DNA of 64,000 nucleotides from Octopus sinensis (taxonomy: Eukaryota): positions 23,002,001 to 23,066,000 of the forward strand of contig NC_043009.1 of assembly GCF_006345805.1 (NCBI RefSeq), in the 5' to 3' direction. Positions 1-64,000 of this stretch are shown in pieces. Position numbers and translations under genes: made by a program. Position 1 is the first letter of the stretch. Every line of letters starts with the position of its first letter. The notes beneath the pieces are model-generated. The model ran no database searches. It saw only the letters and a list, made by a program, of their open reading frames with translations, and was not told the origin of the DNA.

Positions 1-2473
1 AAAGACATTTCAGATGGTATTTAAATTTACTTTCTTTGAAAATCAGCAAAACTTCTTCATTGTATCAAAAATCTTAATTTCAACCTCAGAGGCTCATTAA
101 GCATTTCGTCTCACTGTCTGAACAGCACAGCAGTCTTTCTTAACATGTATTTAATGAGAGGAAAAAAAATGCAAGATTGGATTTGAGTTCATTTTCTTCA
201 GGTCTTTAGACAAAAGCTGACCATTCAGTCACTGCAAGTGGACTGCACATAAAAGTTTTAATTCTGTATTTGGTTTAATTACATTTTTTTTTTACCCAAA
301 ATGGAAGAGAATTCATGCTTTATCAAAAGCCTAGGCAACATGCATGCATTCAAAAGTTAATAGCTATAAAACAACAAATTAACTATTAATAGCAATGATA
401 ATCTTTTTTAACTTAGCACAAGGCTGCCACACATTTTGGTGGGATAGAAATACTTGACCGATACTTTATTTTAACTGACCCTAGAAGAATGACAGATAAT
501 GTCAACTTTGGCAGGATTTGAACTCAAAACATAAAGGAGCTAAATTAATTACTACATGGCATTTTGTCAAGAGGAAACAGTCTTGACTGTCAGGCATTTC
601 CTAAAGACTGTACAGTGGTTCAGAGCTATATTTGAAACAATCACAATCTGAATTTGGTGAACTGTTCTATGAATACACTAAAATATCCCAACATGAATAA
701 TAATAAAAATGACAACTAAAATTAAAAAACAAAATATGCAATTCGTAAGTATTTTTCTGTGGAGGAGTCTAGCTTTCACCAGAAAAGTAATAAATACACA
801 CAATTCACAATTTTGTTTCTTTCAACCCCAATAACAATGATCAAATACAAAAACAAACTTTTCATTGAAAAACACTTGAAAAGAGCCCCCCCCCCCCAAG
901 TCTGAAATTTTTGAAAAGTCTTATGCAGAAAAAACAAAAAAAAAAATAAAACTATTCAAACCATGTTAGCTACAGGATCCTTAACTGCTGGGCTAATATA
1001 TTTTCATTTTAAATAAACTGTTTGATGATCTGCCCAAACAAGTTGGCTAGCCTATTAATGCTCGAACTACTTCAGTAACAAGACAACAAAAGAAAAGCTA
1101 CAATGAGGTTATTCAACCTACTAAAGTTAGCACCAAAATTTCCCTCAAATTATCTTCCTACTATATTCACAAATTGAGAATAGAGAGTAAAAGAGAGGAC
1201 GGTTATAGCTGGAATACCAATGATCGTAGGCTTGCCTGTTCAGTGCTGACTTGGGCTAAACGATGTTTAGTTCATTTGAACATATTATGTGATGTAGTTC
1301 CAAAGCCAACTCTAGGACTTTATGCAGTTCGCTGCCTTATAGATCAGACAGTCTTGTCAGATGGAGATGAAGAAACTGCATTGATATCAGGCTGCAAGCA
1401 GCAAAGTAAATACTAGCTTCACTACAAGCAAATGTCCATCCAGATGATAAAGTGATGAACACAGCCAAGATATACATAAATACATATAAGTGCACACATG
1501 TATCTTAAAAACTGATACATGGTGGAGGTCATGCTTCTGTCCAGGTGGATAACTTTTCTGTTACCTGTGACCCGATAAAATGTACCCAGTTAATGATGTA
1601 AAGTGGTTGGCGTTAGGAAGGGTGTCCAGCCATTAAAAACCATGACATAAACCTTGACAGAGATTGGTAATGTTGTCGAGTTATTCAGGTAATGAAAGAC
1701 TTTGAAAAATGGCAAGATGCTGTGTTGAAACAGACACATTCAATCCAAACTAACATGGAAAGAAATCAGATATACACATTCATACTTTTATATATAGACA
1801 CCAAGTATTTGATTAAACTCATGACTATACAATTCATTAACTTTTTTTTTTGCCACCTAAATTTTTCATCTTTTCAAACCTAGAACAATCCAGTCTTTGA
1901 TCATGTTCCTGCTGCCACGTTTAATGGAAATATCATTTAAGATAGTTTTGGCTCATATTTTCCACAATAGTCTATGAATGATGACAAAAGAGCAAACAAA
2001 ATGAAAGATAGAAGCTCTTAGATAGTAAACATGCTAGCATGAGGAGGAGGTTGTCTCAAACCTTTAATGGATCTTCAACATCTATCCCCACCCATCAAAT
2101 TTTCCAAGACAAAGATTCAACTTATACTGCACATGCTTAAATAACTACCAAGTTACAGTTGTAACTGAAAGCCCAACATTTTTTATACTTATGCCTTTGA
2201 CTTATCTATTTACACAAAGTGTTCACAACTTGAAAACATAAATAGGAGGGAAAAAAACCCAATAAAAATCAGTAATACACTACAGCTGAATACATCACAA
2301 ATGTTCACTAGTAACTGCAACCTTTAATTTATTGGCAAGATAAATTATTAAAATTCACATTAACCAAACTTAACTGAAATCACCCAACAAGTAGTAGTAA
2401 AATGTTAGTAAATACACAAAAAACTCCCCAAAAAAACACGCACACAATGTATAGAAGAAAAATCGAAACTTAC

Positions 2474-2649
2474 TCTCCGATGGCAACCAACTTGCTTTTC
2501 TCGTCGTTTTTCTTCAGCCGTGGACGGCCAGGTTTCATTTTAAGGGGGCTCGATGGGCCTTTTCCACCTTGGCCACCAGTTGACATAAAGTGAGCAAAAA
2601 GCTCGGTTTGTTTCAGCAAGAAATCGAACCGGTTACTCCTGTCGGCTTG
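2474..2649 (-). CDS. SMARCA5: ISWI coding exon 3 (post-post-HSA and AT-hook region)
   Basis: [22 protein letters not shown]...[25 protein letters not shown] is near-identical to SMARCA5 [15 protein letters not shown]...[23 protein letters not shown] acceptor and GTAAGT donor. Later exons were not found inside the window. Confidence 0.95.
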
Positions 2650-3880
2650 CTGAAACAAACATTGCAACAAAACTGCAGGTTAAAAAAATCCAGTCAACTT
2701 AAGCTCATAAGTAACATTTTCTATTCAACCCTCACAGACTACAGAGAAAGTTAAAGAAAATTGATTGACTTTTTTGAAAATTGTAAGATCTTTATGTGTA
2801 AAGAAAAAAGATATAATTAATATTCTGTACATCTTACTTTTCACTCTGATTTAGAATTTAAATTTCCTATTAACTTAATCTAGAAGGGAGTCTCCCCTAT
2901 GATAGCTGACCACCAGGGGTACGCCACAATATTCCTATCAACCCTCTTAGACCTGGGCCTCTCTATATCCAACTTTACCCTCCAATCGAACTCCTAAACA
3001 AAAATAAATAGTTGAATACACAATTCAAGAGTAACAATTACATGCAAACTAATGGACAGAATCACAAAGAAAGAAAAAAAGGTGAAAGAGAGAGCCAACA
3101 ACATAGGCCTATCTCTCAACTACTGCATTTGTTCACCCAGATTGCAACTTCCCCCGTCACTTTGAAGAAGAATTATCAGCAATAATTTCCACAACAGTAA
3201 AAAGTCTAGGCCTTGTTTGTTTACTGGACAAAGTATATAGTAGAGCATCTCACTCCTGTCAGACCTTCCAGCTCATGTAATATGGAACAAGGATCTTAAA
3301 TGATATATACCCCCATCATCATAATATACATTTTTCCATGATTGCAGGGGTCTAATAGAATTTGTCGAGGTAGATTTTCTTTGGCTGGATTGCCCTCCTG
3401 TTTCTAAGCAAGGTAATATTTCCCTATGCCCACATGCTTTCACAGAAGATTGGCAATGGCACTGACAAAAACACTTGCTTATAACTACCATGCTATATCA
3501 AGACATGGAGACACACAGAGTTTTCTTTTACCAAATCCACTCACAAGGTTCCAATTGGCCAGGGGCCATAGTAGAAGACATTGGCCTTGGGTGCTGCAGT
3601 TGGACTGAATCCAAAACCTTGTGGTTGATGCTTGTACCTAAAATCATGACACATTGAGAATCCTGCTTGGACACACGCATACTTTGGCAAGAAATTTGCC
3701 TTGGTATTGCCAAACAAAAGTACCCTTCTTTGATAGTAACGCAACTGGAAATGGCAGTTAATCAAATGTATGGATAATAGGAAGACCTCTAACGATGCTG
3801 TTGTTCACAAAATGTTAAATAAATGAAAGTAAAAAAAAAACAAACAAACAAAAAAACATGAAATTAAAATGACCACATAC

Positions 3881-4123
3881 AATGTGTTCTTCATAAGCTT
3901 CAGCATCTTGTCCATTCTTCTTGGGTGGTTGCTTGAGCAAGAGTGCTTTCGCTGGTTTAACACCATCTGCCAGATATTCTGGATCAGATTCATTTTCATC
4001 ATCATCGTCACCCTGCTCTTCTGCTTCGTCCTCTTCCTCTTCTTCATCATCTTCCTCTTCAGCAGGTGCTTCTTCTTCTTCCTCCTCCTCTGCTTCACTG
4101 TCTTCTGCCTCAGCTTCTACATC
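3881..4123 (-). CDS. SMARCA5: ISWI coding exon 2 (acidic N-terminal region, DVEAEAEDSEAEEEEEE...DAEAYEEHI)
   Basis: TTGACAG acceptor, 81 codons, GTATGT donor. Its end (AYEEHI) joins exon 3 to give [13 protein letters not shown], matching human YEEKMQTDRANRF. Confidence 0.9.
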
Positions 4124-7100
4124 CTGTCAATGAAAATAAAATTTTAAAAATCAGTTTTCATCATAATTTTCCACACTCGCATGGGCTAAACATGTCATCT
4201 GTTCAATTCACACATTACAGAAAATAATAGCCGCCCTTAGGGTTGTGCATGTCACAATTTTTAAAAACTGGATGCTCAACCCATCAACAACCGCAAACAC
4301 TACACTTAAAGTTAGCCTTTCATGGAATGAAACATAATGAGAATGATAGTTAAAATTTACCACAAAAAATACTTAAAATACATACACTGTGATGGACAAG
4401 TGAAAAAAGCACCCAAATTTTGGGGGTGGGGAATCCACTCTGATTTCTACATGTGAAGTTGGGCCTATATTACATGCTTTAATGCTCTAAAAACTTTTTT
4501 CCCTCTCAACTATTGTGTTTGTTCACCCAAATTGCAACCTCACTCGTTACTTTGAAGAATAACTATCATCAATAATTTCCACAACAGTAAAAAGTCTAGG
4601 CTTTGCTTTTTTACCAGACAAAGTATACAGTGGAGCATGATGCAGTCCTGTAGCCACCACTCACCTGTTTCTAAGCAAGGTAATATTTCCCCCCAAAAAT
4701 ACATAATTAGAATGACAGTTAAAATTTACCACAGAAATTACTTGTGATGGACAAGTGGAAAAGGTACCTTGTTTGATGGTGTATAAGATGTACTCCCATC
4801 ACCTAAATTTCAAGGGACACACACACACACACACACCCTGACTTCTTTATGTGAAGTTGGGCCTATAATACATACTTTAATGCTCTAAAAACAATTTTTA
4901 CCTGAATAAGTGTAGCTGAAACTGGGGTGCATCTAAGTTGCCTGTGTATCTTTTATGCCATCAAATACAGCATTTGGCAGAAGCAGAAGATAACACAGTC
5001 TAGGATGTCTGTATTGTAATGAAATTCTAGGCAATACCCTGCTGCCAAAGCATACTTTTGAAAAATCATTTAACTAGAAATCTGAGTGAGCAAACAGACA
5101 AAGACTTAAATTAAACTCTAAGGAATACACTATATTTACAGAAGTTGCACCATTTTATACTTAATTTTCAATAAAAAAAAAAAAAAAAAAATTCAGTGCA
5201 TTAATGCATTCAAGTGAACAACCTGTATAGCTGTGTGGGTAAGAAGTTCAATTCCCAAAATGGTTCTAGATCAGATCCCATTTTATGACATATTCCTCAA
5301 ATCATTACCTAGCATCTCAGAAGAGACAGTGAATAATGTTTATGGTTGGATTGCCTTAGATCAAAACTGACTCGGAGCCTATAAACAACATGAAATGATC
5401 TGCAAGAAAAGACTTTCTTGTCAGTCTAATTACAACTGATGAAATGGCTTTTCATTGGTTTAACATCCACTTTCTCATGCTTGCATGGAGTAGACAATAT
5501 TTTGTTGAGGCAGATTTTGTATGACTGAATTATCCTTTGTGGGGACAACTATTGCTTGTAGCCAAGCAAAGTATGTTTCCCCAAGACAGGACATATTTTT
5601 ATGGAAGATTGGAAAGGAATGATACAGCTTGAAAGACGGTGGGATTCATTCATATTTGTCATTTGATGTCAAGACAAGAACACAAACATCCATATATGCA
5701 ACCAACTTCTTTTAGCTTTTCTCTATCAAATCCACTCACAACTCGTGTCAGTTCCAGGAAAGAAAACACCGAAAATGTTACACAGTGGGATTGAACCTGA
5801 AACCATGTGGTTGGGAGGCCAACTTCTTAACCACATAACCATGTCTTATTCTCCATAAATTCCTTAATGAAGAGCTTATTCAACATTAGTTTGTAATGGG
5901 AGGAGAAACTAAACATCAGTGGCTATGTGGTAAGTTTGCTTCCCAACCACACGATTCCAGATTCAGTCCCACAGGGGTCTTTTACGAGCCTTGCAAGTGA
6001 ATTTGGTAGACGACTTTGCCTTTCATCATTTCCGGGTCGATAAATTAAGTACCAGTTACGCACTGGGGTCGATGTAATCGACTTAATCCCTTTGTCTGTC
6101 CCCTCTATGTTTAGCCCCTTGTGGGCAATAAAGAAATAGGAAACTGAATGAAGACCACCATGTGTGTGGTTGTGCCTGCATTTCTCTTCCCCCACAACAA
6201 AAAGCTTGACAACTGGTGTTGGTGTGTTTACGTTCCGGTAACTTAGCCGTTCAGCAAAGGGACTGATAGAATGGGTACCAGGCTTAAAAAAAATAAAATA
6301 CCAGGGTCAATTCGTTTGACTAAAGCCCTTTAAAGCGGTGTCTGAGCATGACCGTAGGACAATGACTGAATCGAAAGAAAAGATTTGCATTGTCGTTCTA
6401 CATGCACAAACACAACAGATAAAGCGAGGGTGATCAATGGAAGAAAATATGGATTCGAAACTGACCCCAGTCCAAAAGACTAAAGAATACAGACAGGATT
6501 CACTTAAAGGCGTAGGAAGATTGGCATCTAAAGACCTGACTAATCTATAATGAAAATTTGACAAAGAAAGAATAAAGCGCGAAACGAGATATTCATCACC
6601 GATTGCTCCATTAGCTTTCACAGTTACGCGTTGTTTGTCCCACCCCTATGTATGTGTGTGTATTATTAAATAATCGGTAGAAGTATGAGAGACTCAAGGA
6701 CCGGGAGTTTCGCCCATGGACACAAGTGACGATGAAGCACTTTAACTACTGTCAGTTATCAAGAAAATATGCGTCTTTGTGTCTGACCTCGACCAGACGC
6801 TTGACAGATGTTGGTTTGTTTATTTCCCCGCAACTTAGCAGTACAGCAGTGACTGATTGTACAATATAATTTCGTTATGTTACAAAAATAAGTTATCTGG
6901 AGTTTTTTCTCTAATTTTTATTTAACTTTAAAATAAATTTTCTTTTAAACTTTACATAAGAAGTGCACCATGATGTCAAATTCATTGAGAACCGCTATTA
7001 AATACACACACACACACATAGTGTGTGTCTGCATAGGTACAGGTAGTAATGAGGAAATGCAGTAAGTATAAATGAAACCGGTTTTTATATGAAAAAAATA

Positions 7101-10100
7101 AATTAAAAAAAACCCGAATACATTGAAGCAATGCAATAATAAATCTCAGTAACCGCTCGACAACGTAAAGTATACTAGCCATCTCAATATGGCTAACCAC
7201 TAAGGGTGGGTGTTACTGTAGCCCCAGGAGATCATCGTCTCCAGCTGGCTTTAGGCACACTTTCTGTGCCCTTATGGTATTTGCAAAGGGAGGCCATTGA
7301 AGCAATGCCGATAGCAAAAAGGAAAGAACGTAGACTGACAAAGGGATAAAAAATGGGGACACGGTGTCCTCGACACCTGAAGCAGTTAATGTGAAGCTTG
7401 CAAGCTGCCTCGCATTTTCTTCTTTTCTACAATGAATGGACAGCTTCGTGTCTGAGTACAAACTTTTTATAAGAAGCTAAGCGGCGAGCTGGCAGAATTG
7501 TTAGCACGCCAGGTAAAATGCTTAGTGGCAATTCGTCAGACTTTACATACTGAGTTCAAATTCCGCCGAGATCGAACTTTGCCACTCATCTTTCGAGGTC
7601 GATGTATTCGACTTTCTTTTCGCTTAATAATTGCTGGCCTTGAGCAAAAAAATTGAGCATCGAACTGATGGGTTCAACTCTAGCTGAGGCCAACCATCCA
7701 TCCTTCGAACGGTGTCCACCTTAAACCTTTAAAATGCACCCTTGATGTGGATATAATTGCAACAGAAGAATGCACCCTACCCACAAAAGACAGTTTTAAA
7801 AAAATGCACAAAAACAGTCTAAAACACGGGTTTGTTAGACAGAGGGAGGAAAGTTTCAAGACAGATTGCACTTAACGATGTGCTTATCAAAGATTATTTA
7901 ATCGATGTGGGCTGAGTGGTCGGAGGTGTGCTTCCCAACCACATGGTTCCGGATTCAGTACCACTGCGTGTGTGAATTTGGTAGACGGAAATTGGAAGTC
8001 CGTCGTGTGTATGTGTCTTAGTGCCTGGACCACTTACGAGACAATTAGTACTTTGCTTCACGTCTCTGTAACTTTGCGAGGCGGCAAAGAGGACCTACAT
8101 AATAAAGGTTATTAAAAAGTTCTGGGGCGGTCTACTTTTTATTTGTTCGACTAGATTGTTCAAAGGGGTGCCCCAGCGTGAACGCAGTGAAACAATAAAA
8201 GATGTAACTAATACTAATTAATGGAAGAATTTCTAAGAATGATATCGCTCATAGATACAGACAGAAACTAAACAAGACAGCCTACGAAGTTCCGAGAGAA
8301 ACATTTAAGAAAACATATTTCGACTAATGACAAAGACTCAGATATTCTTTCCTACCCTAGGCATAAGGCTCGAAATTTTTAGGGGAGGGAGCCAGTCGAT
8401 TAGATCGACCCCAGTGCGCAACTGGTACTTAATTTATCGACCCCGAAAGGGTGAAAGGCAAAGTCGACCTCGGAATTTAAACTCGGAACGTAAAGCATTT
8501 CTCCCGGCGTGCTAACGCTTCGGCCAGCTCACCGCCCTTATTTCGATATTGCGTGAAGAAAATGACCGAAAAAATTAAGACGCTTTTCAAATGAATGAAA
8601 AATTATACAAACACACACATTATATATATATATCTGAAAATTATCATAAATTGCATTGGGCGAACCAAGATTATTATTAACTGAAATTAAATCTTGATAA
8701 AACATCTTAAATCTGAAAAGGAATTTTATAGGATGTATTGTGTGTGTGTGTGTATTCTTTTTATCTTTCACTTGTTTGTTATTGCAGGAGCACCGCCTTA
8801 ACCGAACAAATAGATCCCAGTACTTTTTTTAAAACCTTGGTACTTATTCTATCGCTTTCACCTGCCAAACCGCTAAGTTACAGGAAGGTAAACAAACATC
8901 GGTTGTCAAAAGCTGATGCGGGACAAACACACGCACGCACATACGATGGGTTTCTTTCAGTATCCGTCTACGAAACCCACTCACAAAGCCTTGGTCAGTC
9001 TGGGGCTATTGTAGAAAACACCTGCCCAACATGCCAACCCAAAACCACGTGTTTTGGAAGCAAGCTTCTTTTACAGCCGAAAACTAACCTTGAGTTTATT
9101 ACCTGTGTCTCCACAATTCCTCAAAACGGGTGACGCCCTAGACTGGATGGGACAAAATAAGGGGATTCAATTTGTGGAATGTCTTACCTCCACCACTCTA
9201 ATCAAGTTACCTAACAGAGAGAGCCAGATAGAGTAAACAGATAACAGCCGGTTATACGATTGCGATGTTGATTTGATAAAAAGTACCTTTCAAAATGAAC
9301 CCTAGCTGCATACACCATACATGCGCAAAAATGCATACATACAGAAAAGAAGTATGTATATATATATATGTGCAAAGAAAAAGCTGTATTAGTGATATTG
9401 TATTTCACGTGTTTATAGTTGACAACACGTGCCGTCATGCACAAGGAAACTCGCGAACGAATCTTGACAAGTCGACGACACGTCTGAGACTCAAAACGAT
9501 TGAATGCACAGGCAAAATTAAACTGTAAAAGAACGAAATGAAAAATTCCGAAGTATTTCGTCCTTTGGCAAATCCACCTCCCAATTATCATCGTTTAACG
9601 TCCCACTCTAGACCTTAAAGAATTTTTTTTTATGACAAGGTATTTAATCTTTTGCCCGTCATATCAAATATTATTCATTTCAGATTATATCCCATAGGGT
9701 CTGAACTCAAAATGTAGAGACGAAAATAAAAGTAAAGCATTTTTATTTAATCCGGTATCCTACAGTTTCGATAAAGTCTCCTTACTGATCCTTATTACTA
9801 CTATCTAACAATCCGTGTTGTCGCTCGTCCTCTCAGAAACAGCAGCCAAATCTCTCTCAAGTCACTCTTACCGGCTTATAAGAACAATACGCCTGAATAG
9901 GAAAAAAAAATGTGGTGGTCACGGCTCGAGTGTTTTTAGGTACTCATGATCATGAGTACCGTCGGGGTACTGGTACTCATGAAGAAGAGTGGACCCGCGT
10001 CTTCTTCATGAGTACAGTGTCCGTGTTTTTTAATCATAGGTCTGTTAGATCAGAGCTGACTTGAGGCTAAACAGCAGCTAATGGCAGATCATTTACAAAG

Positions 10101-11976
10101 ATAGAATATTTTAAAGTTTAGTTTGAAAGGAGAGCGGCGGCGCGCGCTACCTTTAGCGGTACAAGTGAACTGGATTTAAGAGGTCACCAAGTGATTAACG
10201 ACTTCTACCAAATTACACTTAAAGATAATATTAGACAAGAAAGCTCGCCTGTCTTTAAGTTCTGAATTCAAATTACGCCGAGGTCGATTTTGCTTTTCAT
10301 CCTTTCGGGGTCGATAAATTAAGTACCAGTTGAGTACTGGCTTCGATCTAATCGACTGACCCCCCCACCTCTCCAAAAATTGCGGGCCTTATGTCTAGAG
10401 TAGAAAAGAATATTAGACAAGAAAGCGTCAAATGTACAGAGGTATATGTGTGTAGGGGAAGCCAGACTGTGTGGCGTTGATGCTTTTCCGAGGAATTGTT
10501 AACCAAATTGGTACCGTTTATTCGAAAAGAAAACAGCAGCATGTCAGTTACTCTATTAAAATAATTACCATTAAAAATTTTACATTTTTTTCTAGCGTGT
10601 AAGGAAGTTATAGCATCTATTTTTAAATTGCTGATAATAATTTTTGTCAATCCGAAAGGGTGGAATGGGCAGACTTAATCTTGAGAGAAACAATTAGAAA
10701 GGGAATTTTTATAAACACAAATTAATGAGTGAACGCGGGAGCCTCTACGCGGTCATCAGTCTGTTAGAAATAGCAGCTAAGCTTCCCTTAAATTACTTCC
10801 GGAACAAATTGGATAATATCGTCTTAGGTACGTAATGCACGAGAGAAGATCGGGATAGCAGTGTCTAGAATAAGATTAAAAGAAAATCCAGTTAAGGAGA
10901 AGGATAATTGCGTCCGCGAGACAAAAAAATGATTTGCAGTAATATAGCGCCCAGGACAACTTTGCCTTTCACTGATTTTAATAAGGGGTAGGGAGAACTG
11001 CATCCTCTCTCATAATTTGTGAGCTTGTCGCTGTTAGAAAATAAAAAAAATCTTTCCGGCATTTAATTAGGTCTGCTTATGTTCTTAGTTCAAAACTAGC
11101 CGCAATATGAAAAAATTGGAAGAGTCAGTTGCTAATCAATAATAAGCCTTTCCTAATAAATCCGTAGTTCTTGCCTTTGTTAGAAATCATTATATCGGAA
11201 GAGGGTAATTATCTATATGGTATTAAACATCTATCACTTACATGATAAAAATAAATTATATGAGAATGTACAAACAAACCTTTTTCGATTTTCTATTCGA
11301 GTAGAAAATTACAAAAACGAAAGAAAAAATAACAAAGGAAGTAGGAGGTAAAGTTTTTATAAATGAAAGATGTGGGGGAAGCGGCGGTGATGTGTCTAGG
11401 TTGGCAAAAATCTGGTAATATTGATGAAGGTGGTGGTGGTGGTGACGATGATGAGAGGGAGGGGTGATGGCGGTAATGATGATACATATTTTGGATACCA
11501 TGATTAAGTAATCAGAATAAGAACCAAAAAGAAATAATAATAATAATGCTTTCTTTATTAACCATTTTTGAGATATAAACGTCGGCAATCTTTTTTATAG
11601 TCGCATTCTTACGATGTCTGAACAAGTTCATGCTATTTTCTTAAAGATACGTATAAAAAGATGGTGAAAAGGGATACAAATTTTCATATATACATTACAT
11701 ATTCTTTGGTAATATATATGTGTGTATACCTATTTATCTATATATGTGTGTGTGCGTATATATAAATATATTTATCTATGTGTATGTATATAAAAATATA
11801 TTTGTGTGTGTGTGTGTGTGTGTATATATGTATATATATATATATACACACGCCATTTTCCTAAATCAGAGAAATACAACACATGGCGATAAGAATAAAC
11901 CAAAAATAACGAAAAAAAAATTAAATGAATAAATATAAAAACACCGAGACCGTTTTATACATTAAAACCAACTCAC

Positions 11977-12036
11977 ATCTTCGCCTTCTTCCATATTCTC
12001 CTCTTGGGGTATATTTTCCTGATCCGATTCCGACAT
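11977..12036 (-). CDS. SMARCA5: ISWI/SNF2H chromatin remodeller, coding exon 1 (MSESDQENIPQEENMEEGED)
   Basis: ATG at 12036 after a purine-rich leader, 20 codons, canonical GTGAGT donor at 11976. Splices in phase 0 to the acidic exon at 4123. Confidence 0.8.
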
Positions 12037-12300
12037 GATTCCTGGAAGTTTAAGCCAAATATACGAAGGATCCCGATCCTTTGTTAAGACAACGCAGACT
12101 TTTTTTCTTTTACGTCTTCCTTTTTTTCGTGTTCTACTAAGTCTTTTGTCCTTGCCTGTGTTCTCAATACCTTCTCTTTCGGCTTTATCTTTTCCCCGTT
12201 GTCTCTGATGCTTTTTTCCACCGCGGTTGGCGGGTAATTTTTGCTCTCTGTTGATGCCGACTTCTGCCGACGACGAGAAGTTGCTTGTATTGTTTGTTTA
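12037..12300 (-). other. Probable ISWI 5' UTR and proximal promoter region
   Basis: Non-repetitive, CpG-containing sequence directly upstream of the ATG; the transcription start site cannot be determined. Confidence 0.45.
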
Positions 12301-12914
12301 TTGTTTTTTTACTTTAAAAATTATTTTTAATTATAATCAAATATGTGAATGTTTATCAAGCAAATAAAAAGAAATTTGATAAGATAAATTTAAAATAATT
12401 ATTAATTTGTAAGTATCCAAAAAAAAAGCTAACGACTCAACGAGACTTCATCTTTTAATTTCCGCACCACATCTTTAGTTTTTAAAATCGTCCCTAGGTG
12501 TCGCTCGATCAATAATAAATAAATAAATGAAAAGCAAGAACATTAACTGTTGACTAATAAAAGAAGAGTTGATGTTCTTGAATCAGACTGCAAATGATTC
12601 TCAGTTACTGGACTGCGCCCATGCTTGGGCACACCCTTGAAGGTTTTAATTGAATGAATCACCCCAAATACTTATTTCCTTGTTCCTAAGCCTGGTGGGG
12701 CTGAATCCGGAACCATATAGTTATCATAATGACTCAATTGCGTTCCTAATGTCACAAGGTGGGTGCGGACCACCAAATGTATTACGTTTCATATATATCG
12801 CCTCTTTGATGATATATAAAATGCAAACCTAATCCGTTAAATAAATCTCATGTAACTTTAAAGGTTTTTTTTTGTTTTGTTTTTATAGATCTTTGGCTTC
12901 ATACGTCGGTGGGG

Positions 12915-15471
12915 CACTGGCCAACAAATTCTAACTTTTTTTCTGCTGACCTAAGTTTGAGACCTCTTTTGGGGTAATTTTGGGTCACTGAGTTTTAAAA
13001 TGGCAATAGTTTTTTTCTATCACGTCTAGTTTATTTTTTCTATGGGCTGGCCCATATTAGCCCCACCCGTAGCTCCATGTTTGAAATGTTTGAATTCTCC
13101 TGACGCTTTTTGTTATATATGTGGGTGTTTTACAGTACCAAGTCAAAGAGTGAACGCTTGTGACATTGTGAAAAGATCCTACTTGGCTTACTTAAAGATT
13201 ATAGTTGGTGGTCAAGATTAATCGTGGGCCCACACAATGTATGTAAACCCTGTGTTGAAAATCTACGCCAATGGACAAAGGGTACAAGGAAACAACTAAC
13301 ATTTGGCATTCCTATGATATGATGGGAGCCAAACAACCATGTAAACGATTGCTACTTTTGTCTCACAAAGACTTCTTGTTATAGCAAGAGATCATGACAG
13401 AAAATAAGTTACCCAAATCTGGATACAGCATTTCATCCAGTGTTTCACTCAGATGAAATACCAGTACCTATTTTCAAGGATCTACCTTCACTGCAAGGTG
13501 AAAGTGATATATGTGATCTAGATATCACTGTGGTCACCATGACTGACCAGGCTATCAGATGTTGCTACACATCGCTGGTCACAATGCGCTTCACATTGTT
13601 TTAGCCTTCAAATGGCTAAGCAAGCAGGCCAACAGAAGAAAGAGTGAGAGAAAGTAGTGGCAAAAGACTACAGCAGGGATTGCCACCAACCCCTGCCGGA
13701 GCCTTGTGGAGCTTTAGGTGTTTTCACTCAATAAACACTCACAACGCCCAGTCTGGGAATCGAAACCGCGATCCTACGACCGCAAGTCTGCTGCCCTAAC
13801 CACTGGGCCATTGCGCCTCCATGTGACGTAGATATAAATCACGAATATGACAGTGATACAGACTTTGTAGAAACATCAACGAAAGAACGTGAAAACTTCA
13901 ACCAGGCAGAACTTAATTTAGTTAGAGACCAAAGAGAAGAGTCTAAAATGTATCCTCTGTGTGAAAAGTCTGGCTGCATACATGTTAGCATATGTCAGGT
14001 GCATACAATTGACAACACAGTTAATTAAGATTTATTCAGTGAGTTCTATTCAACACATGTTTACATGTGGAATTAGCAGAATCATTATTAACTTTAGATG
14101 AAGGCATTTTCAAAGTTTTGGCTGATAAAGTTGAACTGAAAAACCCTACAACGAGGCATGAATTGCATGAAGCCGTCTTGCAGTCTTAGGAAGAGCTATC
14201 TGAGCGGAAAATTCATGGATGTATTCAACATTAAACTCATGTTCGGCGTCAAATAGTTGACTGACGTGGTGGTAACAGATTCGTGTAATAAATTTTGTGT
14301 TTATTTTTGTTTCATAATATATATTTTTTCGGATGCAGCCAAACTTTTCGCTCTGGGGACTTAATTATGATCACATAAAAGTTGTATTAGATTTACTTAT
14401 GTATAATGAACACAAATAGGTCATATGTGTGGGTCTAAAAATGGTCAACTTTTTATTTGGCTAACAAGGAGGGTACACAAAATATCCATGTTTCCTGTGT
14501 TTATGGGATAGTCAAGCAAGAGACAAAACATTGGGAACAGAAATTATGGCCAGTTAGAAAAAGTTAGACTGTTAGGGAGAAGAATATTATACCCCAACCA
14601 CTTGTTGAGTGAGAGAAAATCATCTTTCCACCTCTTCATATTAAGCTAAGACTAATGAAGTAATTTGTCAAAGCTCTTAATGTGGAAGGTAACTGTTTCA
14701 AATTCAACTGTACATTTCCTGACCTAAGTTATGATAAAATAACGGCTGGTGTTTTTGATGGGCCACAAATCAGAAAGTTAGCGAAATACCAGACTTTCTC
14801 GAGTTTGATGGCTGATATAGAAAAAATAACATGAGATTCATATGTGACTGTTATGAAAAGATTTTCGTGGATGTGAAAAAGCTGCAAACTACAAGGATTT
14901 AGTGGAGACATTACTTGATAGCTTTCATCTTTTAGGCTGCAACATGAGCATAAAGCTCCATTTCCTCAATAGCTATTTCAATGAATTTCTTGCTAATCTT
15001 GGAGACGTGAGCGATGAGCATAGTGAGCATTTTCATCAAAGAATCAAGATTATGGAACACACACATGACAACAGACTACTGCTGGAGTATTCAAAGAGAT
15101 TGTGTAGACATGAAATACTCCACATGCTCTCGCAAGCGGAAATTTGTTCCATGAATATGAAGGTATATGTATGATGGTTTGTGCTTTATCCATCATATTA
15201 GAAAATTAACAGAATGTATTTTGTAAAAGGTGATGCTATCTTCCATTTCACATTCTATTCACATTTATAACTTATGGTTTTAAGCTATAAGACTTAGTAA
15301 ACTATCCTGACCATGTAAATTATTCATACAGTACATCATAAAATAGAGGTATGCTTTAGAATGAAAGCTTGATGTGTTAGGAAAAACTGGATGCCATATT
15401 TGAAATCAGCATCTCAAAAAACTAAAAACAATCACAAAACTGAGGTCAGCAAAAAAGTATGTTGACCAATG
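12915..15471 (+). mobile_element. Degenerate Chapaev3-like (CMC) DNA transposon
   Basis: Imperfect TIRs CACTGGCCAACA...GCTGACC and GGTCAGC...TGTTGACCAATG. Broken transposase with PHNVCKPC...PMI*WEPNNHVNDCYFC zinc finger (13225-13361), GYTKYPCFLCLWDS, PPLHIKL, FDGPQIRKL and NMSIKLHFL...VSDEHSEHFHQ; multiple stops and frameshifts. Confidence 0.75.
13525..13820 (-). mobile_element. tRNA-derived SINE (family C) nested in the Chapaev relic
   Basis: Head GGAGGCGCAATGGCCCAGTGGTTAGGGCAGC...GGTTTCGATTCCC with A/B-box-like motifs. Flanked by ATGTGATCTAGATAT / ATGTGACGTAGATAT (TSD-like). A related copy lies at 24961-25250 (+). Confidence 0.75.
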
Positions 15472-15879
15472 TAATGAAACTAAAAATGAAGGAAAAATAC
15501 AAATGTGTAAATGCTTAAAAATCACTTATTAAAGTCACAAAATGGAAATATACTAATTTTATATTACCTTTGGTTAAATATTTTCAGATATATTGCTTTA
15601 AATTCTTGGGAATATTTCCAGTTTTATTATTTTTATTATTATTGGCAGAATAGTTAGCACGCTGGGCAAAATGCTTAGGAGTATTTTGTCTGTCTTTACG
15701 ATCTGAGTTCAAATTATGCCGAGGTCAACTTAGCCTTTTATCCTTTCAGGGTCGATAAATTAAGTACCAGTGAAACACTCGAGTTGATGTAATCGACTAG
15801 TCCCTTCCCCCAAATTTCAGACCTTGTGCCTTTAGTAGAAAGGATTATTATTATTATTATTATTTCTTTATCACAGGTT

Positions 15880-16320
15880 TTGTTGGAGCTGCTAACACTC
15901 AGCAAGTGAGATCTATGAAGGTGTATTGTACCCTCATCTGTGACAGGGCTACAACTACATGTACTGACATTATGGATTGTATCCAGAGAAGGGTCACTCA
16001 GCTGAATGGATCCCATGACTATCAGAAACACTTCAGCTTCTGGTCCACCAGCAGGCCATCTCCTCTCAGTCTTTTCTATCGCTACTATGATGGTCTTTGT
16101 TCCTTAGAACTGGTTGGGCTGATCTTGTACCTCTACCCTACTCCATTTGATCTCTACATTTCTCATTACCCTTCTTGCATCTACCTTCCCTCCTACTTCC
16201 CCTCTACTAAGCACTATATCCAATCCTTCATCCCAGGGCATTGTCCCTTTGGAATCTCCTCCCTGTTCATATCTTTTCTGCAAGCCAGTGCTAGATTAAC
16301 CATTAAGCAAAACAATCCCA
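15880..16320 (+). mobile_element. CR1/L2-type LINE ORF2 C-terminal relic
   Basis: DCIQRRVTQLNG...LSLFYRYYDGLCSLEL...LPSTKHYIQSF resembles the post-RT region of CR1/L2/Jockey-group LINEs. Confidence 0.6.
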
Positions 16321-17212
16321 TGTTTAAAGCGGTAAGGGTAGTGAAGGAGAGCATCACAGAAATGGTAAATAGCACAAAAGAAATCACTTTAAACTTGATA
16401 AAAGAATATTCAAAGTGGTTTATATGATCAGAAATATAATTTTGAAGTGTTCATGGTGTCATACTGAAGATCTGATCAAAAAGTTTGCAATTACAAAAAG
16501 CAGGAGAAAACTTTTCAAATGCAAATAAAATAGATGTCTACTAAAACAAGAGCACTCAGAGAGCGCAAACATCTGCCAAGGCCTCTCAACGATTAGCCAG
16601 AGATAATTTTTAAAATGAGAATATCTGAAATAAACTTGACTGCTCTCACTAACGAGAATACTAAAAACAAACTCACTCTTGAAAGGCTTGTAAGGGTCCT
16701 AGGCTTTGCCCCTTCCTCTTGACTCAACAAGAGCAAAAAAAAAAAAATAAGAGAAAGAGATCAAGTGATTAACCAGAGGCTCTTCTGGCTGTCTCAGTTG
16801 TTGTTGTTCAGGCCTAGGTCAAGCTTGATTGAATAAACCTATGATCAAATGCCTTCCAGCCATAACACCAATTTTTTTAGAGGTATATACGACTACATTT
16901 TCTAATGTTTCTTTTCCATATTGAAAATAATAGGGTATGGTTAAAATGAAATTTGATGCCTATTTCTAACAGCTAGGGCTCCTTCGTAGACTTTAGCAAC
17001 AGAAATAGGCTTTAGGGTCTTGTGGTATGAATTGGAAGGATACTGTGTCTTTTTCCCTTCAGCAGGAAAGTTGGGGAATCGCCGTCCCTCTTTCCTACCC
17101 CTTCCTCCAGCCTATTTTCCCCTTTCATTGGTTCATCTTTTTATAGGTAAATAGACTTCATTGAGAATAAAATGTCCAAGTGAGATTTTTTTTGTTAAAA
17201 ATTATGGGCAAT

Positions 17213-17384
17213 AGGCGTAAGAGTCACTGTGAGGTAAGTAGCTTGCTTACCAACCACATGGCTCCGGGTTCAGTCCCACTGCGTGGCACCTTGGGCAAGT
17301 GTCTTCTACTATAGCCTTGGGTCGACCAAAGCCTTGTGAGTGGATTTGGTAGACGGAAACTGAAAGAAACCCGTCGTATATATG

Positions 17385-17418
<34 letters not shown>

Positions 17419-17645
17419 CGTGCGTGTGTGTGTGTATGTTTGTGTGTCTGTATTCGTCCCCCCAACATCGCTTGACAACCGATGCTGGTGTGTTTACGTC
17501 CCCGTAGCTTAGCGGTTCGGCAAAAGAGACCGATAGAATAAGTACTAGGTTTACAAAGAATAAGTCCTGGGGTCAATTTGCTCGACCAAAGGCGGTGCTC
17601 CAGCATGGCCACAGTCAAATGACTGAAACAAGTAAAAGAGTGAAA
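17213..17645 (+). mobile_element. tRNA-derived SINE family A (CORE-like CCTTGGGCAAGT segment, central (TA)n(TG)n, ...GACTGAAACAAGTAAAAG end)
   Basis: Near-identical copies at about 20180-20585(-), 21120-21495, 21813-22207, 26645-27035, 28165-28550, 41950-42400, 43810-44255, 8760-9085(-) and 5925-6375, plus many fragments. Confidence 0.9.
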
Positions 17646-19091
17646 GAATAATAAATTGCTTATACTTCAGCAATACACAAAATATTTTAATTATAAAAAT
17701 ATAAAAGATTTTTTCAACATCGATTGGCTCGATCGGTCTATCCAAGTAAAAATAGGTATCAAAGGGTCTCATAGGTAAAAAAAAAGTTGAAAAACACTGG
17801 TTTAGATTCGAATAGAATATTGAAATGTATAGTTTCTTTCTAAAGTTTAGAAACTATGCATTTCAATATTCAAGTATTCCCGTATTCTGTCTTACCTCGA
17901 ATCATTCCTCGTATTCTGTCTTATTTCCGTATTCTGTTTTACCACAAACCATTCCTCGTATTCTATCTTATTCCTGTATTCCAGTATTCTATCTTACCGC
18001 AAATTATTCCCCTTGTTTGTAAGTAACAATGCCGCGAATTTGAATTCCACAATGTTGGCTAAATGTTTATTTATCACACCAACAACAACAACAGTTATTT
18101 AAGTCTGATGGGTGATATGATGGAAGATCTGGACTCAGACCGCTCTTTAGCACGAAGATGACTATAAAGTTTCTATTTTGGTCGTTAAGAAGAGAGCTGA
18201 AAACTTCAAAACTCCAAGGTACGTACGAACACATTTTCTATGATGTTTTGAAATAGATCATGTAATACTTGTGTACTTGGAATATCTAAATATTGTGTAA
18301 CAATTGTTTTTCAACAGAAGATTATATCATACAGAAACTTAGAGATATTATCTTTCTCAACAGCAATAGTTATGCGAGAGGATCTTCATAGTCACCTGGT
18401 GATTTGAAATAACGGAAAAAGATGTAATTTAAACTTTTTACCTGTACTATGTATCACAGAACATATTTCCTTGATGTACATATATCATAAATGATACACA
18501 TTCTCAAGTTTTTTTCTGCCACTAACGTAACTTGGGACTTATGAAAGAAGGGCTAACTATTTATTTATTCCTTTTAAAATTTTAAACGAACTTCAATTAT
18601 ATTTACAAGTTGTCATTAAAAAAAATGAACATACACATTTATTTACCGGGATACTTTCATCAAATTCTTCCAAATTTTTCTGTTAAAAGTATATTGAAAC
18701 CATTTGTGGGGAATCTTTTTTTTTATCACAGCAACTGGTCGCACACCACAAGGTTTAACGGAACCTACTGAAGCAAGCCAGCACGCTCGCCGCATTACTT
18801 CGGCGAGCTGCCAACGTTGACAAGAACTTCGCGGTTAGTGACCCAGTCCCTCCGAACGTCTCCAACTTCACAGGTGGGAAGAGATAATTCCCTGTTAGGT
18901 CCTGATACTTCAGAGTTTTCTACGGAAGCAGTGACCCTTTCATTAACTGCCACATCCACTATGTAGGAGGGAGCAAAGGAGTTGCAAACTGGCGTCCCAA
19001 TGATTATGTCAGAATTTGATGTTGGAAAAAACAATTTGTTTTTAGTAAATCATATCCTCATTAAAACATTTCAGGAAACATAATCGAAGTA

Positions 19092-19327
19092 CACTAACTT
19101 CTCGCCATATCGCGGTTCACCTATCGCGCACTCAATACATTGTGGTTCACCTGTCACCTACTCAGTACGTCGCGGATTTTTCTGGCTGATATATGTAAAT
19201 ATATATCACGGACTCCTCTGTACATTACGGGTTTCTGCGGCTGATAGGTATTTATATTTTTTTAGATTTTAATTATTTCTGTGGGAAGTTTTGGAACGTA
19301 ACACCCGCAATAGTCGAAGGATTACTG
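19092..19327 (-). mobile_element. pogo/Tigger-like MITE
   Basis: Ends match CAGTAATCCCTCG-type TIRs; reverse-oriented relative of the 56009-56234 element. Confidence 0.65.
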
Positions 19328-19894
19328 CATAGGAATTATCCACCCCTCCCCATTTTTTTTCACATCTACACAATCTGAAAATTTCATTACAGAATATGTA
19401 TTAGGGGTACATACATCTATAATCATGGCCCTAAGTAAATTTCCTTTAACTCACTATCTTTTACATCCTGAGTTCCAATCCTGCGAGGTCTTATTATTCT
19501 TTTATTCTTCTGGGGTCCATAAAATTAGTGCCAGTCTGGTAGCATTCCTATATTCTATAGGAATAGCGCTCTAGAAACCATAATTTCTTTGGATGTGTAT
19601 GTTCCAAGCATTTTAGATTACTAAAAGAAAAAGATCCTGCTAAGAGAAAAAAAAAAGTATCCCTATCTTTTTCTTTTTATTTGGATTTTTCAGTTTTCGC
19701 TTTCTTTTATTTTTTGAAAATTTTGTTTTCAGTTATCTTAGATGTTTCAACTATAAATCTGAAAAAAAATTATTGCAAAATGTCAAAACTGAAAAGTCAC
19801 GAAAGTGGTGGGAAAGTATAAAATTCCAACCATCATCAAAAAGAAAAAAAAGGGAATTTTCTGCCGAATCAGAAGCTATGGTGCTTGAAACATA

Positions 19895-20105
19895 TCTATC
19901 TATCCGCTCAGTTGAAGTGGTCACTCGTTGGATCAGTGTCCTCCAGACAGTTCCACCCTGGGCCGCCTCTTTCAGATTGGCTATGTCCACTCCGGTATCA
20001 CTCTTGATGGTGTCAAGCCAGTGGGTTCCTGGTCGGCCTCCCCCTCTCCCGCCACTGACTACTCCGAGCATGATGTCCCTCCCCAGGGACCCTCTCCGCA
20101 CAATA
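19895..20105 (-). mobile_element. RTE LINE 3' relic
   Basis: IMLGVVSGGRGGGRPGTHWLDTIK...AAQGGTVWRTLIQRVT is the typical RTE ORF C-terminus. Confidence 0.75.
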
Positions 20106-21244
20106 TGAAACATATACATTCAAAGAAATTAAAGTTTTTGAAATATTTCTGACTCTATTATTTAGGAATGCCTCTGTTAACTTGATTATACTCTCTACTC
20201 TTTTTACTATTTTACTTGTTTCAGTCATTTGACTGTGGCCATGCTGGAGCACCGCCTTTAGTCGAGCAAATCGACCCCAGGACTTATTCTTTGTAAGCCT
20301 AGTGGTCTCTTTTGCTGAACTGCTAAGTTACAGGGACGTAAACACACCAGCATCGGTTGTCAAGCGATGTTGGGGAGACAAACAAACATATACACACACA
20401 TATATATATATATATACATATATACGACAGGCTTCTTTCAGTTTCCGTCTACCAAATCCACTCACAAGGCTTTGGTCCGCCCAAAGCTATAGTCAAAGAC
20501 ACTTTCCCACGGTGCCACACTGGGAATGAACCCAGAACCATGTGGTTGGTAAGCAAGCTACTTACCACACAGCTACTCCTATGCCTATGTATATATAATA
20601 ATGAAATTATTGTATACAGTGCTCTGGCTCACTGTGACTCATCTGAAAAAGTAGCCACAAATACATGAGCAGTACACAGAATAATGCACAAGAAGTGAAT
20701 AGTGAATGAGTTGTTAAAATAAAGTGTGTGTGTGTGGGGGGGGGAATCCGGTGTACTGTTGGGGAATTTGAATTTCAAGAAGCATGGAAGTTTTGAACGA
20801 TGATCCTCTCTCAATATATGGTTTTGTGCCAAACTTAGGAATAATTATAGGCAAGTATGTAACGAGCTGGCAGAATTACTAGCAGGCTAGATAAAATGTT
20901 TAGTAGTATTTCTTTGGGCTCTTTTTTGTTCTGAGTTCAAATCTTACCGTGGTCAGTTTTGGTTTTCATTTTTGTGGGAGTTAGGTACTGGGTTCAATGT
21001 ACTTGACTTGTCTGCTTCCTTTGAAATTGCTGGTCATGAACCCTACAATGGACAGCATCCCTTTCGGTGGGTAGAGTGTATGCCATGAAAATTGGGTAAG
21101 CAACCTTATGATTCTTAGTGCGTGGCACCTTGGGCAAGTGTCTTCTACTATAGCCACGGGCTGACCAAAGCCTTATGAGTGGATTTGGTACACGGAAACT
21201 GAAAGAAGCCCATTGTATATATGTATATATATATGTGTGTGTAT

Positions 21245-21281
<37 letters not shown>

Positions 21282-21573
21282 GTATGTTTGTGTGTCTGTG
21301 TGTTTGTCCCTCCAACATTGCTTGACAACCGATGCTGGTGTGTTTATGTCCCTGTAACTTAGCGGTTCGGCAAAAGAGACCAATACAATAAGTACTAGGC
21401 TTACAAAGAATAAGTCCTGGGGTCGATTTGCTCGACTAAAGGCAGTGCTCCAGCAAGGCCACAGTCAAATGACTGAAACAAGTAAAAGAGTAAGATAAAG
21501 TATAACATCATCATCATTGGAACTGTCAAAGTGTGGATTTAGTAGATAGAAACTGAAAGAAGGTCAAAGTATT

Positions 21574-21616
<43 letters not shown>

Positions 21617-21812
21617 GTGTGTGTGTGTTTGTCCCCTACCACCACTTGACAACTGGTGTTGGTGGGTTTAGGTCAACTAGAATAAATACCAGGTTTTAAA
21701 AAAATAACAAGTACTGGAATCAGTTCATTTGACTAAAATTCTTCAAGGCCTTACCCCAGCATGGCCTAGTCTAATTACTGAAACAAGTAAAAAAAAAAGA
21801 AATTTAATTCAT

Positions 21813-22207
21813 AGGCGTAGGAGTGGCTGTGTGGTAAGTAGCTTGTTTACCGACCACATGGTTCTGGGTTCAGTCCCACTACATGGCACCTTGGGCAAGT
21901 GTCTTCTACTATAGCCTTGGGCCGACCAAAGCCTTTGAGTGGATTTGGTAGATGGAATCTGAAAGAAGCCCGTCGTATATATGTATATATATATATGTAT
22001 GTGTTTGTGTGTCTGTGTTTGTCCTCCCAACATCGCTTGACAACCGATGCTGGTGTGTTTATGTCCCTGTTACTTAGCGGTTCAGCAAAAGAGACCAATA
22101 GAATAAGTACTGGGCTTACAAAAGAATAAGACCCGGGGTCGAGTTGCTTGATTAAAGGCGGTGCTCCAGCATGGCCGCAGTCAAATGACTGAAACAAGTA
22201 AAAGAGA
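21813..22207 (+). mobile_element. SINE family A full-length copy
   Basis: AGGCGTAGGAGTGGCTGTGTGGTAAG head, GGTTCAGTCCC B-box, family 3' end. Confidence 0.9.
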
Positions 22208-22991
22208 ATGTTTGTAAATGAAAATCTTTTTGCAAATTTATGGTCTTGTATCAGTTTTCAGGATCATTCGACTAGAGACTGAGACCTATGGAAGTATGCT
22301 GTGCGTGAGAAGACCCGGCAGGACAAGTGAGACTATAACCCATGGCCTCTACCTGGGATGTAGCCAGTCGACTCATGCATACCTTTCCTTCTTGGGACAC
22401 AAAACTCCACTTGTGAAGGCCTGTTGAGGCAAGTGGAAATCAGAACCTAAATCGAAGTCGATCAACATCAATTGAAATTGCAGCTGTGATACCAGTGCCG
22501 GTGGCACGTAAGCGAACCATCCGATTCTGGCCGTTGCCAGTGCCGCCCCGACTGGCCTCCATGCCGGTGGCACGTAAAAAGCACTATCCGATCATGGCCG
22601 TTGCCAGCCTCGCCTGGCCCCCGTGCCAGTGGCACGAAAAAAGCACCATCCGACCGTGGCCGTTTGCCAGCCCCGTCTGGCACCTGTGCCGGTGGCACGT
22701 AAAAGGCACCCACTACACTCACGGAGTGGTTGGCATTAGAAAGGGCATCCAGCCATAGAAACATTGCCAGATCAGACTGGGCCTGGTGCAGCCTTCTGTC
22801 TTCCCAGACCCCAGCTGAACCATCCAACCCATGCTAGCATGGAAAGCGGACACTAAATGATGATGAGGCTGATGATGATTCATACAGTGTTATATCTCAT
22901 ATCAATCATGTGATATCTTACCTATCACTGCATAATATCTCATTTGCAACGTGTAAAATGTGACACTATGGTATATTATTCTTACTTACAG

Positions 22992-23206
22992 ATGTCATTT
23001 TATATAAAACCTCCTTCTGGAAATATTTCCCTGGAAAAATTGGAGAAATTTGCTTTCAAACGCCTAGACTTTCTCATTCGAGTGCTTGGTGCTGGTGATG
23101 ACTTTATGGCTTTGACTGATCTGGTCAAAGACTTGAGCCTAGTAGCTGACTCTGATTGCTTCATTGAAGGGACTAAGAAGGATCAAGTATCACATTTTAT
23201 TCTTAG
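22992..23206 (+). CDS. PRIM2: DNA primase large subunit-like (PRIM2/PriL paralogue), coding exon 1
   Basis: MSFYIKPPSGNISLEKLEKFAFKRLDFL...KKDQVSHFILR resembles PRIM2 LQFYLQPPSENISL...RRDHISHFILR. The ATG directly follows a TTACAG acceptor; GTAAGA donor (phase 2). Confidence 0.9.
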
Positions 23207-23596
23207 GTAAGAATCTTTGAATCCTCATACATTTTCCTCCTTTGTGATTCTAAGTGTCCCTGTTTCGTCTACTCCATGTTTTGAAGGTAAGGACAAGATG
23301 CAACTTTGTTGAAACAGTCCTTCACACAAAGCAAATTAAATAAAATTTGGGATATTTTGTGGAGGGGTAACAAGAACAGGGCAGTAAGAACAAAACAAGA
23401 CAGTAAAAACAGTATAAGACAGAACAAAGAGAATAACACAGTAAAAACAAATGATGAGGGCTGTTAAGCCAAGACGATGGAAAAATTATTCTGAACACTT
23501 GAGTAGACAACTTATGAGAGAGACAGGTCTGTCCTTGTGTTGTATGTCTTGTACTCTGTTTTTTCATCCTATGGTTGCAGAACTGTTTCTGGAGGG

Positions 23597-23696
23597 NNNN
23601 NNNNNNNNNNNNNNNNNNNNNNNNNNNNNNNNNNNNNNNNNNNNNNNNNNNNNNNNNNNNNNNNNNNNNNNNNNNNNNNNNNNNNNNNNNNNNNNN
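23597..23696. other. Assembly gap (100 N) in a PRIM2-like intron
   Basis: Run of 100 N. Confidence 1.
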
Positions 23697-24034
23697 CCTT
23701 TTGGGGTCGATAAATTAAGTACCAGTTACGTATTGGGGCTGATGTAATCGACTTAACACCTTTGTCTGCCCTTGTTTGTCCCCTCTATGTTTAGCCCCTT
23801 AAAAAGCCCCAATAAAGAAATAAGGTACTATTTGTTTTTACCAGGGCGCAACATACAGCCAGGAATTGAACTCATGACATTATGACTGTGAGTCAAATAC
23901 CCTAACCATCAAGCCACATGTCTATGCTGTCAAATATATTACTCCCAATATTCCGTTGTCTATTATTGTTTTGTAAATTCCTTCCCTCTTACTTTCATTC
24001 TGATTGTGACACTCTGTTTTCTCTTTATACTTAG

Positions 24035-24518
24035 AATGGCTTTTTCTAAAGATGCTGAGCTCTGGAGATTATTCAAGAAAGCCGAGACAAGTCTTTTCAA
24101 CTTTAGATTCCAATGCATGAAACCCGAAGAGATCTTTTGTTCTCTTAAACCAGTTTGGAAATCTGCAGCTACCATCTCAGAGAAAGAAAACATAAAACAA
24201 TTATCTTTTGAAGGTGTATTAAAAGTCTTTATGAACATTGCAGAGAGCTGTGGAGGCTTGTGGGCCAGTGTCATTGACAAATACTACTCCGGATGTAAAA
24301 CTGACTACTTTTGTATTCCTTTCATATATGTCTTGAAGTTGGTGTCTGAAAGGAGAGTACGACTTGAACGAGGAGATGCTCTTGTTCCGTTCTGTCGATT
24401 GCATCATGTCATGACGGCACTCTTTGAGCTTATGTTGGAATCCAGTCGGCAGCAGTTTCAGAAGATTCTATTGAACCTCATCGATGAAAGAATTGAAAAA
24501 CTGTTTGCTAATCTCCAG
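24035..24518 (+). CDS. PRIM2: PRIM2-like coding exon 2
   Basis: R-MAFSKDAELWRLFKKAETSLFNFRF...IPFIYVLKLVSERRVRLERGDALVP...DERIEKLFANLQ matches PRIM2 RLAYC..LRRWF...LRFRF, [25 protein letters not shown] and DERL. AG/GT boundaries; phase matches exon 1. Confidence 0.9.
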
Positions 24519-25320
24519 GTAAGAGCATTTACAGGTTTATCACCCACAGCTGTGATTGGTGGAGTGTCTGTTTGACTAAATGGAGTATCCATTGGCTGAG
24601 TGGGAAGTGTGTCTGTCAAACTCCTGGCTGTAGATTGAACTAATCTGTAATTTGCAATCTTGTCTTAATCCACCTGGTTGTAAATAGATACCATCAAGTG
24701 GCACATGCAGCTAGAGACTATAAACATCATCATCATCATCATCATTGTTTAACGTCTGCTTTCCATGCTAGCATGGGTTGGACGATTTGACTGAGGGCTG
24801 GTGAACCAAATGGCTGCACCAGGCTCCAATCTTGATCTGGCAGTTTCTACAGCTGGATGCCCTTCCTAACGCCAACCACTCTGAGAGTGTAGTGGGTGCT
24901 TTTATGTGCCACCAGCACGGGGGCCAGTCAGGCAGTACTGGCAACAACCTCACTCGAATGGTTTTAGGGCAGCGGACTCGCAGTCAGAGGATCGTGGTTT
25001 TGATTCCCAGACCGGGCATTGTGTGTGTTTATTGAGCGAAAACACCTAAAGCTCCACAAGGCTCCGGCAGGGGGTGGTGACGACCCCTGTTGTACTCTTT
25101 CACCCCAACTTTCTCTCACTCTTTCTTCCTGTTTCTTGAGTAATGCTGTGATGGACTGACGTCCCGTCCAGCTGGGGGTGGGAGGAACACATACGCCACG
25201 GAAACCGGGCCCATGAGCCTGGCTAGGCTTGAAAAGGGCGCATAAATAAAAAAAAATAAATAGATATTTATTATTTATTTTTTTTTTGTTTTGTTATTTA
25301 TTGTTTGTTTCTGTTTGTAG

Positions 25321-25479
25321 AAATATTTCCAGTTGAAATGTCTGCAGTGTGAAAGCAGCAGAACTGCCAGTAGTTTGTCTCATGACATAATTGATGCTGA
25401 AGAGAAGTATTTCCCTCCCTGTATGTCGTACCTCCACAGGGAGCTGCGGACCAAACACAGACTGAAACACCATGCTCGA
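25321..25479 (+). CDS. PRIM2: PRIM2-like coding exon 3 (first Fe-S Cys, FPPCM)
   Basis: KYFPPCMSYLHRELRTKHRLKHHAR matches PRIM2 [24 protein letters not shown]. Pyrimidine tract plus TAG at 25320 (alternative in-frame CAG at 25332); GTAAGA donor. Confidence 0.9.
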
Positions 25480-25730
25480 GTAAGATGGGTTTTTTTTTTT
25501 TTCTTTATCTTTTATTTGTTTTAGTCATTGCACTGTGGATATACTGGGGCACCAAGGGTTTTTTTTTTGTCAATTTGTTTGTCCCCAGTACTTATTATTT
25601 GGGAGTGGGGTACTTATTCTATCAGTCTCTTTTACCAAACTTTTAAGTTACACGGACATAAACAAACCAGCACAAGTTGTCAACTGGTATGTGGGGACAA
25701 ACACAAATGCTCCCTCTCCCCCACACACGT

Positions 25731-25783
<53 letters not shown>

Positions 25784-27044
25784 TCATTTATAACTGTTCA
25801 ACCCATGCTAGCATGTAAAACTTCTGAGTTTCAGGGGCATAAATAAACCAACACCAGCTGCAAAGTGGTGGGTGGGGAAACACACACACACATACACATG
25901 TATATATATTTATAACTGCTCATGCCCACATGTGAAATAGAAAGGTAAATGATGATGATATATGTATGTGATCAAACCGACTCCTATGAGGCTGCTGTTG
26001 GTCTCCATCATCAAGATTTATATTATGTACTAAAATCTATAAAGAGGAATGTTAAGAGCACCATCCGAGCATGATTTTTGCCTGGGCCGCTGACTGGCTC
26101 CTGTGCCGGTGGCACATAAAAAGCACCATTCGAGTGTGATCATTAGCAGCGTTGCCATACTGGCACTTGTGCTGGTGGCACGTGAACATCAACACTCAAG
26201 CGAGGTTGTTGCCAGTACCGCTGGACTGGCTTCTGTGCAGGTGACACGTAAAAAACACCATTTGAGCGTGGCCGTTGCCAGTACCACCTGACTGGCCCTT
26301 GTACGGTGGCAAGTAAAAGCACCCACTACACTCTTGGAGTAGTTGGCGTTAGGAAGGGCATTCAACTGTAGAAGCTCTGCCAGATCAGATTGGAGCCTGG
26401 TGCAGCCGTCTGGCTCACCAGTCCTCAGTCAAACTATCCAACCCATGCCAGTATGGAAAGCGGACGTTAAAAGATGATGATGATGATGGCGTGATGAGTG
26501 AAAAATCTAATGTTTTTGGAAAGAGCTTTTCTTCAAGCAGAAGTTGGAAGGAGAGAAATCAATGAAAGAGACTACTTAATTTCACTCCTTTCAGTTTTCC
26601 CAAAGAGCTCTGTCCAAAAACTTTGAATTTTCCACTCCTCATGGCAAGGTCAGTGTAATTGTGTGGTAAGAAGATTGTGTCCTAATCACATAGTTCCGGG
26701 TTCAGTTTCACTGTGTGGTACTTTGGGAAAGTGTCTTCTACTATAGCGTCAGGCCAACCAAAGCCTTGTGAGTGGATTTGGTTGGCAGAAACTGAAAGAA
26801 GCCCATAATATGTATATGTGTGTGTATCTTTGTTTCTGTGTCTGTCCCTCCATCACCACTTGGCAACCAGTGTTGGTGTATTTACATCTCTGTAACTTAG
26901 CAGTTCAGCAAAATAGACCAATGAAAGAAGTACCAGGCTTCAACAAATATGTATTGGAGTCAATTCATTTGACTAAAAATTCTTCAAGGCAGTGCCCCAG
27001 CATGGCCACAGTCTATTGACAAACATGTAAGAGAGAGATATCTA

Positions 27045-27250
27045 CAATGGGGTGCTGAAAAGTTCCTGGCTTTGGCTAAAAGAAAATACAGAAGGATCAG
27101 TTAATTATAATTTTATTCAACATATTCCCGTCTCAGATTCACACACTTATTGCAGGGGTCCTTCAATTTCTCTAAGCCCTGTAAAAGAACTTGGAAGATT
27201 GGACCTTCAACCAGCCTTTCATGATAACCTTAAAGCCAGAAACTTTTTAG
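27045..27250. mobile_element. mariner-type MITE
   Basis: GGGGTGCTGAAAAGTTCCTGGCTTT...AAAGCCAGAAACTTTTTAGCAC inverted ends; related sequence at about 41715-41880. Confidence 0.6.
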
Positions 27251-27584
27251 CACTCTTTCCTTCCTCCCTCCCTCCCCCCTTCCTTCCTTCCTTCTTTCCT
27301 TCCTCGCCCTCCCCCTCCCTTCCTTCCTTCCTTCCTTTAAAAGAGGGAGTTAACAAGCCTGAAAAATTATATAATCTTATGAACAATTACTCATCTCGGA
27401 CATTTGACCCTTCAGCTTTCAGATAATTTTTAGACTGACATTGTAGGGTAGGTTTGAGAGGCCAAATCTGACTGCTTTGATCATAAAGCAGGTAGAATAT
27501 TCAGGCCGGTTATGGCTGGTTTAAATGCTAAAGGAGTTAAATGTTTTCAGCCTTTTATATTTTGTCTTTTGTTTTCTTCAATAG

Positions 27585-27809
27585 ATCCGTTACACATTAT
27601 TCTTAAAGGAAGCAGGTCTGCCAGTTCATGAAGCAATTATGTTTTGGCGAAACGAGTACTCCCAGTCGTGTGCCGATGCTAAGACAGCAGGGAGTTGCAA
27701 TCACACCTGGCACAAAGATGAGAAACGCTACGTGTATAACATTCGACATCTCTATGGCTTAGAAGGTTCACGGGTTAACTACAGAGCCCACACTTGTTCT
27801 CACATCCAG
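27585..27809 (+). CDS. PRIM2: PRIM2-like coding exon 4
   Basis: IRYTLFLKEAGLPVHEAIMFWRNEY...RYVYNIRHLYGLEGSRVNYRAHTC matches QYGLFLKGIGL...FWKQEF...[23 protein letters not shown]. 75 codons, AG/GT boundaries. Confidence 0.92.
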
Positions 27810-28562
27810 GTATTAACTCCCTCATTTACCTTCTCACTCTCATTTATACACCTTTCTTTTCCTCTCTCTTTTATTTCTCTTTATCTCATTAAAAAAAAAA
27901 AATTTTTTTCTCACTCAGAATTGCTGAAGCATGGAATAAACTACTTCCATCAGTTGTTAGCAAGTGTTAGGTCACTGCATCTGTCAAAACTTCCATGGCC
28001 CTGAAATTCGCCAACAGTACACCTGATGTCCACCTACCTTTTTTTTTAATGACTCATTCAATGTTCACTTCCTGTGCTGTATACTATGTATTGTTCATGC
28101 TTTATTAGCTTCTTTTTCTGATGAGTTTTAATGCACCTGAGCATTGTATGCAATCAATTCGTTATCATTATTAATAGCTTTGTGGTAAGAAGTTTACTTC
28201 CTGACCACATGGTTGGAGGTTCAGTCCCAATGTGTAGCACTTTGGGTAAATGTCTTCTACTATAGACTTGGGTTGACCAAACCCTTGTGAGTGGATTTGG
28301 TAGATGGAAACGGAAAGAAGCCTGTCATGTGTATGTGTGTGTGTGTTTGTCCCCCACCACTGCTTGACAACCAGTGTTAATGTGTTTACATCCCCATAAC
28401 TTAGTGGTTCAGCAAAAGAGACTGATAGAATAAGTACTAAACTTTAAAAATAAATAAGTACTAAGGTCAGTCAGTTCATTCAAATATAAATTCTTCAAGG
28501 TATTGCCCCAGCATGGCTGCAGTCTAATGACTGAAACAAGTATAAAAAAAAAAAGACTTGTG

Positions 28563-28613
<51 letters not shown>

Positions 28614-29370
28614 CCTCCCTCCCTCTCTCACTCTCATTGTCTTGGCATCTCAAGGTAGTTGTGACCACCCCTGTTGACAAGCCATGTCATTTGTTTCCAG
28701 TCTTCCTTGAAAAACATGCCTGGCCATGAAGAAATATTACCTTCCCTTACAAACAAGTGAAGGTTGGTGACAGGAAGAGCATCTGACCACAGAAAATCTA
28801 CCTCAAGGAATTCTGTTCAATCCATGCAGGCAAAGAAAAGAACAATGGGAAGAAACCTTAACTTGGAACTCGGCACAACAGGAGGAACAATCAGTGGGAA
28901 GGAGCCTTATTGGCATGACAGGGAAGACAAGTTTTTTAACTGAGAATTTGATGGTTCCTTTGTTTTTCCCCTCTATGTCCACCACTGTCCTTTGTTTTCT
29001 GATTTTCTTTTTTTTTACTTGCTTTCCCTTTTCTTTTTCTTTGCTCTTCTCTCTCTTTATTCTTCTCACATTCTGCTGGGTTTTTTTAATTGCTTTTTCC
29101 ATTGTTTTTATACTTTACTTTTTATTTTATTTTCTTTCGCATTTGCTATCTTTTAACTTTTACTTGTTTCAGTCATTAGACTATGGCCATGCTGGGGCAC
29201 CACCTTCAAGTATTTTTTAGTCAAATGAATTGGCCCTAGTACTTTTTTTTAAGCCTGGTATTTATTCTATTGGTCTCCTGCTAAATCACTGGGGTGTAAA
29301 CAAACCAATACCTGTTGTCAGGTGGCGATGAAGGACAAACACACACACACACCTACAGCGCATACACATA

Positions 29371-29581
29371 TACCTTATTTTCCAGCATACAGGTCAAACT
29401 TTTCATATCAAAATTTACAGCCAAAAAATAAGGTAGGCTGGTTTACACCCCACGATGACATTGGAGAACCAAAAATTCCATGGGAAATGTAGCAAGATTT
29501 GGAAAGATAATGCTGTTTGAATGTTTACACTACATGTTTATATTCTATACTATATTGACTTGTATGCCAGAAAATACAGTA
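29371..29581. mobile_element. pogo/Tc1-type MITE
   Basis: Imperfect TIRs TACCTTATTTTCCAGCATACAGGTCAA and TTGACTTGTATGCCAGAAAATACAGTA. Confidence 0.55.
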
Positions 29582-30455
29582 TATAATGAGCTCCTTTCAT
29601 TTTCCATCTTCCAAATTCACTCACAAGACTTTGGTCACCCTGGGGTTATGGTAGAATGTACTTGCTGAAGATGCTCCGCAATGGGACTGAACCTGGAACC
29701 ATGTGTTTGGGAAGCGAACTTCTTATTTCTTTATTGCCCACAAGGGGCTAAACATAGAGGGGACAAACAAGGACAGACAAAGGGATTAAGTTGTTTACAT
29801 TGACCCGAGTGCATAACTGAAGGCGGCGAGCTGGCAGAAACGTTAGCACACCAGACGAAACTGGTACTTTATTTATCGACCCCGAAAGGATGAAAGGCAA
29901 AGTCCATGCTAGCATGGAAAGCGGACGTTAAATGATGATGATGATGATATATATATATATATATGTGACTGCGTGTGTACCGTTGGCGATTTTTTTTTCC
30001 TCCGTCTTCCCTTCTCTGGATCTTTCCTTTTCCCGTGTTTCTGATGTGTTAGCGGTATTTCGTCTGCCGCTACGTTTTGAGTTCAAATTCCGCTGAGGTC
30101 GACTTTGCCTTTCATCCTTTCGGGGTCGATTAAATAAGTACCAGTTACGCCTTAATAAGTACCAGTTACGACTTAATCCATTTGTCTGTCCTTGTTTGTC
30201 CTCTCTGTGTTTAGCCCCTTGTGGGTAGTAAAGAAATTGGTACTTAATTTATCAACCCTGAAAGGATGAAAGCAAAGTCGACCTCAGCAGAATTTGAACT
30301 CAGATGATAATGGCAGATGAAATACTGCTAAGCATTTTGCCCGGTGTGCTAACGTTTCTGCCATTGAAGTGAACTTCTTAAGCTCCATAGAAAATTCGTT
30401 ATTTTACATTGAGCCCAGTTATGATTGTCTTTTATTTCATTTTAATTTCCTTCAG

Positions 30456-31211
30456 GTTGCTACTGATGGTTGTCCCTTTGTAAGTTTTCATGAACAAAAT
30501 TTGAAGAAGTTACTGAAAGAAACTCCTGCAGACATCCAGGAAGACATCAAGAAATTGGTCCAGAAGAAACGTTATTGTGATGCTTGCAGAACATTTGTCG
30601 CTGCCAAATTTGAAAGAGCTTCTCCCGAGGATTGTTCTGTGGCACAAATGGAGAAACCTAAAGTGGAAAAAGTTGAAAACAGTAAAGAGAAATCTTTAAA
30701 TTCTTGCAGAGAAAAGCATCTGCTTTTGAGTAACACGACCGATTTTGATGGTGAGGAAGATGAAAAACAAAACAATGAAGAGCGCCTATGTGAAACTTTG
30801 AATCCTTTATCAGAGGAACTAATTAATTCAAAATCATTATCATCAAATAGCTTATCACCACCATCAAAAATTAGCAAGACTGTTTTAAATGACATCAATC
30901 AATCCCATACACGAATTAATCATTTGTCTTTGTGCTCTTCACATGTGGATGATGTAAACTTGGCAACAAGTTTGGCATCAGCTAAAAAGCTAGAACTAAA
31001 AGACTGTAAATTAGAACCAACAACTTTCTGCCATGAACAAGGTTCATCACAAAATCAAAGATCTGATTTTACCAAACATCAGATGTCTTCAGATATAAAA
31101 ACAGATCAAAGCAAAAATGCAGGACATTGTTTTAATTTGAAGCCAGTTCATTTTTATGAACTGTGCAAACATAGTTTGGAAAAGACAGAATCAAAACCAA
31201 AACTAAATTAG
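30456..31211 (+). CDS. PRIM2: PRIM2-like terminal coding exon (GCPF and DAC cysteines, long insertion, KPVHFY end motif)
   Basis: CTTCAG acceptor. DGCPF...RYCDAC matches HGCPF...HYQVAC. Open to TAG at 31209-31211. Confidence 0.88.
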   Translation, partial: VATDGCPFVSFHEQNLKKLLKETPADIQEDIKKLVQKKRYCDACRTFVAAKFERASPEDCSVAQMEKPKVEKVENSKEKSLNSCREKHLLLSNTTDFDGEEDEKQNNEERLCETLNPLSEELINSKSLSSNSLSPPSKISKTVLNDINQSHTRINHLSLCSSHVDDVNLATSLASAKKLELKDCKLEPTTFCHEQGSSQNQRSDFTKHQMSSDIKTDQSKNAGHCFNLKPVHFYELCKHSLEKTESKPKLN

Positions 31212-31221
31212 AAGAATATTT

Positions 31222-31638
31222 GGATCTTTTCTGTTTGAACGGCAGTTTTTAACTTAATTTCTAGGTAATTAAAAAATTTTAAACTTCGTATACTGGTAGA
31301 ATGTGTTTATAAAACATCTTTTTCTCTTGCCTTTATTGAGAAAATTCTATAGTTTGTAAGATATTTGTTGTTTTTTTTCTTCAATTTCAACCAATCAGTG
31401 ACGTCTATTGAGTTAAAAAGCATTCTGTGCCGTATGAATATGTCCCTCGTTTAAGAAACAGATTGGGTTTATTTACATTTGTGAAGAAAAAAAGATACCC
31501 TTCCTCCACCCCTAACCCTAACTAACCCTAACCCTAAAAGAGATTGAAATGCAATAGATCGATTCTAGGGTCATAATTATGGGTGGCAATTTCATATGAC
31601 ACCACTAGAAAAAACTGCTGTTCAAATCGAAAAGATCC
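31222..31638. mobile_element. Merlin-like MITE with an 8-bp TSD
   Basis: GGATCTTTTC...GAAAAGATCC TIRs, TSD GAATATTT (31214-31221 and 31639-31646). GG termini with an 8-bp TSD are Merlin/IS1016 hallmarks. Confidence 0.8.
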
Positions 31639-31885
31639 GAATATTTTTATATATTTATTTTTAATTGAGTAAATTGAAAGAAAATATGTGAAATGAATTG
31701 TTTGATTGGAGAATCTTAGAGTTTGATGTGAGCTGCAGTGAAAATAGCAGCATCAGTTTGATCTTGTCATGCAGAATGTAATGTACTGGGATGGATAAGT
31801 GTATCAACCCTTTTTGATACTAACCCATCCATGACTATCCTGCTTCAGTGATACAAACTTCCTGTTTGAAAGTGATTTAAATTAA

Positions 31886-32394
31886 CTCCTTGACGCTGGT
31901 ATTACCCGAAGCATGCGAGACACTGCTCTGGTTTTTTTTTTATCTAATGAGGCCACACAAACACACAAGTGCCAACGAGCTCACGTCTATTTACGTTCAC
32001 CGTTACAATAACACAGCGTCGTACATTTACGTTTACCGGTTTATGAAAACGAACTATGTGAAGCTATTTATCATATGATATGCACGAGTTATTCTGCTCA
32101 AGTTCAGAAAATCGCTTGCGTGTGGTACAACTCAAAACACGGTATTATGCATGTAAAGTATCCGCATGTCATTGGTCTACTGCTAGTCTCATGACTTGAA
32201 CGTAACCTAAAATATTTAAGACAGTGAACGTGTGCACCTCAAGAGATAAAGTACACAATAACGAACATAAATACACGTTAGCTGCTAAAAAGTCTGTGAT
32301 AGATGTAGGGCAGCTCTACATTGTATATTTACGTTAACTGTGGGTAGGCAAGCAAAAATGTGATCGCATATTTGCGTCAACCGTTGTCAAGGGG
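31886..32394. mobile_element. piggyBac-like MITE
   Basis: TTAA|CTCCTTGAC...GTCAAGGGG|TTAA. Confidence 0.75.
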
Positions 32395-33668
32395 TTAAAA
32401 ATTTTCATCAAAATTTTATGTTAATTTATGTTCCAAACACCAGTTATTTTGCAAAATTTTTTATTATTTTCAAGATTAATTAAAAGAAAGACTGTGTAAC
32501 AAAAAGGTTGATTTGAGCTGTATGAAAAAAAAATGAAGTCTTTTAAACATGTAAATAACTGAAACATGAACAGAATATTACCAGTTGAAACTTGACCACA
32601 ATGAATGAATTCATCAATGTGTGATAGAATCTGATTTATGGTTAATTTGACTGAAACCAAATTTAAAAAACCAAATTTAAAAAATTTTTTTATGAATAAT
32701 TTTAAAAAGAAATAAAAAAAAAATACATGACAGAATATTATTGATATATCTGAGTATTTTATAAGAATATTAACTAAATTCTCAGTTTCAGTTTATATAA
32801 TTAATAGTTATTTGGTCACTTCACTAGTGCTGGTGTCATAAAAAAAAAAAAAACACCCAGTACACTCTGTAAAAAGTGGTTGGCATTACAAACCAGCTGA
32901 CAGAGTTTGATTCAGTAATCCAGCTCCTTGGATCCTATCAAACCACCCAATTTATACCAGCATGGAAGATGGATTTTAAATGGTGGTGGTGATGATGATG
33001 TTAAGCAAGGATTTTTCCAGTCATTGAATGGAGGAATGCATTGGTGAAATTATAATAGATTTGTACAGAAATCTTGAAGGGCTGTGTTCAAATCCTGCTG
33101 ATGTTGATATATAAAATGCATCCTTTTTGAGCCTGATGGGCTCATAAGGGCTGGTTTCCCATATCCCATGGCGTATATATATTTACCCACTGGATGGGAT
33201 ACTGCTCTGTCACAGAATTACTCATTTTTGCCAGCTGAGTGTACTGGAGCAACATGAAATGAAGTGCTTTGCTCAAGAACACAATGCATTGCTCAGTCAT
33301 GGAGTTGAAACCACAATCTTATGACCATGAGTCCAACATCCTTACCTACTAGGCCACATGCATCCACAAGGTTGATATATACTTTCATTTTATCTTTTGC
33401 AGTTGGAAATTAAATTAATTAGCTGTAATATATTAGAGAGTAGATAGTTTTTGAATTAGTTGGAAAAATTCTTGTCTAATATTCCATTCCTGTGTGAGGG
33501 ACTAATTATTAATTAATTAAGATGAAACTGAGAATTGATTAATATTAATGATATATGAATGACCATTTGTCATTTAAAAAAAAATTTCTTTTTCAGAACA
33601 ATTCTTTTATTGGTTCCAACTATTGGCCATATTGGATTATTGCTTTGATATCTCCAATGAAATATCTC

Positions 33669-33990
33669 TCTATATATAAATGGCAAATGTCTGTCTGTGT
33701 GTACGTGTCCTTTATACAAATCCACAATTTTTCAGTTAGTGGGCTCGCACTTTCTATGGTCATTGAAGACCGTCCAAGGGTGGTCGTGCACATCTTTACA
33801 TTTCCCCAGTCACCTCGCAAGGCCATTAAAAAAATCAATAGAAGTGACTTTTTTGTGAATTTTCTATCCAAAACCCAATCAAGATGCCCGAAACTTGATA
33901 TACCAATTGTGTTGTCCACTGTCTCCTATACTGGGGGTAACACGTTCTTGTCAAGGCACATGGCTGGCTGTGAGTGTTCATGTAATTGAA
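33669..33990 (+). mobile_element. Probable Helitron 5' fragment
   Basis: TCTATATATAAATGGCAAATGTCTGTCTGTG start resembles the other Helitron 5' ends here; no 3' CTAG end seen, extent uncertain. Confidence 0.4.
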
Positions 33991-34239
33991 AAAGCCCAAT
34001 AAGGCTGAAAGCATCTGGTGCTCTTGGTGACTGGTGCTGTGACAATACTAACACATATGCGTGCGCGCGCACACACACTTCTTTCAGTTTCTGGTTACCA
34101 AATCCAGTCACGAAGCTTTGATTGGCCTGAGGCTGTAGTAGAAGGTACTTGCTGAAAGTGCCATGCAGTGGAACTGAACCTGGAACCATGCGGTTGGGAC
34201 GCAAGCTTCTTACCACACAGCCATGCCTATATACATATA

Positions 34240-35400
34240 TTGGGTCATCCCATAAATAATGCGTTTCTTTTTATACTTCTTTTATTTTTCAAAATTAAGA
34301 TAAACAAAGTTTTTTTTTAATCTAAATATATTCTCCTTCCTTTTCTACAATGCTCTTCCATCTAAGACATGCAAGGCCCCTCTTTCAAAATTCATTTGGC
34401 CGTGACAAAAAATACTCCTCCAGTATTGTTCTGACCTTGTCTACAGAATTCATATTTTTTTCCGTCCAAATGATTTTGAAGACTGCAGAGTAAATGATAA
34501 TCAAATGGAGCAATGTCCGGCGAATATGGTGGGTGGAACATCATTTCTCATTCAAACTGCTCCAGCCTTTGGAATGTCATCCTCGCTGTATGTCAGTGAG
34601 CATTATCCTGATGGAAGAACACCTTTCGTCTCGAAACCAAAGATGGTCGTTTTTCTTCTAGCGCTGACTTAAGCCGCTCAAGCTGTTCTCAGTAGATCTT
34701 TGTTATCGTTTGGTTTGGGTTTAAAAGTTCAAAGTGGACTAAACCTTTCCCACCAAACAGATAACAACATCTTACGTGGGTGAAGACCTATAGTCTGGGG
34801 TGTCTGTGTTCCTCCTTTCCCTACCCGCTGTCTTCGGCGCTTGACATTTTTGTAGAGAACCCATTTCTCGTCACCAGTCACTATTTGGTCCAGAAAAGGT
34901 TCATTCGTGAGACGTGACAGCAAAGAAAAGCACACATTCACTCTCTGCGCACAATAAGACTCGGAAAGTTTGCGAGGAACCCATTGACCCAATTTGCTAA
35001 CGTTTGCGATGGCACGCAGGTATTGATTAATGGTTGAATGACCAAATCCAAGCTTCTCTGCTAGTTCCTCAACAATTACGATGGGATTTTATTCACCAGG
35101 GTTTGCAAGGCTCGTCTTCTAGGCTGTAGTTTCGGGCTCGGAATTTCTGGAAACACTGTTGACATTGGCTTGCGCTTATTGCCTAATCCCCATATACTGC
35201 ATTAATCTCACACTTTCCGTTGTGTTGTTGCATTTATTGAACTCATAAAGCAAAATATGACGAACATGCTCCTTTGTCACTTCCATTATAGCTTTGAAAA
35301 AATAACTGTTAAAATCGAACTGCACTCTTCAAAATTTGCACTAAGAATAAAGACAAGGTAAATTTACTACCTGCCTATATAGCAAGTTGATGCAGGTAGT
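34240..35400 (-). mobile_element. Degenerate mariner transposon
   Basis: TA|TTGGGTCATCCCATAAA terminus. Transposase relics FLDQIVTGDEKWVLY...LHPRKMLLSVWW and an HPPYSPD-like segment. The other TIR was not found. Confidence 0.85.
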
Positions 35401-35426
35401 TTATCCCGTCTCCCTCCGACTTTTTA

Positions 35427-36000
35427 TTCATGCAATTGAAAGGAAGATTGTACGATGCCTATGTTCGAACAGCCAAGCTACACGGTAGTGAAACATGGGT
35501 TGTGATCGCTGAGGATATGAGTAGGCTTGACAGAAATAAAGCTAGTATGCTTCGCTGTATGTGTAATGTCAGTGTAAATGCACTACAAAGTGTAAGCGTC
35601 TTGAGAGAAAAGTGGGGCATAAGAGGCATCAGATGTGGTGTGCAAGTGAGCTGACTGTGCTTGTATGGTCGTATGATGCGTATGTACAAGGACAGCTGTA
35701 TGAAGAAATGCCGAACTCTAACGCTGGAGGGAACCTGTGGAAGAGGTAGATTCAGGAAGACATGGGATGAAGTGGTGAAGCATGATCTTCGAACGTTGGG
35801 CCTCACGGATTCAATGACAAGTGACCGAGCTCCTTGCCGATATGTCGTGCTTGAGAAGACCCGTCAAACCAAGTGAGATCGTAATCATGGCCGATGCCGG
35901 TGCTACGTAACTGGCACCCGCTACACTTTTGGAGTGGTTGGTGTTAGGAAAGGTATCCAGCCGTAGAAATGATGCTAAATCAGATTGGAACCTGGTGGTG
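35427..36000 (+). mobile_element. RTE LINE 3' relic (second copy)
   Basis: LKGRLYDAYVRTAKLHGSETW...GRGRFRKTWDEVVKHDL. Confidence 0.85.
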
Positions 36001-36029
36001 GTGGTGGTCTCGCTCAGAGTGAAAGGTAG

Positions 36030-37134
36030 ACTGTGTGATGAATGTGTGTAAACAGCCATGCTACATGACAGTGAAACATGGGCTGTGACTGCTGAGGACA
36101 TGCGTAAGCTCGTAAGGAATGAAGCCAGCATGATCCGAAGGATGTGTAATGTTAGTGTGCATACTCGACAGAGTGTGGGTACCTTGAGAGAAATGTTGGA
36201 CCTAAGAAGCATCAGATGTGGTGTGCAAGAGAGAAGATGCGCTGGTATGGTCATGTGGCAAGAATGGATGAGGACAGCTGTGTGAAAAAGTGTCACACCC
36301 TAGTGGTTGAGGGAACCTGTGGAAGAGGTAGACCCAGGAAGACCTGGAATGAAGTGGTGAAGCACGACCTTCGAACTCTAGGCCTCACCAAGGAAATGAC
36401 CAGATCTTTTGAAATATGCCGTGCGTGAGAACACCCGGCAAGCCAAATGAAACCATAATCTCATGGCCTATGCCAGGGGCGTAACCAGCCTACTTATGCG
36501 TACCTTTTCCTTCTTTAGACACTAAAACTCTGCTTGCGAAGACCTGTTGAGGCAAGTGAAATCAATCAAAAGCAAAATCGAAATCAAAATCAAATTCGAT
36601 GACTGGCGTCCGTGCTGGCAGGGTGCAAAGAGCACCATACGAGCGTGATCATTGACAGAGCGGCCAACCGGCTTCCGTGCCAGTGGCACTTAAAGGGCAC
36701 CATTCGTGCGTGATTTTACCAGCGTCGCCTTCCTGGCACTTGCGCCCGTGCTAGTAGGGTGCCAAGAGCACCATCCGAGCGTGATCGTTGCCAGAGCAGC
36801 CAACTGGCTTCCGTGCCAGCGGCACTTAAAAGGGCACCATTCGATCGTGATCATTACCAACGTCGCCTTACTGGCACCTGTGCTGGTGACATGTGTAAAA
36901 GGATTCGAGCGAGGTCGTTGCCAGTACCGCCTGACTGGCCCCCGTGCCGGTGGCACGTAAAAAGCACCCATTACACTCTCGGAGTGGTTGGCGTTAGGAA
37001 GGGCATCAAGCTGTAGAAACTCTGCAAAATCAAGATTGGAGTCTGGTGCAGCCATCTGGTTCACCAGCCCTCAGTCAAAATCGTCCAACCCATGCTAGCA
37101 TGGAAAGCGGACGTTAAACAATGATGATGATGAG
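36030..37134 (+). mobile_element. RTE LINE 3' end (ORF C-terminus, tandem-repeat 3' UTR, (GAT)n tail)
   Basis: MLHDSETWAVTAED...GRGRPRKTWNEVVKHDL. 3' UTR has repeated GCCAGTGGCAC...AAAGGCACC units and ends GGAAAGCGGACGTTAAACAATGATGATG. Shorter copies at about 22290-22880, 24745-24960(-), 26040-26490 and 49430-49760. Confidence 0.88.
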
Positions 37135-37149
37135 GATATATATATATAT

Positions 37150-37380
37150 ATATGTGACCACGTGTGTACCGTTGGCGATTTTTCCCCCCGTCTTCCCTTC
37201 TCTGGATCTTTCCTTTTCCCGTGTTTCTGACGAAGAGCTCCGCTCGAAACGTAAAACCTTCCTTCTTCCCTTCCTTCCTGAGCGTCCAATACTACTATAT
37301 TTGTTTCACGTCCTCGCGTTGTTGTGTTTTCTCTTTGTGTTTTCATGTTTGGCCAGGTGGTAACAAATACAGACACAAAG
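37150..37380 (+). mobile_element. Penelope-type terminal-repeat element carrying a hammerhead motif
   Basis: Homologous to 29963-30046 (truncated at CTGATG) and related to 45640-45870(-). Confidence 0.6.
37223..37257 (+). ncRNA. Minimal type I hammerhead ribozyme motif
   Basis: GTTT CTGACGA A GAGC TCC GCTC GAAAC GTA AAAC: core motifs, stems I and II, palindromic ACGT stem III. Confidence 0.7.
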
Positions 37381-38863
37381 ATTGATATAGATATATACCT
37401 GGCCACCGTTTTATGTCCCCTGTAACTTACCAGTTCGGCAAAAGAGAACTATAGAATAAGTACCAGTCTTAAAAAAAGGCGAGTACTGGGATCAATTTGT
37501 TTGACTAAAATTCTTCAAGGTGGTGCCCCAGCATGACCGCAGTCTAGTGATCGAAACGAAAGATAATAGATGCTGAGCCTGATACTCTGCTTGTTTCTTG
37601 TCCAGAAGGTTTATCATAATTAAGGTAAATTCCTAAGTGATACAAACATCAATTGCTTGAGTCTTCAGTATGAAATGTTTATTAACAACGTATTTTTACA
37701 GGAAGAAAAGAAAGAAAAAAAGCTATAAAAGATCAAATTATAGAGACCCACCACACCCCATAACTACCTCACCAAGGGAATAAAGAAGAAAAATGAGGGG
37801 TGGGCGGAATTAAGTAGCAGAAAATACATTTCTTTATTGCCCACAAGGGGCTAAACATAGAGAGGACAAACAAGGACAAACAAAGTGATTAAGTCGATTA
37901 CATCGACCCAAGTGCGAAACTGCTACTTTATTTATCGACCCCGAAAGGATGAAAGGCAAAGTCGACCTCGGTGGAATTTGAACTCAGAATGTAACGGCAG
38001 ACGAAATACCGCTAAGCATTTCGCCTCGCGCGCTAACGTTTCTACCAGCTCGCCGCAGAAGTGGGGAAGTAGCGGGTCGTATACCCCTAAACAAACGACT
38101 TGTTTAGCTGAACCTCGCGGACATGATTGCATAGGTGTTGCCGCGGAGAATGGCTAGCGACACCCATTGCAGCAGCCACCCTACCTTGCGGGGATCATTT
38201 ATCAGATGGGTTGCAGTTATTTTGATTTTGCGGGGTAAATCGGTAAGACTGAAATACAGCTATTTCGGTTAGTGTATGAAGTAAGGGAGATAACCAAAAT
38301 TCTTCGGTTATCTCCCTTACAGGGACGGTAGAAAAATAAAACTTGAAGATATCACAAACTGTTTTCCTGATAGTGACTAAAGCTATGACAATTGTTGGTG
38401 TCACAGATGTTTCTCTCCTTAGCCTGTATAGTACACTTCATCGGAAGAGAACAACGAAGAGTGCATTAGGTTTCGCTTCAATTACAATTCAAGGGAGATA
38501 ATCGTGTGGAACGAAGGGATGCAACTTTAATTCAGACAAGCCTCAAAAGGCTTAATCTGCGTGTCTGTCACTCGACTTGCTAAACATGACCGCTAAATAT
38601 TCCTCAAATTTTAGTTTAAAAAAAAAAATAAGCAATAAAACAATCAAAACACGCGTCTTGCCTAAAAATAAAATAAAAATGAAAAGACTGTATCCGAACA
38701 GGTGGCGCGTTTTTTGATTAAAAGTCGACATGCTCTTAGTTAAGCTATATTTAAACAAGTGACTGATTGTAATTTTATCGAATTCGAGGATCAGGGAAAC
38801 GAGGAAAGTAAACTGTTGTAAAATTTCTTCGAAACAAATTACCAATATCTCAGTGTGTGTATG

Positions 38864-38915
<52 letters not shown>

Positions 38916-38944
38916 ATAAAATTCTTTTAAATAGTAATAATAAT

Positions 38945-41475
38945 AATCTTTCTACAAAAGGCACAAGGTCTGAAATTCGTGGGGAGGGGTTAAGTCTATT
39001 CCATAGACCCCAGTGCTTCACTGGTACTTAATTTATCGACCCCGAAAGGATGAAAGGCAAAGTCGACCTCAACAGAATTTGCACTCAGAACGTAGCGATA
39101 GGGGCGAAATACCGCTTAGCGTTCCGCCTGGCGTGCCAGCGATTCTGACAGCTCGCCTTGTTGATGATGATCCTTTCTACTATAAACACAAGGTCTGAAA
39201 TTTTGGAGGAGAGGATTAGTCAATTAGATCGACCCCGAAAGGACGAAAGGTAAAGTCGACCTCAGCGGTATTTGAAATCAGAACAAAGACGGATGAAATG
39301 CCGCTATGTACACCCACCCCCCACCAGTGTTTTCTCTCCGAAGGGTTGGGGCTTTAACTGTGTTATACAAGTTTGTTGTACAGTGTCATTAATAAGTGTT
39401 TATCCTAGTAGTTTTAAATATGTAGACGATTATTTCAATAATAATAATAATCCTTTCTACTATAGGCACAAGGCCTAAAATTCTGTGGGAGGGGCCAGTC
39501 GATTAGATCGACCCCAGTACACAACTGGTACTTAATTTATCGACCCCGAAAGTATGAAAGGCAAAGTCGACCTCAGCGGAATTTGAACTTAGAATGTAGC
39601 GACGGGCGAAATACTGCAAAGCATTTTGCCCGGCATGTTAACGATTCTGCCAGCTCGCCACCCTATTTCAATAATAGCAATAATGATAGAACCCCCCCCC
39701 CCTCTAAACGAAATTTCGAGCCATTTTTGCTTTTATGCGGTCGAGTAGTGTATCCTTGGTTATGGCATAAGAACGATCAGAATTACAATTGGCTTCTCAT
39801 TTACTATTGCACTTGGCAATAAACGTGTCTCATATATACGCAGATACATACATGGATACATATGGGCATATGGGTATGTGTGCAGGTTAGCTCTAAAGCT
39901 GTGGTTCTCAGCGGGGGTCCATATGATCTTTGGGGGTTCATATGATCCTTAGGAGTCCATATGATCCTTGGGGTTTCATATGATCCTAGAGGCTCATATG
40001 ACCCTTGGGGGTCCATATGATCCTAGGGGGATTCATATGATCCTTGGTTGGGTCCATATGATCTTGGGAGGTCTGCATGATCCTTGGGAGTCCATATGAT
40101 CCTTGGGAGTCCGTATGACCCTTGGGGGTTCATATGATCTTGGGGGCCCATATAAGATTTTGTTGTTAAAATTTAAATTGGTTATATTTCCACAATACAC
40201 AAAATATTATAACAATTCTTGTTAATGCAATTCCTAATAACATTTAATTATAAAAACATAATGGGATTTTTACAAAACAGTGAACGGCTCTGAGGGTCCC
40301 GAAGAGTAAAATAGGAACCAAAGGGGTCCATAGATAAAAAATGGTTGAAAAACGTTGTACTAAATTTTAACTCTAAGACGAAGGTTTTCGAAATAAATTA
40401 ACCGTAGGATTATTATTTTTTTTTACAAATTTTTTCGTCTTCTGATTCCAATTTCTTCGTAATAGATTATAAATCAAATATGAAAATAAGAAAAAAAAAT
40501 CCTGTCTGTATTTAAAAGTATTTCATAGAACGTTAATTTGGATAGGGAATCAATAATTATATTAGTTTCAAATGTCGCACAAGGCCAGCAATTTCGGGGG
40601 AGGATGTAAGTCAATTACGACGCCCCTCTTAACTCGACTTGTACCTATTTTCAGAGATCCCGAAAAGATGAAAAGTGAAGTCGACCTCGGCGGAATTTGA
40701 ACTCAGAACGTAAAGACGGATGAAATGCTGCTAAATATTTTGCCCAGTACGTTAACGATTCTGCCTGCTCACTGCGTTAATATATAAAAAAAATAGATAA
40801 TCACGATAATAATCGTTTCACATTTTTGACACAAGGCCAGTAATTTTGGTGGGGAGGGTAAGTCGTTTACATCACCCCAGTGCTCGACCGGTAATTAATT
40901 TATCCACCCCGAAAGGATGAAAGGTAAAATCAACCTCAGCGGAATTTGAACTCAGAACGTAAAGGCGGACGAAATATCGCTAAACCTTTCGCCCAGCGTG
41001 TAAACGTTTCTTATTTCTTTACTGCCCACAAGGGGCTAAACATAGAAGGGACAAACAAAGACATACAAAGGGATTAAGTCGATTACATCGACTCCGGTGC
41101 ATAACTGGTACTTAATTTATCGACCCCGAAAGGATGAAAGACAAAGTCGACCTCGGCGGAATTTGAATTCAGAACATAATGGCAGACGAAATACGGCTAT
41201 GCATTTCGCCCGGCGTGCTAACGATTCTGCCAGCTTACGGCCCTTAATAATAATGATAATGATCCTTTCTAGTATAGGCACAAGGCCTGAAATTGGGGCA
41301 GGGAGATAGTCGATTACATAAACCCCAGTACTCGACTGGTACTGTTTTCATCGACCCCCGAAAAGATAAAAAAGCAAAGTCGACCTCGGCGGAATTTGAA
41401 CTCAGAAGGTATAGACGGATGAAATGCTGCGAAGCATTTCGCCCGATATGCTAACGATTCTGCCAGCTCACTGCC
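38945..41475 (-). mobile_element. Cluster of about 7 SINE family B copies (head GGCGAGCTGGCAGAA, GAGTTCAAATTCCGCCGAGGTCGAC B-box region)
   Basis: Repeated GACCCCGAAAGGATGAAAGGCAAAGTCGACCTC core. Other copies at about 7482, 8345, 10250, 15645, 20865, 29727, 30050, 37826, 42855, 48935, 53022 and 54915. Confidence 0.88.
39900..40352. mobile_element. hAT(Charlie)-like MITE containing a ~19-20 bp minisatellite
   Basis: CTGTGGTTCTCAGC...GGTTGAAAAACGTTG ends; about 12 GGGGTCCATATGATCCTT-like units at 39912-40155. Confidence 0.55.
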
Positions 41476-41949
41476 TTCAACGATAACGATAGTAATGATT
41501 GTCCGCCACCACTGCTTGACAACCAGTGCTGGAGTGTTTATGTCCTCGTAACTTAGCGGTTCGGCAAAAGTGATTGATAGAATAAGTATTAGCCTTAACA
41601 AAAATAGTGCTAGTGTCGGTATATACGACTAAAAAATTTTCAAGGTGGTGCCCCAGCATGGCCACAGTTTAATGTCTGAAGCATGTAAAAGATAAAGGAT
41701 AAAGATATATCTATATATGAGTGGGGCAGAAAAGTTCCTGGTTTCGCGAAAGACATGATTAGAGGTCCAATCTTCCGAGCTCTTTCAGAGGGCTTAGAAA
41801 AACTGAAAGACCGCTGCAATAAGTGTGCGAATCTGAGAGGGGAGGAAATATGTTGAATGAAATCACAGTCAATTGATCCCCCAAAAGAAAATATATAGTT
41901 TAAGACTTAGATTACAATTATGTAAAAAAAAAAAAAGATAAAATATATA

Positions 41950-42112
41950 AGGCGTAGGAGTGGCTGTGTGGTAAGTAGTTTGCTCACGAACCACATGGTT
42001 CCGGCTTCAGTCCCACTGCGTGGCATCTGGGGCAAGTGTCTTCTACTATAGCCTCAGGCCAACCAAAGCCGTGTGAGTGGATTTGGTAGATGGAAACTGA
42101 AAGAAGCCCGTC

Positions 42113-42157
<45 letters not shown>

Positions 42158-42400
42158 TGTTGTATGTATGTATGTATGTGTGTGTGTATATGTTTGTGTG
42201 TCGGTGTTTGTCCCCCAACATCAATTGACAACCAATGCTGGTGTGTTTACGTCCCCGTAACTTAGCGGTTCGGCAAAAGAAACCGATAGAATAAGTACTA
42301 GGCTTACAAAGAATAAGTCCTGGGGTCGATTTGCTCGATTAAAGGTGGTGCTCCAGCATGGTCACAGTCAAATGACTGAAACAAGTAAAAGAGGAAAGAG
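41950..42400 (+). mobile_element. SINE family A full-length copy
   Basis: Same consensus as the 17213 and 21813 copies. Confidence 0.9.
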
Positions 42401-43194
42401 TTTTTATAGTCACACATACATAACAGAGTGATCTCCCTTGCAATACGAAAGCTACGCAAGCCATCTCAAGTTAAATAAGGCATACCTACACAAGTGTGCC
42501 CATACCGACCGTTTTTTTTTCCTCATAATTTCCAGAAAATTGGATATTTTAAAATGAAATTCACTACAAATACCTTTCAGATGGTGTAGATTACGACTAT
42601 ATCGGAAGTTTTTGTGTAGGTAAGCCGAAAATAACGGTATTAAGGAGCAATTACGGGAACATCATTACATATTTTTGGAATGTAAGCGATGGTGTTTATT
42701 TATGACCTAGACAGGACACGTTACCGGGTATATAACCTTCGGCGACATCCACATCTTGACATCGATGCGGTCTGTTCAAATTCAAATTCAAAATCTGTAA
42801 AATTTCAGAGGGCTGCGTCCTACTCAACAACATTGATAATGATTTTAAATTTTGACATGAGGCCAGAAATTTCGTGGGAGGGATACGTCGATTACAACTG
42901 GTACTTATTTTATTGAGTCTTAAAGGATGAAAGGCAAAGTCGACCGCGGCAGAATTTGAACTATTCATAGACTAAGGTGGTTTTGTTTCGAAATATATCC
43001 GGAAAGTATAATGAAGGATGCTTTTGATAGGACCCTATGGAGGAGGTACCTGGAATCACTACCCCAGACATGCCTCCCAGGAAAAGCAAGCCGTGAATAT
43101 GGATAGATGGATGGATCATAGTGATGGAACCAGCCAGCTTCAAAGTACAGGGACCATTATAATAACGGTGGAAATATATATATATATATATATA

Positions 43195-43707
43195 TCTATA
43201 TATAAACTGTAGTTGTGTGAGTGTCTGTCCCCTTCGATTTAGATTCCTAATCTACTCTCCCACATTTTGCGGTGCAGTTTAACCGAATTCGGGTATCTTA
43301 TAGTCGTGATTCATATCGAGCCCGTCTGAGTATTAGCGCGCGTCTACGATGAGTCTACGATTTTAAAAATAATTTAACATCATTTTTTATTCATTTTAAT
43401 GCATATTTTTCGTGTGTCGATGGCGGCGGAGTTGGCGTCCATGGTCCAACCTGCACCTGTTTGCTTCTCCCCCCTTCTTCCCTCCCTCGTGAAGCTGTGT
43501 TGGAAGGGAGTGTAAGGAAATCAACGTGTCGTAAAGCGTTGTCAAGGAGACCAGCATTCTTTTAGAACAACGACTTCATGGCTTGAAGACACCAAAACCG
43601 AAATCGCTAAAGAAGCCCGAATTGGCATTTATAAGGGAAGTAACTCTCTAAAAATGCTTATATAGTTATTTCCCTTACAAACCCGAGCACGCCGGGCGAT
43701 ACTGCTA

Positions 43708-43708
<1 letters not shown>
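43195..43708 (+). mobile_element. Non-autonomous Helitron
   Basis: A|TC start, CCCG-agcacgc-CGGG hairpin, CTAG|T end. Confidence 0.85.
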
Positions 43709-43804
<96 letters not shown>

Positions 43805-44044
43805 CTTTGGCTGTGTGGTAAGTCGCTTGCTAATGAACCACATGGTTCCGGGTTCAGTCCCACTGCGTGGCACCTACATGGAAAGTGTCTTCCACTGTAG
43901 CCTCGGGCCAACCAAAGCCTTGTGAGTGGATTTGGTAGACGGAAACGGAAAGAAGCCCGTCGTATATATGTTATATATAATATATATATATATATATAAA
44001 TTATATAAATATATATATATATAATATATATATGTATATGTATG

Positions 44045-44097
<53 letters not shown>

Positions 44098-44271
44098 GTA
44101 CATGTTTGTGTGTTATGTTGTTCCCCCCCAACATCGCTTGACACCCGATGCTGGTGTGTTTACGTCCCCGTAACTTAGCGGTTCGGCAAAAGAGACGATA
44201 GAATAAGAACTAGGCTTACAAAGAATAAGTCCTGGGGTCTATTTGCTCGAGTAAGAGAGTTGTGTGTGGTG

Positions 44272-44314
<43 letters not shown>

Positions 44315-44324
44315 ATAAACATAT

Positions 44325-44361
<37 letters not shown>

Positions 44362-44894
44362 GGAGAGAGAGAGAGAATAGAAGAGAGAGAGAGAGAGAGA
44401 GATAGATGAGAGAAAGAACGCGCCTGAAGGCTAGAGGCTGGATTGTGTTTGTGAGCGACTATATGTCAATCTTTTGGGGATAGCAGTCGAGCATGTTCCT
44501 CTGTGTGTGCTTTTCTGAAAGCGTCTGTGAGGGAAAGACTGAAATGGGGCAGGGGGTATTCGGGAGAGGGCGCGGTTCTAGGAGCTGAGGCACGTTAGAA
44601 GAGACGAGACGAAGGGAGGGACTGGTTTTTCGGGTGGTGGAAAGAGGGCTCTTGGTAGAATTGCTATCCAATAGGTTCAGGCTCATGTCTACAACGAGAA
44701 ATTGGTTATGTTGAAAACCAAGTTGATGACCATCAAACAAAAATAATAAGGATCTCCGTCAATTTCGATGATAAATGTTTAGTTTTACCTTAGTCACACA
44801 TCTAGGTCAATAGACACAAGCAAATTCACACATACATCAAATCATTCAAACAAACACACGAACATACACATAGATACAATCAAGTAAGTACGCT

Positions 44895-44943
<49 letters not shown>

Positions 44944-45642
44944 TCTATCTATCTATCTATCTATCTATCTATATACATACATAAACATTAAATTACTTAA
45001 AAGGAATACACGCACTCAATAAATGTTTCAAACGAACATACATACAGGAAAAAACTCACATCCCACAGGAATAACAACCAGTGAAAGCAGACGGTGTTCA
45101 ACGCACCAGCATATTAACACAACAGTCACCGTCATACTTTTCTTCAAAATCCATATAGTAAGGGGAAGTAATAGCTCTTATCATATATTACCTGATGAGT
45201 AAAGTTATAGCGAAACTAAATAGTTCTAATGCTATGTAGCATTGAAGTTCCTTTTACTTAATGCTACACACACACATACACACGCACACGCACACAAACG
45301 TATACACACACACAGCTGTGTGTATGAAGGCGCGTGGCCTAGTGTTTCGATTTCCGGATCGGATGGCGTATTGTGTTATTGAGCAAAACACTTGATTTCG
45401 CGTTGCACTAGTGGGTATGAAAGCGCTAGAATTGTTGACAAGTCGGCAGAAATGCTTTACGGTGTATCTTCCGCCTCTCTACATTCTGAGTTCAAATCTC
45501 ATCATCCCTGGAGAAGGCATCGGGGAACCACTCCAGTCTTAATGCCAAGTCTAGACTTGGATGGCCGTAGTTCCAGTAATCTACATAACGGTGGTAGGCA
45601 AGTGGGAGAAGGTTAACATGCATAAAATCTATCAAGCAGCCC

Positions 45643-45676
<34 letters not shown>

Positions 45677-45766
45677 GGGAGAGTTTACGAAAAAAACAAA
45701 AAACGAAGACAGGTGGTGTACAAAACAAACAGATGTATTAGTATAACGCTCAGGAATAGAAAAAGT

Positions 45767-45802
45767 CTTTTACGTTTCGAGCCTATGCTCTTCTACAGAA
45801 AG
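45767..45802 (-). ncRNA. Minimal hammerhead ribozyme motif (variant core)
   Basis: CTTT CTGTAGA A GAGC ATAG GCTC GAAAC GTA AAAG; the core has T in place of the conserved A6. Confidence 0.5.
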
Positions 45803-46394
45803 GGACACAGAAAAAACAAGGAGAGAAAAAAATGTGTGTAGTGGCTAATGATCTATCATATATATAATACAAAATGGGACAGGAACGCAAAACATCCGGA
45901 GAGTTAGGTGATACAAAAATGTGACAATAAAACATCCAGATAGACGATACAAAGAAAAAAAGGACGGGTCATTCGGAGTTTTCTATCCCTCAGTCGAGAC
46001 CAGATTATCTTCGCAATCGGCTGATTATACTCGAGATTGCTTCAATCTGGCAGCCCCCCCAAGGAAACATAAGCTAAGAGCATTAGATTCCTGGGAAGAA
46101 GAAAAGCAGCGAATGTATACGAAAACAAGGACGAAAAAAAAAACGGAGAATGTTACACAAATACAATAAGAATAATAATAACAGGACATAACAACAGGTG
46201 TCTTTCGACTAAGGACGAATTAAATTAAGCTGGCATGTGTGGAAATAAAGCCTTTATATATATAATATATTATATATATATATATATATAATATATATTA
46301 TATATATATATATATATAATGCACTGATCCGTGATAGAAAATTCAACAAAAAAGTATTCCATTCTATGGTGAGAGATAAAATATCTATTTAAAG

Positions 46395-46567
46395 GTCACA
46401 CACATGTATTAAAGTATTAAAGCGTTACTAATAGTTTCATATGCTGAGAAAACTCAAACATATTTCAGGCGCAAACCACATATCATAACGGTGGTTTGCG
46501 CCTGAAGATGTTTGAGTATTCTCAACATATGAAACTATTTGTAACGCTTTAATACATGTATTGTGAC
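46395..46567. repeat. 173-bp imperfect palindrome
   Basis: Arms 46395-46479 and 46491-46567 are reverse complements around an 11-nt loop. Confidence 0.95.
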
Positions 46568-47214
46568 ATTTAAATAAATAAATAAATAATATATATATGA
46601 TTTCTAACCTTAACTAAAGCTACAAATTTGAGGGGAGGAATATAATCACGTTGATTCGCTCCGGTTCTTTGAGTGGTACTCAGAAATAATGAAATGCAAA
46701 ATCGGCCTCCAACGATTCGAACTCATAAAGGTGCATGCAACAGCAATCAGTACCGACATTGTTACCGCCATCACTACAACCGCTCGCAACATTACCAACA
46801 CCAGCACTACCAGCACCACCAGCACCACCACCACCACCACAGCCGCTGCCCCCCCCCCATCGTTACCATCATCATCAACATCAACACTTTCATCGTTCCT
46901 ATTCTCCCCCGCAATCACCATCAATCCCGCCGCCGCCGCCGCCACACAAAACGCTTGCTCACCAACTTCATTAACACCATCGCCGACATCACCAAATACT
47001 ATTATTCGCCCTCTCTGTTACAGCTGTCGTTAATTTAATTACAGTTAGAACAATTAATCACCAATTAAGGCTGGAGGGTGAACTGGTTGGTTGGCAGGAT
47101 GGTTGAATGGCTGGCTGGTTGGTTGGGCTGGCAGTTGAGCCGGCATCTTGCAACAGTGCAGAGGTGTTTTAGCCTTAAAAAGTGATATTGTATTTGTAAT
47201 TGTGGACTAATGAG

Positions 47215-47286
<72 letters not shown>

Positions 47287-47359
47287 TGGAAAAAGTTTGT
47301 GTTAACGAATCAAGCCGTGAGATATAGAGTGAGACAGATAGATAAAGAGATAGATAAAG

Positions 47360-47419
<60 letters not shown>

Positions 47420-47657
47420 GGATAGATAGAGATAGAGAGAGGGAGAGAGAGAGAAATAGAGAGATAGATGGATAGAGATAGATAGATAGATACATAGAGA
47501 TGAAGAAGAGTTGGTGAAAACGAATCAACCAGTAAGCGAGTTATACTGAGAAGAGAAAGAGAGGGAAGAGGGAGAGAGAAAGGATGAGAAAGTGTTAGTG
47601 GGAATGAGCCAACAAATAAACTAGAAAGAAATTTCAAGATAAAGGGATGGAGTGAAC

Positions 47658-47731
<74 letters not shown>
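47215..47731. repeat. (GA)n and (GATA)n microsatellite cluster
   Basis: Seen directly. Other arrays: (TA)n 43709-43800 and 50570-50640, (TCTA)n 44898-44970 and 56728-56795, (ATT)n 54255-54345 and 55678-55750, (CAC)n 54843-54900, (TATG)n 56412-56500, (CT)n 28565-28610. Confidence 0.97.
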
Positions 47732-47736
<5 letters not shown>

Positions 47737-49089
47737 GGAGTTATCGTCTGTTAGATTTTTAAGCTGTAAAACTGTACAACTGCTACTTTATGCTTCTGTA
47801 TTTTTTTCTCTGCATGTCTGCTTCAAAGATTCTTGCGAACTGCTCTAGAAGTGTTCTTACCACCATTAAACTGCTGTTATTGCTATTTAGCAGATCTGTG
47901 ATCAAGGGATTCCGACTATGGCAATTCCGTCTGTTTTAGAACAGTGTGTTCAAGGCCGTGGAAAATGTGTGTTCAAGGCACCTGGAAAATGGCTCTCTAT
48001 GTTGAAAGTCTGAATATGTTTTTAACAATTTTTATGGAAGATGAGCAGTTGTCTATGTGGCAAGTCTCATCTCTCTCTCTCTCTCTCTCGCCATGTCACC
48101 AATGTTATCTTAAAGAAAAACAAAGGTTGACACAGTTTGGCACTGGTGTTCCTGCAGACGAACTCAGAACGTCAAAAGTCGAAACAGTTGCTTGGAAGTA
48201 CTTTGTCTAATGCTCTAAAGATTCCTCCATACATATACACATACATACGTACATACGTGTGTGTGCGTGTGTGTGTGTGTGTTTGTAATTGCATCTCACA
48301 ACTTGGCGTCGGTTTGTTTTCATCCTCTGTAACTCAGAGGTTTTGGCAAAAAGAGACCGGCAAAATAAGTACCCAACCTGAAAATGGAAAAAAAAAAAAA
48401 AAAAAAAAAGCTCTTAGTTTGATTTAATCGACTAAATCTTTAAGGCAATGCCCCAGCATGACTTCGGTCTAATAACGGAAAGGAATAAAAGAATGTACTT
48501 ATACACCCACCCATCCATATATCACGCACGCGTGAGGAAAAAAAAGTTGTCATGCAAACTTGCCAGCACTTTTAACATAGGTCTGCATATTTTCAGCTCA
48601 ACCGACCACATAATGCACACATTGTGAGGTGCTGGAGTTATTTGTCTGACGGGTAATAGGAATTGCCATATCCTTCGAGGAAACGAACTGTTGACCCAGA
48701 CATGTAGAATTAATTTTAATAAAAGCATCAATTTAAGAAAAAATAATAAAGTAGTAAAAAATGAAAATTTAGCACGAAAAATTTGCAGGGTTCTAAATAA
48801 ATGTTAAAATGTAATAGATACAAAAAACCTACGTTATATTTGTTGTCATGATTGTGTGTTGGTGGTGTCGATGGTAACTCTCTCTATGAATGCAGACAGA
48901 TACATAAAAAAACGCCGAAGTGATGGGAAATATATTTCTTTATTGCCCACAAGGAACTAAACACAGAGGGGGACAAACAAGGACAGACAAAGGGGTTAAG
49001 TCGATTACATCGATCCCAGTGTGAAACTGGTACTTTATTTATCGACACCGAGAAGATGAAAGTAATGGGAAATAGAGTGAGTGAAAAAG

Positions 49090-50430
49090 TGATGGGAAGA
49101 GAGGAAAGAACGCCGTTTCACGAAGTTATAAATAGAAAGTGAGGGGAAGGGCGTGAGTGAGTGAGGAAGACGGATACATTAAGGAACGGGAGTGGACTTG
49201 TCAAAGTGGGTTTTTGGCCCCTAGCAACGACACCTTTCAAGATAGGGATTTCTAAGGTAGCCCACGAGCATCGTCACCTCATTTTACATGTCCCTGTAAA
49301 TTTTGGAGTGAATCGGACGGGATGTAGTGGCATTGAAAGCGATCCAAGCGGTAAAAACGCATTTCAGTTTTATATATAGACTAGCTGAAGGTGACCCGCT
49401 CTACGCGCGGGTAAGAGTGTGGGTGTTACTTTCTGTTGCTTCCTTTCAGCACGTAAAAAGCACCATCCGAACGTGGCCGATTGCAGCACTGCCTTGACTT
49501 GCTTCTGTGCCGGTGGCACGTAAAAAGCACCAACCGATCGTTGCCACTGCGAGCCCCCCTGGCACCAGTGCCGGCGGCACGAAAAGAGCACTCACTACAC
49601 TCACGGAGTGGTTGGCGTTAGGAAGGTCATCCACCTGTAGAAACACTGCCAGATCAGACTGGAGCCTGGTGCAGCCTCCTGGCTTCCGAGACCCCGGTCA
49701 CACTGCCCAACCCGTGCTAGCACGGAAAACGGACGTTAAACGATGATGATGATGATGATTCTCCGTATTTGTTTCTCTCTCCGTTCTCTCTCACTTTCCC
49801 ACTCTCTTACTTTTCTTTTCTCTCGGACTCTCCCTCGCTTTCTCTTACTCTCTATCTTTATCTATCTCTCTCCCATTTATAAACAACAGAAGATCTTGAG
49901 TTTGTTGAGAAATAAAATATTTAGAAAGATCAATCAGAAATATGAGGCAGTGGCAATGGAAAGGTCTGCTTCAAGGCAGACAGCAAAACGCTAACATTTA
50001 AAAGGGACAGACGAACTTGCGAGCTGAATAAAAATAATAAAATATTGGAAACCAAAGTTTGAAGGGATAGAATCTGAGGATAGTAGAGTCACCATGGCTG
50101 GCGGACAGCAACGTAGTGACAGTTTAACGGCTGGCGTAAAATTTTGAACTTGATGTAAAAGAAAATTCGTAAACACCAAGTTTTGAAGTGATTCTTTCTC
50201 ACGACAGTAGACTCACCATGGCAAGCATTCAAAACTTCTTTATCATGGACGGCAACACATTGACGATTAAAAGGCTGGCGCAAATTTTTTAGCTTGATGT
50301 AACAGAGAATTCCTAAACACCCGCTCCTTGAAATTTTAATCCCCTTCCAGCCCCATTTAGACCCCTTTTCACATTTTAGTTAATATAACCCGATTTCATT
50401 CGGGTCTACTGGGGCCACATTTTATAAGAT
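49090..50430 (-). mobile_element. Two abutting minus-strand Helitron segments with a nested RTE-derived element
   Basis: ACCCGC-gcgtaga-GCGGGT hairpin plus CTAG end at 49384-49381, immediately followed by TCTATATATA at 49380. Outer limits are uncertain. Confidence 0.6.
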
Positions 50431-50565
50431 GAGGAATTTTGTCCTAGAGGTGACGCCTTTCATTTGAGGAACAAAATAGTTGTCATGCAAACTTGTCAGC
50501 ACTTTTAACATAGGTGTGCATATTTTCAGCTGAATCGACCGACTACGTAATGCACACATTATATA

Positions 50566-50656
<91 letters not shown>

Positions 50657-50802
50657 ATGCACGCATTATATATACAAATGTATACAAATGAGATATATAT
50701 CTGTATAAATTAAATTAGAGATAAAACCACTAATAGGCAAATCAAAGAGTGAAAAACCAAAAACAAAAACATAAAAAAAGAAAATATAACATAGAAAATA
50801 TA

Positions 50803-52007
50803 TCTATATATATAAAACTGTAGTTGTGTGAGTGTCTGTCCCCTTCGATTTAGATTCCTAACTACTCCCACATTTTGCGGTGCAGTTTAACCAAATTCGG
50901 GTATCTTATAGTCGTGATTCATATCGAGCCCGTCTGGGTATTAGCGCGCGTCTACGATGAGTCAACGATTTTAAAAATAATTTAACATAATTTTTTATTC
51001 CATTTTAATGCATATTTTTTCGTGTGTCGATGACGGCGGAGTTGGCGACCACGCTCACGCCTGCACCTGTTTGCTTCTCCCCCTTCTTCCCTCCCTCGTG
51101 AAGCTGTGGGGAAGGGAGTGTAAGGAAATCAACGTCGTAATGCGTTGTGAAGGAGACCAGCGTTCTTTTAGAACAACGACTTGATGGCTTGAAGGGGCCA
51201 AAACCGAAATCGCTAAAAAAGCTGAAACAGATCCACAAAAACGGCAAAAACCGCCACACAGGGCAGGTTTCCTGTGCAAACAATTTGCACAACCGAATGT
51301 TTTAGTTGTTGCACAAATCTTTATATATAAAAGTAAGGTTGTGTGTCTGTCTCCTACGATTTAGATTCCTAACTACTCCCACATTTTGCGGTGCAGTGTA
51401 ACCAAAACCGGGTATCTTATAGTCGTGATTAATATCGAGCCCTTCTATGCATTAGCGCGCGTCTACGATGAGTCTACGATTTAAAAAAAATTTAACATCA
51501 TTTTTTATTCCATTTTAATGCATTTTTCGCTATTATATAAGGGAAGTAACTCTCTAAAAATGTCTACGATGAGTCAACGATAAAAAAAAAATTACCATCA
51601 TTTTTTATTCCATTTTAATGCATTTTTCGCTATTATATAAGGGAAGTAACTCTCTAAAAATGTCTACGATGAATCAACGATTTTAAAAAAAAATTTAACA
51701 TCATTTTTTATTCCATTTTAATGCATTTTTCGCTATTATATAAGGGAAGTAACTCTCTAAAAATGTCTACGATGAGTCAACGATAAAAAAAAAATTACCA
51801 TCATTTTTTATTCCATTTTAATGCATTTTTCGCTATTATATAAGGGAAGTAACTCTCTAAAAATGTCTACGATGAATCAACGATTTAAAAAAAAAATTAC
51901 TATCATTTTTTATTCTATTTTTAAAGCATTTTTTGCTATAACTCACTAAAAATGCTTATATAGTTATTTCCCTTACAAATCCGAGCAACGCCGGGCGATA
52001 CTGCTAG
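50803..52007 (+). mobile_element. Composite non-autonomous Helitron with a ~100-bp tandem array
   Basis: Same 5' and 3' ends as the 43195 copy, a second TC-type 5' end at 51318, and about 4.5 repeats at 51461-51915. Confidence 0.85.
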
Positions 52008-52339
52008 TAAAATATAAAATTGAAAACTTTAAATTATTTAAATTGAAAATAAAAATTATTAAATTATATTTATAATTTGTTTAAAAATATATATAATTAT
52101 GAAAAAGTATGAAAAAGTTTAATATACATAAATACAGATATATTCACTTTGTATATATACATTATATATACATATTTCGCAATCCAAAGTTTAAATTGTA
52201 CTAGATGCAGAAAAGATAGAAAGAAAAGAAAACAGAAAAACAGAGAGAAAAACACAAGGGAGATAACCAACGTAATAACAAACATTATGCATATCAAAAT
52301 TACATTAACTACACTGGAATAGTTAATGATATGTCCGGT

Positions 52340-52780
52340 AGTCTATCTTTAATTTCTCCTAAGATGTATCTTCTAAAATGGCGGCATAAAGAAAGAATCT
52401 CGTTCTTCGAATTTTCAGTCACTGGAGGCTTGTAAGGTTTGTAAAAGGTACAGTTTTTCGAGGGAACATATCGAACATCTGTTTGAAATTTTCATATAGG
52501 GTTTAGTCTTGGATGTTGTAGTTGATATTTTCATCCTTAAGTTTCAAACTTAATGTAGAGAGAGTTGTTGTACGTCTCTTCTTGCGGTGGCTAGAGGTCG
52601 AAAGATTGTTGTATCTGGATTAAAATTTTCCTTCTGCTGACCCAATATAACACTTGGTCTCCGTTGGGCAGTTACCAGAGTTTGCTGATATATTGTATGC
52701 CTGCCTTAGATGACATCCAGAACAGGTTTATTACTCTCAACCTCTTCAACAGTCTTGTTGTAAGAATAGGTTCCGTAAAA
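52340..52780 (-). mobile_element. Penelope-like element GIY-YIG endonuclease relic
   Basis: TIYQ...KCYIGSAEGKF*SRYNN...TTLS...LKDENINYNI...KPY...RCSICSLEK...NEILSLCRH matches the PLE GIY-YIG C-terminus; stops and frameshifts present. Confidence 0.75.
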
Positions 52781-53021
52781 TTTTGAGGTTCACCCCGCCC
52801 TTTCCCCTAAATGTCAGGACAAATATAGGTAGAAGATTCTTACACTTATTAGATACTTTCCCTAACAACAATAAATACAGAAAGGTGTTCAATAGGCACA
52901 CGATTAAAATCCCTTTTTCTTCCCCCTCCCCTTGAATTTAAAGGCCTATAGCAATAAACAACTGATGACTCAAACTTGGGGAATGTTTTTATCTAGGTCA
53001 CTTACACACCATGGGAACCTT

Positions 53022-53423
53022 TATTTCTTTATTGCCCACAAGGGGCTAAACGTAGAGGGGACAAACAAGGACAGACAAAGGGATTAAGTCGATTACATCG
53101 ACGCCAGTGCGTAACTGGTACTTAATTTATCGACTCCGAAAGAATGAAAGGCAATGTCGACCTCGGCGGAATTTGAACTCAGAACGTAACGGCAGACGAA
53201 ATACCTATTTCTTTACTACCCACAAGGGGCTAAACACAGAGAGAACAAACAAGGACAGACAAACGGATTAAGTCGATTATATCGACTCCAGTGCGTAATT
53301 GGTACTTATTTAATCGACCCCGAAAGGATGAAAGGCAAAGTCGACCTCGGCGGAATTTGAACTCAGAACGTAGCGGCAGACGAAATACCGCTAAGCATTT
53401 CTCCCAGCGTGCCAGCTCGCCTT
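53022..53423 (-). mobile_element. Dimeric SINE family B insertion with a 16-bp TSD
   Basis: Two tandem bodies flanked by ACACCATGGGAACCTT at 53006-53021 and 53424-53439. Confidence 0.85.
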
Positions 53424-54254
53424 ACACCATGGGAACCTTGTAAGCGGCCCAACCAGTCCTAGGACACGAGAGAATAATGTCTTGAGGTTGATGATGATAT
53501 ATCGATCTCAGGTGGGAGAAAGGTAAGGTCGATCGACCTTGGTGGGATTGAACTCAGAACGCAAAACGATGCAACTATATACCTATATACATTTTAAACG
53601 TCGTTCTGGGCGCAAAACTATACATTTTGGAGAAGAGTGGTCTTTTGAATCTCGATTTACTGAATGTTTTCTAATTTATTGAACCAAGGCGGATGAAAAA
53701 CAAAAACAAACCTCGGTGGGAATCAAACTTAAAACGTTAAACGTAAACAAAAGAAAGCGTAACAGGATAACTGCAATACAATATTTTGTTCAGCGCCTTT
53801 CAGATTCTGCCATCCGTCACCGTGAAACGTTTGAATAATATAACAAGTGAAGCTTTGAAGTACGTTTATGAAATAATAGGCGTTTCATGAATACTGTCTC
53901 TTTTTCTTTTCCACTTTCTGTTTTCATTCTATAATTATGATATCATAAACGATGTTGCTGTCGACCACCTGGTGAGTAAATATTCTTGGTACTTAAGACT
54001 TCAAAAATATCACTGACAGCTTAAGTTTGTCCCCCCCCTACAATAATCATGTTAATAATGTAATAACAATACGTGTGATATCATATTCGAGATGTAAAAT
54101 CTTAGTTTACCCCCCCCCCCCGCCACCAAAGCAAATGGTGAGGTGAACGCTGTAGATTCCGTGGTAGGAAACCAACGAGCTGTGGTAGACACACAGGTTC
54201 GATTCACGATCGTGCAATTATTTTTATTCATTTCAATTATCACTAAACCTTGCG

Positions 54255-54322
<68 letters not shown>

Positions 54323-54345
54323 CATTATTATTATTATTATTATTG

Positions 54346-55119
54346 AGTGAAAGAGCAATGCATGCCATCAAAGTGACACTGGGGTACAAATATACGAAGC
54401 CCATGCATCACAACCATATGTGTGCGACATGGTGATCTCATATCAAGATAAACAGCACATGACCTTGCAGGTGGGGGCCCAGTTAGAATTTTTTTTAGGT
54501 CGAATACCCCATTTTGCTCAAAAGGCCCCTGAACACATGGCTATGATGCTCCCCTACTATTTCCGATCCTGATCAGAGATGCACATATCGTCAGCCTTCT
54601 TAGTTCCTATCCACCTGAGAATCTGGTCCGAACTCAGCGAGCACTTTTACCGAGTCCTCAATTCAGCGACAGAAATCGCCCTTGATCAACATAGATTTCC
54701 TTCTCCAACTGCCTAGTCGCAAACCCACTGATATGTGTGCTCATGTACATACCAGGTATTCTCAGAGTAAAGTATCGATCATTTCTATATTCAAAATGTC
54801 TGACACCATGTTTTGGGCCCTTGTGGCAAATGCACATAAAAACCACCACCACCACCACCACCACCACCACCACCACCACCACCACTACCACCATCATCAT
54901 CATTATCATCATCATTAAGGTGGTAAGCTGGCAGAATCATTAGCACGTCATACAAAATGCTTAGCGGCATTTCGCTCGTCTTTAGGCTTGAGTTCAAATT
55001 CTGCCGGGGTCGATTTTATCTTTCACCCTTTTGGGGTCAATAAAATAAGTAGCAGTTGAAAACTGGACTCAATGTAATCGACTTACTCCTCACCACCAAA
55101 TTACTGGATTTATGCTAAA

Positions 55120-55152
<33 letters not shown>

Positions 55153-55676
55153 GAGTGAGAGAGCAGTGCATGCCATCAAAGTGATACTGGGGTAAAATAC
55201 ATGAAGCCCAGCATACCCATCATGACTACCCTGGGTACACCAGGCACATGCATCACAACCATATGCGCGCGACATGGTGATCTCATATGAAGATAAACAG
55301 TGCATGACCTTGCAGGTGGGGCCCAGTTAGAATTTTCTTCTGGTCGAGTAGCCCATCCCGCTCAAAAGGTCCTTGAATAAGGGTTGTTTAAGGATGTTGA
55401 AAGAACCACCCATGTTTCCAGAGGTGAATTATTCAAACCCTAACGAATCCCTCTCAACACATGACTATGATGCTCCCCCACTACTTCTGCTCGTGGTTAG
55501 AGATGCACATATCGTCAGCCACGAAGGGACATGGTCAACTGGTTAAGGTCAAACAACTGACAAGCAAATCTGTGGTATTGAGCAGAATATTTGCTGTAGC
55601 TCATCTTTTATACCAAGGCAAAACAATGTACATGATAACACCACGAGAGCCACTGCCTGGTACTACATCAGGGCAC
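54346..55676 (-). mobile_element. Two 3' fragments of an (AAT)n-tailed retroelement (54346-54660 and 55153-55676), possibly R4/Dong type
   Basis: Homologous copies each abutting an (ATT)n array; the second is flanked by (ATT)n on both sides. Confidence 0.6.
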
Positions 55677-55685
55677 TTATTATTA

Positions 55686-55736
<51 letters not shown>

Positions 55737-56008
55737 TATTATTATTATTAGCTATGATAAATTATCATTGTTGTCACCGACAAGAATGCACTCTTTGTTG
55801 GAACGAAAAAAATTAGGTAATATGAGTAATATATAAAAATATATTTTCGTTACAATGAAAGACTTCATTATGACTGATAAATAACTAGTGGCGTAGGTGT
55901 ATTTGCATCTATATGCTTGTGTCTATGGCTATGCATTCATATGCTTGCTTATATCTGTTTTAGTCGCTATGTTAATAATTCGAAATATATATTTACAGCG
56001 AAAATATG

Positions 56009-56234
56009 CAGTAATCCCTCGACTATCGCGGGTGTTACGTTCCATAACTCCCCGCGATATGTGAAAATCCGCGAAGTAGAAACAGTGCTGTACTGTCTAT
56101 TTTTTAAAATATTATTTTTATAATTTGTATATATTTATTTTATTATAAATGCAAAACAGCACCTCGGAGAAATCGACGTGATCTTTATATAATAAACCGC
56201 GATAGGTGAACCGCGGTGTGGCGAGGGATTACTG
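56009..56234 (+). mobile_element. pogo/Tigger-like MITE
   Basis: TIRs CAGTAATCCCTCG...CGAGGGATTACTG followed by TA. Confidence 0.75.
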
Positions 56235-56410
56235 TATAAATATGTAAAATATGCTTATAGATTCTTGCGTACATAGTTTGTATGGCATGGTTGCAGGTTA
56301 AGAAGTTCGATTTGTAACGATATGATTGTAGGTTCGATTCAATTTCATAGTACTTCGGGCATCTTTGAGGATGGAAGCTATTTGATTGTGACCGAACAGG
56401 AATCCTTCGC

Positions 56411-56446
<36 letters not shown>

Positions 56447-56510
56447 GTATGTATGTATGTATGTATGTATGTATGTATGTATGTATGTATGTATGTATGT
56501 GTGCGCATGT

Positions 56511-56549
<39 letters not shown>

Positions 56550-56728
56550 ACAAGTCGATTGTTTGTATTTCTACGTGATATTTCAATATTTCGAGCTTAG
56601 AACCTCTTGTTCAGGAAACCTTCGGAGAAATGGTACTCTGAGTTTCTCTGTTCTGTCGTGTGTATATATGAAAGGTTGCTTCATATACCCCCCTCCAAAA
56701 AAAAAACAATTATACGCACACCCATATA

Positions 56729-56796
<68 letters not shown>

Positions 56797-57439
56797 GGAC
56801 AGACAGACGCAAGTCAAATGGGCTCCAAGTAAGTTGGTCATTTTATACGTCCAAAAGTATTTATTGTTAATTATTTTGTATTTAAAAGTTGTGCAACAAC
56901 ATCCGCTGCAAACTTTGACTAATATCCACACAAAATTTCGCCCTTTGTGGGCAAAATTTTAAAAATTCTCGTAGGCCTCGTGTTGTATTTTAGCCATTTT
57001 TATTTTCAAAAATGGCTATTGGTCACCACGAGGCTGAGGCGCAACTGAAGCATGACGCCAAAACAATAAAACAGGGTGCCCTGTCACCATGCGCTGAACT
57101 TGACTGTGTAAACACTACTTACACCGCCACCACCACCACCATCAGCATCGACAACAGCAACAAATACAAAACAAAGGTCGCAAGGCCAAGTACCGACATC
57201 GCCACCAGTGATTCCACCACCATGGCAGCATCTGCTACGACAACTGCTATCGACACCGCTACCAATAACAATACCAACATCACCATCACCGCCACCGTCA
57301 ATGCCTCCCTTGCTACCACCGCCGTCACTAAGAACGACAATAACAACAACAGCAACAATTCCCTTCAGCCACTGCTCACTCCATCACCAACAAGTGAAGG
57401 TGAGGAAAAAATAACAACGACAATCAAACGAGCTGCGGA

Positions 57440-58605
57440 GGATCTTTTCAAATTTGTGGCCAGGACCCCAGATCTTTCTAGTTAACTAAATAATTTGAAA
57501 CTTTGTGTACTCATAGAGTGGAACTAGTTTATTCGCCAGTTGGAACTAGTTTATTTGAGAAAAATCTATTTTATGACTTTAATCGTAGATTAAAACTGCG
57601 AATTTTAACCAATGAGATTGCTTGTTTTCATATCTAAAACGTTACTGCGATCTGTTAGTGTGACGTTGAAAGCAGTTTTGTGACGTCTGCTATTTCTAAA
57701 AAGCTTTGTGTGTGGTAAAGTAATTTTTTTACTTTACCATATTTTTATAAATTATATCGGAGAATCCATATTTTTATAACATATATCGGAGAATCCATGT
57801 GATTTTTCGTTGTTTTTCTCTTATACGTATGTGAATTATTTCTGAGTATGCATTGTCTGGGAGACTTTTTCTTGCAGTTGAGACATTTTTGGCTGCTATT
57901 TCTAAAAAGCTCGGTGTGTGGTTAAGTAATTTTTTTACTTTACCATATTTTTATAAATTAATATATATATATATATATAATTTTTTACTCGGTGTATGTG
58001 TATATGTATGTCTGCATGTGTGTGTGTATGTATGTGTGTGTGTGTGTGTAAGTATGTGTAAAAAATTACATTGAATCGGCCATACATACATACATACATA
58101 CACATACACAGATACATACACACATACATTCAGGCATATACACATACACCGAGTAAAAAATTTCAGTTATCTCTCTCTTTCACACATTACTCTCTCTGTC
58201 TCTTCACACACACTAACAGAAGCACTTCACTTACACAACATACTGTCTCCCACACCCCATCAAACACACACACACACACATGTACATCAATGCTTCCCCT
58301 AGACGGTAACTTCAAAGACAAACTTTTGTTATTAGAAGGTGGCTGACTATAGCTTGTTTACATTGTTTAATACGTCACGAAATTGGTGGTCGAGACGGAG
58401 TAAATAAAATAAAGCCGAATGACGGAATATCATTGGTTAAAATTCTAATTATTAAACAACGTTAAACTTAGAAGTTACAATTCCGTTTTCATTCTGGTTT
58501 ACAATTAAGTTTACTTTTGACACATTCTACCAGTATACGAAGTTTCAAATTGTTTGGTTCAGTAGGAAAAATTTGAAAAAACTGGCTTCAGAATAGAAAA
58601 GATCC
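57440..58605 (+). mobile_element. Merlin-like non-autonomous element A
   Basis: GGATCTTTTC...GAAAAGATCC with TSD GCTGCGGA (57432-57439 and 58606-58613). Confidence 0.88.
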
Positions 58606-58896
58606 GCTGCGGAAATTTGCGCTAATGCAGTACCAAATTACGCAGACAATTTTCCACCCCTTGCTAGTTGCATAATCAGCAACCACAAACCTAATACACC
58701 CACAACCCACACCCCTGCCATCAACACCAACACCACCGGCAGTAACAACAATAACAAAACAACAACAAACTTCGCCGAGGCGATAAAAGAAAAAAATGAC
58801 AAAAGTATCTTTTACTGTACAGCAAATAAAAGACTGCAGAGCCCTAATCACGGAAGAAAACGGCAAAATACACTTACACATACCACAACACATACT

Positions 58897-59780
58897 GGAT
58901 CTTTTCAATTCTGAAGCCAGTTTTTTCAAATTTTTCCTACTGAACCAAACAATTTGAAACTTCGTATACTGGTAGAATGTGTCAAAAGTAAACTTAATTG
59001 TAAACCAGAATGAAAACGGAATTGTAACTTCTAAGTTTAACGTTGTTTAATAATTAGAATTTTAACCAATGATATTCCGTCATTCGGCTTTATTTTATTT
59101 ACTCCGTCTCGACCACCAATTTGGTGACGTATTAAACATCTTAAATGTAAACAAGCCGCATGTCTCCGTGAAATCTCCTTCTAATTATTTAACGTACTCA
59201 TGTTTCCAGGATCCTATAGTCAGCCACCTTCTAATAACAATATTTAAAACTAGTTAATAAGCCACATGTATTAAATTGAAAATGTTTCCATTCTGTTAGT
59301 ACTTGCTTTCGTTTGCTATTAAGAAGTGGCATCTCAGTGACGAGGCTTCTAACAAGATTTCGTTTCTAAGCTAATGCGTTTCATTTCACTTATTGTATTT
59401 ATTTGTGCAAAAGGCAAGAAATTTAATATTAAAAAAGCAAAGAGCTGGCAGAAACGTTAGCACGCCGGGCGAAATGCGTAGCCGTATTTCGTCTGCCGTT
59501 ACGTTCTGTGTTTGTTTACAGTTTTCCGAACGTTAGTACGTCACAAAAGCGCTTTCTACGTCACACTAATAGAATGCAGTCAAGTTTTACACATGAAAAC
59601 AAACAATCTGATTGGTTAGAATTCGCAGTTTTAATCTACGATTAAAGTCATAAAATAGATTTTTCTCAAATAAACTAGTTCCAACCTGTGTCTTGTTTTG
59701 CTAGACTCTATCAGCATACGAAGTTTCAGAATATTTAGTTAAGTAGAAAGATCTGTGGTCCTGGCTTCAGAATTGAAAAG
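58897..59780 (-). mobile_element. Merlin-like element B, inverted relative to A, lacking its last 4 bp
   Basis: Starts GGATCTTTTC and ends GAATTGAAAAG (ATCC and TSD missing). Both ends are reverse complements of A's ends. Confidence 0.8.
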
Positions 59781-61107
59781 TGCCTACGCCCCATCTGGGG
59801 ATACAAGGATTATGTGACTTGGGCGAACAAGTTCGCCCACGTACAGGTGGTATTTCAGAATGAAGAGTTGGCAAAGCAATTCTCAACGCAAACCCTTCAT
59901 TCCGATGTACTAACGATGACACCCAGTTACCTCGGCCAGAAGGTGACGAAGGTCATTATCAATAATGTCCCCCAAGTAACAACCACACTATGGATAACAT
60001 TCGCCATAACATCCGAAATGGAGGACTTAAACATCCTGGATATCGCTGTTTAGAAACACAAGGACTGGCTGGGAAAGAGAATGGAGTTTCTCTTCCACAT
60101 AAGCCAAGACGACATTAACAAAATTCCCACCCACGTACATCTTGCGGATGACCGCAAGTTGTACGTAGTAGTCGAGGGCAGAAGGCCACGCTGCTATACA
60201 TGTGGCAGTGAGGCACACCTCAAAAAGGAGTGCAAATCTGCCGCTAAATCACAACAACAACAACAGCCACAGGAAAAACCACAAAAGCCAGCATTATTGC
60301 CCACACCACAATATGGACGGCTAATCAAGAAGCTGTATGCAGAAATGCATGAAAAACAACAAAGAACAGGCCAACCCAACCAAACAATACCAACACCAGC
60401 GCCAAGAACAGAATCATCACCACCAACAACAACTAAACCAATTCCAACACCGAGAATAACAACGAAGAAGACAAGCACCAAGGATGTAGGAGAGACAATC
60501 ACCCCCCCCCCCCAGCAACACCCTCCCCGCGCACCACAACAATATCTACAACCGCACAAACAGACCCAGACGCTTTACCCTTACCCCCTGCTGATTCGTC
60601 AGACTTTTCATCTAACGATGAAAGTTCGACAGAATGGCAAATAGCCACCGGGGGTAAAAGAAAAAGATCAAAAAAGACCAAACAAGAAAACGCAACCAAA
60701 GCAGGGAGATACCTGAACCCTGAAAACCCCATACATAACCAAACAAGCACCAACACCACAAAACCACACACAATGCTATCAGCGATAGACACAAAAGACT
60801 CCAAACTAATGGAGTACATCACAGCCCACACAAACATCTGTGAAGATGACTTCAAAACTAACAATCATCCACGCACTACACCACCCAAACACATCCAAAT
60901 ACTACACATCACACAAACAGAACACCACAAACTCAAAGCCCTCTTTCCAAATGCTGTGGGGGGTTTCCAAAAATATCTCTCTCAAAAACTCTACAAAAAC
61001 CTCCTCCAAGACACATCAAAGAACGAGGAAGCCAAAGCTTTCGACACAAGTAAGTAACTCTCTGTACTTTCCTTTTTGTGTTTTAAAGCACACACCCCAA
61101 TAGAATC

Positions 61108-64000
61108 ATGGTCAAGATTGGTTATGTGAATGCGCGTGGCTTGGGGTCTCCTTGGAAACAAGGATACCTCCTAAATGACATCAAGTCACACGATTTGGGA
61201 ATCATAGCCATAAGTGAGACCAGACTCCACGAGCCACGGGCCCTAAAGTCCATGTTTGGCGGACAGTTTAACATTTATTTTGCTCCCTGTCTGCCGAGGA
61301 TGGGCGGTAGTGGCACCACGGTACTTTTTCACAAGAGCCTGGATTTCGAAGTCAAGACGATATTCATAGACCCGGAGGGTAGACTGGTCGTTCTGGATGT
61401 CGACGGCAGCAATGGGTGCGCTTTTCGACTCGTATCAGTCTACGCACCGCCTTTAACTGGTCGGCCGGATTTCTTTCGACGTCTAGAAGTATTTCTGGGA
61501 ACGTCTCGTCCTTTACTTTTAGTGGGGGATTGGAATGCTACCTTGGACACGCATCTAGACTATGTGGGGAGAGACAAAAACAGAAGGGGATGCAAATGCC
61601 TCAGAGACCTGCTCAGACGATTCCAACTGTCTGACAGGTACCGACTCGACTCGTAGATAGAAATAGAGTAGAGGGTGAGTTAGTTAAGAAGTTAGAAGAG
61701 GCAATAAGAAGCGGCATCACACCCGACGTTTTGGCAGCAAGGTTGGCCCTTGACCAACACTTCAACGCCAAACACGAAGGGTGTGCTGTCAGGGCTAGGA
61801 TGCGGGCTCTAAGGATGGAAGGTGTTGGAGCCGCGAGGGAGGCCCGGGTGGCGGAGGCGCAGCAGGGCAACAAAGCCACCATTCGGTCTCTGGTAGATGA
61901 ACAAGGGCGCGAATTGCTCGAGCCCAGCAAGATGTGCGAGACATTTCAGCGGCACTTTGCCCGACTGTAAGGGACGAGTGGTGAGCGTGAACGCAGGGTG
62001 GACTTCAGTGCCTACCTGCACAGCCTACCACGACTCTCGGCAAGAGAGGCAGAGTGCTGCGAAGGTGCCATCACGGCGGCGGATGTGCGGGACGCGATGG
62101 CAGAATGCTCGAGAGACAAATCGCCGGGTTTGGATGGTCTGTCCTACGAGTTTAACAATTGTATGCCAGACTTGTTTGGAGACGTCTTGGCAGCGGTATA
62201 CTGCAACTGGCAGCAAAACGGGAGCATACCCGGTTTTGTGAGTCGAGGAGCTGTGACACTGCTGAAGAAAGATCCAAACAAGGGGAACATTATAGATAAC
62301 TTTAGACCAATCACTCTGCTCAATGCAGACCTGAAAATTTTGACAAAGGTGTTAGCCAAGAGGTTGGCGCTTGTCATCGAGAAACTGGTCGACAACGCAC
62401 AAACGTGCGCCGTACAGGGCCGGAGCATCCATGACAACCTCCATCTGATGCGCTACATCATAGACAGGGTAGTTAACGAACCTGGCATGGGTGGGGCCCT
62501 GATCAACTTGGATCAATCGAAAGCCTTCGATAGGGTAGACCATCGATACTTGGAGGCAGTCCTGAGAGCGGCTGGTTTCGGTCCCGTCTTCCGCGGCTGC
62601 TGCCTTGTACAGAGGCATCCGTTCGGTAATTCGCGTAAATGGACATCTATCGAGACCTTTCGACATTGCACGTTCGGTCCGTCAGGGATGTCCCCTCTCG
62701 GCGCTTCTATACGTATTGACTCTTGAGCCACTACTGCGGAAGCTGGCGACTCTGAGGGGCATCCCGCGAGAATTGGGATGCGGGACGAGCGTGTCTGCAT
62801 ACGCGGACGACGTCACCGTCATACTGTCAAGCCACGAGCACATCGAGCAGGTCGGCGAGACACTGAAAGACTACGAAGCGGTGACAGGAGCAAAAATCAA
62901 CCGGGAAAAGTCAGTGGGCTTGCGGCTCGGCACCTGGAAAAGCAAGCCCATGCCGTCCACCAGTACCTCCGTCGTGGGACGCTGGACAGACGGCCCGGTT
63001 GAGTTGCTCGGGGTCTGGTTCGGTCCGGACCTCCAAATGGAGAAGAACTGGAACGAGATAACGAGTAGGGTGGTCACTCTCGCCCAGAAATGGGCCGAGA
63101 GGAAACTGTCCCTAAAAGGTCGGGCGGAGGTGGCGAACACGTACATCGCGTCCATCATCTACTACCGCCTGACTGTCATACCTTGTCCCGACCCTACCAT
63201 CACCAAACTAGAACGCATTCTCTTCCGTTTCCTGTGGAAAGGATGTGTCCCGATGGTCAGGCGATCCATTTGCTGTCAACACACGTTAAAAGGAGGGCTG
63301 GGCATGCCGTGGTTGATGATGCGCAGACACGCGCTGAGACTGCGACATCTCCGGCTCTATGTAGACGACGGTGAACAGGTGTGGTCGCCGTTTGTGAGGC
63401 ACGCATTCCCGCAACTCGTCTCCATGACCGAACTGCAGTCGTGGATCAAAAAGAGGCCGAGGAAGGGCGAATGGCACCGCGAGTGTCGCGTTGCTCTCAA
63501 GCAACTCTGCCGTCCCGGGTCGACCTTGAGTGACTTCAACACAACCAAAGCATTCTATAGGGGATTAGTGGAGGGGAGGTACGACGACGATCTCGGGGCA
63601 AACCTGGGCGTCGACGAGGAATACCTGACCCGACTGTTTCAAACGACTTTCGGCCCGGGACCTATGGACAACTTCCAGAGATCCCTGGCCTGGCGGTGCT
63701 ACCGAGAAGCGCTACCCGTTCGGGATAAACTCTATAGGCATGGCTCGAGAAACACGGGGCCGACTTGCCCGAGATGCGGTCAGAGCGACGAAACCGCTCT
63801 GCACGCAATCGTGCAGTATCCAGCAATTTCCAACCTGTGGGCTTATGTCGAACGACTGCTGTCACGTGTGGGACGTGTCGGTTTATCAGCCGAGTCTATC
63901 GTTAATATCGTCACGCCTCCTTCCTTCAAACGGGAAGGAAGAGCTATTTTTATCATACTTGTGGCTATGGCGAAAGAATGTATCTGGTTGACGCGCCTGA
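61108..64000 (+). pseudogene. Tx1/L1-clade LINE ORF2 (APE endonuclease, RT, C-terminal zinc finger), disrupted; continues past the window
   Basis: YVNARGL...ISETR, VYAP, GDWNA; KSPGLDG, FRPITLLNADLKIL, LDQSKAFDRV; YADD at 62800-62811; CPRCGQSDETALH. Deletion after the endonuclease and frameshifts. Confidence 0.95.

What the first reader, a model, noticed from the sequence alone, without database searches (positions are those of the whole stretch)
22992..31211. Divergent second primase large subunit (PRIM2-like paralogue) with an intact Fe-S ligand set
Seen: five exons splice in frame to ~612 aa. All four 4Fe-4S cysteines are present (FPPC ~267, HTC ~357, GCPF ~367, DAC ~405), as are the template/primer-binding motifs LKHHAR and YVYNIRH. 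Established: the PRIM2/p58 C-terminal domain binds the cluster through C287/C367/C384/C424 and the primer 5' triphosphate through R302/H303/R306. Inference: several normally highly conserved motifs are altered (HGGR to HHAR, YGLFLKGIG to YTLFLKEAG, R302 to K, HPNQFF to KPVHFY), the N-terminal ~25 residues are missing, and there are unique inserts. This suggests a paralogue of unknown function beside a canonical PRIM2, possibly part of an alternative primase complex.
Basis: partly seen in the sequence, partly recalled or inferred. Interest (0 to 1): 0.8.

Follow-up and report, generated by a model that had tools for sequence, protein, structure and literature searches.

The report
Ancient second primase large-subunit paralogue
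This octopus gene is an intact but divergent second copy of the DNA primase large subunit, separate from the normal copy on another chromosome; it belongs to an old gene family found across invertebrate animals that I could not find described in the papers I searched, and it may mark a second kind of primase.

Summary
Five GT-AG exons (22992-31211, + strand) splice in frame to 612 aa. This is 100% identical to an NCBI model from Octopus sinensis. The N gap lies inside intron 1, next to a repeat, and removes no coding sequence.

The protein has both PriL domains, all four 4Fe-4S cysteines (C267, C357, C367, C405), and the residues matching human H303 and R306. O. sinensis has a canonical PRIM2 (518 aa, 11 coding exons) on another chromosome. 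In the tree the window protein falls in a separate clade (100/99 support).

This is not an octopus oddity. The clade spans molluscs, annelids, rotifers, arthropods, echinoderms, hemichordates and amphioxus. It has its own invariant signature and three or four shared intron positions, none shared with canonical octopus PRIM2. No vertebrate member was seen.

Conservation is retained in the Fe-S domain and in the small subdomain that binds the catalytic subunit. It is largely lost in the helical subdomain that tethers Pol alpha. My inference is an Fe-S regulatory subunit of an alternative primase not coupled to Pol alpha. The partner, the Fe-S content and the activity are untested. I found no literature on this family.

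The parts
22992..23206 (+). Coding exon 1 (aa 1-72, phase 2 end). The start Met opens the family-typical MSFYIKPPSG. The ATG directly follows an acceptor-like ttacttacag, so a non-coding 5' exon upstream is possible.
23207..24034 (+). Intron 1 (GT-AG, phase 2 inside the Arg codon of HFILR). Position and phase are shared with the paralogues of Amphiura, Branchiostoma and Cloeon.
23597..23696 (.). Assembly gap (100 N) inside intron 1. Its right flank is a truncated interspersed repeat. It does not touch coding sequence.
24035..24518 (+). Coding exon 2 (aa 72-233): most of the PriL N-terminal domain, including the small alpha/beta subdomain (aa ~160-192).
25321..25479 (+). Coding exon 3 (aa 234-286): linker, FPPCM with Fe-S ligand C267 (TGT 25420-25422), and HRLKHHAR (25456-25479) with H283 and R286, which match human H303 and R306.
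27585..27809 (+). Coding exon 4 (aa 287-361): IRYTLFLKEAG, the family-specific insert with C324/H326/W328 (about 27666-27710), RYVYNIRHLYGLEG, and Fe-S ligand C357 (TGT 27795-27797).
30456..31211 (+). Coding exon 5 (aa 362-612 plus TAG). It holds Fe-S ligands C367 (30471-30473) and C405 (30585-30587), a disordered Ser/Leu/Lys/Glu/Asn-rich insert at aa 420-584 (30630-31124), and the conserved terminal KPVHFY helix at aa 591-607 (31143-31193).

Best explanation
SHOWN. The locus is an intact gene for a 612-aa two-domain PriL protein. It belongs to an ancient PRIM2-like paralogue family, present in protostomes and in non-vertebrate deuterostomes, that is distinct from canonical PRIM2. Canonical PRIM2 lies on another O. 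sinensis chromosome. The family keeps the four 4Fe-4S cysteines, the His that stacks on the initiating purine (human H303), the Arg that binds the beta/gamma phosphates (human R306), and the Y345/Y347/R350/H351 block. It has its own invariant substitutions (H300R, G310T, G315E, N352L, K355L, Y365H, H382G), an inserted C-x-H-x-W motif, no N-terminal tail, and its own conserved intron set.

INFERRED. The C-terminal domain folds around a 4Fe-4S cluster and holds the 5'-triphosphate end of an initiating nucleotide or nascent primer, as p58C does. The conserved small alpha/beta subdomain docks an AEP catalytic subunit, most likely PRIM1. The helical subdomain that tethers Pol alpha in canonical PRIM2 has lost most of its invariant residues. 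The paralogue therefore probably forms a primase that is not coupled to Pol alpha, for example for a specialised or backup priming task.
For: Identity and second locus:
- Gene model and identity.
- Pfam PF26466 + PF04104.
- AF2 is confident for residues 1-419 and 591-607.
- Foldseek gives only PRIM2 chains at the top; against p58C with DNA:RNA (5f0q) TM is 0.76 and rmsd 2.8 A.
- Canonical PRIM2 in the same assembly.

Separate, old family:
- The split has 100/99 support, and the topology inside the paralogue clade follows phyla.
- 15 or more species carry both genes.
- Paralogue introns are shared across four phyla with identical phase, and none of them coincides with the 10 canonical octopus introns.
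- A cephalopod-type relative (P0002, 54% identity) is an uninterrupted ORF on short, mRNA-like contigs from three runs.

Conserved residues:
- In 30 paralogues C267, C357, C367, C405, H283, R286 and W328 are invariant.
- The roles of R306 and H303 are taken from PMC5333051.
- Retention of canonical sites that are at least 90% conserved is 20% in the helical subdomain (13/66), 60% in the small subdomain (6/10) and 53% in the Fe-S domain (36/68). The subdomain roles come from PMC5333051.
Against: - No partner, Fe-S content, expression in O. sinensis or activity was tested.
- The small-subdomain figure rests on only 10 sites.
- Seven canonical invariants near the nucleic-acid face are replaced (H300R, K355L and others), so the ligand may differ.
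- Paralogue branches are about twice as long as canonical ones (Octopus to Liolophura path 1.59 against 0.72), which could also mean relaxed constraint.
- In the free tree the clade lies outside all canonical eukaryotic PRIM2. Its age is therefore unresolved; a stem-bilaterian origin is not rejected but is less likely (p-AU 0.093).
Confidence: 0.7

Rival explanations
1. It is the fast-evolving sole PRIM2 orthologue of Octopus, the replicative large subunit itself.
For: NCBI names it 'DNA primase large subunit isoform X1' without '-like'.
Against: A canonical 518-aa PRIM2 exists in the same assembly on another chromosome. It is about 51% identical to bivalve PRIM2 and clusters at 90% identity or more with the O. 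vulgaris and O. bimaculoides proteins. The tree separates the two with 100/99 support.
Confidence: 0.01
2. It is a decaying or functionless duplicate, kept only as an open reading frame by chance or by recent origin.
For: It has long branches, a 165-aa disordered insert, and many canonical invariant sites lost in the N-terminal domain.
Against: The frame is intact and the splice sites are canonical. The family persists across at least seven phyla, with 23 invariant columns that include all Fe-S ligands. Intron positions are conserved, and relatives yield mRNA-like contigs.
Confidence: 0.04
3. It no longer serves a primase. The Fe-S domain is used on its own as a binder or sensor of 5'-triphosphate nucleic acid ends, or as a redox-sensitive DNA-binding protein, in another pathway.
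For: The triphosphate and purine binders are kept, while neighbouring invariant residues are swapped and a new C-x-H-x-W motif is added. The Pol alpha-tethering subdomain is unconstrained.
Against: The whole N-terminal domain is retained and folds confidently. Its PriS-binding small subdomain keeps 6 of 10 canonical invariant sites. That is hard to explain without a catalytic partner.
Confidence: 0.15
4. It pairs with a different AEP catalytic subunit, either a PRIM1 paralogue or PrimPol, rather than with PRIM1.
For: Nothing direct. It is plausible because paralogous subunits often co-duplicate. Archaeal PriX shows that extra PriL-like subunits exist (the abstract of PMC5700102 listed, plus my own knowledge).
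Against: PrimPol carries its own zinc-finger domain for the initiating nucleotide (abstract of PMC5934617).
Confidence: 0.1

Closest known systems
Canonical eukaryotic DNA primase large subunit (PRIM2 / p58 / Pri2 / PriL; Pfam PF26466 + PF04104)
   Same: The two-domain architecture and fold are the same. So are the four 4Fe-4S cysteines, H299, H303, R306, the LFLK motif, W327, Y345, Y347, R350, H351, the GxEG motif, and the terminal P-x-x-[FY][FY] helix.
   Different: It forms a separate clade (100/99). Identity to canonical proteins is 27-32%, against about 50% among canonical metazoan PRIM2. It lacks the N-terminal ~26 residues. Substitutions fixed in the family are H300R, G310T, G315E, F331Y, N352L, K355L, Y365H and H382G. 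It has a 10-aa insert with C/H/W and a long disordered insert. Only 20% of canonical invariant sites are kept in the helical subdomain. None of its intron positions matches one in canonical octopus PRIM2.
Archaeal PriX (a third primase subunit related to the PriL C-terminal domain, Sulfolobus)
   Same: It is a precedent for an extra, diverged PriL-like protein working beside the normal large subunit (abstract of PMC5700102).
   Different: By my own recollection, not tested here, PriX is a small single-domain protein without an Fe-S cluster. The octopus protein is full length and has all four ligands.
PrimPol C-terminal UL52-like zinc-finger domain
   Same: It is a functional analogue: a non-catalytic module that holds the 5' initiating nucleotide triphosphate for an AEP (abstract of PMC5934617).
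   Different: The fold is unrelated, it binds zinc rather than Fe-S, and it is fused to its catalytic domain.

Membership tests
PriL superfamily (eukaryotic/archaeal primase large subunit) | N-terminal PriL domain plus C-terminal Fe-S domain | tested here: met
   PF04104 E 7e-42. PF26466 + PF04104 are precomputed for P0001. Foldseek matches both domains to PRIM2 chains.
PriL superfamily (eukaryotic/archaeal primase large subunit) | Four cysteine ligands of the 4Fe-4S cluster (human C287, C367, C384, C424) | tested here: met
   C267, C357, C367 and C405 align to the human ligands. In the 30-paralogue alignment they are invariant. In the 32-paralogue alignment C357 and C367 are in all 32 rows, and C267 and C405 are in 31, with a gap in the remaining row. 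Actual cluster binding is not testable here.
PriL superfamily (eukaryotic/archaeal primase large subunit) | Residues holding the initiating purine and the 5'-triphosphate (human H303, R306) | tested here: met
   H283 and R286 are invariant in the family. Their roles are taken from PMC5333051.
PriL superfamily (eukaryotic/archaeal primase large subunit) | Forms a heterodimer with the catalytic subunit PriS/PRIM1 | not testable with these tools
   The only evidence is indirect: the small alpha/beta subdomain keeps 6 of 10 canonical invariant sites.
Canonical PRIM2 orthologue group | Groups with canonical PRIM2 of related species in a tree | tested here: not met
   The split has 100 UFBoot / 99 SH-aLRT. 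P0325, not the window protein, sits with canonical PRIM2.
Canonical PRIM2 orthologue group | Canonical invariant residues H300, G310, G315, K355 and H382, and the N-terminal extension | tested here: not met
   The window protein has R280, T290, E295, L345 and D365, and its alignment starts at human residue 27.
Canonical PRIM2 orthologue group | Gene structure shared with the canonical gene of the same genome | tested here: not met
   None of the 4 paralogue introns coincides with any of the 10 introns of O. sinensis PRIM2. The nearest is 6 codons away.
Canonical PRIM2 orthologue group | Tethers Pol alpha through the helical N-terminal subdomain | not testable with these tools
   Only 13 of 66 canonical invariant sites of that subdomain are kept in paralogues. 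This suggests loss but does not prove it.
PRIM2-like paralogue clade of bilaterians (unnamed) | Signature: M[STA]FY..PP.G start, HRL.H..R, YTLFLK[ED], C.H.W insert, IRHLYGLEG, GGCPF, KP..[FY]Y end | tested here: met
   All elements are present, except D365 in place of the first G of GGCPF.
PRIM2-like paralogue clade of bilaterians (unnamed) | Shared intron positions and phases | tested here: met
   Introns 1 and 4 are shared with Amphiura, Branchiostoma and Cloeon, and intron 3 with Amphiura and Branchiostoma. Intron 2 lies within 4 alignment columns of a Cloeon intron of the same phase.

The most novel reading that the evidence does not exclude
Most invertebrate bilaterians carry a second, ancient primase regulatory subunit ('PriL2'). 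With PRIM1 it forms a 4Fe-4S primase that is not tethered to Pol alpha and serves a task other than bulk Okazaki priming. The vertebrate lineage lost this subunit, which would explain why it has escaped study.
Probability: 0.3. Interest if true: 0.8.

Novelty: new variant of a known kind. Interest (0 to 1): 0.62.

Why it matters
The Pol alpha-primase complex is usually described as having one large subunit per genome in animals. Here a second large subunit with an intact Fe-S ligand set has been conserved since at least the protostome-deuterostome ancestor. It has its own invariant residues around the primer 5'-end pocket.

- This would point to a second mode of priming, or of 5'-triphosphate end handling, in most animal phyla.
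- It offers a natural variant for testing ideas about the role of the p58C cluster and its neighbouring residues.
- It corrects database naming. In O. sinensis the paralogue is called 'DNA primase large subunit', while the true orthologue is called '-like'.

Tried and rejected
- The word-indexed search with a 30-paralogue profile added almost nothing beyond the single-sequence search. The distribution therefore rests on the HMMER representative search and the cluster look-ups.
- Six literature searches for the paralogue or for the three SRA runs found no description of this family. This is not proof that none exists, because subscription journals are not held.
- Kilkenny et al. 2013 (PMC3791718), which gives the interface residues, is not held. 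I used subdomain-level conservation instead of residue-level interface checks.
- A viral origin was checked by scanning IMG/VR with family patterns. No relative was found.
- Exact look-ups failed for the Mizuhopecten and Liolophura paralogues, so the intron comparison used Amphiura, Branchiostoma and Cloeon.
- The window has no tRNA or Rfam matches.
The position of C324/H326/W328 relative to the cluster could not be measured.
Full report
**The sequence**

The window is from Octopus sinensis, assembly GCA_006345805.1, chromosome record CM016871.1 near 23.0 Mb.

Reading 22500-31700 and testing splice combinations gives one in-frame model:
- exon 1: 22992-23206
- exon 2: 24035-24518
- exon 3: 25321-25479
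- exon 4: 27585-27809
- exon 5: 30456-31211

Every intron is GT-AG, the CDS is 1839 nt, and the product is 612 aa. It is 100% identical over its full length to the NCBI model 'DNA primase large subunit isoform X1 [Octopus sinensis]' (P0001). tblastn of 33 relatives against the whole window hits only these five exons, and the hit ends fall on the exon borders.

**The gap**

- The only N run in the window is 23597-23696. It lies in intron 1, 390 nt from the donor and 338 nt from the acceptor.
- Its right flank is a truncated interspersed repeat with at least 17 copies in the window. That is a typical place for an assembly gap.
- Exon 1 ends in phase 2 and joins exon 2 as AG|A (Arg72), reading SHFILR|MAFSK.
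- The paralogues of a brittle star, an amphioxus and a mayfly have an intron in the same codon and phase with no residues in between.
- A cephalopod-type relative, read from mRNA-like contigs, is colinear across the junction.

No coding sequence is missing. The true intron length stays unknown.

**What the protein is**

- Pfam finds DNA_primase_lrg (PF04104, E 7e-42). The precomputed domains also include the PriL N-terminal domain PF26466.
- Against PDB sequences, the best hits are Xenopus and human PRIM2 (E 4e-37 to 4e-36). They align from residue 2 of the query to residue 27-29 of the full-length chains.
- AlphaFold2 with a 75-row alignment gives a confident model for residues 1-419 and for a terminal helix at 591-607. 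Residues 420-584 score below 50 pLDDT.
- Foldseek against the PDB returns only PRIM2/Pri2 chains at the top. The Fe-S domain superposes on human p58C bound to DNA:RNA (5f0q) with TM 0.76 and rmsd 2.8 A.

**Is it a paralogue?**

Yes. I used a canonical bivalve PRIM2 (P0121, Mercenaria), found through the representative search, as the query. The large protein collection then returned canonical PRIM2 of Octopus vulgaris and Argonauta. The 90% cluster of the O. vulgaris protein contains XP_029640104.1 of O. sinensis (P0325, 518 aa). Its gene lies in the same assembly on CM016866.1 at 81.62 Mb and has 11 coding exons.

A maximum-likelihood tree of 79 proteins (LG+C20 PMSF) splits 42 paralogue-type rows from 37 canonical rows, with 100 UFBoot / 99 SH-aLRT. 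The canonical rows include fungi-like and protist representatives.
- The window protein falls in a 12-row molluscan paralogue clade (97/90).
- P0325 falls among the canonical metazoan PRIM2 proteins, nearest to Argonauta and other molluscs.

**A wide, old family**

HMMER against 1.84 billion cluster representatives found 1646 PriL-type proteins. The top 100 or so form the paralogue type. Named members come from:
- molluscs: Mizuhopecten, Mytilus, Mya, Solemya, Liolophura, Haliotis, Patella, Gigantopelta, Aplysia, Bulinus, Bradybaena, Argonauta
- an annelid (Owenia) and a rotifer (Didymodactylos)
- chelicerates: Limulus, Parasteatoda, Ornithodoros, Pycnogonum
- crustaceans: Homarus, Penaeus, krill
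- insects: Cloeon, Bacillus rossius, Aquatica
- echinoderms: Amphiura, Diadema, Asterias, Holothuria
- Saccoglossus and Branchiostoma

At least 15 of these species also have a canonical PRIM2. No vertebrate, cnidarian or sponge member was among the named ones, although many representatives are unnamed.

Inside the clade the topology follows phyla, as expected for vertical descent. No relative was found in viral contigs.

In the free tree the clade attaches outside all canonical eukaryotic PRIM2. Forcing it together with bilaterian canonical PRIM2 costs 30.8 log-likelihood units, with p-AU 0.093. A stem-bilaterian duplication followed by acceleration is therefore not rejected. The age is open.

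**Gene structure**

I mapped exons exactly for four paralogues and for canonical octopus PRIM2.
- Paralogue intron 1 (phase 2 in the Arg of HF.LR) and intron 4 (phase 0, four residues after the second Fe-S cysteine) are shared by Octopus, Amphiura, Branchiostoma and Cloeon.
- Intron 3 (phase 0, between H..R and IQYTLF) is shared by the first three.
- Octopus intron 2 lies within four alignment columns of a Cloeon intron of the same phase.
- None of these coincides with any of the ten introns of canonical O. sinensis PRIM2. The nearest is a phase-2 intron six codons downstream of paralogue intron 1.

The paralogue thus had its own intron set in the bilaterian ancestor. This fits an origin as a processed copy that later gained introns, or a very old duplication. 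I cannot tell which.

**What is kept and what is changed**

In 30 paralogues the invariant columns include C267, C357, C367, C405, H283, R286 and W328. C324 and H326 are nearly invariant.

I compared 32 paralogues with 43 canonical proteins, with human numbering taken from the PDB alignment.
- Shared conserved residues: H299, H303, R306, L311-K314, W327, Y345, Y347, R350, H351, G354, E356, G357 and Y362. [quoted passage not shown]
- Conserved in both groups but different: H300R, G310T, G315E, F331Y, N352L, K355L, Y365H and H382G.
- The paralogues add about 10 residues carrying C-x-H-x-W before RY.YNIRH.
- The long insert (420-584, rich in Ser, Leu, Lys, Glu and Asn) lies between the helix that carries the fourth cysteine and the conserved terminal helix. 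Its length varies widely in the family.

**Where constraint was lost**

PMC5333051 states that the small subdomain of p58N binds p49, and that the larger helical subdomain binds the Pol alpha C-terminal domain. The table shows how many sites that are at least 90% conserved in canonical PRIM2 are kept by the paralogues.

| Region | Canonical sites | Kept in paralogues | Variable in paralogues |
|---|---|---|---|
| Helical subdomain and linker | 66 | 13 (20%) | 35 (53%) |
| Small alpha/beta subdomain | 10 | 6 (60%) | 2 (20%) |
| Fe-S domain | 68 | 36 (53%) | 12 (18%) |

In the Fe-S domain, 7 further sites are replaced by another conserved residue. The human crystallisation construct p58(19-253) binds p49, so the missing N-terminal tail need not matter for that contact.

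**Most likely mechanism**

Shown: this is an intact, conserved PriL paralogue with a complete ligand and triphosphate-binding set.

Inferred:
- It is an Fe-S protein that grips the 5'-triphosphate end of an initiating nucleotide or primer.
- It docks an AEP catalytic subunit, most likely PRIM1, through the small subdomain.
- It is not tethered to Pol alpha, giving an alternative primase.

The swapped residues and the C-x-H-x-W insert near the binding face suggest a changed substrate or changed regulation.

Rivals:
- a stand-alone end-binding or redox protein;
- a partner other than PRIM1;
- a dead gene, which is unlikely given the conservation and the mRNA-like contigs;
- the sole orthologue, which is refuted.

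**Novelty**

The protein is already in NCBI as an automatic prediction, under a name that hides its nature. Six literature searches found nothing on a second animal primase large subunit. I rate it a new variant of a known kind: a distinct, ancient PriL subfamily.

**Verdict**

The function remains an inference.

Noticed in passing
window 23697-23800, and at least 17 other places (e.g. 30116-30220, 37845-37948, 41030-41133, 53040-53142): An interspersed repeat of about 100 bp (ggggtcgataaattaagtaccagttacg...gtttagcccct), 78-89% identical between copies, on both strands. One copy is cut by the assembly gap. Other SINE-like elements (…catgctagcatggaaagcggacgttaaatgatgatgatg) also fill the introns.
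   Followed up: partly
window 31510-31533: A short telomere-like run (CCCTAA-type units, one imperfect) about 300 nt after the stop codon. A poly(A)-signal-like hexamer lies at 31268.
   Followed up: no
window 22968-22991: An in-frame ATG 8 codons upstream (MVYYSYLQ) of the conserved start. The conserved ATG directly follows an acceptor-like ttacttacag, so a non-coding 5' exon further upstream is possible. All relatives start at M[STA]FY.
   Followed up: partly
window 61108-61656 and 61998-62726 (+ strand), GC 0.48-0.55: A LINE-like retrotransposon fragment: an endonuclease/exonuclease/phosphatase domain (E 2e-9) followed by a reverse transcriptase (E 1e-13), in a G+C-rich block unlike the rest of the window.
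   Followed up: partly
L002 (canonical O. sinensis PRIM2), intron after codon 108, compared with window intron 1: The canonical gene has a phase-2 intron exactly six codons downstream of the paralogue's phase-2 intron 1, in a region that aligns without ambiguity (SHFILRLAYCR|S against SHFIL|R). This may be coincidence or an 18-nt shift of an old intron. It is unexplained.
   Followed up: no
proteins P0023/P0033 (Bulinus truncatus) and P0030/P0032 (Bradybaena similaris): These two gastropods each have two paralogue-type proteins on different contigs, so the family has duplicated again in some lineages.
   Followed up: no
NCBI names of P0001 and P0325: In O. sinensis the divergent paralogue is named 'DNA primase large subunit isoform X1', and the true PRIM2 orthologue is named 'DNA primase large subunit-like'. 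The automatic names are effectively swapped.
   Followed up: yes
window 28566-28609, 50574-50639, 42114-46318: Microsatellites: (CT)22 in intron 4, (TA)33 at 50.6 kb, and a cluster of (TA)n runs between 42 and 46 kb.
   Followed up: no
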